A model generated the notes under the pieces. The model worked only from the letters and a program-made list of their open reading frames with translations, was not told where the DNA came from and searched no databases. 64,000 nt of DNA, taken from contig JAJZDI010000007.1 of assembly GCA_021806045.1 (NCBI GenBank), positions 42,803 through 106,802 of the forward strand, written 5' to 3'. Made by a program: the position numbers and the translations under genes. This stretch comes from Actinomycetes bacterium. GTDB taxonomy: Bacteria > Actinomycetota > Acidimicrobiia > Acidimicrobiales > RAAP-2. Shown here piece after piece: positions 1 to 64,000 of this stretch. Within the stretch, counting starts at the first letter, position 1. Each line of letters starts with the position of its first letter.

Positions 1-57
1 GGCGAGCACCTCGGCGTCCCCCGGCGGGAACACCGTTTCCTCTCGAATTGCACCCAT
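1..57 (-). CDS. 5' end of an unidentified CDS running off the left edge (MGAIREETVFPPGDAEVLA...)
   Basis: ATG at 57-55 on the minus strand with a GGAGG Shine-Dalgarno 6 nt upstream (revcomp of 61-70). Only 19 codons are visible. Confidence 0.3.
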   Translation of the reverse strand, partial: MGAIREETVFPPGDAEVLA

Positions 58-244
58 CAGCCACCTCCCCGATCTACGCCTCAGCCTACCAAGAATCGCA
101 AGAATCGCAATCACTCCCGATGGACCGGGACCCTCGAGACCCAGGATGATCAGCATCCGCGCCGAACTGACCCATCGCTGCGTGCGCCGAGGAGACCGTC
201 CGCCGCGACGGCGCCGGACGCCGGGACTCGGCCTGACCTCCGTG

Positions 245-522
245 CCCTCCACGTGCCCTAACGGATTGGAAATCGGTGCGAATCGGCGTCAGTGACGGTC
301 ACTGACGGTGAGTGCATTTCTTGCCGGCGGCCAAGGCATTCGTCGGTCCATCGAGGCCGCGAGCGATGCACCGCCAACCCCCTCCGTGCCCTGAAATGCG
401 CGAGGTCACCCGATCGACGCCGGTCCCGACCACCGAGAAGATGCAGGTCAGCGGGGGTGGGGGGCCTGATCGACGTCGGAGCGAGCGACCGACGCGCCCT
501 CCACGCACCCTAACGATTCGGA
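245..522. repeat. Two copies of a ~26-bp motif (CCCTCCACGYRCCCTAACGGATTSGGA) at 245-270 and 497-522
   Basis: Direct comparison of the two stretches gives about 21 of 26 identical. A related CTCCGTGCCCT word also occurs at 238 and 382. The motifs lie in an ORF-poor 0.8-kb region. Confidence 0.6.
287..307. repeat. Perfect palindrome CGTCAGTGAC-G-GTCACTGACG
   Basis: 10-bp arms are exact reverse complements with a 1-nt spacer. It could be a hairpin or a dimeric protein-binding site. Confidence 0.7.
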
Positions 523-800
523 GTGAGCGTTGCCTGCCCTCGATAGGTCACCGTTCGTATGTCGAGAGGGCCGACCCACCGACCCGGTCTGCGAGCTGCT
601 GCCCGACCGTTCCAGCGGGTGACGGGTGGTGCCGGAATATGCCGTTGAGCTTTCGCGTGTCGGACGGTTTCGGCTGATCCGACCAAGAACGGCCCGTGTC
701 GGGCCATGCGTCAGAGGATCCGTTAGAAGCCGAGCCGCGAGCGCCCCCAAGCTGCCTGGTCTCTGTGACCGTTGTCCGGATTGTCAACGGCGCGCTTTGG

Positions 801-841
801 GTGTACGTTGTCTGCACACGCCGGTGTACATCGGCTGTACA
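801..841 (+). promoter_or_regulatory. Candidate operator region upstream of the DUF1778 antitoxin (three TGTAC(A) boxes)
   Basis: GTGTAC at 801, and TGTACA at 825 and 836, lie immediately upstream of the AAGGAG RBS (841-846) and the ATG at 853. Confidence 0.35.
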
Positions 842-852
842 AGGAGACCATC

Positions 853-1152
853 ATGGCGATCCAGTCCACCACCGGGCGGAATCAGCGGGATGCACGTCTC
901 AATATCAGGGCATCCTCGCAACAGCAGCAGCTGATTCGCAGCGCTGCCGCCGCGGTCGACAAGAGCGTCACCGACTTCGTGCTCGAGAGCGCTACCGCCA
1001 ACGCCGAACGGGTGCTTGCCGATCGTCGGTGGTTCGTCCTCTCTGACGAAGCGTGGGCTGACTTCGAAGCTCTCCTCGACGCCCCCGCCACGCGCACCCC
1101 GAAGCTCGCTGCCCTCCTCAGCGAGCCGACCGTGTTCGATATGCAGGAGTAA
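853..1152 (+). CDS. DUF1778-family (TacA-like) type II antitoxin
   Basis: Translation MAIQSTTGRNQRDARLNIRASSQQQQLIRSAAAAVDKSVTDFVLESA... shows the ribbon-helix-helix DUF1778 pattern. AAGGAG sits 6 nt upstream of the ATG. The gene lies 10 nt upstream of its GNAT partner. Confidence 0.85.
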   Translation: MAIQSTTGRNQRDARLNIRASSQQQQLIRSAAAAVDKSVTDFVLESATANAERVLADRRWFVLSDEAWADFEALLDAPATRTPKLAALLSEPTVFDMQE

Positions 1153-1162
1153 CCGCTGTCGT

Positions 1163-1681
1163 ATGCCTGAGCAGCCGCTCGAGCCGCCGGCACCGCTCGA
1201 GAAGACCCACGTCACAGATGACTTCACGAGCGGAGCCGACGAGCTGGACGAGTGGCTCAAGGACTACGCATGGGTGAACCACCGCTCTGGCAACGCTCGC
1301 GTCTTCGTGGCCACGAGAGGCAACCGCGTCGTTGGTTACTACGCGCTGGCCACCGCCGGCGTCGAGAAAGCGGAAGCTCCCGATCAGATCACGAACGGCG
1401 GTGTGCCCAATCAGATCCCGTGCCTGCTCTTGGCCCGACTCGCAGTGGACGTGTCCGAACAGAACCGCAAGGTCGGCAAGGGCCTGCTTGTCGACGCGAT
1501 CCGAAGAGCCATACGTGTGTCGGAGGACGTTGGGGTGCGCGCTCTCCTGATCCACGCTCGCGACGAACAGGCCCGATCGTTCTACGAACATCAAGGCGAG
1601 TTCGTGCAGTCACCGACCGATCCACTCCACCTGTTCCTACACCTGAAGCACGCCGGCGCACTGATGCCCGACCAGGGCTGA
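1163..1681 (+). CDS. GNAT-family acetyltransferase toxin (TacT/AtaT-like)
   Basis: 172 aa with a Q-x-x-G-x-G acetyl-CoA motif (QNRKVGKGLL). It has the canonical position downstream of a DUF1778 antitoxin. Confidence 0.85.
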   Translation: MPEQPLEPPAPLEKTHVTDDFTSGADELDEWLKDYAWVNHRSGNARVFVATRGNRVVGYYALATAGVEKAEAPDQITNGGVPNQIPCLLLARLAVDVSEQNRKVGKGLLVDAIRRAIRVSEDVGVRALLIHARDEQARSFYEHQGEFVQSPTDPLHLFLHLKHAGALMPDQG

Positions 1682-2116
1682 GGCGTCCGCACCCGGGGGT
1701 GCGCCCACCAGCTGGGTGGCCAGCGCGCCGAGCGGGACCGGCTGCGAGGCGGCCGTGGCGGCCACGGACACCAGGTGGACGTCGCTCCGGGCGGCCAGCA
1801 GCGCTGCCACCTCGCCAATGAGCCGGGTCTTGCCGACGCCCGGTGGGCCGTCGACGGTGACGCCCCTGCCCGCGAGAAGGCATCGCACGACGCCGTCGAG
1901 CTCGCCGGCCCGACCGACGAGCGGTCCTCCGCCTCGCAAGGGCAGAGCGTAGGGGTGCCGGCGGGGCACGACAATCGGTGCCGGACCCACCGAGTGGAGG
2001 AGCTCCCGATGGCCACGGTCACCTTCGTCACCGCCGCGCGTCGGCCCGGAGCGGGGGAGGCGACCTCGCCCCCGAGGCTGCACCGCATGGTCGAGCCACC
2101 CAGCACGCTTCGACAC
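1637..2116 (-). pseudogene. N-terminal fragment of an AAA_16/LuxR-type large ATPase regulator
   Basis: LVGRAGELDGVVRCLLAGRGVTVDGPPGVGKTRL is the typical N-terminus and Walker A of ~900-aa regulators. The ORF stops after ~159 codons, and its 3' end overlaps the convergent GNAT gene. Confidence 0.6.
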
Positions 2117-2165
2117 ACCTGACGTGCATCCGGGGCCGGCCGGCGATCGCGGGCGATCAGATCTG

Positions 2166-2235
2166 GTCCTGATTTCCGGACAGCCATTTCGTGTCCGGTA
2201 ATCAGGACTGAGGTCGCTTGTCCTGAAATCCGGAC
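2166..2235 (+). promoter_or_regulatory. Three GTCC-N8-GGAC operator-like boxes upstream of hipB
   Basis: GTCCTGATTTCCGGAC (2166-2181), GTCCGGTAATCAGGAC (2193-2208) and GTCCTGAAATCCGGAC (2220-2235) are spaced 27 bp centre to centre and end 1 nt before the hipB ATG. Confidence 0.6.
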
Positions 2236-2236
2236 C

Positions 2237-2509
2237 ATGTCACTATGTCTCGATATGGAGACATCCGATCCAGCCCCGCCCTCCGACGGGTCATACCGCG
2301 TCTACACCCCGGAATCCTTGGGCACAGCCATCCGCCACTACCGGACGGAAGCGGGACTCTCCCAGGCGCAGCTCGCCGAGGTTGCCGGGCTGAACCGGAC
2401 CTACCTGTCGAATCTCGAAAGCGGCAAGGAGACGGAGCAGGTCCGCAGGATCCTGCGGGTGCTCCGGCACCTCGGCGTGCGCATGACCTTGGAACAGGCG
2501 GAGTGGTAG
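2237..2509 (+). CDS. hipB: HipB-like XRE-family HTH antitoxin
   Basis: The HTH segment is GLSQAQLAEVAGLNRTYLSNLESGK. The stop TAG overlaps the GTG of the downstream HipA kinase. The start may instead be the in-frame ATG at 2255. Confidence 0.85.
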   Translation: MSLCLDMETSDPAPPSDGSYRVYTPESLGTAIRHYRTEAGLSQAQLAEVAGLNRTYLSNLESGKETEQVRRILRVLRHLGVRMTLEQAEW

Positions 2510-3747
2510 TGGCGGATGAGCTCGCCGTCTGGCTCTACGCATCGTGCGTTGCGACGGTCGCCAGCGACAGGCGCGGGCCGCGCCTGACCTACACGGACGA
2601 GGCGCGCCGACGGTATGCACCCGGTACCCCGCTGCTGTCGTTGTCGCTGCCCGTCCGGACGGAACGCTTCCCTCAAGGCATCGCTCGACCGTTCCTCGAC
2701 GGCCTTCTCCCCGAAGGCGAATCGCGACGGATCATCGCCCGACGTGTCGGGGTTGATGCCGACGACACGCACGGGTTGATCAACGCACTCGGCCGGGACT
2801 GTGCCGGAGCGATCGTCATCCAGCCGATGGAGGAGTCCGGCCCGCCGCCGTCAACGACGACAACCGCCGAGCCCCTCTCTGACGACCAACTCGCCGACCT
2901 CGTGCGCAACCTCCGGAGTGCACCCCTCGGCGCCAGCGGCCGCGTTCGGATCTCCCTCGCCGGCGTGCAGGACAAGCTGCTCCTGACGCGGATGCCGGAC
3001 GGGACGTGGGGGCGGCCGGTGGCCGGTACGCCCTCCACGCACATCCTCAAGCCCGAGACCGCCGCCCATCCGAACACGGTCGAGAACGAAGCCTTCTGCA
3101 TGCGCGTTGCGAAGCATCTCGGCCTCCAGGTTGCGAGCGTGGAGACGACGGAGGTGGCGGGACGCAAGCTGGTTGTCGTCGAGCGCTACGACCGCATGGT
3201 GCGGCCGGATGGGACGGTGGAGCGGATCCACCAGGAGGACTTCTGCCAGGCGACCGGGACGAGGCCGGGCGACAAGTACCAGGAGGACGGTGGACCGTCG
3301 CTGGCACGGATCGCCGACATCGTCGCCACGGCGGCGGCCCGGGACTCGCTCGAACGCCTCTTGCAGGCGGCGACCCTCAACACCTTGGTCGGGAACGGCG
3401 ATGCCCATGCGAAGAACGTCTCACTCCTCCACGAACGCTCCGGCGCCCTGCACCTCGCCCCTCTCTACGACGCGATGTGCACGCTGGTCTACGGCGACGA
3501 CCGGCTGGCGATGTACGTGGACGGTGTCCGCCGCACGGACGGGGTGACAGCGCAGCGACTGGTCAACGAAGGAGCCAGCTGGGGGCTGCCGCGCCGGCGA
3601 TGCGAGGAGATCATCGAGGACATCCTCTACCGAGCGCCGGATGCCATCGAGGCCGCCCGGGACGAGACAGCCGGCGTTCCGGACACCATCGTCACCACCG
3701 TCGAGGGCCAGCTCGCGCAGCTCCGATCATCCCCGCCCAGTGGATGA
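2509..3747 (+). CDS. hipA: HipA-family serine/threonine kinase toxin
   Basis: The N-terminal coupling domain reads LAVWLY...LTYTDEA...LSLSLP. The kinase core has GVQDKLLL and the catalytic GNGDAHAKNVSLL. The GTG start is at 2509 (or 2503). Confidence 0.9.
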   Translation: MADELAVWLYASCVATVASDRRGPRLTYTDEARRRYAPGTPLLSLSLPVRTERFPQGIARPFLDGLLPEGESRRIIARRVGVDADDTHGLINALGRDCAGAIVIQPMEESGPPPSTTTTAEPLSDDQLADLVRNLRSAPLGASGRVRISLAGVQDKLLLTRMPDGTWGRPVAGTPSTHILKPETAAHPNTVENEAFCMRVAKHLGLQVASVETTEVAGRKLVVVERYDRMVRPDGTVERIHQEDFCQATGTRPGDKYQEDGGPSLARIADIVATAAARDSLERLLQAATLNTLVGNGDAHAKNVSLLHERSGALHLAPLYDAMCTLVYGDDRLAMYVDGVRRTDGVTAQRLVNEGASWGLPRRRCEEIIEDILYRAPDAIEAARDETAGVPDTIVTTVEGQLAQLRSSPPSG

Positions 3748-4270
3748 CCGACGACGCAGGCGACTGACGATCAGCGGCCGTCGCCATCGGCGATCGACAT
3801 GCTTCGCCGTCGTGATCTGATCCGGTAACACCCTCCTCGCCATCCGACTCCGTGTTCTCGTGTGGGGCAGCACCGGGTTGGTGACACCTGCGTCAGCGGG
3901 GCCACGCGTCGCCATCTGTTGTCCAGACCGAGGGCCTGACCAGCAGGCAGTTCCGGTACTCGGGGAATCCATTTCCCGGTCACGGTCGGCCCGGTGTGGG
4001 TGCACAGACGGCAGTCCTCGGATCGTGTGACCGGGGCCTCTCGGGAAGACCGCTCGCGAAGACGAGGTGCGGAACATCGAGCCCCTCTGGAACAAGCGCG
4101 CCCGCCCGTCCAATGTCGTACGCACTGAGCGCTCCCCTCGAGGACGGCGCGTCTGCGTCGAGCGAGGGCGCAACTCGACGTTCGTCGGGTGCAGGTGGGA
4201 CGGGCCGCTGCCGCCTCGGGCACGTTCATCTTCGAAGGTCCCGGCCCGCGCCATGAGGTCGGACGGCCGG

Positions 4271-5485
4271 TCAAGACGGTCCTGGGGCCTGGAGAAGCTG
4301 GCGGAGCCAGGTGTCCATCATGTCCCACTCGTGGGCCGCTGACCGGTAAGCGAACTCGATCATGCCGACGAAGAAGGCGATCATCGCCCCGGGGACCAAC
4401 ACCGCCGGCAGTGCGGTGGGCGAATGTCCCGATACCAGCTGGGACACCAGACCGATCGTCCCTCCGACGAAGAAGAGCGAAGCGAGCCCACCCCATATGG
4501 CGCTGAACACCGCTACGACCTCGAGTGGGCCCGTCGTGCCGACGAGCCAGGACCCCGGGCCGTTCACAGCGACCGCGCCCCGGAAGTTCCATCGCCACGA
4601 GTTGTTCAGACCGCTACGACAGACCAGGCGCACCTGCCACCCCGACACCTTCCCCGTGTAGATCGATCCTCCAACCCACGACATCATCCGTGTGGGCGCC
4701 AAATGCATACGCAACCGTTCAATGGCGTCAGCTGGAGGGAGAGGCGTCCACAATGCGTACTGTCGGCGCAACAGGCGGGACCTGATCCAACCCGTGACCT
4801 TTGCACCCAGCGTGCGCCTACCGGTCTGCGAGACGGCATCAGGCGGGGAGAGTGCCGTGGTGGTCGCCTTCGTGGTCAGATTGAAGCCGCCTTGCAGAGC
4901 TGCCGACTCCAGGCGATCGGGATCTGCGATGTTCACGAACGCCAGCTCGGGTCGTGCAAACCAATCGGCACCGGGCCAGCCAGTGCCTCGAAGCATGTCG
5001 GTCGGCATCGTTCCCGCACCGAGGAGTGCGCGAACCCCTCCGGGACGCTCGTGGCTCGACGGAAGCTTCCACACGGCGATTGCATGACCACCGCGCCGGC
5101 GCGTGACCGTCATCGGATCGGCCAGCGACGCCTCGCGCTTCACCCGGCGCCCAATGATCTCGACTGCACGCTGGTCAGTGAGTGCATAGCGGGTCCGGTG
5201 GAAGCGCCAGAGCTTCACGATGAACCGGCCAATGACCAGATAGGCGCCGACGACGAGGAACGGAAACGTGCTGAAATTTGGCACGGCAGATCCGCCATGA
5301 CGCGTGCTGAGCGCCACGGCCACGAAGAAGCCGGTCCAGACGATGCTCAGTGGAAGAAGGAACGCGTCCTGGGGGGCGAACACGACATGAGGATCGGGCC
5401 GACCTCGCCACGCGATCCACTCGCCGGGTCGCAGCCACGGGGCGTCGCCGGCTGATTCACCCCAGTCCCGCCAACTCCCCACCAT
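4271..5485 (-). CDS. Membrane protein with N-terminal bacterial PH-like (YdbS/YdbT-type) region
   Basis: 404-aa ORF with several hydrophobic segments and a TRYALTDQRAV motif after two TM helices. No function can be assigned. Confidence 0.6.
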   Translation of the reverse strand: MVGSWRDWGESAGDAPWLRPGEWIAWRGRPDPHVVFAPQDAFLLPLSIVWTGFFVAVALSTRHGGSAVPNFSTFPFLVVGAYLVIGRFIVKLWRFHRTRYALTDQRAVEIIGRRVKREASLADPMTVTRRRGGHAIAVWKLPSSHERPGGVRALLGAGTMPTDMLRGTGWPGADWFARPELAFVNIADPDRLESAALQGGFNLTTKATTTALSPPDAVSQTGRRTLGAKVTGWIRSRLLRRQYALWTPLPPADAIERLRMHLAPTRMMSWVGGSIYTGKVSGWQVRLVCRSGLNNSWRWNFRGAVAVNGPGSWLVGTTGPLEVVAVFSAIWGGLASLFFVGGTIGLVSQLVSGHSPTALPAVLVPGAMIAFFVGMIEFAYRSAAHEWDMMDTWLRQLLQAPGPS

Positions 5486-5613
5486 CCATCATCACGATAC
5501 CGGTCAGCCGGATCGTGTCCCAGCGCCCGGCACGCGTCGGAGCCACGTCGCGCTCCGTAGGTCGCACACCCGGTCGCCTGTGAGCAGATCGCGCCCCGAC
5601 CTAGCCTCATGGC

Positions 5614-6225
5614 ATGACGCCCGGCCACTCCCACGATCAACACGGCACCGGAGCTGACCCCTGCCCCGACCCCGGTGGCGACGATCGCGCCGGCGCCAAG
5701 ACTGGCGACCACGAGCTGAGCGTGCAGGAGCGCCTCTACCCCACGTTGACCTGCTTCGGCTGCGGCCACGCCAACCCCAAGGGGCTCAAGCTCCGCAGCT
5801 ACGAGGCCCCCACCTACAGCGCGGACGGCGCGGTCACCGGTCAGTTCATGCCGTGGCCCGAGCACGACAACGGCGTCGGGTTCCTGAACGGCGGGATCAT
5901 CGCCACCCTCCTCGACTGCCACAGCGCAGCCGCGGTGGTGCTGGAGGCGAGGCGCCAGGGGTGGGAGGCACTCGGCGGTGCACCGTTGGCCTTCGTCACG
6001 GCCGCCATCGACGTGCGCTACCTGCGCCCGTCGCCCCTCCACGAACCGGTCGAGCTGTGGGCTGCGGTGTCGCGGGCCACCGGGTCCGAGATGACCGTCG
6101 GCGTCGAGCTGCGCTTCGAGGAGAAGACGCGTGCGGCGGCCACGGCAACCTGGCGCCGGTGGCGACCGCGACCCGGACCGGGTCCGGGCGGGACGCCGCC
6201 TCCGGGAGCGCACGGCGCCGGTTGA
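5614..6225 (+). CDS. PaaI/hotdog-fold thioesterase
   Basis: CFGCG zinc-ribbon-like start is followed by GFLNGGIIATLLDCHSAAAV, typical of PaaI-family thioesterases. Confidence 0.7.
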   Translation: MTPGHSHDQHGTGADPCPDPGGDDRAGAKTGDHELSVQERLYPTLTCFGCGHANPKGLKLRSYEAPTYSADGAVTGQFMPWPEHDNGVGFLNGGIIATLLDCHSAAAVVLEARRQGWEALGGAPLAFVTAAIDVRYLRPSPLHEPVELWAAVSRATGSEMTVGVELRFEEKTRAAATATWRRWRPRPGPGPGGTPPPGAHGAG

Positions 6226-6254
6226 CCGCCTGCTCGCCCGCCGGCGGTGGCGGG

Positions 6255-6815
6255 TCACTCGCCGGTCGCTGCGCGGCCCACCTCGGCACCGGCCAGGAAC
6301 GCCTCGATCTCGGCACGGCTGCGCAGGCGCACGAAGGTGAGATGGGCGCACGACGGCGCCGCCATCGCCTCCTCCAAACGTTGCCGGCGCTCGTCGAACG
6401 TGGTCCACGCCCACCGCACGACGGACCGTTCCGGGTCCCACCGCAGCAGACCGAGGACGGGCTCCCGGTTCCCGTTCCACAGTTCCTCACGGCGAAGGGC
6501 GCGCCGGAGGGTGCGCCACACCACCTGGCGCATGACCACGGCACGCGGTAGGTCGAGCCACACCACGGTGTCGGCGCGTGCCCAGACGGGGCCCTCGCCC
6601 ACCACCGCCCGGTAGTTCCCGTCGGCGACCCAGCCGGCAACCGACGTCGCGTCGTCGACGGCGGCGAGGAACGCGTTGGCGTCGGCCGGCTGCCAGCCGG
6701 GCCCGTGGAACAGTGCGTCGAGCTCGACGTGGGGGACGCCGAGCCGCCCGGCCAGCCTGCGGGCCACCGTGGTCTTCCCGGAGCCGGAGGTGCCCACCAC
6801 CGAGATGCGCCGCAC
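6255..6815 (-). CDS. AAA/adenylate-kinase-like P-loop ATPase (topology-modulation-protein-like)
   Basis: VRRISVVGTSGSGKTTVARRLA Walker A lies at the N-terminus. I chose the GTG at 6815 because the longer ATG (6926) would overlap the divergent gene. Confidence 0.7.
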   Translation of the reverse strand: MRRISVVGTSGSGKTTVARRLAGRLGVPHVELDALFHGPGWQPADANAFLAAVDDATSVAGWVADGNYRAVVGEGPVWARADTVVWLDLPRAVVMRQVVWRTLRRALRREELWNGNREPVLGLLRWDPERSVVRWAWTTFDERRQRLEEAMAAPSCAHLTFVRLRSRAEIEAFLAGAEVGRAATGE

Positions 6816-6942
6816 GCGACCATCATGCCGTTCGGGCTGCCGGTCGGGCTGCCGGACTACCGGGTAGGCGGGTGCCGGGCGCCGCCCGTGCCGTCCGGCC
6901 ACTACGGTGCGTGGCCATGGCGCCATCTGCCGGCCGCCGCCG

Positions 6943-9507
6943 ATGACCACCCATCCCCCCGCGAGCGATTCCGAGCGCGTCGCCGAGGGTGCCCCCGGGC
7001 CCGGCCCGAACAGCCCGAACAGCTCCGAGGGCGCGAGCGACGACCGGCGGGCGCTCCTCCGGGCCGCCCTCGACGCCCCCGACGAGTACCCCGCCGACCG
7101 GTTCTCCGGGCGCGGCATCGTCATCTGCGCCGGCGGGGCCCGCCTCATCACCGGCGCCTGGGTGACGATCAACGTCTTGCGCCGCACCCTCGGGTGCACC
7201 CTCCCCATCCAGGTGTGGCACCTGGGGACCGCCGAGCTGGGGCCGTTCGAACGGACCCTCTTCGAGGACCTGGGGGTGGAGGTCGTCGACGCGGCCGAAG
7301 TACGGCGGACCCACCCGGTCCGCCTCCTCGGGGGCTGGGAGCTCAAGCCCTACGCGCTGGCCCACTGCCGCTTCGCCGAGGTCCTCCTCCTCGACGCCGA
7401 CAACGTCCCCGCAGCCGACCCGACGCCCCTCTTCGACGCCTGGCAGCTGGACGAGGGGGGCGGTGCCGCCTTCTGGCCCGACGTCGAGCGCCTCACCGAG
7501 GCCAGCCCCATCTGGGACCTGGTCGGCCTCCCCTACCGGCCCGTCACCTCGTTCGAGACGGGCCAGGTCCTCCTACGCAAGGCGGACGTGTGGCACCCGC
7601 TGATGGTGGCCCTGCACCTGAACGCCCACTCCGACCTCTACTACCGGTACCTCAACGGGGACAAGGACACCTTCCTCTTCGCCTGGCTGCTCACCGGGCG
7701 CCGCTGGGCCATGCCCGGCACGCCCCCCCAGGTCCTCTCCCACACCGTCTACCAGCACGACTTCGAGGGACGGGTGACCTTCCAGCACCGGACCGGCGCC
7801 AAGTGGGTGCTGCGCGGCGACAACCGCGCCGAGCCCGGGTTCGCCCTCGAGGCCGAGTGCCTGGCCTACGTGCGTGAGCTCCGCGCCCTGTGGTCCGGGC
7901 GCATGGTCCGCATCCCCGAACGGTCCCCGGCCGCGCAGGACGCCGAACGTGTCCTGGCCACGACCCGGTGGTTCAGCTACGAGCGCCTCGGCGCCGACAC
8001 CCGGCTCCTCGAGCTCCGCAACGGCCACCGGGTCGGCCGGGGCTTCAGCCCGCACGAGCGTGCCTGGTATGTGGAGGATGGAACGGACGCCGGACCCGAT
8101 GAGCCTGATGGACCTGCTGGCGCCGACCCTGGCGGACCGGCCGGACCGCCGGCCGCGCTCCGGCTCGTCCTCCTCGGCGACGACAGCGTCACCTGCCGCC
8201 TCACCCCCGGCGACGACGGCACCTGGCGGGGAACCTGGGAGCACACACCTGGGTTCGAGGTGGAGCTCACCCCCGTGCACGAGGAAGCTGGCGTCGCTGG
8301 CGTCAATGGCAGCGCCGTTGGCACCGGCGGCGCGGTCGACATCGCCACCGGGAACGTCCCCGGCGCCAGCGGTCCCGTCCCCGGCGCACCGATGGAGGCA
8401 CCGACCCCGGTCGGCCTCGACACCGACCAGGTCCGCGGCCTGCTGGCCCACCTGTCGGCCGGCGGGCGCACCGGGGCCGAGCGTGACGCCATGGTCACCA
8501 CACTGGCCACCCTCGCCGGCGCCTTCCCCGGGCTCACCGCCCGGCTACGCCACGAGCTCACCCTGTGGGAGGCGAGAGGCGACGAGCTGGTGTGCGACGC
8601 CATCAGGGCCGCCATCGACGAGGCGGACCGGCAGGACGCCCGGGCCGGTACCCCGTCACTGCACGGGCGGCGCAACCCGGGGGCACGGCCCGAGGGGTCC
8701 CGGCCCGAGTGGCGCTACGAGCCCCTGCCCTCGCCCCCGGCGGCCACCGATCCCCGGGTGCTGGTGCTCACCCCGGTGAAGGACGCCGAAGAACACCTCG
8801 ACCGCTACTTCGAGCTGCTCGGCCGGCTCGACTTCCCGCCGGACCGCCTGTCGCTGGGCATCCTCGAAGGTGACAGCACCGATGGCACCTGGGCCGCCCT
8901 GACCGCCCGTCAGGGCGAACTGCGCCGCCGGTACCGCCGGGTGACGCTCCTCCGGCGGGACTTCGGGTTCCGGCTGCCGCCCGGCGTCCCCCGCTGGAAC
9001 CACGCCTTCCAGCTGGCCCGCCGGACGGTCCTGGCCCGGGCCAGGAACCACCTCCTCGTCGGTGCCCTGGGCGACGAGGACTGGGTCCTGTGGCTCGACG
9101 TGGACGTGTGCGACTACCCCCCGACCGTCCTCCGCGACCTGCTCGCCGCCGGCCGCGACATCGTCCAGCCCCACTGCGTGGTGGAGTACGGCGGGCCCAC
9201 GTTCGACTGGAACGCCTGGCGGGAGCACGGTCAGGTGCGGATGGACCAGCTGCGGGGCGGCCCCGACCTGATCCGCCTGGACGCCGTGGGCGGGACCATG
9301 CTCCTGGTGCGGGCGGACGCCCACCGCAACGGGCTCGTCTTCCCCCCCATGCTCTACGGCGGTGGGAGCCGGTGGGCGCGCGACCCCCACCCCGTGTTCC
9401 GTGCTCCGGGCGAGGTCGAGACGGAGGGCCTCGGGATCATGGCCAAGGACATGGGCTACGAGTGCTGGGGCATGCCCAACCTCGAGATCGTCCACGCCGA
9501 CCGGTGA
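6943..9507 (+). CDS. Bifunctional glycosyltransferase: GT71-like (Mnn1/Mnn2-type) N-domain fused to GT62-like (Mnn9/Anp1-type) C-domain
   Basis: The N-domain (~7108-7830) has GIVICAGG...[21 protein letters not shown] and GDKDTF. The C-domain (~8754-9504) has [45 protein letters not shown] and [26 protein letters not shown]. No signal peptide or TM segment is present. Confidence 0.75.
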   Translation: [854 protein letters not shown]

Positions 9508-9520
9508 CCGCCCCGGGCGC

Positions 9521-9568
9521 CCCGTCACCGGCCCGGACCGGACCCCGGTGACCGGACCGGACCGGACC
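9521..9568 (+). repeat. 2 x 24-bp tandem repeat in the spacer before the GT4 gene
   Basis: CCCGTCACCGGCCCGGACCGGACC is followed by CCGGTGACCGGACCGGACCGGACC, with a partial third unit that contains the GTG start at 9572. Confidence 0.7.
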
Positions 9569-9571
9569 GCG

Positions 9572-11017
9572 GTGAGCGGCTCCCGCCTCCTCTTCGTCAC
9601 CCCCGAGCCGCCCTCGGCCACCGGCGGGGGCCTGGCCATGCGGGCCGGCTCCGTCCTCGGCGCCCTGGCCGGTGCCGGGTGGGAGGTGCACGTCCTCGTC
9701 GTGCCGGTCCACGGGGACCGCCCCGGCGGCGGTGGGCCCCTGGTGACCCGGTTCGCGGCCGCCTACGACGTGCTCGACCTCGACGCGCTGGCTCCGGAGA
9801 GCCGCCGGCAGGCCGCCCTCGACGTGCTCGGTGACCCGGCCCTACGCCTGGCGCTCACCGCCACCTCCCCCCGACCGGCACCGTGCCGCCAGCTCGGTGG
9901 GGCCGTGGTCCGGGCCGTGACCGACCGTGCACTGGGCATGGGGCGGGAGGCAGGCGTCTCGTTCGACGCCGTCCACGTGCTGCGCCTGTACCTGGCACCG
10001 GTGCTCGACGCCCTGCTGGCCCGGCCCGACCGGCCGCAGATCACCCTGGACGTGGACGAGGACGACGCCTCCGTGGCCGGGCAGCTCCACGCGCTCGGGC
10101 GGGCGGGCGCCCGTGGCGGCCTCGTGCCCGCCGACCTGCCGGACCCGGGTGAGGACGCCGGCGACGCTCCCGCCTACGCCCCCGCCTACGAGCGCCTGCA
10201 GCGCTGGTACCTGCCCCGGGTGGACCGGGTGGCGGTGGCCAGCGCCGACGAGGCGGGCCGTCTCGAGGCCCGGTCCGGACTGGCCACCGGCACGATCGTG
10301 GTGGTGCCGAACGAGGTGCCGGCCACGGGTACGAGCACGGGTACGAGCACGGGTACGAGCACGGGTACGAGCACGGGTACGAGCACGGGTACGAGCACGG
10401 GTACGGGCACGGGCACGGGTACGGGCACGGCACCGGTCACCACCGACCTGCTGCTGGTGGGGAACTTCTCGTGGCCACCCAATGCCGACGCGGCGGTGGT
10501 CCTGTGCGACGCCGTCCGGCCCGCCCTGGCCGATGCCCTCGGCCGGCCGGTGACGGTGGCACTGGTGGGGAAGGACCCCCCGCCGGAGGTGCGTCGGCTC
10601 GGCGGGACCGCCGGGGTGACGGTGACCGGGTTCGTGGGCGACGTCGGCCCCTACTACGCTGCCGCCGGTGTGGCAGCCGTTCCCATGCGTGCCGGCGGTG
10701 GGTCCCGCATCAAGATCCTCGAGGCCATGGACCGCGGCGTCCCGGTGGTGACCACCGAGGCCGGAGCCGCCGGCCTCGACGCCGGCTCGACGCCACCGCC
10801 CGTCGTGGTGGCCCGCTCCGTCGAGGCCTTCGTCGACGGGTGCCGGCTGGTGCTGGACGATGCCGCCTGGCGCGCCCGCACGGTCCGGGCCGCCCGGCGC
10901 TGGGTGCGGGACCACCACGGTCCGCCGGCGGTGGCCACGGCCATGGGCGCCCTCGTCGGTGCCCCCGGGCGCAGGCCCCCCCGTCCTGCGGCGCGCAGAG
11001 GCAGCGATGACGGATGA
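9572..11017 (+). CDS. GT4-family (GT-B) glycosyltransferase with low-complexity (GTST)n hinge insertion
   Basis: LLFVTPEP...GGGLAMRA N-terminus. The C-domain has LLLVGNFSWPPN ... GGSRIKILEAMDRGVPVVTT (E-x7-E region). The GTG start is at 9572. Confidence 0.8.
   Translation: MSGSRLLFVTPEPPSATGGGLAMRAGSVLGALAGAGWEVHVLVVPVHGDRPGGGGPLVTRFAAAYDVLDLDALAPESRRQAALDVLGDPALRLALTATSPRPAPCRQLGGAVVRAVTDRALGMGREAGVSFDAVHVLRLYLAPVLDALLARPDRPQITLDVDEDDASVAGQLHALGRAGARGGLVPADLPDPGEDAGDAPAYAPAYERLQRWYLPRVDRVAVASADEAGRLEARSGLATGTIVVVPNEVPATGTSTGTSTGTSTGTSTGTSTGTSTGTGTGTGTGTAPVTTDLLLVGNFSWPPNADAAVVLCDAVRPALADALGRPVTVALVGKDPPPEVRRLGGTAGVTVTGFVGDVGPYYAAAGVAAVPMRAGGGSRIKILEAMDRGVPVVTTEAGAAGLDAGSTPPPVVVARSVEAFVDGCRLVLDDAAWRARTVRAARRWVRDHHGPPAVATAMGALVGAPGRRPPRPAARRGSDDG
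10325..10432 (+). repeat. In-frame 12-bp tandem repeat (GGTACGAGCACG x6, then GGTACGGGCACG-type variants)
   Basis: Six perfect units and then degenerate units are read directly from the sequence. They encode TGTSTGTSTGTSTGTSTGTSTGTSTGTGTGTGTGT between the two Rossmann halves of the GT4. Confidence 0.95.
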
Positions 11018-11342
11018 CGCCGCCGGCCTCGAGCGCCGGCCACGCAAGGTCCCCGACCTCGAGATCAGCCAGATCGTCGACGGCTACGTCGTGTACGACC
11101 CGGCCACCGACCGCATCCACTACCTGAACCACACGGCGTCCGTGGTCCTCGAACTGTGCGACGGCGAGCTGCCGGTCGACCGCATCGTCGACCTCGTCCA
11201 GGGCGCGTGGGACCTTCCCGAGCGGCCCGTCGACGAGGTCGAGGCGTGCGTGGCCCGGTTCGAGCGGGTGGGGCTGGTGGTCGACGCGGCACCACCGGAC
11301 CATGCCGATGACGGGCAGGCGGTGCCGGGCGACCCCGGATGA
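11007..11342 (+). CDS. PqqD-family (RRE-type) peptide chaperone
   Basis: 111 aa. The segment ISQIVDGYVVYDPATDRIHYLNHTASVVLELCDGELPVDRIVDLV...DEVEACVARFERVGLV matches the PqqD pattern. The gene overlaps the GT4 stop by 11 nt. Confidence 0.75.
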   Translation: MTDDAAGLERRPRKVPDLEISQIVDGYVVYDPATDRIHYLNHTASVVLELCDGELPVDRIVDLVQGAWDLPERPVDEVEACVARFERVGLVVDAAPPDHADDGQAVPGDPG

Positions 11343-12310
11343 CGGGGGTGGGGACGGCGGACCACCAGCCGATCGAGGTGCAGGTGCTGGGGGCGGCCAC
11401 CCGGCTGACCCTCGACCCATCGGTGGCCGGCGCTCTCCATCCCACCCTCGCCCTTGCCGCCCAGCGCGCACGCCAACCCGAGGCGGACCCGGCGTGGGAG
11501 GAGCTGCGTGCTGTTGCCGCCGCTCCCGGCGGCGGGGGAACGCTCCCGCTCCCGCTGTTCGCCCTGGAGCGGGAAGACGGCACCCGTCTCGCCAGCGGCG
11601 ACTCCATGACGCTGTTGAACGGCCTCCTGGCCGACGTCGAGGCCCGGGCCGCCGCCCGGGAGGGCGCCAGCGTGGTCGTGCGGGCCGGCTGCGTCCGCAT
11701 CGGCGACCGGCGTGTCGTCCTCACCGGCTGGGGGGCGCCGGGGGTGACCACCGTGCTGCTGGCCCTCGGGCGCCGTGGCCACGTGCTCGAGACCGACAGC
11801 CAGCTGTTCCTGGCTGTGGGTGGGCTCAGTGCGGTGACGCGTCGGTTCCTGGTACGGCGCCACGCCGTCGACGTCCTCGACTGGCTGGACCCGGTGCTGG
11901 CGGCGACACCGTGGCTCCAGAACCGGGCCGGCGAGACGGTCCACACCGTGGACCCCACCGCGTTCGGCATGGACTGGGAGGCGGGGCGGGGTCCCGTCGA
12001 CGCCGTCGTCGAACTGGAGGGCAACCACGGCGGCTCCAACCGGCTCCGACCCCGGTCCCGGTGGGAGGCGGTCCGGGCCCTCGCCGACCGGGCCCGCGAT
12101 CCGGCGGGTGGGCCCGGCGGGTCCCCGGCCCAGTGGCTCGGCCAGCTGTGCTCGGTGGTCGATCGGGCCCAGTGCCTGCGGCTCACGGTGGGCGATGCCG
12201 ACGGTGCGGCGACCCTCCTGGAGGAGGCGCTCTCGCAGGATCCGGCCGCGCCGACCGGCATGCACGGGCGGATCTTCGGTAGTGTGCACCAGATCGACCA
12301 AGGGGGGTAG
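11339..12310 (+). CDS. HPr-kinase-related (HprK-like) protein with degenerate P-loop
   Basis: VVVRAGCVRIGDRRVVLTGWGAPGVTTVLLALGRRGHVLETD is colinear with the HprK-like ...hAs.v...g..vll.G.sG.GKST.al.L...G..l.sD pattern. It has an ATGA overlap with the PqqD gene. Confidence 0.6.
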   Translation: MTGVGTADHQPIEVQVLGAATRLTLDPSVAGALHPTLALAAQRARQPEADPAWEELRAVAAAPGGGGTLPLPLFALEREDGTRLASGDSMTLLNGLLADVEARAAAREGASVVVRAGCVRIGDRRVVLTGWGAPGVTTVLLALGRRGHVLETDSQLFLAVGGLSAVTRRFLVRRHAVDVLDWLDPVLAATPWLQNRAGETVHTVDPTAFGMDWEAGRGPVDAVVELEGNHGGSNRLRPRSRWEAVRALADRARDPAGGPGGSPAQWLGQLCSVVDRAQCLRLTVGDADGAATLLEEALSQDPAAPTGMHGRIFGSVHQIDQGG

Positions 12311-12586
12311 GTGTCCGACGACGAGCTCGACAGGGAACTGCTCAAGCGGGTCCCGATGGACCGGAGGGAATTCGTCCGGCGGGCGGTGATCGGGGCCGCG
12401 TTCGCCGTGCCCGTGGTGGCATCGTTCGCTGCCGGCGAGCTGGCGGGCGGCCACCGGGCGTCGGCCACCCCCGAGCCTGCGTTCGCATCGAACCAGGAGG
12501 TCCCCCCGCTCGACATGCCCATCCTCGGTCATCGGGGCTACATCCCCTACGCCTACCACCCCTACCAGGTCGGCCTGGATGACTGA
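12311..12586 (+). CDS. Small secreted protein with twin-arginine signal peptide
   Basis: The GTG start follows the upstream TAG directly, with AAGGGGGG 5 nt upstream. The Tat motif is DRREFVRRAVIGAAFAVPVVASFA. The mature part (~50 aa) ends in a His/Tyr/Pro-rich tail. Confidence 0.6.
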   Translation: MSDDELDRELLKRVPMDRREFVRRAVIGAAFAVPVVASFAAGELAGGHRASATPEPAFASNQEVPPLDMPILGHRGYIPYAYHPYQVGLDD

Positions 12587-13799
12587 TGCGGACGGCTCGG
12601 TGCTGCTCAGCGCGGCACTGATCGTCCGCGACGAGGCCGAGCACCTTCCCGGCTGCCTGGCATCGTTGCACGAGCTCGTCGACGAGATCGTCGTCGTCGA
12701 CACCGGCTCCACCGACGGGTCCGCGGGCATCGCCGCGTCGGCCGGCGCACGCGTGTCCGACGTGCCCTGGAGCGGCGACTTCTCCGCCGCCCGCAACGCG
12801 GCGCTGGACCGGTGCCGGGGCACGTGGATCCTCTACATCGACGCCGACGAGCGGGTGCGCGCCGGCACGGCCGCCGCCACCCGGCAGGTGCTCGAGACGA
12901 GCGACGCGCTGGGCCTGCTGGTCGGCTTCACCCCGGCGACCGGGTTCACCTGGTACCGGGAGTGCCGCCTGTTCCGCAACGACCCCGCCATCCGGTTCGA
13001 GCGCCCCATCCACGAGCGGGTGGTGCCGGCCATCGAACGTCTCGGCCGCGCCCGACCGGGCACCGCCGCCACCGGGCCGGGCAGCGTGCCTGGCACCGGT
13101 CTCACCGGCGGGGCCGTGTGGGGGAGGGCCCCGCTCCACCTCGACCACCTCGGCTACGACAACGACCGGCCGGCCCGGCACCGCCGTGACCTCCCCCTGC
13201 TGGAGGGCGAGCTGGCCCGCCGGCCAGGCGACGTGTCGACCTGGTACCGCCTGGGCGTGGCCCGGGCCGGGCTCGGCGACGACCGCGGCGCCGAGGAGGC
13301 ATGGCGGCAGGGCGCCCGGGCGTCGGCGGACGAGGGCGACACCCACCCGCTGGGCGGCATGTGCCTGGTCGAGCTGGTGCGCCTGTGCGTGGAGCGGGGG
13401 GAGGACCCCGCCGGCCTGCTGGCCGGCGCCACCGCCCGGTTCCCCCGCAACCGGCTGCTCGTCTGGCAACGGGCCCGCCACCAGTTGGCGACCGGCGACC
13501 CGCGGCGTGCGGCCGACCTGTTCGCCGGCCTGGCCGCCACCGATCTGGAGGCCCTTGCCGGCGAGGGACTCGCCTACGACGCCCGCCTGTTCGGGTCGTG
13601 GGCGCACGACGGAGCCGGTGCGGCCGCGTTCGCGCTGGGCGACTACGAGGCGGCTGCCGCCGCGTACGCGGCGGCGGAGGCGGCCGAGCCGGGGGTGCTC
13701 GGCTACCGGGTGAAGCGGGTGGCCGCGGCCCGCCGGGCCGGGGCGGTCCGGTCGCACCCGGGGAGTACAGCGATGGTTCCGACGAGGAGGGCAGGCTGA
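12579..13799 (+). CDS. GT2 (GT-A) glycosyltransferase fused to a C-terminal TPR-like helical domain
   Basis: LSAALIVRDEAEHLPGCLAS...VVVDTGSTDGS...ILYIDADE. The Ala/Leu-rich TPR-like C-terminal half follows. The gene overlaps the upstream gene by 8 nt and the downstream gene by 1 nt. Confidence 0.8.
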   Translation: MTDADGSVLLSAALIVRDEAEHLPGCLASLHELVDEIVVVDTGSTDGSAGIAASAGARVSDVPWSGDFSAARNAALDRCRGTWILYIDADERVRAGTAAATRQVLETSDALGLLVGFTPATGFTWYRECRLFRNDPAIRFERPIHERVVPAIERLGRARPGTAATGPGSVPGTGLTGGAVWGRAPLHLDHLGYDNDRPARHRRDLPLLEGELARRPGDVSTWYRLGVARAGLGDDRGAEEAWRQGARASADEGDTHPLGGMCLVELVRLCVERGEDPAGLLAGATARFPRNRLLVWQRARHQLATGDPRRAADLFAGLAATDLEALAGEGLAYDARLFGSWAHDGAGAAAFALGDYEAAAAAYAAAEAAEPGVLGYRVKRVAAARRAGAVRSHPGSTAMVPTRRAG

Positions 13800-16700
13800 T
13801 GGGTTGGGGTACCGGAGCAGTCCGGGAGGGCGGCACCAGGCCGCCGTTCCTGCGCCGGGTGGTGGTCGCCGCCGTGGCCGGTTCGGTCGTCGGCGCCGCC
13901 GTCTTCGCCACCGTGGCCACCACGTCACACGGTCCGTCGGCGACCTCAGCGGGGTCGGGGGCGCCGTCGGGCGCAGCCCACGCCACCACGGCGAGCGTGA
14001 CGACCAGGCTGGCCACCCTCCCGCTGGCCTTCGCCCAGGGCACCACGGCGACGCCCAGCTACGTGGCCGGGGCCCCCGGCTACGACGTACAGGTCACCCC
14101 GGACCAGGTCGACCTGGCCGTCATCCGGGGAACCGGGCAGGGTGGGACGGGCACGCCGGCGCCGCGGACGGGGACCGCCCCTTCAGCGCCCACCGGTACC
14201 GCCACCAGCCAGGTCGGCCTCGACCTGGTCGGGGCCGACCCCGCCGCCCGGTTGTCCACCCAGGGCGCCCTGCCCGGGCACGTGAACATGTTCGTGGGAC
14301 CGCGCCAGTCGTGGCGCTCCGACCTGCCCACCTACTCCACCGTGGTGGCCCACGACGCCTGGCCGGGCGTCGACGTGCGCTACGCCGGTAGCAGCGGCAA
14401 CCTCGAGTACTCCCTGACGGTGGCACCCGGAGCCGACCCGTCGATCGCCCGCATGCGGCTCACCGGGGTGACCGGCCTGCACGTCGACAGCCGGGGTGAC
14501 CTGGTCGGCCAGTCGGCCGCGGGGCCGGTGACCGAGCGGTCCCTCAGCGCCTGGCAGGTGGTCGGTGGCCACCGACATGCGGTGCCGGCCTCCTACCGCC
14601 TGCAGGGCACGACCGTCTCGTTCCAGGTGGGCTCCTACGACCGGAGCCGGCCGCTCATCATCGACCCGACGGTGGTGACGGGCTACGCCACCTACCTGTC
14701 GGGCGGCCCGCTGTCCGAGGTCCTCGGCCTGGCCACCGACCAGGCCGGGAACACCTTCGCCGTCGGGTTCATCGGTGCCCCCGGGTTGGCCCCGACCTAC
14801 GGAGGCGGGCTCACCGACGCCTTCGTCACCGAGCTCGACCCGACCGGCACCCACGCCCTCTTCTCCACCTACCTCGGCGGCATCGGCGAGGACGTGGCCA
14901 CCGCCGTCGCCCTCGGCCCATCGGGGTCGATCTACGTGGCCGGCTACACCGACTCCCCCGACTTCCCCATCGTCGGCGGCACGCGCAAAACCAACGACAA
15001 CAACACGGTCTTCGGCGCCGAGAACGACGGCTTCCTCACCGTGCTCGCCGCCGGCGGGAGCAGCATCGACGCCTCCACCCTCATCGGCGGGTCGGGTGAG
15101 GACGAGATCGAGGCCCTCGCCGTCGACGCCGCCGGCAACGCCCACATCGCCGGGCTCACCACGTGGAACGACTTCCCCGGCATGGGCGGCACGGCGGGCA
15201 CGTACCAGGACTTCAACACGGCCTACCTCTACACGAGGGGCGGTTCTTATGCCAAGAACTCGTTCGCCTTCGTGGCCACCGTGGACGACAGCGCCAGCGG
15301 GCTCGTCCTCGGCCCGGTCACCAACCTCGGCAATGAGTTGCACATCGAGGTTGACGCCCTCACCCTCGACAGTTCGGGTGACGCCTTCGTGGCTGGAGGA
15401 TCCTCCGCCACGCTGGCGACGGTCGGCGGGGCCTACTCGGGGAGCACGAACAACAACTACAACAAGGACGGCGGGTTCGTGGCCGAGGTGGCACCGACCG
15501 GCAGCGTGACCTGGCTGGCGTGGATGGGCCCGGCCATGCAGCTCTACGGCATCACCCTCGACGCGGCCGGCAACGTCGACGTGGTCGGGGCGGCCTACCC
15601 CGGCCTGGCCACCACCACGGGCGTCGTCGATCCGACGGACACCACAGGCGGGCCCCAGGCCATGGCCGCCTCGCTCTCACCGAACGGGGCCACCCTCCGG
15701 TGGGCCACCTACCTCGGTGGCACCAACGGCACCTCCGAGGCCGACGCCGTCGTCGTGGCACCGGACGGCTCCCTGCTGGTGGCGGGGGGGACGGCGTCCA
15801 CCAGCGGTGTGGCCACCGCCGGGGCGCCGCAGGTCACCTACGGCGGAGGATCCTCCGACGCGTTCCTCGTCGACCTGGCACCGGACGCCACCTCCGTCAA
15901 TTGGGGCACCTACCTCGGAGGTCCGGGCGCCGACTGGGCCATGTCGATGAGCCCCGTTCCCGGCGGGGTGGCAATCGGCGGACTGGCCTCGCCGCCGTCC
16001 TTCCCGGTCACCGCGGGGAGCCTGCAGACGACCCCCTCCGGATCCCAGTACGGCTTCGTCGCCGACGTGCTGGTGGCGCCCACGGTGACCTCGGTGTCGC
16101 CGGCCTCCGGGCCGGCCACCGGTGGCACCACCGTCACCGTGAACGGAACCGGGTTCACCGGTGCCACCGCCGTGCACGTGGGTGCGGCTGCCGCTTCCTT
16201 CACGGTGGTGTCGGACACGCAGCTGACCGCCACCGTGCCGCCCGGTTCGATCGGGACCGTGGACGTGACCGTCACCGGCCCCGGCGGCACCAGCGCCACC
16301 GCCACGGGGGACCACTTCACCTACGTGGCCAGCGGCTACCGCCTGGTCGCCGCCGACGGGGGGGTGTTCGCCTTCGGGAGCGACCGCTTCGCCGGGTCGT
16401 GCCCAGCGGCGGGCTCGGTGTGCAGTGGCGTGTCCGACATCGTCGGCACGGCCGCCACCCCCGACGGCACGGGCTACTGGCTGGTGGGGGCGGACGGCGC
16501 CGTCTACCCGTTCGGCACCGCCGCCTCCTACGGGTCGATGGCCGGGCACCACCTCGACAAGCCGATGGTCGGCATGGCCGCCACCCCGGACGGTAAGGGC
16601 TACTGGCTGGTGGCCGCCGACGGCGGGGTGTTCGCCTTCGGTGACGCCGCCTACGCCGGGTCGATGGGCGGCACCCACCTGGACGCGCCGGTGGTGGGCA

Positions 16701-17122
16701 TGGTCGCCACTCCCGGTGGCACGGGCTACTGGCTGGTGGGGGCCGACGGCGGGGTGTTCGCCTTCGGGACCGCCCGCTATGCCGGATCGTGCCCGGCGCC
16801 GGGCTCGGTGTGCAGTGGCGTGTCCGACATCGTCGGCGCGGCCGCCGCCCCCGTTGGCACGGGCTACTGGCTGGTGGGAGCGGACGGCGCCGTCTACCCG
16901 TTCGGCACCGCCGCCTCCTACGGATCGATGGCCGGGCACCACCTCGACAAGCCGATGGTCGGCATGGCCGCCACCCCCGACGGCAAGGGCTACTGGCTGG
17001 TGGCCGCCGACGGCGGGGTGTTCGCCTTCGGCGACGCCACCTTCGCCGGGTCGGAAGGCAGCACCCACCTGGACGCGCCGGTGGTGGGTGTGGCCACGCC
17101 GGCGGTCCGGCTCGCCGGCTGA
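13799..17122 (+). CDS. Large (1107-aa) cell-surface protein: signal/anchor, SBBP-type beta-propeller repeats, IPT/TIG domain, C-terminal GYWLV-DGGVF-FG repeat propeller
   Basis: N-terminal hydrophobic segment VVVAAVAGSVVGAAVFATVA. Motifs of the type DAFV(T/A)(E/K)L...STYLGG recur. The IPT-like segment is PTVTSVSPASGPATGGTTVTVNGTGF. About 9 C-terminal ~40-aa repeats follow. ATG 13799 overlaps the upstream TGA. Confidence 0.8.
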   Translation: MGWGTGAVREGGTRPPFLRRVVVAAVAGSVVGAAVFATVATTSHGPSATSAGSGAPSGAAHATTASVTTRLATLPLAFAQGTTATPSYVAGAPGYDVQVTPDQVDLAVIRGTGQGGTGTPAPRTGTAPSAPTGTATSQVGLDLVGADPAARLSTQGALPGHVNMFVGPRQSWRSDLPTYSTVVAHDAWPGVDVRYAGSSGNLEYSLTVAPGADPSIARMRLTGVTGLHVDSRGDLVGQSAAGPVTERSLSAWQVVGGHRHAVPASYRLQGTTVSFQVGSYDRSRPLIIDPTVVTGYATYLSGGPLSEVLGLATDQAGNTFAVGFIGAPGLAPTYGGGLTDAFVTELDPTGTHALFSTYLGGIGEDVATAVALGPSGSIYVAGYTDSPDFPIVGGTRKTNDNNTVFGAENDGFLTVLAAGGSSIDASTLIGGSGEDEIEALAVDAAGNAHIAGLTTWNDFPGMGGTAGTYQDFNTAYLYTRGGSYAKNSFAFVATVDDSASGLVLGPVTNLGNELHIEVDALTLDSSGDAFVAGGSSATLATVGGAYSGSTNNNYNKDGGFVAEVAPTGSVTWLAWMGPAMQLYGITLDAAGNVDVVGAAYPGLATTTGVVDPTDTTGGPQAMAASLSPNGATLRWATYLGGTNGTSEADAVVVAPDGSLLVAGGTASTSGVATAGAPQVTYGGGSSDAFLVDLAPDATSVNWGTYLGGPGADWAMSMSPVPGGVAIGGLASPPSFPVTAGSLQTTPSGSQYGFVADVLVAPTVTSVSPASGPATGGTTVTVNGTGFTGATAVHVGAAAASFTVVSDTQLTATVPPGSIGTVDVTVTGPGGTSATATGDHFTYVASGYRLVAADGGVFAFGSDRFAGSCPAAGSVCSGVSDIVGTAATPDGTGYWLVGADGAVYPFGTAASYGSMAGHHLDKPMVGMAATPDGKGYWLVAADGGVFAFGDAAYAGSMGGTHLDAPVVGMVATPGGTGYWLVGADGGVFAFGTARYAGSCPAPGSVCSGVSDIVGAAAAPVGTGYWLVGADGAVYPFGTAASYGSMAGHHLDKPMVGMAATPDGKGYWLVAADGGVFAFGDATFAGSEGSTHLDAPVVGVATPAVRLAG
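16391..17038 (+). repeat. Near-identical ~258-bp direct duplication (16391-16648 and 16781-17038) inside the surface-protein gene
   Basis: The two copies differ at only about a dozen positions by eye. The period is 390 bp, equal to 130 codons. Confidence 0.9.
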
Positions 17123-17181
17123 GCCCAGCGGGTCCGGGAACGTGCCGCCACCGACCGGACCGGCTCCCCGCCACGGGCACC

Positions 17182-18069
17182 ATGACCGCAGTGACAGGTG
17201 AACCATGGGCTGTGGACGCTGCCGCGCCCATCCGACCGTCGGACAGGACCGGTGCGCCGTTCCTCGAGCCCGTCGTCGACGTGGACACCCACGTGGGACC
17301 GCTCCTGCTCCCGGCCGGCGACGGCATCATCACCCGCGCCCTGCAGGACTACGGGCTGTGGGAGAGCCAGGAGACCGCCTACCTCATCATGACGCTCCTG
17401 CCCGGCCAGACGTTCGTGGACATCGGGGCCCACGTCGGCTACTTCAGCGTCCTCGCCTCCAAGCGGGTCGGCCCCACCGGGAGGGTGATCGCCTTCGAGC
17501 CCGAGGCACGCAACCTGGACCTGTTGGAGCGGAACCTCTGGCGCAACGGGTGCGACAACGCGGCGGTCGTGCCGTACGCGTGCTCCGACCGCCCGCAGGA
17601 CCTGTCCCTCGTCCTCATCGAGGAGAACCGAGGGGCACACCACCTGGTGCCGGCGGGGCAGGGGGACGTGCCCGTCCGGTGCGTCCGTCCCGACGACGTC
17701 CTGTCCGGAACCGTCGACGTGGTGAAGATCGACGCCCAGGGCTACGACCACGAGGTGGTCGCCGGGCTGCGTCGGACGTGGACCGCCTGCCCGGACCTGG
17801 AGATGCTGGTGGAGCTGTCGTACACCGAGCTCGACCGGCGAGGCATCGAACCCCTGGACGTGCTCACCGGCTACGAGGAGCTCGGGTTCGAGCTGGCCAT
17901 CTTCGACGCCGGCGGCAACCTCACGGTCATGCCGGCCGAGGCGGTCGACGTCGTGTGCCGTGCCCGCAAGCAGTCGGACTTCACGGTCATCCTGCGTCGG
18001 CGGGAGCGCGAGGTCCGTGGGGAGGATGACGTACGGCACGCGCCCTCGCCCGCTGGGGGCGACCGGTGA
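17182..18069 (+). CDS. FkbM-family SAM-dependent methyltransferase
   Basis: FVDIGAHVGYFS SAM-binding motif, then VIAFEPEARN and VDVVKIDAQGYDHEV, typical of FkbM-family enzymes. Confidence 0.8.
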   Translation: MTAVTGEPWAVDAAAPIRPSDRTGAPFLEPVVDVDTHVGPLLLPAGDGIITRALQDYGLWESQETAYLIMTLLPGQTFVDIGAHVGYFSVLASKRVGPTGRVIAFEPEARNLDLLERNLWRNGCDNAAVVPYACSDRPQDLSLVLIEENRGAHHLVPAGQGDVPVRCVRPDDVLSGTVDVVKIDAQGYDHEVVAGLRRTWTACPDLEMLVELSYTELDRRGIEPLDVLTGYEELGFELAIFDAGGNLTVMPAEAVDVVCRARKQSDFTVILRRREREVRGEDDVRHAPSPAGGDR

Positions 18070-19007
18070 CCGGAGCCACCGGGGCCGGGCCGGGAGACCA
18101 CACCCAGCTGGCGTCGTACCGGCGATGCGTCGAGCGCATCGAGCGCGCCTGGGACGGGTTCGCCCTCCGGCGCAGGGAACGCCTCCGCCAGGGCCTCTTC
18201 GACGCCCCGGTCGAGAAGGTGGCCGAGAACATCCTGGAGGACCTCCTCACCGGGGTGCTCGACTGGGAGCTGGCCGACGTCAACCTCCAGGTGGGACGGG
18301 CCGACATCGTCCTGTCCGAACTGGGGATCAAGCGACTGGTGCTCGAGGTCAAGCGACCAGGCGCGCTGGCGTGGCACCGGGCGGCCGTCGACAAGGCGCT
18401 GGATCAGGCGCTCAGGTACGCGGCGGCGCAGAAGGTGGGGGCGGTGGCGGTGAGCGACGGGCGGATGCTGTACGCGGCGGACGTGGCCAACGGCGGGCTC
18501 CGGGACCGGCTCTTCGTGTCGCTCGATGATGCCGATCCGCCCCACGAGCTGTGGTGGCTGTCCGTGCACGGCATCTACCGCCCGTGCCCGGGACCGTCCA
18601 CACCGCTGCCGTCGGCGGCGCCGGAGCGACCGGTCGAGGAAGCTGGCGCCGAGGTCGCGGGCGAGCTCCTCCACACCACGTACCACCTGCCGGCCCGGTG
18701 CTTCGCCTACGTGGGGCGGGCCGACGCGCCGAGCACGTGGAAGCTCCCCTACCGCACCGCCGACGGCGCACCCGACGTGAAGCGGCTTCCCAAGGCCATC
18801 CAGGCCATCCTCAGCAACTACCGGGGCGCCAAGGTGAGCATCCCCCGCGAGGCGGTGCCCGACGTCCTCGTGCGCCTGTGCCAGACGGCGGCGTCGCTCG
18901 GGAAGCTCCCCTGCCAGGATGCGGCCACCGCTCCCGCCTATACCGAGGCCCACCAGGCTCTCGACCAGCTCGGGCGCCTGGCCTCGGTCGGCTGCTGCCG
19001 TTCCTGA
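18066..19007 (+). CDS. Hypothetical protein with N-terminal PD-(D/E)XK-like motif and conserved C-terminal W-K-L-P domain
   Basis: GRADIVLSE...KRLVLEVKRPG fits D...E-x-K nuclease-fold spacing. The C-terminus reads STWKLPYRTADGAPDVKRLPKAIQAILSNYRG. It has a GTGA overlap with the FkbM gene. Confidence 0.5.
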   Translation: MTGATGAGPGDHTQLASYRRCVERIERAWDGFALRRRERLRQGLFDAPVEKVAENILEDLLTGVLDWELADVNLQVGRADIVLSELGIKRLVLEVKRPGALAWHRAAVDKALDQALRYAAAQKVGAVAVSDGRMLYAADVANGGLRDRLFVSLDDADPPHELWWLSVHGIYRPCPGPSTPLPSAAPERPVEEAGAEVAGELLHTTYHLPARCFAYVGRADAPSTWKLPYRTADGAPDVKRLPKAIQAILSNYRGAKVSIPREAVPDVLVRLCQTAASLGKLPCQDAATAPAYTEAHQALDQLGRLASVGCCRS

Positions 19008-19108
19008 CCGGCGCGGCCGTCACGAGGGCCGGCCGGCGACATGCCGGTGGAGCCACCGTGCTGTCAGTACCATCTCGGCCAGGTGGAATCGACGGGAGGG
19101 GCGGGATC

Positions 19109-20908
19109 GTGAGCGACCAATCGCAGGGCGCCGGGTGGTGGCAGGCGTCTGACGGCAAGTGGTACCCGCCCGAGCTGCACCCAGGGGCCGCGGCGGTTCC
19201 CCCTCAGGTGCAGGCACCGGCGCCCACACAGGCACCAGCACAGACACCACCACCCTTGCAGACGCCAGGGCCTGTGGCCGCGCCGCCATCGCCAGGGTGG
19301 TGGCAGGCGTCTGACGGCAACTGGTACCCGCCCGAGCTGCACCCGAGTGCGCCGGCCGGGCTGCAGGTGCCCTCGACACCCCCGTCCGGATTCGCCACCG
19401 GTCCTGCCGGACCCGCCGGTCCGTTCGGGTCCGGTCCGTTCGCTCCGTTCGGGTCCGGTCCGGCCGGCACGATGCTTCCCCCGGCCGTTGCAGACGCCGG
19501 ACGGTCACGTGGCCGCCGGAACCGGACGATCCTCGTCGCGGCGATCGTCGTCCTCCTGATCGCAGGAGGTGCGGGGGTGGCGGTCGCCGACCACTCGTCA
19601 CCCACGTCGGCGCCGACGACGACGGCGGCGTCGGCGCCGACGGCGGCGGGGCCCGCCATGGGGACGCTCGACGTCCTCGGCGGCCCCGTGGCCGGCGGCG
19701 GGCACGCCATCGTGATCGACGTGACATCCGACCTCCACATGGAGCTGAGTGCCGTCGACCCCAGGAGCTCGCGGGTCGCGTGGCAGCAGCCGTTCTCCGC
19801 GTCGGAGATCACCCCCGGCGAGCCGTTCACCCCGACCGTCATCGGCAACGTCGTGATCGACCTCGCCCCGACGGGCGCGCTCACCGATCCGGCGGTGTCG
19901 ATCGAAGGGATCGACGCCACCACCGGTGTCGTACGCTGGACCTACGCAACGCCGGGCATCGCACTGGACGCACCCGTTCCCTGTGCCGGCGCCGGGACCT
20001 TCTGTCTCTCGTGGGTGACAGCTGCATCGACGTCGAGCAGCCTCATCGAGGTGAGCGCCACCACCGGGTCGTTGGTCCGCACGATCCCGAACATCGAACG
20101 CCAGCTCGGCACCGACGTCTACCAGACGGGGTCCACCACGCCCACGGTCATCCAGCTCGGCTCTCAGGGCCAGGTCGTCTGGCAGAAGGGGACGGCGTCC
20201 ATCTTCGGCTCCACCAACGACGTCCCCGACCAGGGGTGGAACATCGACCGCTTCGGGAGCATGAACGTCGGAAGCCTCGGTTCCGCACCGACGGGCAACG
20301 TGGAGGACCTCGGGTCGTCGACGACGACGGGGTTCTCCATCGCCACCGGAACGCCACGGTGGACGGACCCGGGGCTCTACAACTGCATGGGGCCGCTCGA
20401 GTTCCTGTCGACGCCGGTGATCTGCCGCCTGTCCGGCACGGTGACGGCGCCGTCCACCCCCAACGGCACACCGACGTTCTCCGGGCTCGCCCTGCAGATC
20501 GAGGGGTTCGACACGCAGACGGGGACGATCACCTGGAGCCAGCCCGACACGAACATCCAACCCATGGTGGGCTCCGGCGCCATCCCGTTCCTCGACGGCG
20601 ACCACATCGTCGTGCAACAGCACGGTGGCTTCGTGGTCCTCGACACGCAGACCGGCACGGTCGCCCCGGTACGCACCGGCGAGGTCTTCTGGTGCGCGAC
20701 CACGCCTACGGTCAACGTGGCCGTGCCGGCCGGCTCGGGCTATCCGGGCAACCGGACCGCCACTGATCGCTTCTCCGGCTGCACGGCCGACGGCACGCCC
20801 AGCACGGCTACCCACCCGGCCAACCAGCCGAGCGCCGTCGGGGTCACCATCAACGGGATCTTCCTCTGGCCGGGCCAGCACGGCCTGAGCTCCGAACGCG
20901 CGTCCTGA
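19109..20908 (+). CDS. Membrane-anchored protein: 2 x DUF2510-like (GWWQASDGxWYPPE) N-terminal repeats, one TM segment, extracytoplasmic beta-propeller-like domain
   Basis: GTG at 19109 with GGGAGGG 9 nt upstream. The TM segment is ILVAAIVVLLIAGGAGVAV. The C-terminal ~420 aa are Thr/Gly/Val-rich and propeller-like. Confidence 0.65.
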   Translation: MSDQSQGAGWWQASDGKWYPPELHPGAAAVPPQVQAPAPTQAPAQTPPPLQTPGPVAAPPSPGWWQASDGNWYPPELHPSAPAGLQVPSTPPSGFATGPAGPAGPFGSGPFAPFGSGPAGTMLPPAVADAGRSRGRRNRTILVAAIVVLLIAGGAGVAVADHSSPTSAPTTTAASAPTAAGPAMGTLDVLGGPVAGGGHAIVIDVTSDLHMELSAVDPRSSRVAWQQPFSASEITPGEPFTPTVIGNVVIDLAPTGALTDPAVSIEGIDATTGVVRWTYATPGIALDAPVPCAGAGTFCLSWVTAASTSSSLIEVSATTGSLVRTIPNIERQLGTDVYQTGSTTPTVIQLGSQGQVVWQKGTASIFGSTNDVPDQGWNIDRFGSMNVGSLGSAPTGNVEDLGSSTTTGFSIATGTPRWTDPGLYNCMGPLEFLSTPVICRLSGTVTAPSTPNGTPTFSGLALQIEGFDTQTGTITWSQPDTNIQPMVGSGAIPFLDGDHIVVQQHGGFVVLDTQTGTVAPVRTGEVFWCATTPTVNVAVPAGSGYPGNRTATDRFSGCTADGTPSTATHPANQPSAVGVTINGIFLWPGQHGLSSERAS

Positions 20909-20956
20909 TCGGCCCTTCGGTCCTGACCGGGCCGGCGGTCACGACCGCCCCGACCC

Positions 20957-21595
20957 TCAGCGCACCCCAGGCTGGCGGAACTGCACGCTGATCCTCGGCC
21001 CGACCGACCGGCGGGTCTTCGGCACCGCGTGCTCCCACGTCCGCTGGCAGCTGCCCCCCATCACGATCAGGTCCCCGTGCCCCAGCTCGAACCGGCGGCC
21101 CTGGCCGCCGCCCTGCGAGCCGCCCACAGGGCGCAGCAGGAACCGCCGTGGCTCGCCGAAGGAGACGATGGCCACCACCGTGTCGTGGGTGGCGCCGCGG
21201 CCGATGGTGTCACCGTGCCAGGCCACGCTGTCCCCACCCCCCCGGTAGAGGCACAGGCCGGCCGTACGCACCGGTCCACCCTCTTCGCCGCCGTAGCGGT
21301 CGGCCAGCGCACGACGGACCTCGTCGAGGAACGGGTGGGGCAGCCGCTCGGCCTCGCCGTAGAAGGCGACGAGGCGGGGGACGTCCACGATCCGGTCGTA
21401 CATCTTCCGGCGTTCGGCCCGCCACGGCACCTCCGTGAGCAGGTGTTCGAAGACGGCGTCGGCGTCGGTCGCCCAGCCGGGCCGGTGCTCCACCCAGGCG
21501 CCATCCCCCAGGTCCTCACGGACCAGCCCGTCGGCGAGCACGCCCAGGCCAGGACCGCCCCCGGTGTCGAACAGGCTCCTCTGGATGACCACCAC
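20957..21595 (-). CDS. alkB: Alpha-ketoglutarate/Fe(II)-dependent dioxygenase AlkB
   Basis: WHGD iron motif, LIVMGG...QRTWEHAVP and RISVQFR (R-x-S-x-x-x-R). The GTG start lies 11 nt after the marR stop. Confidence 0.85.
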   Translation of the reverse strand: MVVIQRSLFDTGGGPGLGVLADGLVREDLGDGAWVEHRPGWATDADAVFEHLLTEVPWRAERRKMYDRIVDVPRLVAFYGEAERLPHPFLDEVRRALADRYGGEEGGPVRTAGLCLYRGGGDSVAWHGDTIGRGATHDTVVAIVSFGEPRRFLLRPVGGSQGGGQGRRFELGHGDLIVMGGSCQRTWEHAVPKTRRSVGPRISVQFRQPGVR

Positions 21596-21606
21596 GGCCC
21601 GCCATG

Positions 21607-22059
21607 CTACCCGAACATACGTTCGGCATGGCCGAGGAGCGTGGCAAGCATGCTCCGGAGCTCCTGGAGGCGCTCCCGACCGAGCAACTCGGCCCACTCC
21701 TCCTCGAGGGCCCGGCTGCCGTCCCACAGCACCCGGACGGCGGCACGACCCCGGGCCGTCAGGCAGATCAGCTTGGCCCGGGCGTCGCCCGGGTCGTCGA
21801 CCCGCTCCACGTACCCGCCCCGCTCCAGGTTGGCCACCATCTGGGCCACGGCCTGACGGGACACCCGCAGCGTCGTCGCCAGCTCCGACGCATGGCGACC
21901 GCCACCGAGCAGGGGGACGAGGGCCTGGGCCGTCATGGGGCGCAGGTCGGCCATGCCCGCGTCGGCCAGGACCCCCCGCGCCCGAACCGTCCCCATTCTG
22001 GCAAGGACCTGGACAAGTGTGGGGACCGTCAGGTTCGGTCGGGCACCAGATTCGGCCAT
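21607..22059 (-). CDS. MarR-family transcriptional regulator
   Basis: 150 aa. The winged-HTH segment is ASELATTLRVSRQAVAQMVANLERGGYVERVDDPGDARAKLICLTARG. Confidence 0.85.
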   Translation of the reverse strand: MAESGARPNLTVPTLVQVLARMGTVRARGVLADAGMADLRPMTAQALVPLLGGGRHASELATTLRVSRQAVAQMVANLERGGYVERVDDPGDARAKLICLTARGRAAVRVLWDGSRALEEEWAELLGRERLQELRSMLATLLGHAERMFG

Positions 22060-22077
22060 CGCCGTGCAATCCTAGCA

Positions 22078-22107
22078 TTGACAGTTGACAAGGTACTTGC
22101 CTAGTCT
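22078..22107 (+). promoter_or_regulatory. Candidate sigma-70-type promoter (TTGACA-18 nt-TAGTCT) for the lipoprotein esterase, implying a leaderless mRNA
   Basis: TTGACA at 22078-22083 and TAGTCT at 22102-22107. The ATG at 22113 is only 5 nt downstream and has no SD. Confidence 0.4.
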
Positions 22108-22112
22108 GCCGT

Positions 22113-23048
22113 ATGCGCCGCTCCACGCTCACCGCGTGCACCACCACCGCCCTGGCCTGCCTGCTCGCCGCCTGCGGATCGCAGACGGTTGTGCAACCGG
22201 GGCCGTCCACGCCCGCCGCACTCCCTGTCGGCTCGTCGAGCCACGCCATCGTGGTCGGCGGGCGGACCCGCACCTACCTCGCCTACCGGCCGGCCTCCCT
22301 CTCCGGTCCCGCGCCGCTGGTCGTGATGCTGCACGGCGGTTTCGGCACCGCCGCCCTGGCCGAGCGCTACTACGGCTGGGACGCAGAGGCCGACCGCGGC
22401 CACTTCGTCGTCGCCTACCCGGACGGTCTGAACCGGGCGTGGAACACCGGGGGCGGGTGCTGCGGCACCCCGGCGAAGGAGAACGTCGACGACGTCGGCT
22501 TCATCACCGCGGTCGTCTCGGCCGTCGGGCGCTCGGTCCCCATCGACCCAAGGCGCGTCTACGTCACCGGCATCTCCAACGGCGGGATCATGGCCTACAC
22601 GCTCGCCTGCCTGACCCGGGGCGTCTTCGCCGCCATCGGCCCGGTGGCCGCCACCCAGCTCGGACCGTGCAGCACCCCCGAGCCGATCTCGGTGCTCCAC
22701 ATCCACGGCACCGCCGACACGAACATCCCCTACGACGGCAGCCAGGGTCAGGGCTACGCCCACATCCACGGCCCGTCCGTGCCGTCGGTCAACGCCACCT
22801 GGCGCTCGATCGACGGGTGCGACCCACCGGCCGTCTCCACTCAGGGGGTGGTGACCACGTCGACCGCCACCTGCCCCCAGGGCCGGGCCGTGGAGCTCAT
22901 CACCGTGGCCGGGGCCGGCCACCAGTGGCCCGGCAGCGCATCGAGGCCGGGGATCCAGCGCCTGCTCCACATCGACCCGCCGTCGACGGCGTTCGACGCC
23001 ACCGCCGTTCTCTGGGCGTTCTTCGCCGCCCACCCCCGGCCGGCCTGA
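22113..23048 (+). CDS. Secreted lipoprotein esterase (PHB-depolymerase/LpqC-type alpha/beta hydrolase)
   Basis: Lipobox LLAAC, PLVVMLHGG, and the nucleophile elbow GISNGGIM. Confidence 0.75.
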   Translation: MRRSTLTACTTTALACLLAACGSQTVVQPGPSTPAALPVGSSSHAIVVGGRTRTYLAYRPASLSGPAPLVVMLHGGFGTAALAERYYGWDAEADRGHFVVAYPDGLNRAWNTGGGCCGTPAKENVDDVGFITAVVSAVGRSVPIDPRRVYVTGISNGGIMAYTLACLTRGVFAAIGPVAATQLGPCSTPEPISVLHIHGTADTNIPYDGSQGQGYAHIHGPSVPSVNATWRSIDGCDPPAVSTQGVVTTSTATCPQGRAVELITVAGAGHQWPGSASRPGIQRLLHIDPPSTAFDATAVLWAFFAAHPRPA

Positions 23049-23076
23049 CGGACCACGGCCCGGGGCGCGAACCCCC

Positions 23077-23112
23077 GTGGCCCCGTGGCCCGTGGCCCGT
23101 GGCCCGTGCCCC
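23077..23112. repeat. Five tandem heptamers (GTGGCCC-type) between convergent genes
   Basis: GTGGCCCC GTGGCCC GTGGCCC GTGGCCC GTGCCCC, read directly from the sequence. Confidence 0.8.
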
Positions 23113-23137
23113 GGGCTTCAGAGGAACCGGTGGACGC

Positions 23138-23962
23138 TCAGACCTTCCGGTAGAGGCACTGGCCGCCGCCCGAGGCGTGCAGGGCCCCGCCGGCCGACCA
23201 CACCCGGGCCGTCCAGCCGAACAGCCCCCGGGTCGAGACCGGCGCGGTGCCGTCGACCAGCAGCCAGTCGGCGCCGGACGCCGGGCGGTGGAAGGCCACG
23301 TTGAGGTCGAGCGTGGGTGCGATGAAGGGCGGCCGCCGCCACGCGTGCGGCCGGTGGGCCGCCGGCCAGCTGGGCAGGTCGGCCAGCACCACCATGCGTG
23401 CGGCGTCGACCCACGGGTCGTCGAGGTCGGGCGTGGGGTCGAAGCGGACCCACTGGCGCCAGACGGCCGGGCGGGGGGAGTCGGGCGGCCACTCGGGCTC
23501 GACCTCGACCGGCCGGGCCCGGAGGTTCATCCAGAACGGCGGGACGTCCGCCTGGGGGATCCCGCCCGGGCCACCGAACTCGGCCAGGTCGTCAGGTCCC
23601 GGCACGTCGGGGGGCACGCTCTCATCGTGCTCGAGGCCCTCCACCTCGGCCGTGCTCCACACCATGGCGTCGAGGACGGGGCGCCCTCCCTGGGTGATCT
23701 CCACCCGCTGGGAGGTGGCGTTGCGACCCTGCTTCCGCGTCTCCACCGAGATGTCGACGTCGGTGAACGCGGCCACACCGAGGTAGTGGCACGAGAAGGC
23801 GGCCGGGAACGGGTGCGACCCTGCGGCGCCGGCGGCCCGGAGCGCCACCGAGGCGATGTACCCGCCCATCGGCCCCCAGATCTCCCAGTCGCTGGACAGC
23901 GTGGCCCGGAACCGCCCGTCACCGAGCGGTTCGACGGCGGTCTCCTTGCCGAGGTCTCCCAT
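23138..23962 (-). CDS. Acyl-CoA thioesterase (TesB-like double hotdog)
   Basis: 274 aa starting at MGDLGKE. It contains GPMGGYIASVALRAA and a C-terminal LDLNVAFHRP...STRGLFGWTARVW pattern. Confidence 0.65.
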   Translation of the reverse strand: MGDLGKETAVEPLGDGRFRATLSSDWEIWGPMGGYIASVALRAAGAAGSHPFPAAFSCHYLGVAAFTDVDISVETRKQGRNATSQRVEITQGGRPVLDAMVWSTAEVEGLEHDESVPPDVPGPDDLAEFGGPGGIPQADVPPFWMNLRARPVEVEPEWPPDSPRPAVWRQWVRFDPTPDLDDPWVDAARMVVLADLPSWPAAHRPHAWRRPPFIAPTLDLNVAFHRPASGADWLLVDGTAPVSTRGLFGWTARVWSAGGALHASGGGQCLYRKV

Positions 23963-24192
23963 CGGTTCATGGTGGCACGCCGGCACACCCGCCACGGCAC
24001 GGGCCGGCCGGCACCTCGGCGCGCCCTCGTGCCGTGACCGGAACGTCTGCGCTGTTTGACCGTCACGTTCCGTGCCACCAAGAGGAGGGCGCCGAATGCC
24101 GAATCCACGTTCACGGAAGTTGCGCGGCGCTCCTGGTGACGGCGCCGTCCCGTGGTGTGTGTTCGCCTCGCCTGCTGGTCCGCCGTCCCGGT

Positions 24193-24747
24193 TCAGCGAG
24201 GCTTTGTCGTCCACGCCGTCCACGCATCGACCGCCTCCTTCAGGGTCATGCCCTCAACGATCTCGCGGCGCAGCCCGGCGGTGTGCACGAGCTGGTCGAC
24301 AAGCCAACTCGGGAGCTTCTCGTGCGCCGGCGGGCTGGCCGGCGTGATCCCGGTCCGGAGCGTGCCAAACCGTTCGATGACCTCGGCGAGGGCAACCGTC
24401 CGGGGGTTCTTCGGCATGGCGGCCACCCTGGCCGCCATCTCTTCGTACACCTCGCTGTCGGAGCGGGCCCCGACCGCCCAGACCTCGGCGACCTCGATGA
24501 TCGGAGTCGAGTCCGGGTCGGTCGTCGACCGCCAGACGACGCGCCAATCACGGTCGCCGACAGTGAGCTTGCGCCAGCCGATCAGCCCCCCGAGGAGCGG
24601 TTCCCCGGCATTGGGATTCTCCTCGAGGAGGAGCATCTTCTTCAACGCCCACCTGAGCGCTTGCGGGTTGTGGCTGGCGAGCCGGTGGAGATCCTCGACC
24701 GCCGGGTCGGTCAGCCGGATGTATGCAGCCGGTTCAGCCTCGTTCAC
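24193..24747 (-). CDS. RelE/ParE-family toxin with ~85-aa C-terminal extension
   Basis: The N-terminal ~100 aa fit RelE/ParE (AVEDLHRL...NPNAGEPLLGGLIGWRKLTVGDRDWRVVW...IIEVAEVWAVGARSDSEVY). The gene has an ATGA overlap with the upstream antitoxin. Confidence 0.75.
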   Translation of the reverse strand: MNEAEPAAYIRLTDPAVEDLHRLASHNPQALRWALKKMLLLEENPNAGEPLLGGLIGWRKLTVGDRDWRVVWRSTTDPDSTPIIEVAEVWAVGARSDSEVYEEMAARVAAMPKNPRTVALAEVIERFGTLRTGITPASPPAHEKLPSWLVDQLVHTAGLRREIVEGMTLKEAVDAWTAWTTKPR

Positions 24748-25076
24748 TCGCGGGCGGCAGCCTCGTCGTCAAACCGTTCCTGCTGCAGTTCTTCCCGGCT
24801 GAACCCGAAGGTGGCGATGACGTCATCGAGGTCCGTCCGATGCCCACTATCGGTGGCAGCCCGGCTGAGCACCAGTGCTGCTGAACGGAGGTCGTGCTCC
24901 AGCTCGCGGAGTTCGCTGAAGTGCTCGATGCTCACCACCGCCGCGACGGGGCGGCCGTGACGCTCCACGACGGTGTCGGTACCGTGTTCGCTGTCCTTGA
25001 GCAGCCCAGCCACGCCCCGCGAGGAGGCTTCGGTCACCGAGAGGACCCGGGTGGGCGCAGTGGGCACTGTCATCAC
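24744..25076 (-). CDS. Phd/YefM-family antitoxin
   Basis: VLSVTEASSRGVAGLLKDSEHGTDTVVERHGRPVAAVVSIEHF is the Phd/YefM N-domain. The exact start (25076, 25073 or 25067) is uncertain. Confidence 0.8.
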   Translation of the reverse strand: MMTVPTAPTRVLSVTEASSRGVAGLLKDSEHGTDTVVERHGRPVAAVVSIEHFSELRELEHDLRSAALVLSRAATDSGHRTDLDDVIATFGFSREELQQERFDDEAAARE

Positions 25077-25080
25077 TCCA

Positions 25081-25102
25081 ACTATACAGAAATCTGTATA
25101 GT
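25081..25102. promoter_or_regulatory. Perfect palindromic operator ACTATACAGA-AA-TCTGTATAGT upstream of the Phd/RelE operon
   Basis: 10-bp arms are exact reverse complements in a locally AT-rich stretch directly 5' of the antitoxin start. Confidence 0.65.
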
Positions 25103-25263
25103 TTGCAGAGGGCTCGTGCGGTCCTTCCCAAGGCGGCGTCCAGACCGCCTCACTTCTCCCAGACGCGCTGGCATGGGAGCGGGCCGCCGGGGGGCACAGG
25201 ACGACGGCTATGGAGCGGTCCGGAGTCCAAGGGCGTCGGGGCGAACGTTACCGGTCACGACCT

Positions 25264-26070
25264 CTAGGCGTCGGTGGCCGCCAGCCGGGGGGACACGCCG
25301 AGCCCCCCGTCCACGTGGAGCACCTGGCCGTTCACGAAGGCGGCGTCGTCGGACAGGAGGAACCCGACCACCCGGGCGATGTCCTCCGGCGCGCCCAGGC
25401 GCCCGAGCGGGTTCTGGGCGGCCAGGAGGGCCTGGCCCTCGGGGGAGATGGCCCGGGCCGCCGACCGGGTGAGGACGAACCCGGGGGCGACCGCGTTGGC
25501 CCGGATCCCGTCGCGTCCGTAGCGGGTGGCGACGTGGCGGGTGAGCTGCTCGAGCGCGGCCTTCGACACGCCGTAGGCGACCCGCCGGTGCTCACCGATC
25601 GACGCCGAGCCCGACGAGATGAAGACGATGGCGCCCCCGCCCCGTTCCCGCATGACCGGCAGGACGGCGCGCACCAGGAGGAGACCGGCCGTCGCGTTGG
25701 TGGCGACGACCCGGTCCCACGTGGCCAGGTCGACGTCCTCGGCGGCCAGGTCGGTGGCGGCGTCCGTCCAGGCAGCGTTGTGGTCGAGGAGGTCGACGCC
25801 GCCGAACCGGTCGACCACGGCGTCCATCATGGCGGTGACGTCGGCCGGGCGCGAGACGTCGCAGGCAAGCCCGGCGGCGTCGGCCCCGCTTGCGACCAGC
25901 CCGTCGGCCACCGAGCGGGCGCGGTCCCCGTCGATGTCCACCACGGCCACCCGCGCCCCCAGCCGGCACAGGTGCCCGGCCGTCGCCCGCCCGATGCCGC
26001 GGGCCGCGCCCGTCACCACCGCCACCTTGCCCTCGAGGGGGCGTTCGGACGGAGCGAGCCCGCCGGCCAT
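25264..26070 (-). CDS. SDR-family oxidoreductase
   Basis: TGAARGIG cofactor motif, the YGVSKAAL catalytic Y-x-x-x-K, and a C-terminal NGQVLHVDGG. Confidence 0.85.
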   Translation of the reverse strand: MAGGLAPSERPLEGKVAVVTGAARGIGRATAGHLCRLGARVAVVDIDGDRARSVADGLVASGADAAGLACDVSRPADVTAMMDAVVDRFGGVDLLDHNAAWTDAATDLAAEDVDLATWDRVVATNATAGLLLVRAVLPVMRERGGGAIVFISSGSASIGEHRRVAYGVSKAALEQLTRHVATRYGRDGIRANAVAPGFVLTRSAARAISPEGQALLAAQNPLGRLGAPEDIARVVGFLLSDDAAFVNGQVLHVDGGLGVSPRLAATDA

Positions 26071-26114
26071 CTCCGGTGCGGGGCCGTCAATCCCCGGATC
26101 AGGCCCGGCCACCG

Positions 26115-27140
26115 TCACCCCTCGTGGAGCGAGGCGACCACCCGGGCCAGCTCGACGTCGTGGGACGGCTCCGGTGGGGGCGTGAACAGCACGCCGGCGG
26201 CCAGCCCGCCGAACCGCTCGAGCAGCACACCGGCCAGCTCGCCGTAGAGAGCGGTGGGCACCAGCGTCCGCATCACCTCGTCGGTCACCAGTCCCCCGAG
26301 CTCGTCCCACCGTTCGTCGCGGATGAGCTCCCGGAGGCGACCGGCCAGGTCGCCCCAGCCGTAGAGCTCGAGGGTCCGGCGGTAGGCGGGGGTCGAGTAC
26401 AGGAAGGCGAGCAGGCGCCGCTGGCGCTCGCGCTCCTCGTCGAGCTCGTCCCGGGTGGCGCCGGTGATCACCTGGGTGCCCGCCACCACCTCCACGGCCG
26501 AGACGTCCCGGCCGGCTTCGGCCGCCCCGGCACGCAGGTTGGGGAGGCACTGGTCCTCCAGGTAGCGGGGGTTCGAGTTGGTCGGGTGGGTGACGAAGCC
26601 GTCGGCCACCGCCCCGGCCAGCCGGCACACCCGCGGGTTGACGCCCCCCAGCCAGATCGGCGGCGGGACCACCGACGGATCGGGGCCCGGGTTGAAGTAC
26701 GGCTGGAGCCGGGTCAGCTCGTAGTGGGGGCCGCGGTGGTCGAGGGGGGCGCCGGTGGCGAAGCTGGCGAACAGGTCGCCGAGCGCGCCGACGTAGTCGG
26801 CCAGGCGCTCCACCGGCTCGCTCCACGGCATGCCGTAGCGCTGCTCCACGTTCTGGCGGATCTGGGTGCCCAGGCCGAGCTGGAACCGCCCGCCCGACAT
26901 GGCCGACAGGTCCCACGCCGCGTAGGCCACCAGAGTCGGGCTGCGGACGAAGGCCAGGGTCACCGCCGTGCGCACGGTGAGGTGGGAGGTGTGCTCCAGG
27001 GCCAGCAGGGCCACGGCCAGCGAGTCGTGGACCGTCTCGGCCACGTGGAGCCCGTCGTAGCCGAGCGACTCGACCCGCCGGGCGTGGGCGGCCACGTCGC
27101 CGAGGGGCAGCCGTGGATCCATGCCCGCATAGACCTTCAT
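26115..27140 (-). CDS. LLM-class (luciferase-like) F420-dependent oxidoreductase
   Basis: 341 aa with GYDGLHVAE...GGRFQLGLGTQ...PIWLGGVNPR, the pattern of luciferase-like monooxygenase-family proteins. Confidence 0.75.
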   Translation of the reverse strand: MKVYAGMDPRLPLGDVAAHARRVESLGYDGLHVAETVHDSLAVALLALEHTSHLTVRTAVTLAFVRSPTLVAYAAWDLSAMSGGRFQLGLGTQIRQNVEQRYGMPWSEPVERLADYVGALGDLFASFATGAPLDHRGPHYELTRLQPYFNPGPDPSVVPPPIWLGGVNPRVCRLAGAVADGFVTHPTNSNPRYLEDQCLPNLRAGAAEAGRDVSAVEVVAGTQVITGATRDELDEERERQRRLLAFLYSTPAYRRTLELYGWGDLAGRLRELIRDERWDELGGLVTDEVMRTLVPTALYGELAGVLLERFGGLAAGVLFTPPPEPSHDVELARVVASLHEG

Positions 27141-28000
27141 GGCCGACCTCCCGTCGCTCCACCGCCCGCGGGCGGATCCTCCTCCCGGCCACCGCCCGCC
27201 CGACCGGCCACTGGTGACGGCGCGCTCCCCCGGGCGACGATGGCACCGCGCTCGCCCGCGAGCCGGCTCTCGTCGAACCGCTCGGCCAGCCACCGCTTGG
27301 CCCACGCCTGCTCGTCGGCGAAGGCATCGAGGCCGCATCGACCGGCCATCGCCGCGTACATCCGCCGCACCTCGGCCAGGTTGGCCGCGGGGATCTGCGC
27401 CATGGTGGCCGCCACCTCCAGGGCCCGCTCCACCAGCCGCTCGTGGGGCACGACCTCGTCGACCAGGCCCCAGGCGAGGGCCCGGTCGGCATCGACGAAG
27501 TCACCGGTCAGGCTCATGAGCCGGGAGCGGCCCGGTCCGATGCGCTGGGGCAGCAGCACGGTCAGGCCTCCGCCCGGCATCGCCCCCACCCGGGCGTGGG
27601 TGTCGGCGAACCGGGCCCGCTCGGAGGCGACGAGGACGTCGCACGCCAGGGCCAGCTCCAGGCCCCCGGTGACGGCCGGGCCGTTGACGGCGCCCACCAC
27701 CGGGGTGTCGTGGGGAGGGAGCATGCCGAGGAACGGGCTCGGCTCGGCCATACGGGCCCGCCGGGCGGCCGGGTCCTCGCCGGCCAGGCCCCGCAGGTCG
27801 AAGCCGGCGCAGAAGGCGGGGTCCTCGCCGGTGAGCACCAGCGCGCACACGCCCGGATCGGCGTCGAGCGTGGTCACCGTGCCGGCCAGCGCCGCCCACA
27901 CGTCGGGCGTGAGGGCGTTGCGCACCTCGGGGCGGGCGAGGGTGACGAGCGCCACCGGTCCGTGGCGCACCACCGTGTGCCCGCCGGCCGGCCCGGTCAT
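27137..28000 (-). CDS. Enoyl-CoA hydratase/isomerase family protein
   Basis: LTGEDPAFCAGFDL and VNGPAVTGGLELALACD crotonase motifs. It has a 4-nt overlap with the LLM gene. Confidence 0.85.
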   Translation of the reverse strand: MTGPAGGHTVVRHGPVALVTLARPEVRNALTPDVWAALAGTVTTLDADPGVCALVLTGEDPAFCAGFDLRGLAGEDPAARRARMAEPSPFLGMLPPHDTPVVGAVNGPAVTGGLELALACDVLVASERARFADTHARVGAMPGGGLTVLLPQRIGPGRSRLMSLTGDFVDADRALAWGLVDEVVPHERLVERALEVAATMAQIPAANLAEVRRMYAAMAGRCGLDAFADEQAWAKRWLAERFDESRLAGERGAIVARGSAPSPVAGRAGGGREEDPPAGGGATGGRP

Positions 28001-28848
28001 GCCGGCTGGCGCCAGTCCGGGTGCAGCCCGTGGACGAGTGCCGCCTTCTGGGCCCGCACGGTGGCACCGTTCTCCACGGCGTCGGGGTGGCCGGCCAGCC
28101 ACGCCACCACCGAGGCGGGGACCGACGGCGGCGCACCGGCGTAGCGGCCGGACAGACCGAGAGCGGTGGCGTTGGCCTGTTGGCGTTCGGTCTCGACATA
28201 GCCGGGGTCGACGTTGTAGGCCCGGATCCCCCGGTGGCCGAGCTCGATGGCCAGCATCGGGGCGAAGCGGTGGAAGGCCGCCTTCGACGCCGCGTAGGCG
28301 AGGCCCCACCCGCCCTCACCCACCGGACCGGGCGGATCGGCCGTCGCCGTGTGGGACGTCACGTCGACGATGGTGCCGCCGCCCTGGGACAGCATCGACG
28401 GGAGCACCTCGGCGATGAGGACGAACTGGGCCACCACGTTGGCCTCGAGCTTGGTCGCCAACCGGTCGGCCGACAGCTCGGAGATGGGGACCATGCTGCC
28501 CGGACCGGTGTCGACGGCGTTGTTCACCAACAGGTCGACCCCGCCCCACCGGTCGACCACCGTCCCCACCGCGGCGATCAGCGAGATCCGGTCGTGCAGG
28601 TCGGCGACCAGGCTGAGAGGGGTGCGCCCGGCGTCGCGGACGAGACCGGCGGTCGTCTCCAGGCTGCCGGGCACCGGGCGACCGCCCCCCGTGTCGGAGT
28701 CGTCCCGGCCGTCACCCTCACGGGCCGTGCGGGCGGTGATGGCGACGTCCCACCCGGCACGTGCGAGGGCGACCGCCGTCGCCTTGCCGATGCCACGGGA
28801 CGCCCCCGTGACCAAGGCACGTCTGACCCCCCGGTCGGCCGTCACCAC
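27997..28848 (-). CDS. SDR-family oxidoreductase
   Basis: TGASRGIGKA and YAASKAAF motifs. It has a 4-nt overlap with the downstream hydratase gene. Confidence 0.85.
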   Translation of the reverse strand: MVTADRGVRRALVTGASRGIGKATAVALARAGWDVAITARTAREGDGRDDSDTGGGRPVPGSLETTAGLVRDAGRTPLSLVADLHDRISLIAAVGTVVDRWGGVDLLVNNAVDTGPGSMVPISELSADRLATKLEANVVAQFVLIAEVLPSMLSQGGGTIVDVTSHTATADPPGPVGEGGWGLAYAASKAAFHRFAPMLAIELGHRGIRAYNVDPGYVETERQQANATALGLSGRYAGAPPSVPASVVAWLAGHPDAVENGATVRAQKAALVHGLHPDWRQPA

Positions 28849-28959
28849 GCCGTGTCTAGCAGAGCCGGTCCCACGGAGCCCGGTCGGCCGGGCGCTCGCC
28901 CGGCACTCCCCGGCGCTCCCCGGGCGGGGTCGGGCACGGGCCCACCCCGGATGGGGAGG

Positions 28960-29724
28960 TCAGGCAGCAGGCCGCACCCGCCCGGACCTCCCGGCGATGG
29001 CTCGCAGCTCGGCACCCGCCGCCTCCTCCGGGGTGGGGGCGGTGCCGCCGGCGACAGCGGGCATCCACCAGGCTCCCTGGCCCGCGCCGCGGTCCGGGTA
29101 CCGGGCGATCACGCTGTCCACCATCGACGCCAGCCTCACGGCCAACCTCCCGGTCACGGCGGCGGGATCCTCCCGTGTGCCGGCGATGATCGGCGGGTCG
29201 ACCCGCACGCTGACCGGCACGCGGCGGGCGAAGCGGGGTCGGCGGCCGGCCGTCCACAGGCGCTGCCCGCCCCATGTGACCACGGGGACGAGCGGGACAC
29301 CCGCCTCGGCCGCCATGCGTGCCGCGCCCGACGCCAGCGGGCGGGGCACGAACGACCGCGAGATGGTCGCCTCGGGGAAGACGGCGACGACCTCGCCGGC
29401 ACGGAGCGCGTCCACCGCTGCCCGGTAGGCGCCGGCACCGGCGGCACGGTCGACGGGGATGTGGCCCATGGAGCGCATGAGCGGCCCGACGAGTCGGTGG
29501 TCGAAGACGGACCGCTTGGCCAGGAAGCGGACGAGTCGCCGGCCGCGGCGGTGGTAGGCGAGGCCGACGAAGACGAAGTCGAGGAAGCTCACGTGGTTGA
29601 CGGCGAGTACGACGCCTCCCGTGGCCGGCAGGTTCTCGAGCCCGTCGATGTCGAGCCGGATCCCGGCCAGGTGGACGGCAGCCTGCGCCACCCGCACGAC
29701 GGGACGGTAGACGTAGTCACGCAC
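28960..29724 (-). CDS. 1-acyl-sn-glycerol-3-phosphate acyltransferase family (PlsC-like)
   Basis: NHVSFLDF (H-x4-D) and VFPEAT motifs. The GTG start is at 29724. Confidence 0.8.
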   Translation of the reverse strand: MRDYVYRPVVRVAQAAVHLAGIRLDIDGLENLPATGGVVLAVNHVSFLDFVFVGLAYHRRGRRLVRFLAKRSVFDHRLVGPLMRSMGHIPVDRAAGAGAYRAAVDALRAGEVVAVFPEATISRSFVPRPLASGAARMAAEAGVPLVPVVTWGGQRLWTAGRRPRFARRVPVSVRVDPPIIAGTREDPAAVTGRLAVRLASMVDSVIARYPDRGAGQGAWWMPAVAGGTAPTPEEAAGAELRAIAGRSGRVRPAA

Positions 29725-30014
29725 GGGCCACCTCCTGGCTGCTTCGGTGGACAGGATGGTCGTCGTCGGGCGGGCACGATCCGCGCTCGGCCACCCGGTG
29801 CCCGCCGTCCGGGGTGCCGTGCCGGGGAGTCGGCCCTGCTTGGTGTTCGGAGCCGATCCGGGCGTGGATGGGGCCCGGACGCCGGCCGGGCGGGGACGGG
29901 GCGGTCCCCGCCCACGTGCACCGGCGATTGCCACCTACCATCTGGCCGGTGGGGCGCCAGTCGCGGAAGGCTCGGGGGACGACAGGGGAACAGCCGGATC
30001 CGGTAGATGGCGAC

Positions 30015-31031
30015 ATGGCCCCGGTCGACATGGCGCCGGTCGACGTGGTGCCGGCGGGCATAGCGCCGGCGGACATAGCGCCGGCGGGCGCCGCCCCTGT
30101 CGACGGGGAGCCCGAGGAACCGGGCCGATCCCGCCGCCTGTTCCTGGCCAGCGTGCTCGCTGGCGCGGTGGTCATCGTCGGCGGCGGCGCGCTGGGCGTC
30201 GAGCTCGTGGCCCGGGGCGTGCTCCCCGGAAAGGCGGTCCTGGACCGGATCGACGGCGCCTGCTCGATCCCGGCCCCGACGCTCGACCTGTCGACGCCGG
30301 GGCCCTCGACGTCGTCGACCTTCCACTCGGCCGCCCGGAACCGCCAGGTCGGCTACACGATCGCCTACCCGCCCGGCCACTCGTACGGCGACCGGCTCCC
30401 GCTGGTGGTCATGCTGCACGGCTTCGGCGGCAACCACACCGACGCGCTGGCCGGCCTCTCCCCGGCCCAGGCGCTGGCGCTCCGCGTCAGCGGGCGGCCG
30501 TTGCCGCCGATGGCCATGGTGACCGTGGACGGTGGTGGCGGCTACTGGACGCCCCACCCGGGCGACGACCCCATGGCCATGGTCGTGGACGAGCTCGTCC
30601 CCCTGTGCCAGGGTCTCGGCCTCGGCCGCCCACCCCTCACGATCGGGGTGATGGGGATCTCGATGGGTGGGTTCGGAGCACTCGCCTTCGGCGAGCAGCA
30701 CCCCGCCCTCTTCCGGGCGGTCGCCGCCATCAGCCCCGCCGTCTGGACCTCCTACGCCCAGGCCCGTGCGGCCAACTCCGGTTCCTACGCGTCGGCCGCT
30801 GCCTTCGCCCGCTACGACGCCGTCACCCACGCCGGTGCACTGGCCGGCACGCCGGTGCGGGTGGCGGCCGGCTACGACGATCCCTTCGCTCCGGGCGTGC
30901 GCGCCCTGGCGCGGGCCCTGCCCCGGGGAGCGGTCGTCGACCTGTCCAAGGGGTGCCACGACGGCACCTTCTTCCTGTCGCAGGAGCCCGCGTCGCTGGC
31001 GTTCCTCGGAGCACATCTCACCGGCGCGTGA
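30015..31031 (+). CDS. Secreted alpha/beta-hydrolase esterase (Esterase-D/mycolyltransferase-like fold) with Tat-type signal
   Basis: RSRRLFLASVLAGA signal, VVMLHGFGG, and the nucleophile elbow GISMGGFGA. The N-terminus carries pentapeptide repeats, so the start is uncertain. Confidence 0.7.
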   Translation: MAPVDMAPVDVVPAGIAPADIAPAGAAPVDGEPEEPGRSRRLFLASVLAGAVVIVGGGALGVELVARGVLPGKAVLDRIDGACSIPAPTLDLSTPGPSTSSTFHSAARNRQVGYTIAYPPGHSYGDRLPLVVMLHGFGGNHTDALAGLSPAQALALRVSGRPLPPMAMVTVDGGGGYWTPHPGDDPMAMVVDELVPLCQGLGLGRPPLTIGVMGISMGGFGALAFGEQHPALFRAVAAISPAVWTSYAQARAANSGSYASAAAFARYDAVTHAGALAGTPVRVAAGYDDPFAPGVRALARALPRGAVVDLSKGCHDGTFFLSQEPASLAFLGAHLTGA

Positions 31032-31079
31032 CGGCCCGGATCCGGGCACGGAGGGTGGTGCGCCGGTAGCCTCGCCTCC

Positions 31080-32339
31080 GTGGGACGGCGGTGGGTCATG
31101 GCAGCGGGGGCGGTGGTGCTCGCCGCAGGACTGGCAGTGGCGGTGGTCGGCTTCGTCCTGTCCCGCCAGTCGTCCGCGCTGAGCACGCTGGCGGTGGCCA
31201 GTCCAGGGGCCGGCATGGTGGCGACCGCCGAAGGCGCCGGCACGGGGACCCCGACCCACATCGACGCTGCGGCCGGCTCCCTCGGCGGGGCCGGGGCGGG
31301 GGGCGCCGTGCCCGTGCGTCCTGACCTCTACCTGGAGCAGCAGAGCGTGACGGGCCCGTCCGGCAACGTGATCAGCAAGGAAGCAGCCTGGTGGCGGGTG
31401 TGGTGGGACCCGGCGACCGCGACCGAGGACGTGGTGTCGCTCCAGGCACACCTGAACGCATCCGACGCCTCGAGAGCGGTGGCGGAACTCGATGCACGGA
31501 ACCGTGACCCGGCTGGACTCAACTCGGGCAATCCGCTCAACGCCACGCTGTCCTCGACGTTCCCGGTTCCAGGCATCCCCGGTTCGGATGGCTACACCTG
31601 GATCATCTCGCCGCCCGCAGGGATCGCCCATGACTTCTACTTCGCCGTGTTCGCACGGGGCTCGGTCACGGCGCTCGTGTCGGTGGACGGGCTCGAGGGC
31701 TCCAGCACGAACTCGGTCTCCACGCTCGACTCCTTCGCCCGGGCCCAGTACGCGGCGATGAGCTCCCACAAGTCCGGATCGGCGCTCATGATCCTCGGGA
31801 TCGTCCTTGCCATCGCCGGGACGCTCGCCCTGGCACTGGCGGCACGGCGGTCGACGGCAACCGCGTTGGCTCCGGGATACGCGGGCATGGCGGGCGGCTG
31901 GGCCGGTGGGCCGCCGTCGCCGTACGGCACGATGGGCGCCGCCCCGTACGGGACGGGTGGACCGCCCCCCTACGGGGGGCCGCCACCGTACGCTCCCGGT
32001 TCGGCATCGTCTCCCTACGGTGTGCCGTCCCCCTACGCATCCGCCGGTCCTCCCGGAGCGGCGACCGGTCCCGCTCCCGGCGGGTTCGGTCCCGGCCCCG
32101 TGCAGATCGAACCTCCCCCGCCACCCCCACTGCACGCCGTGATCGGCGGCGGCGCCCGTGCAGGTGGCGCCGGTACGGTACCCGTCGCCCCCGTGCCACC
32201 ACTGGTGCCGCCGACCACGATGCCAGCACCGGCCACCCCGGCCGGCTGGTACCCGGAGCAGGGATCCCACCCTCCGATGCTCCGCTACTGGGACGGCTCG
32301 GCGTGGACCGAGCACCGGGCGCCGGCGACGGGTGGGTGA
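31080..32339 (+). CDS. Membrane protein with Pro/Gly/Tyr-rich cytoplasmic tail and C-terminal DUF2510-like motif
   Basis: Two TM segments, a PPYGGPPPYAP low-complexity stretch, and the C-terminal GWYPEQGSHPPMLRYWDGSAWTEH. Confidence 0.6.
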   Translation: MGRRWVMAAGAVVLAAGLAVAVVGFVLSRQSSALSTLAVASPGAGMVATAEGAGTGTPTHIDAAAGSLGGAGAGGAVPVRPDLYLEQQSVTGPSGNVISKEAAWWRVWWDPATATEDVVSLQAHLNASDASRAVAELDARNRDPAGLNSGNPLNATLSSTFPVPGIPGSDGYTWIISPPAGIAHDFYFAVFARGSVTALVSVDGLEGSSTNSVSTLDSFARAQYAAMSSHKSGSALMILGIVLAIAGTLALALAARRSTATALAPGYAGMAGGWAGGPPSPYGTMGAAPYGTGGPPPYGGPPPYAPGSASSPYGVPSPYASAGPPGAATGPAPGGFGPGPVQIEPPPPPPLHAVIGGGARAGGAGTVPVAPVPPLVPPTTMPAPATPAGWYPEQGSHPPMLRYWDGSAWTEHRAPATGG

Positions 32340-32390
32340 CCGGGGCGACCTCCCGGACCGGGGACCGCGCACGCCGCCGGCCGGCGGCAC

Positions 32391-32774
32391 TCAGTGCCTG
32401 GCGCCCCGCTCGACCGGGGGCAGGCCGGCCACCTCGTCGTCGGTGAACAGGCGGGACCGGATGATGAAGCGGACCCCCTCGGGGGCCTCGACCGAGAACC
32501 CGCTGCCCCGGCCCGGCACCACGTCGACCGTCAGGTGGGTGTGGGACCAGTAGCGGAACTGCTCGCCGCCCATGTAGAAGGGCACGCCCCCCACCTCGCC
32601 CAGGAACACGTCGCCCTCGCCGATCCGGAGCTCGCCGAGCGGGAAGCACATGGGGCTCGAGCCGTCGCAGCACCCTCCCGACTGGTGGAACAGCAGCGGT
32701 CCGTGCTGCTCCACCAGCCGTGCCAGGAGGGCGGCCGCGTCGGGGGTGATGTCGACGCGACGGGCCGTCGTCAC
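32391..32774 (-). CDS. DUF779-domain protein
   Basis: 127 aa with LLFHQSGGCCDGSSPMCF. It sits in the usual position immediately downstream of an aldehyde dehydrogenase. Confidence 0.8.
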   Translation of the reverse strand: MTTARRVDITPDAAALLARLVEQHGPLLFHQSGGCCDGSSPMCFPLGELRIGEGDVFLGEVGGVPFYMGGEQFRYWSHTHLTVDVVPGRGSGFSVEAPEGVRFIIRSRLFTDDEVAGLPPVERGARH

Positions 32775-32778
32775 CGGC

Positions 32779-34296
<1,518 letters not shown>

Positions 34297-34604
34297 GGTG
34301 GGCTCCCCCTTGTCGTGCGTGTGCGTTGCCATGAAGACGGATCCGGTCCGGAGGCCGGAGTTGCCGCCGGACGGATCGTGCGCCCGCCGAGGTTGGGAAA
34401 AGGTTGGTCACCGCCGGAGGGTCGCCGGTTGCCGGTCTCCGGTCGACGGCAGGCCTGTCCCCCCGGCCACCGCAGGGCTACCCTGGGCCGAGGACACACC
34501 CGGCACGCACCGGGCGCTCGGATGATCGGGGCCCGCCACCCGGATCCGCGTCGGCCCCTGGTGATCGGGTGGGTGCTGGTAGGCCCCGGAGAACGGGGAG
34601 GGGG

Positions 34605-35861
34605 ATGGACGACGAACTGCGCAGCCGGCGGGGCGAGCTCGAGATCGCTTGGCAGGCCGGCGTCGTCGAGCACACCGGCTCCCATGCCCGCCCGGTCGTG
34701 GCCGACTCGTGGCAGCGCTCTGCGAGGACGGTCGCTCCCGAGCTCGCCGCCGCGCCGGTGGCGCCCCCCGAGGAGATCGCCCGCCGGTGGGCGGCGTCCC
34801 GGCTGGGCCGGGCGAGCAGGGCCATCCTCGACGACCTGACCGACCTGGCATCGGGCGGCGACATGATGGCGGCGATCACCGACGAGGACGTCACCATCGC
34901 CTGGCTGGCCGGCGGGCGCACGATGAGCCGGCTTGCCGAGCGCGTCCACTTCACCGTCGGGGGTCGGTGGTCCGAGGACGCGGTGGGCACCAACGCCCTG
35001 GCCGTCGCCGAGCGGACCAGACGGGCGTCGTCCGTCTTCTCCGCTGAGCACTACGCCTCCATGGTCCACGACTGGGTGTGCTACTCGGCCCCCATCCTGG
35101 ACCCCTCCACGGGACGGTTCCTCGGCGTGATCGACCTGTCCACCGTGTGGCACCAGGCCCACCCCACCCTGCTCACCACGGTCGGTGCCCTCGCCCGGTG
35201 CGTCGAGTACGAGCTGACCGTGTCGGCACCGACCGCGTCTGCCGTGCCCCTCCTCGGCCCACCCGCAGCCAGCGCGGTGTGGGACCCGCCGGTGGTGGAC
35301 GGGGTGCTCCTTCGGACGCTGGGCACGACCGGGGTCTGCGTGGACGGGCAGCTCGTCCCGGCCAGCCCCCGCCAGCTGGAGCTCCTGGCCGTCCTCTCCC
35401 TCCACCCGGCCGGCCTCACCCTCGACGAGCTGGCCGGCCGTGTGTACGGCGACCGGGAGGTGCGCCCGTCGACGGTGAAGGCCGAGCTCTCCCACCTGCG
35501 CCACCAGCTCGGCGGGCGCATCGGGTCCCGCCCCTACCGGCTGGTGGGACCGGTGTTCGCCGACCACCACCTGGTCCTCGACGCGGTCGCCGCCGGCGAC
35601 CTGGCCACCGCCGTCCAGCTCTACCGTGGCCCGATGCTGCCGGCGTCGGAGAGCCCCGACGTCGTCGCCTGGCGCCACCACGTCGACGTGGCCGTCCGCG
35701 ACGCCGTGCTGCGGTCGGGCCAACCCGAACTGCTGTGGGAGCTCAGCGGCCGCTGCACCCACGACGTCGCCGTCCACGAAGCCGCCCTGGAGGCGCTGGC
35801 CGCCACCGACGGGCGGCGCAGCATCGTGGCCGGCCGGATCGCCGGGGCCACGGAGGACTGA
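34605..35861 (+). CDS. GAF-domain transcriptional regulator with C-terminal winged-helix (OmpR/SARP-like) region
   Basis: The N-terminal sensor region (VADSWQRS..., GTNALAVA, ...VIDLST) has the shape of AcoR-type GAF regulators. The C-terminus reads SPRQLELLAVLSLHPAGLTLDELAGRVYG. It is divergent from the aldehyde dehydrogenase. Confidence 0.65.
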   Translation: MDDELRSRRGELEIAWQAGVVEHTGSHARPVVADSWQRSARTVAPELAAAPVAPPEEIARRWAASRLGRASRAILDDLTDLASGGDMMAAITDEDVTIAWLAGGRTMSRLAERVHFTVGGRWSEDAVGTNALAVAERTRRASSVFSAEHYASMVHDWVCYSAPILDPSTGRFLGVIDLSTVWHQAHPTLLTTVGALARCVEYELTVSAPTASAVPLLGPPAASAVWDPPVVDGVLLRTLGTTGVCVDGQLVPASPRQLELLAVLSLHPAGLTLDELAGRVYGDREVRPSTVKAELSHLRHQLGGRIGSRPYRLVGPVFADHHLVLDAVAAGDLATAVQLYRGPMLPASESPDVVAWRHHVDVAVRDAVLRSGQPELLWELSGRCTHDVAVHEAALEALAATDGRRSIVAGRIAGATED

Positions 35862-36102
35862 ATCCGGTCGTATCCGGGCGGGCACGGGACGGCGTCACGC
35901 CCCCGTCGTATCCTCGAAATCGATGAACTGGTCCACCGGAGACATGCCACCGGCACGGCGGGATGCGCCCGCCCGCGTCCCGTGGAGCTACGAGGACGAG
36001 GCCCTGTATTAGACCGCTGTCGCACTCGACAGCCGCAGGCGGGGCATCGCGCTGGAGCCGGCCCTCCACACCTTTCCCCTCGGCGATCCGGACGAGTTCG
36101 TC

Positions 36103-36585
36103 GTGGCCAGCGGCCCCTACCGGCGCGACTACTTCGGCCCGGCTGGCGACGGGACCTACTCGACTCACGCCTTTCACCACCGCGACACCGTCCTCACCCT
36201 CAGCGCGAAGGCGGTGGCGAACTCCCGGCGTCGCCACCGGGCCCGTGAGGAGGCGGCGGACCGGTGGCGGCCGCTCGACAGCGGCACCTTCTACGTCTCG
36301 ACCCGGGCCCTCTTCTTCGAGAGCTGGACCGGCGTGCGCAGATGGAGCCTCGGGGGCATTGATGCCGCCTACATGACCGCCCGCAGCCAGTTCCGCTTCA
36401 CCGGGGTATCCGACCAGGGCTACGAGGTGCACTGGCTCGTGACCTCCGCGTGGGCGGAGCTCGCGTTCGCCCTTTGGGCCCTCACCTGCCGGGTGCCCCA
36501 TCCCCACCTCCTCACGTTGTTCCCCGAGGAATGGCGGGCCCGGGCACGTGCCCGTGGGCTCGCCCTGCCCCGGCTCGACCCCTGA
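36103..36585 (+). CDS. Hypothetical protein (possibly the distal part of a 35923-36585 ORF interrupted by TAG at 36010)
   Basis: 160-codon ORF from a GTG with strong third-position G/C bias, and the opposite strand looks like a shadow ORF. The same frame stays coding-like upstream through an in-frame TAG. Confidence 0.45.
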   Translation: MASGPYRRDYFGPAGDGTYSTHAFHHRDTVLTLSAKAVANSRRRHRAREEAADRWRPLDSGTFYVSTRALFFESWTGVRRWSLGGIDAAYMTARSQFRFTGVSDQGYEVHWLVTSAWAELAFALWALTCRVPHPHLLTLFPEEWRARARARGLALPRLDP

Positions 36586-36668
36586 CCGGAGGCCCGATCG
36601 GGGCATCCCAGGCCCGGCGGGCCAGCCCGGTGTCCGGCCCCTCGTCCCGGCACGGCAGACTCGGGGAC

Positions 36669-37208
36669 ATGCAGGCGACCACCCCGGGCACCATCCGCCG
36701 CCACGCTCGTTCCCTGGTCACGGTGGTGGCCGTCGTCGCCCTGGCTGCCACAGCCGCCGCCTGCTCCCGGACCCCGACCGGCGGCACGCCGCCGCCCAAC
36801 TTCGGCGGGCCGACCAAGCCGCTGCTCGACGGCTCCCCCCACCAGGTGATCACCGGCGAGGTCCACGGGCTCGGCACCGTCCTCACCACCGGCCAGGGGC
36901 TCACCCTCTACGTGTACGCGCCCGACCAGGGGCGTGGCACGTCCATCTGCTACGACATCTGCGCCGCCGAGTGGCCGCCCATGCTTCTCGCCGCCGGCAC
37001 CACCACGCCTCAGGCGGGACCGGGGGTGGAGGCCGGCCTTCTCGGAACCACCCGGCGGACCGACGGCACCCTCCAGGTCACCTACGCCGGCTGGCCGCTC
37101 TACCGGTGGGTGGGCGACGTCGAGCCCGGCCAGGCGACCGGCCAGGGCATCACCAACTCGGGCGGGCTGTGGTGGGTGATCACGCCGGCGGGCAAGGTCG
37201 TCCGCTGA
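36669..37208 (+). CDS. Secreted lipoprotein with two COG4315-type repeats (Lipoprotein_15-like)
   Basis: Lipobox AAAACS. The repeats are GLTLYVYAPD...CYDICAAEWPP and GWPLYRWVGD...GQG....GGLWWVI. Confidence 0.75.
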   Translation: MQATTPGTIRRHARSLVTVVAVVALAATAAACSRTPTGGTPPPNFGGPTKPLLDGSPHQVITGEVHGLGTVLTTGQGLTLYVYAPDQGRGTSICYDICAAEWPPMLLAAGTTTPQAGPGVEAGLLGTTRRTDGTLQVTYAGWPLYRWVGDVEPGQATGQGITNSGGLWWVITPAGKVVR

Positions 37209-37250
37209 CCCCTGGGCGCAGCTCTCCCCTGGGCGCCGCTGACCTGCCCC

Positions 37251-37835
37251 TCAGGCTCCCTCGTAGTCGAACCCGAGGTCGGGCGCGGTGAGGAGGGCAT
37301 GGAAGGCCAGCCCCTCGGCCGCCGCCATGGCCTCGCACGTCCCGCCCCGGTCGACCACGGCCAGGAGCAGCACGGGCTCGGCCCCCACCTCGCGCACCAC
37401 CCGGGCCGCCTCGAGCAGCGAGGTCCCCCGGGTCACCGCGTCCTCGGTGACGACGACCCGGTCGCCGGGATCGAGGGCGCCGGCGATCCGGCCGCCGGCA
37501 CCGTGGTCCTTCTCCTCCTTGCGGACGCTGAACGCCTTGAGGGCCCGCCCCCTGGTGGCCGCCACCCCGGCGGCGATGAACGCCACCGGGTCCGCGCCCA
37601 TGGTCAGCCCGCCGATGGCGGTGGCGTCGTCGGGCAGGGCGTCGAGCACGGCTTCGGCCACCAGCAGCATGCCGTCCGGGCGGCACACGGTCTGCTTGGC
37701 GTCGATGAACCAGCTGCTGCGGCGGCCCGACTTCAACACGAAGTCGCCCCGCCGGACGGCGTGGGTGAGGAGGTGGTCACGCAGCGCCTCCAGCCCCCCG
37801 TCCCCGGCCCCGGCGCCGGCCGCCGCCCCCGTCAC
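37251..37835 (-). CDS. pyrE: Orotate phosphoribosyltransferase
   Basis: GDFVLKSGRRSSWFIDAK and the PRPP-binding motif VVVTEDAVTRGTS. Confidence 0.85.
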   Translation of the reverse strand: MTGAAAGAGAGDGGLEALRDHLLTHAVRRGDFVLKSGRRSSWFIDAKQTVCRPDGMLLVAEAVLDALPDDATAIGGLTMGADPVAFIAAGVAATRGRALKAFSVRKEEKDHGAGGRIAGALDPGDRVVVTEDAVTRGTSLLEAARVVREVGAEPVLLLAVVDRGGTCEAMAAAEGLAFHALLTAPDLGFDYEGA

Positions 37836-38923
37836 TCGCCCTCCCAGCGGAACGATCCCTCGAGCACCACGCCGCCGTCACCCGCCTCGACCCGGCCCAC
37901 CACCGAGGCGGCGGCGCCCGAGCCGGCGAACGACGCCAGGGCCGCCTCCTCCGATCCGGCTGCCACCACCACCACCATGCCGATCCCCAGGTTGAAGACC
38001 CGAACCATCTCGGCGTCCTCCACCGGCCCCAGCCGGCGGATCTCGCCGAAGATCCTCGGCACCGTCCACGACCCGGGGTCGACGACGGCCGTGACCCCCT
38101 CGGGCAGGACCCGGGTCAGGTTGCCGGGCAACCCGCCCCCGGTGACGTGGGCGGCCGCGTGGACCTCGACGCCCGGGTCGGCCAGGGCACCCAGCACGGC
38201 CGGCGTGTAGAGGACCGAAGGCCGCAGGAGCTCGTCGGCGACGGTCACGTCCGCCCCCTCCCACGCGGGGGCGTCGTAGGCCAGGCCGGCCCGGCCGAGC
38301 AGGACGTGGCGGGCCAGCGTGTAGCCGTTGCTGCGCAGCCCGGGGGAGGCCAGCCCGATGAGCACGTCGCCCGCCACCACCCGGTGGGAGCCCAGGATGG
38401 CGTCGCGCTCGACGACGCCCACGGCGAAGCCGGCGACGTCGAACTCGTCGGGCTCCATCACCCCCGCGTGCTCGGCCATCTCCCCGCCCAGGAGGGCGGC
38501 GCCCACCTGCCGGCAGCCCTCGGCCACCCCACCCACCAGGGCGGCCATGTGTGCGGGGTCGACCGAGCCGGTGGCCACGTAGTCCAGGACGAACAGCGGC
38601 TCGGCCCCCTGGCACACCAGGTCGTCCACGCACATGGCGACCAGGTCGATGCCGACGGTGGCGAACCGGCCCGTCTCCCGGGCCACCACCACCTTCGTTC
38701 CCACCCCGTCGGTCGCGGCCACCAGCACCGGCGCCCGGTAGCGGCCCGGCTCCAGCGCGAACAGCCCACCGAAGTCGCCGATCCCGCCCAGCACCTCGGG
38801 CCGGCGGGTGGACTCCACCACGGACCGGATTCGGTCGACGGCCGCCTCGCCGGCGTCGATGTCCACGCCCGAGGCCGCATAGGTGGCGGCGGGCGCGCCG
38901 GGGTGCTGCGCGTCAGGGGGCAT
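37832..38923 (-). CDS. purM: Phosphoribosylformylglycinamidine cyclo-ligase (AIR synthetase)
   Basis: GIGDFGGLF, ATDGVGTK, DDLVCQGAEPLFVLDY and GLASPGLRSNGY. Confidence 0.95.
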   Translation of the reverse strand: MPPDAQHPGAPAATYAASGVDIDAGEAAVDRIRSVVESTRRPEVLGGIGDFGGLFALEPGRYRAPVLVAATDGVGTKVVVARETGRFATVGIDLVAMCVDDLVCQGAEPLFVLDYVATGSVDPAHMAALVGGVAEGCRQVGAALLGGEMAEHAGVMEPDEFDVAGFAVGVVERDAILGSHRVVAGDVLIGLASPGLRSNGYTLARHVLLGRAGLAYDAPAWEGADVTVADELLRPSVLYTPAVLGALADPGVEVHAAAHVTGGGLPGNLTRVLPEGVTAVVDPGSWTVPRIFGEIRRLGPVEDAEMVRVFNLGIGMVVVVAAGSEEAALASFAGSGAAASVVGRVEAGDGGVVLEGSFRWEGE

Positions 38924-38931
38924 GGGGCCGG

Positions 38932-40395
38932 TCAGCCCCCGGCGGTGGTCGACGCGCCGGCCAGCACGGCGGTGGCACCGGACCGGGTCTGCAGCTCCAC
39001 CCGCACCGGGTACTCGCCCGTCAGGCAGGCGGAGCAGAACCCGGCACCCGGTGCGCCGATGGCGGTCACCAGGTGGTCCAGGGTGAGGTACTCCAGCGAG
39101 TCCACCCCGAGGAAGGCGACGATCTCGTCGATCGACTTGACCGCGGCCAGCAGCTCGTCCTGGTCGGGGGTGTCGATCCCATAGAAGCAGGGCCAGCGGA
39201 ACGGCGGCGACGAGATGCGCAGGTGGACCTGGGCGGCGCCCGCCTCGCGCAGCATCCGAACCATCGCCCTCGTCGTGGTGCCGCGGACGATGGAGTCGTC
39301 CACCACCACCAACCGCTTGCCGGCGATGTTCTCCCGCAGCGGGTTGAGCTTGCGCCGCACGCCGTTCGCCCGCTCGGTCTGGGTGGGAGCGATGAAGGTC
39401 CGGCCGATGTAGCGGTTCTTCACCAGCCCCTGGCCGTAGGGGATGCCGCTGGAGCGGGCGTACCCCTCGGCGGCGGGCACACCCGAGTCGGGCACGCCCA
39501 TGACCATGTCCGCGTCGACGGGCGCCTGGTCGGCCAGCAGCTCGCCCATACGCCGGCGGGCCCCGTGGACCTCGACCCCGTAGAGGCGGGTGTCGGGCCG
39601 GGCGAAGTAGACGAACTCGAAGATGCACAGGCGGGGGTCGATCCGCGCCTCGGGGAAGGGGCGTTCGGAGCGCACACCGTCCGCGTCGATCACCACCAGC
39701 TCGCCGGGCTCCAGCTCACGCACGAAGGTGGCGCCGACCACGTCGAGGGCCGGGGACTCCGAGGCCAGCACCCACCCCTCGGGGATGCCGGTCCCGGCGA
39801 CGGGGTCGAGGCGGCCCAGGCACAGGGGGCGGAACCCGTTGGGGTCCCGCACGCCGATGATCCGATCGGTGTCGAGGAGCACGAACGAGAAGGCGCCCTC
39901 GATCTCGGGCAACACGGCGCACAGGGCGGCCTCGAGCTCGCCCACGTGGTCGTCGGGTCGGGTGTGGGCGGCGCCCAGCAGGTCGGCCACCAGGTCGCTG
40001 TCCGAGGCCACCAGGCCGGGGAGCATGCCGGCCCGCTCGGCCAGCTCGGCCGTGTTGGTCAGGTTGCCGTTGTGGGCCAGGCCGAAGCCGGCCTGGCCGA
40101 CGCTCCGGTACACGGGCTGGGCGTTGCTCCACGAGCTGGAGCCGGCGGTGGAGTAGCGGGTGTGGCCGATGGCCAGGTGGCCGCCGAGGCCGGAGAGCTT
40201 GCGCTCGTCAAAGACGGTGGTGACGAGGCCCATGTCCTTCATCACCGTGAGGTTCTCGCCGTCGCTCACGGCCATGCCCGCCGACTCCTGGCCGCGGTGC
40301 TGGAGGGCGTAGAGGCCGTCGAACGTGAGGTGTGCGACGTCACGCCCCGGGGCGTACACCCCGAAGACGCCACACGCTTCCTTGGCCTCCATCAT
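38932..40395 (-). CDS. purF: Amidophosphoribosyltransferase
   Basis: N-terminal CGVFGV nucleophile, GHTRYSTAG, and the PRPP loop VVVDDSIVRGTT. Confidence 0.95.
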   Translation of the reverse strand: MMEAKEACGVFGVYAPGRDVAHLTFDGLYALQHRGQESAGMAVSDGENLTVMKDMGLVTTVFDERKLSGLGGHLAIGHTRYSTAGSSSWSNAQPVYRSVGQAGFGLAHNGNLTNTAELAERAGMLPGLVASDSDLVADLLGAAHTRPDDHVGELEAALCAVLPEIEGAFSFVLLDTDRIIGVRDPNGFRPLCLGRLDPVAGTGIPEGWVLASESPALDVVGATFVRELEPGELVVIDADGVRSERPFPEARIDPRLCIFEFVYFARPDTRLYGVEVHGARRRMGELLADQAPVDADMVMGVPDSGVPAAEGYARSSGIPYGQGLVKNRYIGRTFIAPTQTERANGVRRKLNPLRENIAGKRLVVVDDSIVRGTTTRAMVRMLREAGAAQVHLRISSPPFRWPCFYGIDTPDQDELLAAVKSIDEIVAFLGVDSLEYLTLDHLVTAIGAPGAGFCSACLTGEYPVRVELQTRSGATAVLAGASTTAGG

Positions 40396-40641
40396 CGGTT
40401 GGTCACCGTGTTCACCGAGGGTCGTCGGACGAACGTTGCCCGGGTGATCGCCGATGCATCCGGGACGCGCCACAACCGGCGCGCCCCTCGTGACCCTCTG
40501 CCATCGCCCGGGGACCAGCCTAGCTTGCCGGCGTGGGGACCGGCTCCGACCGCCGCTCCGGGGTCCGCAATCACCACGGCTCCCCACCTCATCCCGGGTC
40601 GTCGAGCGCGACGCCCCACGTCACGGATAGGTTCGGAGGCG

Positions 40642-41490
40642 GTGATCGACCTCCACACCCACTCCACCGTGTCCGATGGGAGCGACCCGCCCGCCCGGGT
40701 GGTGGAGCTGGCCGCCGAGGCCGGTTGCCGGGCCGTCGCCCTCACCGACCACGACTCCCTGGCCGGCCTGGCCGCCGCCGAGGTGCGTGCCGGACAGCTG
40801 GGCATCGAGCTGGTGCCGGGGTGCGAGGTGTCGGTCAAGCCGCCCGCCACCGGGGGGATGCACGTCCTCGTCTACTTCGTCGACGACCCCATGAGCCCCC
40901 TCGGGGTCGAGCTGGACCGCCTGCGGGACGACCGGGCCCGGCGCAACCGGGCGCTGGTGATCCGCCTGGCCGACCTCGGCTTCCCCATCGCCTACGAGGA
41001 CGTGGTGGCCGAGGCCGGGTCCGAGGCGGGTGTGGGCCGCCCCCACTTCGCCCGGGTGCTGGTGGCTTCGGGTGCCGTCTCCTCCGTCCAGGAGGCGTTC
41101 GACCGGCTGCTCGGCAACGGTGCCCCGGCCTACGTGCCCAAGGCCCGGATCGAGGCGCCCCGGGTGGCCGAGCTGGCCACCGCCTCGGGCGGGGTGGCTG
41201 TGCTCGCCCACCCCCTCAGCCTGGGGCTCGCACCCGACGAGCTCGATGCCACCGTCGCCGGCCTGGCCGCCGCCGGGTTCGGGGGCCTCGAGGCCGTCTA
41301 CTCCCGCTACACCCCCGACGAGCGGCGGACGCTCACCGCGCTGGCCCGCAACCACGGCCTGGTGGCGACGGGCGGTTCCGACCACCACGGCACGTTCAAG
41401 CCCGACCTGACGGTGGGCACCGGCGCCGGCGACCTGCGGGTATCTGACAGCGTGCTCGACGAGCTACGGGAGCGCCGGCCGGCAGCCTGA
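40642..41490 (+). CDS. PHP-domain phosphoesterase (TrpH/YciV-like)
   Basis: VIDLHTHSTVSDGS, ALTDHDS and GGSDHHG metal-binding motifs. The GTG has GGAGG 6 nt upstream. Confidence 0.85.
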   Translation: MIDLHTHSTVSDGSDPPARVVELAAEAGCRAVALTDHDSLAGLAAAEVRAGQLGIELVPGCEVSVKPPATGGMHVLVYFVDDPMSPLGVELDRLRDDRARRNRALVIRLADLGFPIAYEDVVAEAGSEAGVGRPHFARVLVASGAVSSVQEAFDRLLGNGAPAYVPKARIEAPRVAELATASGGVAVLAHPLSLGLAPDELDATVAGLAAAGFGGLEAVYSRYTPDERRTLTALARNHGLVATGGSDHHGTFKPDLTVGTGAGDLRVSDSVLDELRERRPAA

Positions 41491-41518
41491 GCAGGCGGGG
41501 ACCAGGCTGATCGATCCG

Positions 41519-41952
41519 ATGCGGACCCACTGGCGCGTCCACGTCCTGCAAGGAGCGGTGCGATCCGGCCGTGCCACAGGCACATGACCGTCACCTCCGG
41601 ATTCGGACGCGCCCGGCGCGGCAGCGGACGCCCTGACGTTCCTGGGCACCCGGCAACACAACAACACGTCCATCGAGATCGCGGTCCGCTGGGAAGACAT
41701 TGCGCTCTCCCGAGACCCCCAGGCCGCCCTGACCCTGCAGCAGCTGGCGCTCGACGAGAGCCTCCTCGGCAACCTGCCGGCAGCCGGAACGGCTCTCAAC
41801 CGCGCGCTCGCCTACGGTCCCGACTTCGAGCCCGTATACGCCGACCAGATCTCGTTGGCGCTGCGAGGGGGACGACCCGGCCTCGCCCGCAGCGGAAGAC
41901 CGTGCCTCCGGCCGAGTGGGAGCGCTGGCACACACGTCCCGGATCTCAGCGG
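41519..41952 (+). pseudogene. TPR-like ORF remnant: 22 codons from ATG, in-frame TGA (41585-41587), then 121 coding-like codons without any start codon
   Basis: The frame after the TGA reads ...AADALTFLGTRQHNNTSIEIAVRWEDIALSRDPQAALTLQQLALDESLLGNLPAAGTALNRALAYGPDFEP... with very high third-position G/C. It is absent from the ORF track because there is no ATG/GTG/TTG. Confidence 0.45.
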
Positions 41953-43001
41953 ATGAGGTCCGACACCCAACTCCTCCAGCCGTTCGAGTAGAGGCGGTAG
42001 TCGCCCCTGCGCACCCGTTCGAAGACCTGGGGAACCCGCCTCCAGCGCCTGCGGGGCAGGTCCTGCCGGAATCGCAGCATTTCCGAAAGGCGCTCGAGAG
42101 TTGCTCGGAACGCCGGGCCGGCCCGTGGACTCGGCATCCGCTCGAGGAGTTCGGATACGTACCGGTACATGGCCGCTTCCGCCACCATCTCGTTCGAGGT
42201 GATCTCGGGATCCGTCAGCCTCCGTGCGTAGAAGCGCACGATGCGCCCGTACCGACGCAACCCCGAGCCCGAGTGGCGGAAGTGCGGGAAGCCGACCGCG
42301 TTCCCGCCGTGGAGACGGTAGGCGATGAGGAGCTCGTCGATGGGCTGGAGCTGCGCCTGCATCGCGATCGCGATCGAGATCCAGATGTCATGGGTGATCG
42401 GGGGCCACGGGTCCATACCCGGGAGCAGGCTCGCCCGGAAGGTCAGCGTCGCGCCGGTCACGACCGGGTGCCGCAGGAGGACGTCCAGTGCCCGACCTGA
42501 CCGGACATCCTCCCGATCGGCGGTGGAGAAGCCCGCCGCGTCCCACAGGTGGACCCCGGTCGGTTCGCCGTCACCGTCGATGCACCAGCCGTTGGTGAAC
42601 ACCGCGCCGACCGCAGGATCAGCGTCGAGGGCGGCAACGGCTCGCTCCAGCTTGGCGGGTGCCCAGATGTCGTCCTGGTCGCACAGCGCGATGAGCTCGC
42701 CCGTCGCGTCGCTGATGGCAGCCCAGAAATTGTCGGGGATGCCCAGTCGCCGCCGGTTCTCGTTCACCACCACCGGGAACGGCGCCGACCGGACGAAGTC
42801 CGCCAGGATCGCCAGGGTGTCGTCAGTCGACCCGTCGTCACGCACGACGAGCTCGTCCGGCAGCCGTGTCTGGATCGCGAGGCTCTCCAGCTGGTAGGGG
42901 AGGAAGGCGGCACCGTTGAAGGTGCACATGACGACGGAGACCGTGCTGCCGCCCGGGTCTCCGGCCTGCCGGGGTGATGCGGGAGGAGGCACCGGGGACA
43001 C
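41946..43001 (-). CDS. GT2-family glycosyltransferase (paralog of 53496-54470)
   Basis: VSVVMCTFNG, VVRDDGSTDDT and ALCDQDDIW. The start is uncertain (GTG at 43001 or 42992). Confidence 0.8.
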   Translation of the reverse strand: MSPVPPPASPRQAGDPGGSTVSVVMCTFNGAAFLPYQLESLAIQTRLPDELVVRDDGSTDDTLAILADFVRSAPFPVVVNENRRRLGIPDNFWAAISDATGELIALCDQDDIWAPAKLERAVAALDADPAVGAVFTNGWCIDGDGEPTGVHLWDAAGFSTADREDVRSGRALDVLLRHPVVTGATLTFRASLLPGMDPWPPITHDIWISIAIAMQAQLQPIDELLIAYRLHGGNAVGFPHFRHSGSGLRRYGRIVRFYARRLTDPEITSNEMVAEAAMYRYVSELLERMPSPRAGPAFRATLERLSEMLRFRQDLPRRRWRRVPQVFERVRRGDYRLYSNGWRSWVSDLIR

Positions 43002-43098
43002 TGTACCGGTCAGGCCCGCAGCCGATTCACGGCCGGACCGCCCGGTCGATGACCGACCGGCGATCCGCACGGACTGGAGGGAGCGCTTTCCCGAAGCG

Positions 43099-45003
43099 CT
43101 ACGACAGCACGCCCATGGCCCGCAACTGGTCCACCACCATGTCGGCGGCGGCGGAAGCGGAGACGTGGACGGTGTCGATCCGGATCTCCGGGTGCTCCGG
43201 GACCTCGTAGGGGGAGTCGACCCCGGTGAGGTTGACCAGCTCACCCCTCCGGCCCTTCCGGTAGAGGCCCTTCGGGTCACGGGTTTCGACCACCTCCAGG
43301 GGCGCGTCCACGAACACCTCGCAGAACTCGCCCACCTCCAGCAGCTCACGGGCGAACCGGCGCTCGGCGGCGAACGGAGAGATGAACGACACCAGGACGA
43401 TCAGCCCCGCGTCGACCATCAGCTTGGTCACTTCGGCCACCCGCCGGATGTTCTCCACGCGATCGACCGCGGTGAACCCGAGATCGCGGTTCAACCCCAG
43501 CCGGACGTTGTCCCCGTCGAGGAGGTACGTGTGCGCACCGAGCGCGTGGAGCTGCTTCTCCACCAGGTTGGAGATCGTGGACTTCCCCGCCCCCGGCAGC
43601 CCGGTGAACCAGACGGCGCATGGCCTGTGGCCGCTCAGGACGGCCCGGGCCGCCTTGTCCACGTCCACCGACTGCCATTGCACGCTGTCGGCTCGCCGCA
43701 GGGCGAAATTGAGCAGTCCTGCCCCCAGCGTGGCGTTGGTGAACCTGTCGATGATGATGAAACCGCCCATGTCGCGGTTCTCGCTGTAGGGATCGAAGGG
43801 GACCGCCTGGTTCAGGCGCAGCGAGCAGACCCCGATTTCGTTGAGGGCGAGGGTCGTTGCCGCCAGGTGCTCCATCGTGTTGACGTTCACCTTGAACTTC
43901 GGCCGGCTCAGGGTCACGCCGACGGTCATCGGGCCGACCTTCATGAGGTAGGGGCGCCCGGGGAACATCTCCCGCTCGTGCATCCAGATGACGTGGGCCT
44001 CGAACTGATCAGCCACCTGGGGCGCACGGCCCTCTTCGCAGACGACGTCCCCGCGGCTGACGTCGATCTCGTCCTCGAGGACGAGGGTGACGGCCTGGCC
44101 GACGACGGCTTCGTCCAGGTCGCCGTCGTAGGTCGTGATGCGGGCGATCCGGCTGCGACGCCCGGAAGGGAGCACCTGGATCGGCTGCCCGGTCCGGACG
44201 GTTCCCCCGACGATGGTTCCGCAATAGCCCCGGAAGTCGTGGTCGGGCCGGTTGACCCACTGCACCGGCATCCGGAACGGGCGGTCCCGGGCCTCGTCCT
44301 CGACGTCCACCAGCTCGAGATGACCGAGCAATGTCGGTCCGTGGTACCACGGAGTGTTCGGGCTGGACGCGATGACGTTGTCGCCGCGCAGGGCCGACAC
44401 CGGGATGCAGGCGATCTCGGTGAGGCCGATCCCGGCAGCGAAGGCCCGGTACTCCGACTCGATCCGGTCGAACACGTCTTCGGAGTAGCCGACCAGGTCC
44501 AGCTTGTTGACGGCCACCACCACCCTGCGGATCCCGAGGAGCGAGACCAGGTAGCTGTGTCGCCGGGTCTGGGTGAGGACACCCTTGCGGGCATCGACCA
44601 GGATCACCGCGAGGTCGGCCGTCGACGCCCCCGTGACCATGTTGCGGGTGTACTGCTCGTGGCCGGGGGTGTCGGCCACGATGAACTTCCGCTTCTCGGT
44701 GGCGAAGAACCGGTAAGCGACGTCGATGGTGATCCCCTGCTCCCGCTCGGCCGCCAAACCGTCGACCAGGAGCGCGAAGTCGAGGTCTCCCCCCTGAGTC
44801 CCGATCCGCCTGGAGTCGGCCTCGAGGGCGGCCAGATGGTCCTCGAACACCTGCTGGGATTCGTAGAGGAGGCGACCGATCAAGGTGCTCTTTCCGTCGT
44901 CGACGCTCCCACAGGTGATGAAGCGGAGAAGTGAGGTGCGCTCGTGGGCGTCGAAGTAGGCGTCGATGTCGCTGGTGATGCGCTCGTCACGGGGGAGCGC
45001 CAT
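43099..45003 (-). CDS. cysNC: Bifunctional sulfate adenylyltransferase subunit 1 / adenylylsulfate kinase (CysNC, NodQ-like)
   Basis: GTPase G1 [14 protein letters not shown] and NKLD. The C-terminal APS-kinase P-loop is GLPGAGKST, with LDGDNVR. Confidence 0.95.
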
Positions 45004-45962
45004 CAGAAGTACCCCTCCTGCTTCTTCTTCTCCATCGAGCCCGAGGCTTCGAAGTCGATCACCCGCCCCTGCCGCTCGGACGTGGTGGCGAGCAGCATCT
45101 CCTGGATGATCTTCTGCACCGTGTCGGCTTCGCTCTCGATGGCGCCGGTAAGCGGGTAACAGCCCAGCGTCCGGAAGCGGACACGTCTCTCCACCGGTCG
45201 CTCCCCCGGCTCGAGGGGCATGCGCTCATCATCGACCATGATCAGCGCGCCGTCGCGCTCGACGACCGGCCGCACGGCGGCGTAGTACAGCGGGACGACC
45301 GGGATCTGCTCAAGGTAGATGTACTGCCAGACATCGAGCTCGGTCCAGTTCGAAAGGGGGAACACCCGGATGGTCTCCCCCTGGTTCCGGCGGACGTTGT
45401 AGACCCGCCACAACTCGGGGCGTTGCTGCTTCGGATCCCAACGGTGCTGCGCCGACCGCAGGGAGAAGATCCGCTCCTTGGCCCGCGACTTCTCCTCGTC
45501 CCGGCGAGCGCCCCCGAACGCGACATCGAACCCGTGGAGGTCGAGGGCCTGCTTCAATCCTTCGGTCTTCCACATGTGCGTATGGACGGCGGACCCGTGG
45601 GTGAACGGGTTGATCGCCTGCTCGAGGCAGTCCGGGTTCTGGTGGACGAGCAACTCCATCCCCAGTTCGGCCACCGTCCAGTCCCGGAACTCGTACATGG
45701 CCCGGAACTTCCAGGTGGTGTCCACGTGGAGGAGGGGGAAAGGCGGGACCGAGGGATGAAAGGCCTTCCGGGCCAGGTGGACCATGACCGAACTGTCCTT
45801 CCCGACGGAGTAGAGCATCACCGGGTTCTCGCTCTCGGCGACCGCCTCCCGCAGGATGTGGATGCTCTCGGCCTCGAGGCGCCGGAGATGGGTCAACCGG
45901 CGGGGCGCGACGGCGCCGGCACGAGGAGTGGCCCGCCCGTCGTTCCCATCATCCACAAGCAT
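45003..45962 (-). CDS. cysD: Sulfate adenylyltransferase subunit 2
   Basis: PP-loop SVGKDS and WNQ-type motifs. The C-terminus ends KKKQEGYF. The stop overlaps the cysNC ATG (TGATG). Confidence 0.95.
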
Positions 45963-46262
45963 CCCCCGGCTCCTTCCCAGCTCGCTCGCCCCCAGGATCG
46001 AACAAGCGGGTCGTCAGCGCCCAGGCCCAAGAACATAGCCCTGGCGGGGCGGTCCGATTCTGTTGGGCCCGGGCTGCGCCCGGAGGGCACGGGGGCACAT
46101 TCCGCCTGGACGTGAACCGCCGAAGCACGCCGTACGCCGCTGCCGGCGAGCCTCGGGCTGGCCTTCGACCACGTGACCCGGTGCGGCCGGGACGGGTCGT
46201 CTCGCACGTGCGGGCGCGCTTCCGGCGGCCCGGGGCCAGCCGGGAGACTGCTGTAGAGTCCC

Positions 46263-47267
46263 GTGCTGGTGCAGTCCACCCGATCCCCCGATCTCGTGCG
46301 AGCGGCCTGCCGGCACCTCCGCGAAGCCGCTGGATCCGCTCGCCGGCGCATCGCCGACGAACGTGGGCGCCTGCGGGCGGCAGCGCGGCGCTCCGCCGGG
46401 CTCCCATGGAGCGAGGGTGACATCGCTCCTCTCTTCGTCCACCCGATCGAGGGACGCTCGGGGACCACGTTGATGATGAAGCTCCTCGACGTTCCCGAGA
46501 TCGCCTTCGACCGGATCTACCCGTTCGAGAACCGCTACTTCGGCTACCTTGCCCACCTCGTCACGCCGATGTCGGCATCGTTTGATCCCGAGGGCCCGTG
46601 GACGACCTCGGAGATGCTGAGGGGCGACCCGACCCGTTACGGCCCGATCCCGTTCCATGCGTCCTCGCTCGACCCGACCGACTTCCGCATACGGTCCGTC
46701 AGGCACCTGTGGCAGGCCCTCGCCGAGTCGCTCGCCGGGTACAGCCGTACCCCGCTCCGCTACTACGCGGAAAAGGCCTGGGGGAACTCGCTCGAGCTCC
46801 TCGCCGAGGCAGGGATCAAGGCCAAGGTGATCAATCTCGTGCGCGATCCGCGTGACGTCGTCTCGTCCATCCGGGCGATGGACGAGAAGCGGGGCTACTT
46901 CGGCTTCGGCCGGACCGACGATATGAGCGAAGACGATTACCTGCAGTTCGTCGTCGCCACCATGCGTCGCAACCTCGACGCGATGTCATCGGCCGAAGCG
47001 GCGCACGACTGCCGTCTCGTCCGCTACGAGGACATCGTGCGCGACCCGGAGCTCGTCACTCGAGACCTGGGGTCATGGCTCGGTGTCGAGCTCGATGCGG
47101 ACAGGTCGGTGCTGGCAGGCCCCATCTTCGATCGTCATGCCACTTCTTCCAGCGCTGAGCAGTCCATCGGGAAGTGGAAGGTGCGCCTTACCGAGCGAGA
47201 AGTCACCGAGATCTCTCGGGTGCTCGGCGCCAGCATGCAGCGGTTCGGCTACGAAGCATCCGGATGA
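46263..47267 (+). CDS. PAPS-dependent sulfotransferase family protein
   Basis: 5'-phosphosulfate-binding-loop-like GRSGTTLMMKLL and 3'-phosphate motif LVRDPRDVVSS. It is divergent from cysD-cysNC. The GTG start is at 46263 or 46269. Confidence 0.75.
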   Translation: MLVQSTRSPDLVRAACRHLREAAGSARRRIADERGRLRAAARRSAGLPWSEGDIAPLFVHPIEGRSGTTLMMKLLDVPEIAFDRIYPFENRYFGYLAHLVTPMSASFDPEGPWTTSEMLRGDPTRYGPIPFHASSLDPTDFRIRSVRHLWQALAESLAGYSRTPLRYYAEKAWGNSLELLAEAGIKAKVINLVRDPRDVVSSIRAMDEKRGYFGFGRTDDMSEDDYLQFVVATMRRNLDAMSSAEAAHDCRLVRYEDIVRDPELVTRDLGSWLGVELDADRSVLAGPIFDRHATSSSAEQSIGKWKVRLTEREVTEISRVLGASMQRFGYEASG

Positions 47268-48790
47268 ACGCCGGTGGGCACCGGGACCGCGTCGCAGCCG
47301 GCGCCGCGTGGAGCCTCGTCTCGTGGGTGGTCGCCCTCGTCGCCGGACCGGTCGTCGCCGTCCTCGTCGTGCACTCGATCTCGCACCGCCAGTACGGCTC
47401 GTTCTCGGAGGCGACATCGCTCGTTGCGATCCTCGCCGGATTGACCAGCCTCGGGCTCTCGACTGCGGTCATCCAGGTCGCAGTGACCGAGCGCTCCCGT
47501 CGTGGCGATGCCGGGGAGGCCGGCGCCATCAACAGTGCGGTGCGCATCGCCGCGGTGACCACCCTCGCAGGCGTAGTGGTCTCGGCAATGGGGGCAGTCC
47601 TCTTGTACTCGGTGCCGTCGCTCAGGCCCTCGGCTTCCCCGTTCATCGCGCTCATCCCGATCGTCCTGCTCGCTCCGTTCGCCGGCGTCGTGAGCGCCGT
47701 CGCTCGGATTCTCTACCGGCCGCGCCACGTCGCCACGGCCGCGATCGCCGCCCCGATATCGGGAGCGGCGATCATGTTCGCGATCATCGTCAGCGGCCAC
47801 GCGAACGACGTCACCATCGCGGCTGCGACGAGCGCGGCGGCCGTCATCGGCTTCGTCACGCTGGCGGCGACACTGCGGCGGTGGTACCGCGGGATCGACC
47901 GTACGGTGAGGCTCGATGGCGGCTCGGCCCGCCTCCTCGCGTTCGGCATCCCGGCCCTGGTGGGTCACGGATTCGTCTTGACCACCTCGGAGCTCACCGT
48001 CCTGTTGCTCGGATCCTCCCATGGCAGCCGGATCGCGGGCCTGTACACGCCGGCGGCGGCCATGGCGCTCACGGTGGTTGCGATCCCGGCAGCCACCAGC
48101 AGCTTCTACCTACCAGCAGCCACGGACCTCGCCGCACATCGCGACCTCGCCGGGCTTGCCGGGCTCTACCACTGGATCACGCGGTGGAACATCACCCTCG
48201 CGTCGCCGGCGATCGCCGTCCTCCTGGTTGCCCCGAAAGCCATACTCACTGTCGTGTTCGGCCCGGCCTTCGCTTCCATGTGCGGGGTGCTGCGCCTCTT
48301 GATGGTCGGTGTCACGGTGCAGGTTGCGAGCGGGTACAACGGCCTCACGCTCGATGCGTTCGGCCTCCCCAAGGTCGTCGCGGCACGCCAAGGGACCGCC
48401 CTGGCTCTGAGCGTCGTGGCGTGCGTCGTCCTGATCCCGACCTTCGGGGCTGCCGGGGCAGCGATCGCGTGCAGCTTCGCTCTGGTCGCGGCCAACATCC
48501 TCACCTCGGCGGTCCTGGCCCTCCGGTTCCGGATCTGGCCATGGGACCGGGCGACGGGCGGTACGTTTGCCGTCCTCGCCGCAGCAATGGCCATCTCGGC
48601 CGGGATGATCGCCACCATCCACAGCACCTTCTGGCAATGTGTGGTCGTGGCTGCCACGAGCGGCACGGCCACCGGCGTGGCCGCCCTGATCTTCGGGGGC
48701 CGTGCCGAGCGCAGTGCCATCGCCAACCGCCTGCGCCGGCGCTTGTCCCGCAACGGCCTCGTACCGGGCACCGTGGAGGAGGGGAGATGA
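47264..48790 (+). CDS. Polysaccharide flippase (Wzx / MOP-superfamily PST type)
   Basis: 508 aa with about 12-14 hydrophobic helices. It has ATGA overlaps with both flanking genes. Confidence 0.75.
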   Translation: MNAGGHRDRVAAGAAWSLVSWVVALVAGPVVAVLVVHSISHRQYGSFSEATSLVAILAGLTSLGLSTAVIQVAVTERSRRGDAGEAGAINSAVRIAAVTTLAGVVVSAMGAVLLYSVPSLRPSASPFIALIPIVLLAPFAGVVSAVARILYRPRHVATAAIAAPISGAAIMFAIIVSGHANDVTIAAATSAAAVIGFVTLAATLRRWYRGIDRTVRLDGGSARLLAFGIPALVGHGFVLTTSELTVLLLGSSHGSRIAGLYTPAAAMALTVVAIPAATSSFYLPAATDLAAHRDLAGLAGLYHWITRWNITLASPAIAVLLVAPKAILTVVFGPAFASMCGVLRLLMVGVTVQVASGYNGLTLDAFGLPKVVAARQGTALALSVVACVVLIPTFGAAGAAIACSFALVAANILTSAVLALRFRIWPWDRATGGTFAVLAAAMAISAGMIATIHSTFWQCVVVAATSGTATGVAALIFGGRAERSAIANRLRRRLSRNGLVPGTVEEGR

Positions 48791-49707
48791 CCGCACGCAG
48801 CGCGGCTGGATCGGTGATGCGGATCGCGCGCCCCGTCGGCCGACGTGCCCCCCGGATCATCCGGCACCCGGGTAGCGCCATGGCGGAGCTTGCCCTCGCC
48901 GCGCTGGAGGCTTCGCACCCGTTCACCCCGGGGGTCTCCACGTTGACCGGGTTTCCCGTGCGATTCACGCACCCCCACTCGTTTCTCGCCCAGTACGAGG
49001 CCATTTTCAGGAACGAGGCCTACGCCTGCCGGCCCGGCCGGCCCGACCCCGTGATCTTCGACTGCGGAGCGAACATCGGCCTCGCCAGCATCTACTGGCT
49101 GAGTAGGTATCCGGGTGCCCGTATCACCTGTTTCGAACCCGATCCATCGATTGCGGCAGTGCTGCGGGACAACCTCGAGGCAGCACGGGCCCACTTCGGC
49201 CTGGAACGGGTCGGGGAGATGCCGGATACGACGACACCCGAACACGTGCCGTCGACGTCGATCGGTTCGGTCAGGGTCGTCGAGGCAGCCCTGTGGATCG
49301 AGACGGGCTCGAAGTCGTTCACCGAACAGGGTGCTGGCGCCGGCCATCTCGGCGGTGGTGGGCGCGTCGTACCGACCGTCCGTCTTTCGGACTACCTCGA
49401 GGCCCATGTGACCACCGCCGGCGGGCGTGTGGACCTCCTCAAGGTCGACATCGAGGGGGCTGAGGTGGACGTGCTCACCGACTGCGAGCCCTGGCTCGGG
49501 TTCGTCGACGCGCTGTTCGTCGAGTTCCATTCGAGCGCCGGCCGACCCCAGCGCTTCGATGAGCTGGTCGGCATCCTCACCAGAGCGGGGTTCCGGCTCG
49601 CTCTCGAGACGGAATTCGCCCCCCGACACCCCTTCGTGGCTCGAGAGGTGCACGAGGGCTTCGACCTGCAACTCAACGTGTACGCCTACCGGGAGCCGTC
49701 GTCGTGA
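48787..49707 (+). CDS. FkbM-family methyltransferase
   Basis: FDCGANIGLAS SAM motif, ITCFEPDP and VDLLKVDIEGAE. Confidence 0.8.
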   Translation: MTARSAAGSVMRIARPVGRRAPRIIRHPGSAMAELALAALEASHPFTPGVSTLTGFPVRFTHPHSFLAQYEAIFRNEAYACRPGRPDPVIFDCGANIGLASIYWLSRYPGARITCFEPDPSIAAVLRDNLEAARAHFGLERVGEMPDTTTPEHVPSTSIGSVRVVEAALWIETGSKSFTEQGAGAGHLGGGGRVVPTVRLSDYLEAHVTTAGGRVDLLKVDIEGAEVDVLTDCEPWLGFVDALFVEFHSSAGRPQRFDELVGILTRAGFRLALETEFAPRHPFVAREVHEGFDLQLNVYAYREPSS

Positions 49708-49915
49708 TGCCTGCTCCTGCCATCTCACACCACGGCATCCCCCTGCTCACGCCACCCACGGCGCGGGTCCGGACCGGTCGCCGGCACCGGCGGTCGGACA
49801 TCGGCGGCGACACCTCCCGGCCCTCCTCCCGGTGGGACCCAGTTCACACCGTCCACGGCTGCTCGGACGCCGAGCGCATCGGGCACGCCGCGTGCACCGG
49901 CAGTCGGGGGGCACG

Positions 49916-51097
49916 GTGAGCCCGGTCCGCGTGCTCTTCGTCGGCCACACCGCTGAACCCACGGGCGCACCGATCGCGTTGCTCGGCCTAGTCCGCCAGC
50001 TCGTCGCTGACGGGGAGGTCGAGCCGGTCTTCCTACTACGTCGCGGTGGGCCCCTCGTCGAGCGCTACCGGGAGCTCGGCGAGGTCACGATCCTCGACGC
50101 CGGCTACAAGCACAAGCTCCGCCGGGCCTCCGAGATGGTGAAGGCCGGCCCGGCCTTCGACGCAGCGTACCGGCACGGGCTCGGGGCCTGGTTCCGGGCC
50201 CGCTGCAGAGCCTGGCGCGTCGACGCCATCTACCTCAACACCATCACCCACGGCGACATCGCGGGGCTGCTCTCGACCGTCGGCGTACCCATCATCTGCC
50301 ACGTCCACGAGATGGGCCGGTTCGTCGCCCGCGAAGTGAGCCCTGCACAGTTCCGGTCCCTCATCGACACCGTCAGCCGCTGGGTCGCCGTCTCCACTCC
50401 GGTCGAGGAGATGTTGGTGGAACACGGTGTCGACCGCCGGAAGATCACCCTCGTGTCCGCGAGTGTGGAGATGCCCAAGCCGCTCCCGGACGACGAACGC
50501 GCCGAGTTGCGGAAGCACTCGTTCGGCGTGCCCAGGTCGACACGGGTGCTGGCGACGTGCGGAACACCTTCGTGGACCAAGGGCCCGGAGCTCTTCCTGC
50601 AGCTCGCGCTGCGCCTCAGGCACCTCCGCGCCGACAAGCCCGACCCGTTCCTCGCGGTGTGGATCGGAGCGGATCGCCAGTACCCGGGCACGCTGACCAT
50701 GGAAGAGGACGCGCGCCAGATGGACCTCGCCGGCCATGTGAAGCTCATCGGGTTCCGCCAGGATGCGTCCACACTCCTCGGAGCGGCCGACGTCGTGGCG
50801 AGCACCTCCCGTGAGGACCCGAAACCGCTGGTGATCCTCGAGGCGGCTGCGGCCGGCGTACCGGTCGTCTGTTTCGAAGGCTCCGGGGGCGCCACCGATG
50901 TGGTGCGGGCCGGGGGCGGGCTCATGGTCCCCTACCTCGACGTCGACGCGATGAGCGTCGCCGTCTCCGAGCTGTTCGACGACGCAGACCGCTCAGCCGC
51001 GCTGGGACAGGCGGGGCGTGACTACGTCGCCAACCACGCCACCCACGAGGTCACCACCCCCGAGATCGCGCGGTTGATCCGAGACGCCCTCATGTGA
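49916..51097 (+). CDS. GT4-family glycosyltransferase
   Basis: RVLFVGHTAEPTGAP N-terminus. The C-terminus reads VVASTSREDPKPLVILEAAAAGVPVVCF (E-x7-E). Confidence 0.8.
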   Translation: MSPVRVLFVGHTAEPTGAPIALLGLVRQLVADGEVEPVFLLRRGGPLVERYRELGEVTILDAGYKHKLRRASEMVKAGPAFDAAYRHGLGAWFRARCRAWRVDAIYLNTITHGDIAGLLSTVGVPIICHVHEMGRFVAREVSPAQFRSLIDTVSRWVAVSTPVEEMLVEHGVDRRKITLVSASVEMPKPLPDDERAELRKHSFGVPRSTRVLATCGTPSWTKGPELFLQLALRLRHLRADKPDPFLAVWIGADRQYPGTLTMEEDARQMDLAGHVKLIGFRQDASTLLGAADVVASTSREDPKPLVILEAAAAGVPVVCFEGSGGATDVVRAGGGLMVPYLDVDAMSVAVSELFDDADRSAALGQAGRDYVANHATHEVTTPEIARLIRDALM

Positions 51098-51151
51098 CCG
51101 CCGGCGCCGATCCTCCCGGCACCGGCGCCTGCGTTCACGTGGCAGGACCGC

Positions 51152-51352
51152 TCACCTGTAGGAGGTCGACGCTGAACTGCCCAGGCAGGCGTTCACGATC
51201 TGGCTGCGCGACCAGTGCATCGAGTCGTGCAGTCGGAGACAGCTGACGAGTGCCGAGAACCTGGCGGTCTGGAACAGTCCCCGTGCCCGCTCGGCCCAGT
51301 GGAGGGCGCCCTGCCGATCGTTGCGGGCCAGAGCCGTCTCGACCAGGTTCGA
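51152..51352 (-). pseudogene. Coding-like 66-codon continuation of the wzy-like ORF beyond its in-frame TAG
   Basis: It is in frame with 51353-52852 and reads SNLVETALARNDRQGALHWAERARGLFQTARF... By hand count about 85% of third positions are G/C, versus under 60% at first and second positions. Confidence 0.5.
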
Positions 51353-52852
51353 CTAGGTGAGCTGGATGGCGGGATCCCGCGTGGCCGACCGGAGGACCAG
51401 CGAGGCGTACCCGGCCGAGAGATCGCCGGCTGCCGCCTGGTTGAACCCGAGCCGCCGCCGGGCCGTCGCATCGAGCGGGTCCCGCGACACCGCCAACTGG
51501 TCCCAAGGGAGCGCGAGCCGGTAGTACCCGGCGTTCCTCTGGGCTTCGACGTCGAGGAAGTCGGACAGCGCGTTGGCGGCGTCGTTCCACATGGGAAGCC
51601 GGCTGTTGGCTGACGCCAACGTCGCCAGGTCGTGGTTGGTGATGCCGGAATTCAGCTGGGTGTTCCCGATCATCACCATCAGGCCAGCGAAGAGGGCCAG
51701 GGCGACGAGCACCACCTGCGCGGCGATCCTCGGCGTGGACGGCCGGTCGGTGACACCCTGCGATGACCGGGAACCCGGCGGAAGGTCGCGCTCGAATGCA
51801 CCGACGGCTGCCGCACCCAGGGCGAGAAAGGCGAGGCCGGTGGCCGTGAGGTCGAGGGGCTCGAGCAGCCCGCCGGCGAAGAGCGCGATCGAGTAGAGCA
51901 GGAGCGCATCCCGGGCCCGACGGAACGCGGGGACCAACCAGGCCACGAACAGGGCCAGGCCGAGGAGTCCCGTCGTGACGGCGATCTCGACCAGGATGTT
52001 GTGGGTGTCGGGGAACACACCGTCGTGCAGGACCGTCGTGACCGACCGGTAGGGAAGTGTCGCGGACTCGGACTGACCGGGCCCCGACCCGAAGACCGGA
52101 TGGGCCTCCACGGCGTGCGGGCTGGCGGTCCAGATCCGCATCCGGGGCCCGAATGCCCCACTTGCACCCTCGGACGTGACCGTCCGGAAGGGGACGGAGG
52201 TCCCCAGGCGCACCAGGGACTGGATGGCCAGGCCCACCAGGAGCCCGCCGCCGGCGGCGACGGCGAAGGCCACGGCCGCCTTGCCTCGACGCGCCACCAC
52301 CACCCAGATGAACAGCCCCTCGATGAACAACAGGCTGTAGCGCTCCCCCGTCAGGTACGTCTCCACGCCGAGCCCGCCGACCATGACCCACCAGCTCCAG
52401 ACGAAGGACCCGAGCAACGACCAGCCCTGCCCGCCCACCTCGAGAAGGGTCACCCCCGCGTTGAGTAGCTCGAGGACGAGCAGGCCCTTGCCGAGGAGCG
52501 ACGCGCCCGATGTCCCGACACCGGTTCCGAGGGCCCAGAGCGCGGCCAGCCCCACCAGGGAGAGCCAGCCCGTACCGACCTCGTTGGCGCCGAAGAACCC
52601 GATCAGCGGTGCGGTCGACAGGGCGGCGGAGACCGAGGCCACCACCAGGAAGGCGACGGCTGCTCGGGCTGACCACGAGACCGCCGAGCGCCAGGTGCGC
52701 AGCGCCAGGATCGGCAGACCGAGCGCCGCCAGCACGAGGAAGACGGTGGCTCTCGGCCCGAAGTACACCGTCCGCTCGTTCGGACGGGCGGCGACCTGGC
52801 CGGCCAGGACGGCACCGACGGCGACCACCCACGCCAACACGCTCGGCGGCAA
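51353..52852 (-). CDS. O-antigen polymerase/ligase-family (Wzy-like) membrane protein with C-terminal TPR-like tail; possibly disrupted
   Basis: About 10 TM helices and a periplasmic-loop motif HAVEAHPVFGSGPGQ...DTHNILVE. The only start is a TTG without an SD. See the flanking features. Confidence 0.65.
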   Translation of the reverse strand: MPPSVLAWVVAVGAVLAGQVAARPNERTVYFGPRATVFLVLAALGLPILALRTWRSAVSWSARAAVAFLVVASVSAALSTAPLIGFFGANEVGTGWLSLVGLAALWALGTGVGTSGASLLGKGLLVLELLNAGVTLLEVGGQGWSLLGSFVWSWWVMVGGLGVETYLTGERYSLLFIEGLFIWVVVARRGKAAVAFAVAAGGGLLVGLAIQSLVRLGTSVPFRTVTSEGASGAFGPRMRIWTASPHAVEAHPVFGSGPGQSESATLPYRSVTTVLHDGVFPDTHNILVEIAVTTGLLGLALFVAWLVPAFRRARDALLLYSIALFAGGLLEPLDLTATGLAFLALGAAAVGAFERDLPPGSRSSQGVTDRPSTPRIAAQVVLVALALFAGLMVMIGNTQLNSGITNHDLATLASANSRLPMWNDAANALSDFLDVEAQRNAGYYRLALPWDQLAVSRDPLDATARRRLGFNQAAAGDLSAGYASLVLRSATRDPAIQLT

Positions 52853-53166
52853 CTCGACGGCCGGCCCGTGCGCGGCCTGGTCGCCCCTGCCGGTGCATCT
52901 GGGCCGGTCGGCTCGGACGTCGGGTGTTTCGCTCGAGCGGCACGACCGGTCTTCACCGGCGGATCGTCGGTCGGCACCTTCGTGGCCACCGACTTCCGAG
53001 CAGCCGACGGGGTCGCCGCATCCGCCGCGGCCAGGGTGGTGGCCGGTTCCGTTGCCTGCTCGGCACCGGTCGGGGACGCCGGCTGCTCCGCCCTATTTGC
53101 ACGCTGGCGAGCAGCCGCCTGCCGGTTCTTCGCCTGCTTCTTCTTGCAATCGTTAGCCGTCGCCAT
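52853..53166 (-). other. Lys/Ala/Pro-rich ORF start (MATANDCKKKQAKNRQAAARQRANR...) that runs out of frame into the wzy-like gene
   Basis: ATG at 53166 with GAGGGGA 7 nt upstream. The frame is +1/-1 relative to the wzy-like ORF, whose own frame is open but start-less for 80 codons over the same interval. Confidence 0.4.
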
Positions 53167-53495
53167 CAGCCGGTCCCCTCGCGAAGCCCATGCAGAGCCG
53201 GCAACGCACGCGCATCAACCCCCGACATCCCTGTTCATGGCCAGCAGTTCTCCATCGTGTCGCCGACCAGACATCCGTCCGGGCCTCCGGTGCTGACATC
53301 GACTCCGGTCACCTCGCACTGATTCCCCACACGATCAGCCGGACCCCCGACGAGCCACCGGCTCGACAGCCCACTTGGGCCCCGTACCCCCGGTGGCCCG
53401 GCGGCGCACCGCTGAACGGGACGTGTGCCCTCCGGACGTCCCATTCCGGCGCCACCAGGGGCTCGCCGACGCCGTAGGCAGGCGGTGTGCGCGGG

Positions 53496-54470
53496 TCAGA
53501 GCAGGAAGAGATCCCGCTCCCACGCGAACCTCCCGATCGCGCCCGATGCGTAGGCGCCACTACGGACCCGTCCCAGCACGAGGGGCAGGCGGCGGATGAA
53601 CCGGTCGGGAAGCGCGAGCTGGAATCGGAGCAGATCCAGCTCACGGTCGATGCGCTGGCGGGTGGCCGGTGCGAGCAGTGGGTCGGCCGCCTGGTCCGCA
53701 CGTTCCAGGAGCGCCTGCCGCAGGTGGAACTGATGTGCCAGCGTCTCCTGGCGCAGCCCCCGGTCGCGCAGGTGGCGGGCGAGGGCCGGCAAGGCGGCGG
53801 TCGGATGCAGGCCGATGGCGTTGGAGGCGTGCAACCGGTAGAAGATCAAGGGCTCGTCGATCGGCTTCACCCGAGCCTTCGACGCGATCGCCGCCGAGAT
53901 CCAGTAGTCGTGGGTGATCGGCGGCGCCGGTCGGAGGAAGGTGAGCAAGGACGAGCGGAAGGTCACCGTGGCCCCCGTCACCACCGGGCGCCTCAGCAGC
54001 ACATCGAGCTCGTGTCCCGAACGGAACTGCGCCAGCACGTCCTCGGTGAGGCCGGCGAGCTCCCACAGCGTCTGCCCCGTCGAGGCGCCTCGCTCGTCGA
54101 TGCAGCGCCCGTTGCTGAACGTCGCGCCAACGTGCGGATCGTCGTCGAGAACGTCGATCGCTCGCTGCAGCCGGGACGGGTGCCAAACATCGTCCTGATC
54201 GCAGAGTGCGATGAGGTCGCCCCGGGCGTCGCCGATGGCGGCCCAGAAGTTCGCCGGGATGCCCAGTCTCTGCTGATTGACGGAGATCCGCACCGGCACC
54301 GCTGATCGATGGGCGAAGTCGTCGAGGACCTCCCGGGTGGCATCGTGGGATGCGTCGTCACGAACCACGATTTCGTCCGGCGGGCAGGTCTGGCCGGCGA
54401 GACTGTCGAGCTGGGTCGCCAAGAAGTCGGCTCCGTCGAACGTGCAGAGGACCACGGAGACCGAGCTCAC
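53496..54470 (-). CDS. GT2-family glycosyltransferase (paralog of 41946-43001)
   Basis: VSVVLCTFDG, VVRDDASHDAT and ALCDQDDVW. It is colinear with the other copy over the full length (roughly 55-60% identical by eye). The GTG start is at 54470. Confidence 0.8.
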   Translation of the reverse strand: MSSVSVVLCTFDGADFLATQLDSLAGQTCPPDEIVVRDDASHDATREVLDDFAHRSAVPVRISVNQQRLGIPANFWAAIGDARGDLIALCDQDDVWHPSRLQRAIDVLDDDPHVGATFSNGRCIDERGASTGQTLWELAGLTEDVLAQFRSGHELDVLLRRPVVTGATVTFRSSLLTFLRPAPPITHDYWISAAIASKARVKPIDEPLIFYRLHASNAIGLHPTAALPALARHLRDRGLRQETLAHQFHLRQALLERADQAADPLLAPATRQRIDRELDLLRFQLALPDRFIRRLPLVLGRVRSGAYASGAIGRFAWERDLFLL

Positions 54471-54994
54471 ACCGGTTCCATCCGTTCCGGGTGGTGCGAC
54501 ATCCCTGAGCCGGTCACGACCGCAGGTGCCGTGCCCTCGTCGCCCCCGTGCACACCGGCCGTCACCGGTAGGCGCAGCCGGCAGCCGACACGACGACGAG
54601 AGAGGAGACGCCGACCCCATCCGCGGGGCGCATGCGCATGCTCGGTCCCGCAGCCGACGACGACCTGGCCTTCTGCCCGGCACGGCGTGCGACACCGGCG
54701 CCCGGACGGCGGGATCCGTCACGTCCCCGCATGGGTTCGCGACTACCTCCCACGGCCTCGTGGGTGCCGCCGACCCGGGGGCCGAACACCGAACAGCCGG
54801 CCTGCCGCACAACGGTCGTGGCAACGACGGCCGGACACTGGCACAGAGATCCTCTCGGTCGTTTGGGCGATCATACTGCCGGCGAGAGCTCGGTCGCTTC
54901 TCGCTGGGCAGCGCATCGCCCGCACGCGGGCTCCCCGGTTGGCCCGCGCGTCGCCCGCGCCCCCTGCATCTGCGACAGGAGCAGTCCGTCGCCG

Positions 54995-55933
54995 TCAGGT
55001 TCCGGCGCGGCGAGCCGAGCCCCGCGCTCCGACCGGGCCCGTGACCATCGCCCGCCACGCCGACAGCGCGCGTGACGGCCGGCGGGCGCTCAGCGTGGCC
55101 GCCCGCACCGCGGCGGCACCGACCGCCATCACCCACTGGCTGGCTCTGAACCACGTCGCCGCGAACGTCATCGTCCCCCGCCACCATTCGATCTCCCGGT
55201 CCCACGACGACGTGCTCGAGCCCCCGGCATGGTGCACGGCCCACGGAACCGGCAGGGCCACCAGGCGCCATCCGGCCTCGGTCCAGCGTTTTGACAGGTC
55301 CGTGTCCTCCCCGTAGAGGAAGAAGCGCTGGTCGAACCCGCCGACCTCGTCAAAGGCCGCCCGCCGAACCAGGAGCGCAGTGGCTCCGAGCGCGGCGGTG
55401 TCCGCCGGACCGTCCGGCACCCGCTCGACGTGGTCGGCGACACCGGGGAAACGCAGGGCCATCGACCGCACGGGGCGCCACCTGAGCAGGCTCCGCAGGC
55501 GGAGTGCCCGGCCCCAGAGATGGACCGGACCCAGCAGGATCCCCTGGCTCCGCTCGGGCAGCCCGGTCGCCTCGTCGATGATCACGCCCTGGCAGGCAGC
55601 GATCCGTGGCTGGGCGTCGAGCAGCGCCATGCCCTCCTCGACCGCGCCAGGCACCAGCGCCGCGTCGGGGTTCATCAGGAGCACGTAGGCGGCACCGGTC
55701 AGCGCCATACCCCGGTTGTGCCCGGCACCGAAGCCCGGGTTGGACGGGTCGCGGACCACGACGGCACCCATCGACGACGCCACCTCATCGGAGCCGTCGT
55801 CCCCGTGGTCGACCACCACCACCGTTCCCATCCCCCGGACCGCCCGCAACGAGGCGAGGCAGCGACCCACGTCGTCACGGCTGGCGTAGGTCACGACCAC
55901 GGCATCCACCAGAGGATAGGGCTCCCCGGTCAC
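54995..55933 (-). CDS. GT2-family glycosyltransferase (WbbL/rhamnosyltransferase-like)
   Basis: DAVVVTYASRDD, VVVDHGDDGSD, GFGAGHN, and FFLYGEDTDL (the ED motif). Confidence 0.8.
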   Translation of the reverse strand: MTGEPYPLVDAVVVTYASRDDVGRCLASLRAVRGMGTVVVVDHGDDGSDEVASSMGAVVVRDPSNPGFGAGHNRGMALTGAAYVLLMNPDAALVPGAVEEGMALLDAQPRIAACQGVIIDEATGLPERSQGILLGPVHLWGRALRLRSLLRWRPVRSMALRFPGVADHVERVPDGPADTAALGATALLVRRAAFDEVGGFDQRFFLYGEDTDLSKRWTEAGWRLVALPVPWAVHHAGGSSTSSWDREIEWWRGTMTFAATWFRASQWVMAVGAAAVRAATLSARRPSRALSAWRAMVTGPVGARGSARRAGT

Positions 55934-57111
55934 GGGCTCCCACCGGCCAGGTCCGGCGGACCAGGTGAGCTCGTTCCGACATCCGGCGGACCGGACGACC
56001 GGGCCCCGAGCTCGGGTGGATCGAACAGGGCGCGGACCCGTACGGCCATGTGCTCGTGCGTGTACCGGAGACGGACCTCGTCCTGCGCTTGGCAGCCCAG
56101 ATCCCGCGCGCCGGCGGGGTCATCGAGCAGCGCGACGATCTGGCGGGCGAACGGGCGGCCTACCTCCGCGACCCGGACCGGCAATCCGGGAGCGAAGCCG
56201 GCGGCAGCGGCCGGGGAGATCACCTGCGGCCGGCCGGCGGCAGCGGCTTCGAGCACCTTGATCTGCATACCGGTGGCGAAGGGCAGGGGAGCTATGGAGA
56301 GGGTGGCGCGGACGACCAGGCGGCCGAACCCTGCGAAGTCGGGCACCAGCTCCGCCCCCATCGCCCGCACCAGGTCGCGCACCTCCCGTGTCGGTCGCCG
56401 GCCCGCCACACACAGGGACGACCCCGGTCGGAGCCGCAACACTTCCGGCCAGATGGAGGTGGCCAGTTCCCGGATCGCGGCGACGTTCGGGCCGTAGTCG
56501 AGGGTGCCGGTGAACAACACGTCGACCGGGGACTCCCCCTCGACCAGACGTGGAAGCTCCCGGCCGACACGAGCAACCGGCAGGGTGATGGGGAACCAGG
56601 CTGCCCCGAGCACGCCGGCATCGCGGTAGCCGGCTGCGACGGTCGACACGCCGACGGCTCTCGCCGCCGATTCGGCCCGGGCCATCGTCCGCGCCAGCAC
56701 ATGCCAGCCGGCCCGGTACAGGCGGCGTTGCTCGATGAAGGCCCGCTGGCCGTAGCTCTCGCTCAACCGGTCGACGTAGTCGAGCACCACCGGCACGCCT
56801 CCGGGGAGGGTGGTGGGGTCGAATGCCCGGAGCGAGATCACCACCACGCCGTCGGGCGCGATCACGTCGAGACGGCGGCGCAGTGCGGGACCGGACCACG
56901 CCAACGACTCCAGTGAGACGGCACCGGTGAGCGCGGCACCGGCGCGCCCGAGACCGCGGGGGAGGAGTCGTTGGCCGTCGGGAACCAGGGGCACGGCGAC
57001 CACCTCGACACCCGAGAGGGCGAGCACGTCCTGCCACCATTCCAGGCGCGTCGTCGCTCCCCCACCGCGCGTGACGGCGTGGACGACCGCGACCCGTTGC
57101 ATGGTGGCCAT
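55930..57111 (-). CDS. GT4-like (GT-B) glycosyltransferase
   Basis: The C-terminal half reads VLFTGTLDYGPN...GMQIKVLEAAAAGRPQVISP. It has a 4-nt overlap with the downstream GT2. Confidence 0.7.
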   Translation of the reverse strand: MATMQRVAVVHAVTRGGGATTRLEWWQDVLALSGVEVVAVPLVPDGQRLLPRGLGRAGAALTGAVSLESLAWSGPALRRRLDVIAPDGVVVISLRAFDPTTLPGGVPVVLDYVDRLSESYGQRAFIEQRRLYRAGWHVLARTMARAESAARAVGVSTVAAGYRDAGVLGAAWFPITLPVARVGRELPRLVEGESPVDVLFTGTLDYGPNVAAIRELATSIWPEVLRLRPGSSLCVAGRRPTREVRDLVRAMGAELVPDFAGFGRLVVRATLSIAPLPFATGMQIKVLEAAAAGRPQVISPAAAAGFAPGLPVRVAEVGRPFARQIVALLDDPAGARDLGCQAQDEVRLRYTHEHMAVRVRALFDPPELGARSSGPPDVGTSSPGPPDLAGGSP

Positions 57112-57342
57112 CCTCGCAGAGCAGTGTCACGACCGCCTCGAATCGCCCCGATGGGCACCGGGCTGAACGTCCCGAGAACGCGGTCCCGAACCCGGGATCG
57201 GCGGCCGGATCGGCGGCATGAGCCCCAGATCGCACCTCGCTGGTGCGGATGTGCAACCACCGGACCACCCAGACGCCGCCATCAGGCCCGCCATGCCGCC
57301 CCGCGACCACCGGAGGCCCCACGAGGAGGACGCCGCCGCCCC

Positions 57343-57371
57343 TCGACCTGCCCGGACGTCGGCCGTATAAT
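57343..57371 (+). promoter_or_regulatory. Candidate promoter TCGACC-17 nt-TATAAT for the priming sugar transferase
   Basis: A perfect TATAAT at 57366-57371 lies inside the only AT-rich patch (GTATAATTTTTCAGG) of this intergenic region. A -35-like TCGACC lies at 57343-57348. Confidence 0.45.
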
Positions 57372-57417
57372 TTTTCAGGCCGGAGGGGAAGCAGGAACGA
57401 GGGCGAGGGGGAAGGAC

Positions 57418-57513
57418 ATGACGACGCGGCCTACAGCCAGGTCGTCACGCGGCCCGGTGTCTCCCGTCCTCGGGCGTCCGGCGCCCAACGGGGTCCACGA
57501 GGTCAACCGATGA
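57418..57513 (+). CDS. Candidate 31-codon upstream ORF (MTTRPTARSSRGPVSPVLGRPAPNGVHEVNR) coupled to the sugar transferase
   Basis: The ATG is preceded by the purine tract GGAGGGGAAGCAGGAACGAGGGCGAGGGGGAAGGAC. Its TGA overlaps the transferase ATG (ATGA at 57510-57513). Confidence 0.3.
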   Translation: MTTRPTARSSRGPVSPVLGRPAPNGVHEVNR

Positions 57514-58841
57514 GGCGCCTCCGGCACCTGGGGGTCGCTCTCGCCCCGATCGTGGTGGTGCTGGTGCTCGCCGAGCTCCACGCCCACCTGATCGGCCATT
57601 ACCGCTTCACCGGGACCCCGCGGTTCGCATGGACGGCTGCCTACACCGTGCTGATCGAGCTGTCTGCCTACCTGGCGGGGATGTTCGATGACCAGCGGTC
57701 CGCGATGTCCGCCATCCGGTCCGCGCTCGGAGCGGCACTGGGCGGGGGCATCGCCATCTCCCTCTTCCAGCTGATCCTGGGCTCGCTGCTCTTGCCCCGG
57801 GCGGTGATCTTCGGCTCGGCACTGCTCCTGTTCGGCTTCGACCTCGCCGTGGGGCTCTCCGCAAACCGGGACCTCCGCGACGGGGGTGGCGACCGGGTGC
57901 TCGGGGTGCTCAGCCCCGACGAGGCCATGCCGCTTGAGGCCGACTTCGAGCGCGTTCTCGAACGGCCGGCCCACGTCGTGGGGGTGCTCGAACCGAGCGA
58001 GGTGGCGACCACCAGTGGGGCCGGCGCGGAGTCGCCCGGACTGCTCCTGCTCGACGCGGGCATCCGGATGCGGGCGACCGTGGTGGTGCTCGGCCGCAAA
58101 GCGCTCGCCGACGAGTCCATCGTCGCCCAGGCGGCCCTGCTGCACGGCCGAGGCGTGCGGGTGCGGACCCTCGGCCTCTTCTACGACGAATGGTTCGGAA
58201 AGCTGCCCATTGCCGACCTCGAGCGGGTGTCGCTCATGTTCGACATCCAGGAGCTCCACGCTCTCGGCTACGCCCGGCTGAAGCGGATCGTCGACTTGAC
58301 GGCCGCCTCGGTCGGGTTGGTGGTCCTGGCGGTGGTCGCCCCGCTGGTGTGGGTCCTCGACCAGTTCGGCAATCGGGGGCCGCTGTTCTTCCGCCAGACC
58401 CGGGTGGGCAAGGGAGGGGAACCGTTCTCCATCGTGAAGTTCCGCACCATGCCGCCCACGACGGAGCCCACCGAGTGGACCCGGGAGTCGGACCCCCGCA
58501 TCGGCGTGCTCGGAAAGTGGATGCGCAGGTTCCACATCGACGAGCTCCCGCAGTCGATCAACGTCCTGAAGGGTGAGTTGTCGTTGGTGGGTCCCCGGCC
58601 CGAGCAGCCGCGCTACGTCGAGGAGCTGCTCCAGAAGATCCCCTTCTACGACGTCCGTCACCTGGTGTTGCCGGGGATCACCGGTTGGGCTCAGGTCAAG
58701 TTCCCCTACGGTGCCAGCGTGGAGGACGCCTTGGAGAAGCTCCAGTACGAGTTCTTCTACCTCCGCCACCAGGGTCCGATGCTCGATGCCCGCATCCTCG
58801 CCCGCACCGTCCGCACGGTGCTGCGGGCCGGGGGGAGATGA
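57510..58841 (+). CDS. Undecaprenyl-phosphate sugar-1-phosphate transferase (WbaP/EpsB-type bacterial sugar transferase)
   Basis: Four N-terminal TM helices. The C-terminal catalytic domain has KRIVDL, GPLFFRQTRVG, FRTM, DELPQ and LVGPRPE. Confidence 0.9.
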   Translation: MRRLRHLGVALAPIVVVLVLAELHAHLIGHYRFTGTPRFAWTAAYTVLIELSAYLAGMFDDQRSAMSAIRSALGAALGGGIAISLFQLILGSLLLPRAVIFGSALLLFGFDLAVGLSANRDLRDGGGDRVLGVLSPDEAMPLEADFERVLERPAHVVGVLEPSEVATTSGAGAESPGLLLLDAGIRMRATVVVLGRKALADESIVAQAALLHGRGVRVRTLGLFYDEWFGKLPIADLERVSLMFDIQELHALGYARLKRIVDLTAASVGLVVLAVVAPLVWVLDQFGNRGPLFFRQTRVGKGGEPFSIVKFRTMPPTTEPTEWTRESDPRIGVLGKWMRRFHIDELPQSINVLKGELSLVGPRPEQPRYVEELLQKIPFYDVRHLVLPGITGWAQVKFPYGASVEDALEKLQYEFFYLRHQGPMLDARILARTVRTVLRAGGR

Positions 58842-59018
58842 GCGCGGCCCGGCCATGCCTCCCGGAGCCGCGCCGTGGCAGAGGCCCGGGCGGCAAGGCC
58901 TAGGACGCTGCCGGAGTAGGGCGCCTCAGACTGGGGATCGGTCGGGCACTTCGCTCCGGCCGTGGCGTCGCCGCTGCCGAGCTCGCTGCGGTCGTGACGA
59001 GGATCGGTCACCGGTCAT

Positions 59019-59048
59019 GCACGTGGGGCGCTATCGCCCCCCACGTGC
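59019..59048. repeat. Perfect 10-bp-stem hairpin GCACGTGGGG-N10-CCCCACGTGC
   Basis: The arms are exact reverse complements. The hairpin lies 40 nt beyond the stop of the transposase remnant, so it could be a terminator or an IS-end structure. Confidence 0.6.
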
Positions 59049-59086
59049 GGCCATCAGGTCTCCTGGGCGTTGCGGTGATCGCCTGG

Positions 59087-59780
59087 TCAGGCGCTCGTGA
59101 GGTTCCAGGCGCCCAGGTGGCGGTCGAGACCGAGCGCGGCCAGCCGGGCCCAGTTGAGGGCGCCGGCGCGGGTGTCGAGGTCAGTGGCGATCCGTTCCTT
59201 GCCCCGGGTCCGGGCATGGCGTCCGCCCCAGCTCTGCCTGACGAAGTGGGAGATCTTGCCCTCGACGACGGGCCGGTTGGCCCGGTAGCGCTCTTTCCAG
59301 CCGGGGTCTTGCTGGTCGGCCCGGGCCTGGGCCAGGAGGCCCTCGTGGGGGTGGACCGAGATGCTGCGTCCGGCCCTCGACTTGGTGCAGGCCTGGCGCA
59401 TCGGACAGGTTCGGCAGTGGATCTTGAACGAGGCCGTCCCACGTTTGTCGCGTGTCGCGTTGATGGTCACGGCCTGTCCGGCCGGGCACGTCACGGTGTT
59501 GTGCCCGGTGTCGACCCGGAACTGGTCCTTGGTGAACAGTCCGGTCGAGTTGCGCACCGGCGGGACCGGCGGGACCTTGGCCGTGACGGTGAAGCCCCGT
59601 GCTCCAAGGGCGTGGCGGGTGGCACCGTCCGCGTGGGCGGAGTCGCCGAACACCTCGGGCTCGTCTTGTGCGTCGGCCAACGAGGCCACCAGGTCATCTC
59701 TGGAGGAGCGCAGCACGTCAAGGGGGGCTACAGGCCGGTTCGGCTTGTCTCCGGTGACGGTGCCGGGTGCATGACCGCAT
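59087..59780 (-). mobile_element. 3' remnant of an IS1182-family DDE transposase gene
   Basis: ...EVFGDSAHADG...TVTCPAGQAV...CRTCPMRQACTKSRAGRSISVHPHEGLL...WKERYRANRPVVEGKISHF...GGRHARTRG...NWARL matches the C-terminal half of IS1182-type transposases. The N-terminal ~300 aa are absent. Confidence 0.7.
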
Positions 59781-60030
59781 CATGGGCGCGCTGACAGAGC
59801 TGTCCGACCAGGTCGGAGCTCGAGGGGGCAGGCAAGGCCGGCCGGAGGCCGCCCGCAGGGGCAGCCTTGGCGGCACGGTCAGTGACGCCTCACATCATGA
59901 TGTCCGAAGCCGGGCCGCAACCAGGTGGACTCGATCAGATGCGCGGTCTCGCCGCAGAGCGGGGACCATGACCTCGAACGAGCTCGCACCGGGTCGCGTC
60001 CGGTCCGTCCGCTGGATCCGGGGTGACCGA

Positions 60031-62301
60031 TCAGTCGGGGGCGACCGACAGGTCGTCGAGGTGGGACGGGAGGCGGTCCCGCCACGCGGCTGTGGCCTCG
60101 GCCACCGTCACGTCGACCAGTCCCTCCACCACGATGCGTTCGCCGCCGGCCCGGCCCAGCACGCGGGCCTCGATGCCGGCCGCCCCGGCCAGGGCGGCCA
60201 CCTCGTCGGGGTGCGCCGTGCAGGCCACCACCACCGAGGGGTTCTCGCCGAACAGCTCGGCGTGGCCGGCGACCCCCGACACCTGGAGACCGACCCCCGA
60301 GCGCACGGCCATCTCGGCCAGTGCCACCCCGAGGCCGCCGCCCGAGACGTCGTGGACCCCCGACAGGAGCGGTTCCCCACCGCCCACCCCCCGGGCCACC
60401 AGGTCGCCGACCAGCTCGACCATCCGCCGGTGGCCGTCGAGGTCGACCGGCGTGGGGGTGCCGTCACGGTGGTCGTGGAGCTCGACGGCCCAGCGCGACG
60501 CGGCCAGCGACGGGGCCGGTGCCCCCGGGACGGTGAGGACAATGACGGTGCCGCCCTCCGCCAGCCCGACGCCGGGAGGCCGGCGCTCGAGGACGTCCAC
60601 CAGCCCCAGCATCCCCACCACCGGGGTGGGGTCGATGTCGCGGCCGCCGCTCTCGTTGTAGAGGCTGACGTTGCCGCCGACCACCGGGATCCCGAGTGCC
60701 AGGCACGCCTCGGCCATGCCGTCGATCGCCTCCGAGAGCTGCCACATCACCTCGGGGTGCTCCGGGTTGCCGAAGTTGAGGCAGTTGACCACGGCAGCCG
60801 GGCGGGCGCCCACGCAGGCCACGTTGAGGGCGGCCTCGGCCACCACCGCGGCCGTCCCCCCGCGGGGGTCGAGGGCGCACCGGCGCGGGTCGGAGTCGGT
60901 GGCGAGGGCCAGGCCCCGCCGGCTGGGTGGCAGCCCGGGGCCGGCCAGGCGCAGCAGGGCGGCGTCGCCGCCGGGGCCCTCGACCGTGTTGCGGAAGAGC
61001 TGGTGGTCGTACTGGCGGTAGACCCACGACGGGTCGCACAGCAGGGCGAGCAGGTCGGCCCCGCAGTCGGGCGGGGCGGGCAGGCGGGCGGGGTCGTCGG
61101 CCAGCCGCCGGTCCAGGTCGGCCGGGCGGGCCAGGGGGCGCCGGTAGCGGGGGGCGTCGTCGGAGAGGGAGGCGGCGGGCACGTCGCCCACCACCGGGCC
61201 ACCCGCCGACTCCCGGACCACCAGGTGGCCGGGCTCCTCCCCGGTCGGGTCGGTGACCGTCCCCACCACCGCGGCCCGCACCTCCCACCGGCGGCACACG
61301 TCGAGGACGGCGTCGAGGTCGTCCGGACGCACGATGGCCAGCATCCGCTCCTGGCTCTCGGACGTCATCACCTCGGCCGGGACCATGCCGGGCTCCCGGC
61401 GGGGCACGGCGGAGACGTCGACGTCCATCCCCATGCCCCCGCGGGCCGCCGTCTCGCTGGTGGCGCACACCAGGCCGGCGCCACCCAGGTCCTGGATGCC
61501 GACCACCAGGCCGGCGTCGAGCAGGTCGAGGCACGCCTCGATCAGCCGCTTCTCCTCGTAGGGGTCGCCCACCTGGACGCTGGGCCGCTTGTCCTCGTCG
61601 GGCGCCCCGCCGCCGTCGAAGCCGGCCGAGGCCAGCACGCTGACCCCGCCGATCCCGTCCCGGCCGGTGGACGAGCCGAGGAGGACGGCCAGGTTGCCGC
61701 TGCCGGTGGCCCGGCCGAGCACCAGGCGCTCGACCGGCAGCACGCCCAGGCAGAGCACGTTGACCAGTGGGTTCTGGGCGTAGCACTCGTCGAAGGTGAG
61801 CTCGCCCCCCACGGTGGGCACACCCACCGAGTTGCCGTAGCCGCTGATGCCGGCGACCACGCCCTCGATCAGCCACCGCTGGCGTGCGTCGTCGGGTGGG
61901 CCGAAGAAGAGCGGGTCCATCACGGCGATGGGGCGGGCCCCCATGGTGAAGATGTCACGCAGGATCCCCCCCACCCCGGTGGCCGCCCCCTGGGTGGGCT
62001 CGATGGCGGAGGGGTGGTTGTGGCTCTCGATGCGGATGGCCACGGCGATGCCGTCGCCGGCGTCGATCACCCCGGCGTTCTCCCCCGGGCCGACGAGCAC
62101 GTGCGGCCCCTCGGTGGGCAGGCGGCCCAGGTGGATGCGGGACGACTTGTAGGAGCAGTGCTCGCTCCACATGACCGAGTAGAGGGAGGTCTCGAGGTCG
62201 TTGGGGGGCCGCCCCAGGATCTCCTCGATGCGGTCCCGTTCCTCGTCGGTGAGCCCCAGGGCGCGGTGCAGGGGCTCGTTGCTCTGGGTGGGATCGGGCA
62301 T
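60031..62301 (-). CDS. purL: Phosphoribosylformylglycinamidine synthase subunit PurL
   Basis: [26 protein letters not shown] and further FGAM-synthase II motifs. The ATG at 62301 was chosen because the upstream in-frame extension is low-complexity. Confidence 0.95.
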
Positions 62302-62380
62302 CGTCCGCAGCGTACCCGGCGCACCGACCCGGGCCCGGCGGCAACTGCACCACCTGCCGCACCTGCCATCGCCCCGTGCG

Positions 62381-62404
62381 CCCTCCCCCTGGGCGCCCTC
62401 CCCC
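62381..62404 (-). other. G-quadruplex-type motif / 15-bp direct repeat in the purL leader
   Basis: The minus strand reads GGGGGAGGG-CGCCCA-GGGGGAGGG: four G-runs of 3 or more with loops of 1, 6 and 1 nt, about 80-100 nt upstream of the purL ATG. Confidence 0.4.
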
Positions 62405-62569
62405 ACTTCCATACAACCTGATGCCCCGGTCAGCATCCGATTCGATGGCGAAAAATCAACATCAGATCATGTGCGAAAAGCGCCCAGGGATGGGGTATTG
62501 CGTTGTCATTGCAGTATTGGCCATTTCCCGTATTGCGCCCCACCGATCATGTGGGAGATACTTGATTTC

Positions 62570-62989
62570 ATGCCCAAAACACCCACCAAAAAGACCCCCA
62601 TGTCCGACGCCCATAAGGCGGCGCTCGCCCAGGGCCGCGAGGAAGGGCGCGTCGTGCGCCGCTACCTCGAGGCCCTCGAGTCGTCCAAGCCCAAGCGTGG
62701 GCGCAAGCGCACCGCCGACTCGATCCAGAAGCGCCTCGGTGCCATCGAGGACCGCCTGCTCGACGCCGACCAGCTCACCCGGCTGAACCTCATCGAAGAG
62801 CGCCGGCGCCTCGAGGAGGAATTGAGCCAGGCCGACGACACGACCGACCTGGCCGCGCTGGAGAAGGACTTCGTCAAGGTCGCCCGCAGCTACGGCGAGC
62901 GCAAGGGCATCACCTACTCGTCGTGGCGCGCGGTGGGCGTGAGCGCTGCGACCCTCCAGCAGGCGAAGATCGCCCGCACCCGGGGCTGA
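62570..62989 (+). CDS. Small basic conserved hypothetical protein
   Basis: 139 aa: MPKTPTKKTPMSDAHKAALAQGREEGRVVRRYLEALESSKPKRGRKR... with a coiled-coil-like middle. GGGAGA lies 11 nt upstream of the ATG. Confidence 0.6.
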   Translation: MPKTPTKKTPMSDAHKAALAQGREEGRVVRRYLEALESSKPKRGRKRTADSIQKRLGAIEDRLLDADQLTRLNLIEERRRLEEELSQADDTTDLAALEKDFVKVARSYGERKGITYSSWRAVGVSAATLQQAKIARTRG

Positions 62990-63099
62990 AGTCCCCGGCC
63001 AGCCGGCGGCAACACCGCCGGCAGTGACTCGGCCGGCGGCAACACCGCCGGCAGCAGGACCGTCGACGCGGTCGGGGGACCCGGGGTGGGCCGGGTCCC

Positions 63100-63786
63100 T
63101 CAGGCCGTGACGGCGGCGGAGGCGGCAGAGGCGGCGACGAACGACGTGAGCACGGGCAGCCCGTCGGCGGAACCGAGGAGCTCCTCCGTGGCCCGCTCCG
63201 GATGGGGCATCAGCCCCACCACGTTGCCGGCCTCGTTGCACACACCGGCGATGTCGCCGGTCGACCCGTTGGGGTTGTCGACGTAGCGCAGCACCACCCG
63301 GTCCTCGGCCACCAGCCGGGTCAGGGTCTCGTCGTCGCAGGTGTAGTTCCCCTCGAAGTGGTTGATGGGGAGGCGCAGGACCGTCCCCGGCGCCACGTCC
63401 CGGGTGAGGACGGAGCGGGAGCTCACCACCTCCACCTCCACCGTGTCGCAGATGAAGCGCAGTCCCCGGTTCTTCTGCAGGGCACCGGGCAGCAGCCCGG
63501 CCTCGGTCAGCACCTGGAAGCCGTTGCAGATCCCCAGCACCGGCCGGCCCGACCGGGCCAGCTCGCCCACCGCCGCCATGACCGGGGAGAAGCGGGCGAT
63601 GGCCCCGGGGCGCAGGTAGTCACCGTGGGCGAACCCACCGGGGACGACCACCCCGTCGAAGCCCGACAGGTCGGTGGCGCCGTGCCACACCAGCTCGGCC
63701 CGGGCACCTGCCTGGTCGAGGGCGCTCACCACGTCGTGCTCGCAGTTGGAGCCGGGGAACACGACGACACCGATGCGGGGAGCCAT
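63100..63786 (-). CDS. purQ: Phosphoribosylformylglycinamidine synthase subunit PurQ (glutaminase)
   Basis: VVVFPGSNCEHD, the catalytic GICNGFQ, and the MPHPER His/Glu region. Confidence 0.95.
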   Translation of the reverse strand: MAPRIGVVVFPGSNCEHDVVSALDQAGARAELVWHGATDLSGFDGVVVPGGFAHGDYLRPGAIARFSPVMAAVGELARSGRPVLGICNGFQVLTEAGLLPGALQKNRGLRFICDTVEVEVVSSRSVLTRDVAPGTVLRLPINHFEGNYTCDDETLTRLVAEDRVVLRYVDNPNGSTGDIAGVCNEAGNVVGLMPHPERATEELLGSADGLPVLTSFVAASAASAAVTA

Positions 63787-64000
63787 CAGCCGAGCACCGT
63801 GACGGTCGACTCCTCGATCACCGGGTTGGCCAGCAGCCGGTGGGCCAGCTCCCCCGCCCGTGCCGCGGCGGCCTCGGCCGAGTCGGCCTCGACCTCCAGG
63901 CGGAATGCCTTGCCCGAGCGCACGGCCCGCACCCCGTCGAAGCCCAGTGCGGGAAGGGCCCGCTCGATGGTGGCACCCTGGGGGTCGGCGATGCCCGGCC
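63786..64000 (-). CDS. purS: Phosphoribosylformylglycinamidine synthase subunit PurS (partial, runs off the right edge)
   Basis: The minus-strand translation reads ...GIADPQGATIERALPALGFDGVRAVRSGKAFRLEVEADSAEAA...LLANPVIEESTVTVLG. The stop overlaps the purQ ATG. Confidence 0.85.
   Translation of the reverse strand, partial: PGIADPQGATIERALPALGFDGVRAVRSGKAFRLEVEADSAEAAAARAGELAHRLLANPVIEESTVTVLG

Follow-up and report, generated by a model that had tools for sequence, protein, structure and literature searches.

Genes for PAPS synthesis and a sulfotransferase in a probable Wzx/Wzy-type polysaccharide island of an uncultured actinomycete

Gene content and insertion site of the island

The window analyzed here (the whole stretch of 64,000 nucleotides) belongs to the 97%-complete genome of an uncultured-type actinomycete and contains a low-GC island that extends from about 41.5 to 60.0 kb. 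The GC content of the island is 0.67-0.70 versus 0.74 in its flanks. The island is an 18.5-kb insertion between the gene of a PHP-family phosphatase and purL. Eleven further genera of the family have purM, purF, the PHP gene, and purL in one contiguous row, with the last two adjoining each other and no island between them. The features of the locus are listed below.

40648..41490, plus strand: PHP-family phosphatase; best match 3',5'-nucleoside bisphosphate (pAp) phosphatase, followed by RNase RNM
41594..41872, plus strand: remnant of a second wzy, a C-terminal TPR-like tail without start codon; 81% identity over 93 aa to a Wzy of the sister species G001
41946..43070, minus strand: GT2 glycosyltransferase GT2a (PF00535, E 1.1e-24), 28 nt downstream of cysNC; longest ORF to 43349
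43099..45003, minus strand: cysNC, ATP sulfurylase GTPase subunit fused to APS kinase, 634 aa (GTP_EFTU and APS_kinase domains)
45003..45962, minus strand: cysD, ATP sulfurylase small subunit (NF009214, 541 bits, cut-off 413)
45963..46262, no strand: 300-bp gap between the divergently oriented cysD and sulfotransferase genes, presumed site of both promoters
46263..47267, plus strand: PAPS-dependent sulfotransferase (ST), supported by PF13469 and PF00685 above their gathering cut-offs
47264..48790, plus strand: Wzx-type (MOP / Polysacc_synt) flippase, by transitive homology and hydropathy
48787..49707, plus strand: FkbM-family methyltransferase (TIGR01444, 73.6 bits, cut-off 37.7; PF05050, 59.9 bits, cut-off 22.7)
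49832..51097, plus strand: GT4 glycosyltransferase GT4a, end of a four-gene cassette (PF00534, PF13692)
51353..52852, minus strand: Wzy-type polymerase core, apparently damaged (PF04932, E 7.9e-16)
53496..54722, minus strand: GT2 glycosyltransferase GT2b (PF00535, E 1.3e-23); longest ORF to 55271
54995..55933, minus strand: GT2 glycosyltransferase GT2c (PF00535, E 6.3e-11)
55930..57111, minus strand: GT4 glycosyltransferase GT4b (PF13692, E 8.7e-10)
57243..58841, plus strand: priming polyprenyl-phosphate glycosylphosphotransferase (PF02397, E 1.2e-53; TIGR03025, E 6e-73)
59087..59716, minus strand: fragment of a DDE transposase at the island's right edge (PF13751, E 6.2e-20)

The PHP phosphatase gene is a core gene of the left flank and lies outside the island. 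It was found in 44 of 61 relatives, including those that lack an APS kinase, and its match to NF041577 (E 1.3e-53, 182 bits) is under the cut-off of 400. Within the island, GT2a and GT2b are paralogues that share 49% identity, and the priming transferase has five transmembrane segments and a start that may lie at 57510. Genes for Wzz/tyrosine kinase, an LCP ligase, or nucleotide-sugar synthesis were not found within the island.

PAPS-synthesis genes and the assimilatory set

The first-pass annotation had described a NodPQ-like pair, CysD and a fusion of CysN with APS kinase, lying head-to-head with a sulfotransferase. This arrangement was borne out by profiles above their cut-offs and by the 300-bp gap that separates the divergent genes. 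CysNC scored 1017 bits against NF004035 (bifunctional CysN/CysC; cut-off 715), covering model positions 5-629 of 632. The stop of cysD and the start of cysNC overlap as TGATG, coupling the two genes translationally, and AGGAG precedes the ATG of cysD. The G1, G3, and G4 motifs of the CysN GTPase, the P-loop and LDGD of the APS kinase, and the PP-loop SVGKDS of CysD are all intact, and from its sequence the island kinase domain is judged not to be of the kinase-dead regulatory type. It is also the only APS kinase domain of the genome (sole PF01583 match in a whole-genome search). A sigma-70 consensus was not found in the gap between cysD and the ST gene, although this consensus says little for a high-GC actinomycete.

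A search for a second, housekeeping set, which had been suggested at first pass, recovered one, so that the island genes are not the sole copies and the situation matches that of NodPQ. Specifically, contig C25 carries a cysD-cysN pair without a kinase domain (47% identity to the island pair) next to cysH and a cysG-N gene, and a sulfite reductase is encoded on contig C28. Orthologues of this CysH with an identical cysteine pattern occur in eight relatives that have no APS kinase at all. Assimilation therefore needs no PAPS, and the assimilatory genes of C25 would use APS directly.

These observations bear on the possibility that the island cysD and cysNC are ordinary assimilatory genes that happen to adjoin a glycan locus. 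In its favor, an APS kinase is common in the lineage (50 of 61 relatives) and directly adjoins cysH in three genomes (G038, G056, and G060) that belong to other families of the order. Against it stand the separate assimilatory locus and the function of the same type of CysH in relatives without the kinase, to which can be added the absence of the island pair from the corresponding site in the 11 other genera and its affinity to proteobacterial proteins, since the island CysNC shares 64-66% identity with alpha- and betaproteobacterial CysNC but 47% with the CysN of its own genome. We regard this explanation as already largely refuted and very improbable. In the relative G043, cysD, cysN, cysC, and an ST gene follow one another in a colinear run.

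The sulfotransferase

The ORF starting at 46263 passed the profile check for a sulfotransferase, scoring 57.0 bits against Sulfotransfer_3 (PF13469, cut-off 27) and 30.2 bits against Sulfotransfer_1 (PF00685, cut-off 22). Unlike mycobacterial Stf0, it gave no match to PF09037 in the Pfam scan (E <= 0.001); a whole-genome search with PF09037 was also without matches, but it is uninformative, as its controls were silent too. The two motifs named at first pass were located at residues 64-70 (GRSGTTL) and 194-202 (RDPRDVVSS). An alignment of 24 homologues shows no variation at R194, D195, P196, R197, and S202, whereas G64, R65, G67, and T69 are each shared by 90% or more. A profile search of the PDB also matched sulfotransferases, and the AlphaFold model (pLDDT 88.8, pTM 0.80) retrieved only PAPS sulfotransferases among its best 50 Foldseek matches in the PDB. 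Taken together, the Pfam profiles, the PDB profile search, and the predicted structure support the assignment of this ORF as a PAPS sulfotransferase. No transmembrane segment was found in the protein, which has a basic N-terminal helix and is predicted to be cytoplasmic. The start of the gene may alternatively be the GTG at 46269. No other match to Sulfotransfer_1, Sulfotransfer_3, or the A1 profile was detected in the 97%-complete genome.

The closest structural neighbors of the model are tyrosylprotein rather than carbohydrate sulfotransferases. The best of them are TPST1 and TPST2 (E 4e-7). These top matches, human and tick proteins, have TM-scores of 0.50-0.54 when normalized by the query and 0.50-0.64 when normalized by the target. 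The ST motifs align with RSGTTL (the 5'-PSB motif) and RDGRASVHS in TPST1, where LCNKD has a Lys that matches the one in YYAEK of the ST. This likeness is what speaks for an acceptor other than a glycan. The enzyme might then sulfate a lipid, a small metabolite, or, like TPST and RaxST, a Tyr residue in a secreted or surface protein, and would only be co-located with glycan genes. However, the fold is shared generically by PAPS sulfotransferases, and TM-scores of about 0.5-0.6 do not identify an acceptor. The genomic context also points away from such a role: the ST gene is coupled to wzx, its gene order with glycan genes is conserved in the metagenomic loci described below, and further members of its family are likewise found among GT2/GT4, Wzz, and Bac_transf genes. 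A non-glycan acceptor is thus improbable in our view, and a glycan remains the preferred acceptor.

A cassette of sulfotransferase, flippase, methyltransferase, and glycosyltransferase genes

Coupling of the ST gene to a Wzx flippase, proposed at first pass, was confirmed by an ATGA at 47264-47267 in which the stop of the former overlaps the start of the latter. The flippase has approximately 12-14 hydrophobic segments in a hydropathy scan. It gave no direct Pfam match at E <= 0.01, PF01943 included, and its match to NF007773 was full length but weak (E 2.8e-4, 20 bits, cut-off 273). It nevertheless aligns from end to end with syntenic flippases that do carry PF01943 matches, at 36-38% identity (E 3e-78 and 5e-89). 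A second ATGA joins the stop of wzx to the start of fkbM, which has GGAGGAGG upstream. Two FkbM genes had originally been linked to the glycan locus, of which only the one at 48787-49707 lies in the island; the other (17182-18069) belongs to a separate cassette at a distance of 24 kb, with unrelated housekeeping genes in between. The start of GT4a, the last gene of the cassette, could be the GTG at 49832 or lie at 49892, with homology to relatives beginning near 49919.

Four metagenomic loci (L009, L010, L131, and L133) show the same gene order, ST-Wzx-FkbM-GT4. Only two of them carry taxon labels, Solirubrobacterales (L009) and Acidimicrobiales (L010), and these are MAGs from other classes of Actinomycetota. 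We tentatively suggest, at somewhat short of even confidence, that these genes form a mobile cassette shared across Actinomycetes, Thermoleophilia, and Acidimicrobiia, which would furnish lipid-linked repeat units with a terminal sugar that is sulfated and O-methylated and provide a flippase matched to the anionic unit. Under the same proposal the ST would found an uncharacterized subfamily with a TPST-like fold (833 cluster representatives at E <= 1e-30), and intact cassettes would give rise to sulfated wall or capsular polysaccharides, the first from Gram-positive actinomycetes.

Apparent polymerase lesions and the sister species

In wzy, positions 51353-51355 read as an in-frame TAG, whereas the sister species G001 has a Tyr codon there, and 67 more homologous codons lie beyond the TAG. 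In addition, an N-terminal extension starting from the ATG at 53166 is out of frame, an apparent frameshift. The second wzy is represented only by the remnant at 41594-41872, which matches residues 554-646 in the second Wzy of G001, a protein that is intact. In turn, G001 retains intact cysD and cysNC but has a truncated ST without its C-terminal part, and its locus lacks wzx, fkbM, and GT4a. The locus is therefore in flux and its present-day function uncertain; likewise, the damaged appearance of the polymerase gene makes continued polymer production in this strain uncertain. The comparison with G001 thereby shows the turnover of such loci. At one insertion site, the two sister species have lost different parts of the pathway.

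These lesions and losses, along with the transposase fragment at the island edge, are what would be expected of a decaying relic. In such a relic, damage to the two polymerase genes would have ended synthesis of the polymer despite the intact sequence of the sulfation cassette, and single decorated repeat units would be exported at most. On the other hand, cysD, cysNC, ST, wzx, fkbM, and all of the glycosyltransferase genes are full-length and show a strong coding signal. Furthermore, the membrane core and the Wzy_C domain of the polymerase are uninterrupted, the TAG costs just about 67 C-terminal residues, and the lesions could be assembly errors. A relic is, on balance, unlikely, though it is the alternative that we take most seriously.

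Proposed pathway

The reading that we prefer, and consider likely, is that the 18.5-kb stretch was acquired horizontally as a Wzx/Wzy-type polysaccharide island and brought its own sulfation module. Since the island has its own supply of activated sulfate together with the only sulfotransferase of the genome, it was probably built for a sulfated, methylated sugar polymer. The first-pass prediction of a sulfated and possibly O-methylated repeat-unit polysaccharide is supported to this extent by tests at the sequence level.

In the mechanism proposed here, CysD and CysNC of the island would convert sulfate to APS and then to PAPS, independently of the assimilatory cysH-cysDN genes. The priming transferase and the five GT2/GT4 enzymes would assemble a repeat unit on undecaprenyl diphosphate, a sugar of which would receive the sulfate of PAPS from the cytoplasmic ST, and the FkbM enzyme would O-methylate the unit. 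The translationally coupled Wzx would then flip the decorated unit outward for polymerization by Wzy. The by-product PAP could be cleared by the adjoining core PHP phosphatase, a possible sink for it. We infer the nature of the sulfate acceptor, the occurrence of sulfation before flipping, and the continued activity of the pathway, the last of which has to be read against the wzy lesions.

Sulfated polysaccharides are valued biomaterials. To our knowledge, those of bacteria have been chemically proven in few groups only, namely cyanobacteria and some marine Gram-negatives, and a clean actinomycete example would widen this range. The locus combines a private PAPS supply, a single ST, and a compact cassette of four genes that is found again in related uncultured lineages. 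Its gene set is therefore small and testable, which suits it to the engineering of glycan sulfation in Gram-positive hosts.

Comparison with known systems

In rhizobia, NodP and NodQ (CysD and a CysN-APS kinase fusion), present as an extra copy beside the assimilatory genes, feed PAPS to Nod-factor sulfation by NodH, and in mycobacteria CysD/CysNC supplies PAPS to Stf0. The acceptors of NodH and Stf0 are a lipochitooligosaccharide or trehalose, whereas the acceptor proposed for the island is a Wzx/Wzy repeat unit. In M. tuberculosis, moreover, cysDNC encodes the only known ATP sulfurylase and is not known to be linked to stf0. Of the parallel to these systems drawn at first pass, the supply of a sulfotransferase by CysD and CysNC stands, but the nearest documented counterpart is a Vibrio capsule cluster rather than the mycobacterial system.

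Among actinomycetes, the wps-1 cluster of Actinoplanes missouriensis resembles the island as a Wzx/Wzy cluster with sulfotransferase and methyltransferase genes (PMC13390465, 2026). Its sulfotransferases belong to other families than the island ST (Gal/GlcNAc-type and heparan-sulfate-type InterPro domains), and its sulfated exopolysaccharide is a prediction only; the paper gives genetic phenotypes and does not mention PAPS or cysN genes (PMC13390465). The synechan (xss) cluster of Synechocystis sp. PCC 6803 likewise has Wzx/Wzy, a priming transferase, and sulfotransferases of the PF00685/PF13469 type, and in the synechan model the repeat unit is decorated on the cytoplasmic face and then flipped by Wzx (PMC8205485). 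Unlike the island, this cyanobacterial cluster is plasmid-borne and has two sulfotransferases and no FkbM gene coupled to wzx, and PAPS or cysN genes are not mentioned in the text of the paper (PMC8205485).

The concept of sulfation genes in polysaccharide clusters is not new, as it has already been published, shown in Vibrio and predicted in Actinoplanes. In Vibrio sp. KMM 8419, a second set of cysD, cysN, and cysC lies with sulfotransferases in the gene cluster for a capsule whose sulfation has been proven chemically, and the authors called such a combination in a polysaccharide cluster a hallmark of sulfated polysaccharide synthesis (PMC11641403). Cobetia marina KMM 1449 reportedly has a comparable locus (PMC11766843). 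In the island, cysD, cysNC, and the ST gene sit among wzx, wzy, and the genes for the priming transferase and the five glycosyltransferases. The Vibrio locus shares with the island the extra PAPS genes and sulfotransferases within a polysaccharide cluster, signs of horizontal transfer, and variability among strains (PMC11641403). It differs in belonging to a Gram-negative gammaproteobacterium and in having an ABC-transporter (Kps) capsule, separate cysN and cysC genes, and chemically shown sulfation (PMC11641403), whereas the island is that of an actinomycete and pairs a predicted Wzx/Wzy system with a fused cysNC and a single ST.

Polysaccharide island with its own PAPS-synthesis genes

The window corresponds to positions 42803-106802 of contig C1 of the source genome (G000). 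This genome (3.1 Mb in 43 contigs, high-GC and 97% complete) carries 18.5 kb inserted between the gene of a PHP phosphatase and purL. purM, purF, the PHP phosphatase gene and purL form an unbroken run in 11 further genera of the family. The GC content of this island is 0.67-0.70 versus 0.74 outside. A DDE transposase fragment marks its right edge, and a repeat search found neither a target-site duplication nor att-like repeats at its edges. Its main features, in window positions, are as follows:

43099-45003, minus strand: cysNC, a CysN-APS kinase fusion of 634 aa with GTP_EFTU and APS_kinase domains
45003-45962, minus strand: cysD (NF009214)
46263-47267, plus strand: sulfotransferase gene, here ST (PF13469 and PF00685)
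47264-48790, plus strand: putative wzx flippase gene (weak NF007773 match and transitive homology)
48787-49707, plus strand: FkbM methyltransferase gene (profile matches)
about 49832-51097, plus strand: GT4 glycosyltransferase gene GT4a, to the right of the FkbM gene
51353-52852, minus strand: wzy
after wzy, from left to right, minus strand: glycosyltransferase genes GT2b, GT2c and GT4b
57243-58841, plus strand: Bac_transf priming transferase gene
right edge: DDE transposase fragment

The first-pass annotation had described a CysD and CysN-APS kinase pair placed head-to-head with a sulfotransferase gene. Profile searches bore out the pair, with 541 bits for CysD against NF009214 (cut-off 413) and 1017 bits for CysNC against NF004035 (cut-off 715), and the two sides are indeed divergent, on opposite strands and separated by a gap of 300 bp. 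No promoter or terminator was found in this gap by a scan that applied the sigma-70 consensus to a high-GC actinomycete. The cysD stop and the cysNC start overlap in TGATG, and AGGAG lies 5' of the cysD ATG. Since the GTPase motifs and the APS kinase P-loop of CysNC and the PP-loop of CysD (SVGKDS) are all intact, the fusion is not a kinase-dead form. The glycosyltransferase gene GT2a follows cysNC on the minus strand at a distance of 28 nt, and thus the PAPS genes are embedded in glycan operons. The island CysNC shares 64-66% identity with its counterparts from alpha- and betaproteobacteria and just 47% with the genome's own CysN.

Separate assimilatory set

A second cysDN elsewhere in the genome, which the first-pass annotation had named as a check on whether the island copies are housekeeping genes, is present on contig C25 as a cysD-cysN pair with 47% identity to the island pair. 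Its CysN stops at residue 440, without a kinase. The pair adjoins a divergent cysH and a gene for a CysG N-terminal domain, and sulfite reductase is encoded on contig C28. The only APS kinase domain of the genome is located in the island, as is its sole match to Sulfotransfer_3, Sulfotransfer_1 and the ST-family profile.

The CysH of the C25 set (44429-45163 of that contig) carries the pattern PCGxxxCC...SIGCAPTT, in which the second Cys of the usual CxxC is missing and an extra conserved Cys lies upstream (PCGxxxCC). Nearly all of the 30 orthologues examined (L083-L112) share this pattern, and eight of the 30 belong to genomes without any APS kinase (G006, G010, G014, G015, G016, G017, G022, and G029). 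The missing cysteine could point to a PAPS reductase, but this reading was judged unlikely because the same variant occurs in those relatives that have no APS kinase. Their CysH pattern instead leads us to infer that the assimilatory route uses APS and that the kinase of the island supplies ST, with the incompleteness of a metagenome-assembled genome as a caveat. The CysH cysteines may constitute an alternative four-ligand set for the iron-sulfur cluster of an APS reductase. Across the relatives (G001-G060), APS kinase was detected in 50/61, though the ST family is rare among them, and cysC lies directly beside cysH in three genomes (G038:C335, G056:C1, and G060:C13) that belong to other families of the order.

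Sulfotransferase and its conserved gene neighborhood

Classification of the ORF at 46263 as a sulfotransferase, for which the first-pass annotation had proposed a profile search, was upheld by scores above both cut-offs (PF13469, 57 bits, cut-off 27; PF00685, 30.2 bits, cut-off 22). The motifs GRSGTTL (residues 64-70) and RDPRDVVSS (194-202) are invariant or nearly so across 24 homologues. Queried against the PDB, the ST-family profile retrieved sulfotransferases only (the CurM and OLS sulfotransferase domains, SULT4A1, and TPST1), and in the TPST1 alignment the RSGTTL, the Lys of YYAEK and the RDxRxxxxS of ST match the PAPS-binding and catalytic positions of TPST. For an AlphaFold model of ST (pLDDT 88.8, pTM 0.80), the best 50 PDB fold matches were all PAPS sulfotransferases, headed by TPST1 and TPST2 (E about 4e-7), with TM-scores of 0.50-0.54 when normalised to the query and 0.50-0.64 when normalised to the target. 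No transmembrane segment was detected in ST, and the protein had no Stf0 (PF09037) match in the Pfam scan and no NCBIfam match; a whole-genome search for Stf0 yielded zero matches, as it did in the control genomes. Residues 1-53 (46263-46420) make up an N-terminal extension (about 50 residues) that is rich in Arg, with one long basic helix predicted at 9-45, and many homologues have extensions that are alike in composition and different in sequence. This extension could contact the membrane or a partner.

At E <= 1e-30, 833 of 1.84 billion cluster representatives (50% identity) fall into the ST family. Strong members are rare: they occurred in just 2 of the 400 other Actinomycetota genomes sampled and in no more than about 5 of 60 close relatives. 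The order ST-Wzx-FkbM-GT4 is shared by two MAGs, one from Solirubrobacterales (L009) and one from Acidimicrobiales (L010), and by the metagenome contigs L131 and L133, with ST and wzx genes overlapping by 4 bp in L131. Further family genes lie immediately 5' of a GT4 homologue or amid GT2, Wzz, and Bac_transf genes. An APS kinase is encoded within 5 kb of the family gene in L009, L039, and L053, and locus L126 (G043:C34, 60-3855) has a colinear, single-operon-like cysD-cysN-cysC-ST order on one strand, its ST sharing 31% identity. Family domains were also observed at either end of proteins of 590-930 aa (P0072, P0102, P0127, P0143, P0155, P0164, and P0169), which suggests fusions to other glycan enzymes.

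As first described, ST is coupled to the next ORF by an ATGA overlap of its stop with the following start (47264-47267). The product of this second ORF has about 12-14 hydrophobic segments, and its only direct profile match is a weak, full-length one to NF007773, a MOP flippase model (E 2.8e-4). It shares 36-38% identity over its full length with syntenic proteins that have Pfam Polysacc_synt matches, and on this homology we accept it as a probable Wzx. A second ATGA overlap, preceded by GGAGGAGG, joins the wzx stop to the fkbM start. A frameshift at the fkbM/GT4a junction was considered and rejected, as homology begins near 49919 and a protein of normal GT4 length results from a GTG start at either 49832 or 49892.

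Of the two FkbM genes counted in the first-pass annotation, one belongs to the island (48787-49707); the other (17182-18069) sits in a separate cassette 24 kb upstream, with aldehyde dehydrogenase, acyltransferase, purF, and further unrelated genes in between. This other gene lies in a co-directional glycosyltransferase block (6907-19007) unrelated to the sulfation island, which also encodes an Anp1/Mannosyl_trans3 protein, a GT4, a GT2-TPR protein, and a 1107-aa DUF7948/TIG surface protein.

Apparent damage to wzy, and the sister species

The second correction to the first-pass annotation concerns apparent lesions of wzy, which, as read from the assembly, may be real or assembly errors. An in-frame TAG ends the gene at 51353-51355, where the sister species G001 has Tyr ('IQLTYTNLVETALAR' vs 'IQLT*SNLVETALAR'), and 67 homologous codons continue in frame past it (region 51150-53166, minus strand). 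A Lys/Ala/Pro-rich N-terminal extension (ATG at 53166) does not share the reading frame of the membrane core, whereas the G001 paralogue has it in frame. A second wzy, intact in G001, is represented here by a start-less, coding-like TPR ORF remnant (41594-41872, plus strand; 93 aa aligned at 81% identity). Locus L113 of G001 (JAJZAC010000050.1, Actinomycetes bacterium FK5.bin72; G001:C113, 1-9962) retains intact cysD and cysNC, with 88-90% identity, but has a deletion of wzx, fkbM, and GT4a, and its ST is truncated at residue 171, where it adjoins or is fused to the middle part of wzy. The losses from the island differ between the two sister species, which together with the apparent wzy lesions indicates a locus in flux.

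Proposed pathway and comparison with known systems

On the evidence of these genes, CysD and CysNC would produce PAPS without recourse to the assimilatory regulon. Soluble ST and FkbM would decorate the lipid-linked repeat unit on the cytoplasmic face, the side on which PAPS and SAM are found. The coupled Wzx would then flip the anionic unit and Wzy would polymerise it, while a housekeeping phosphatase would hydrolyse PAP. The PHP phosphatase may be the one that disposes of PAP: it matches a model of pAp phosphatases best, but below that model's cut-off. We rejected it as an island-borne PAP phosphatase, because it is a core gene in relatives without the island or APS kinase and thus was not brought in with the island.

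The gene arrangement first described is confirmed, with the two corrections, and its interpretation as dedicated sulfation genes within a glycan island is supported by sequence comparison. Loci of this kind, with PAPS genes and a sulfotransferase in a polysaccharide cluster, are already known; modestly new are the actinomycete host, the conserved four-gene cassette, and the uncharacterised sulfotransferase subfamily. Synechan is an established case of a Wzx/Wzy cluster with sulfotransferases (PMC8205485), and a sulfated exopolysaccharide was predicted in 2026 from an actinomycete Wzx/Wzy cluster with sulfotransferase and methyltransferase genes (PMC13390465). Extra cysDNC copies and sulfotransferases inside a polysaccharide cluster have been described as a hallmark of sulfated polysaccharide synthesis (PMC11641403). 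The island resembles the capsule locus of Vibrio sp. KMM 8419 in combining cysDNC-type genes with a sulfotransferase in a polysaccharide cluster; there sulfation was proven chemically (PMC11641403), whereas here it is predicted from the genes.
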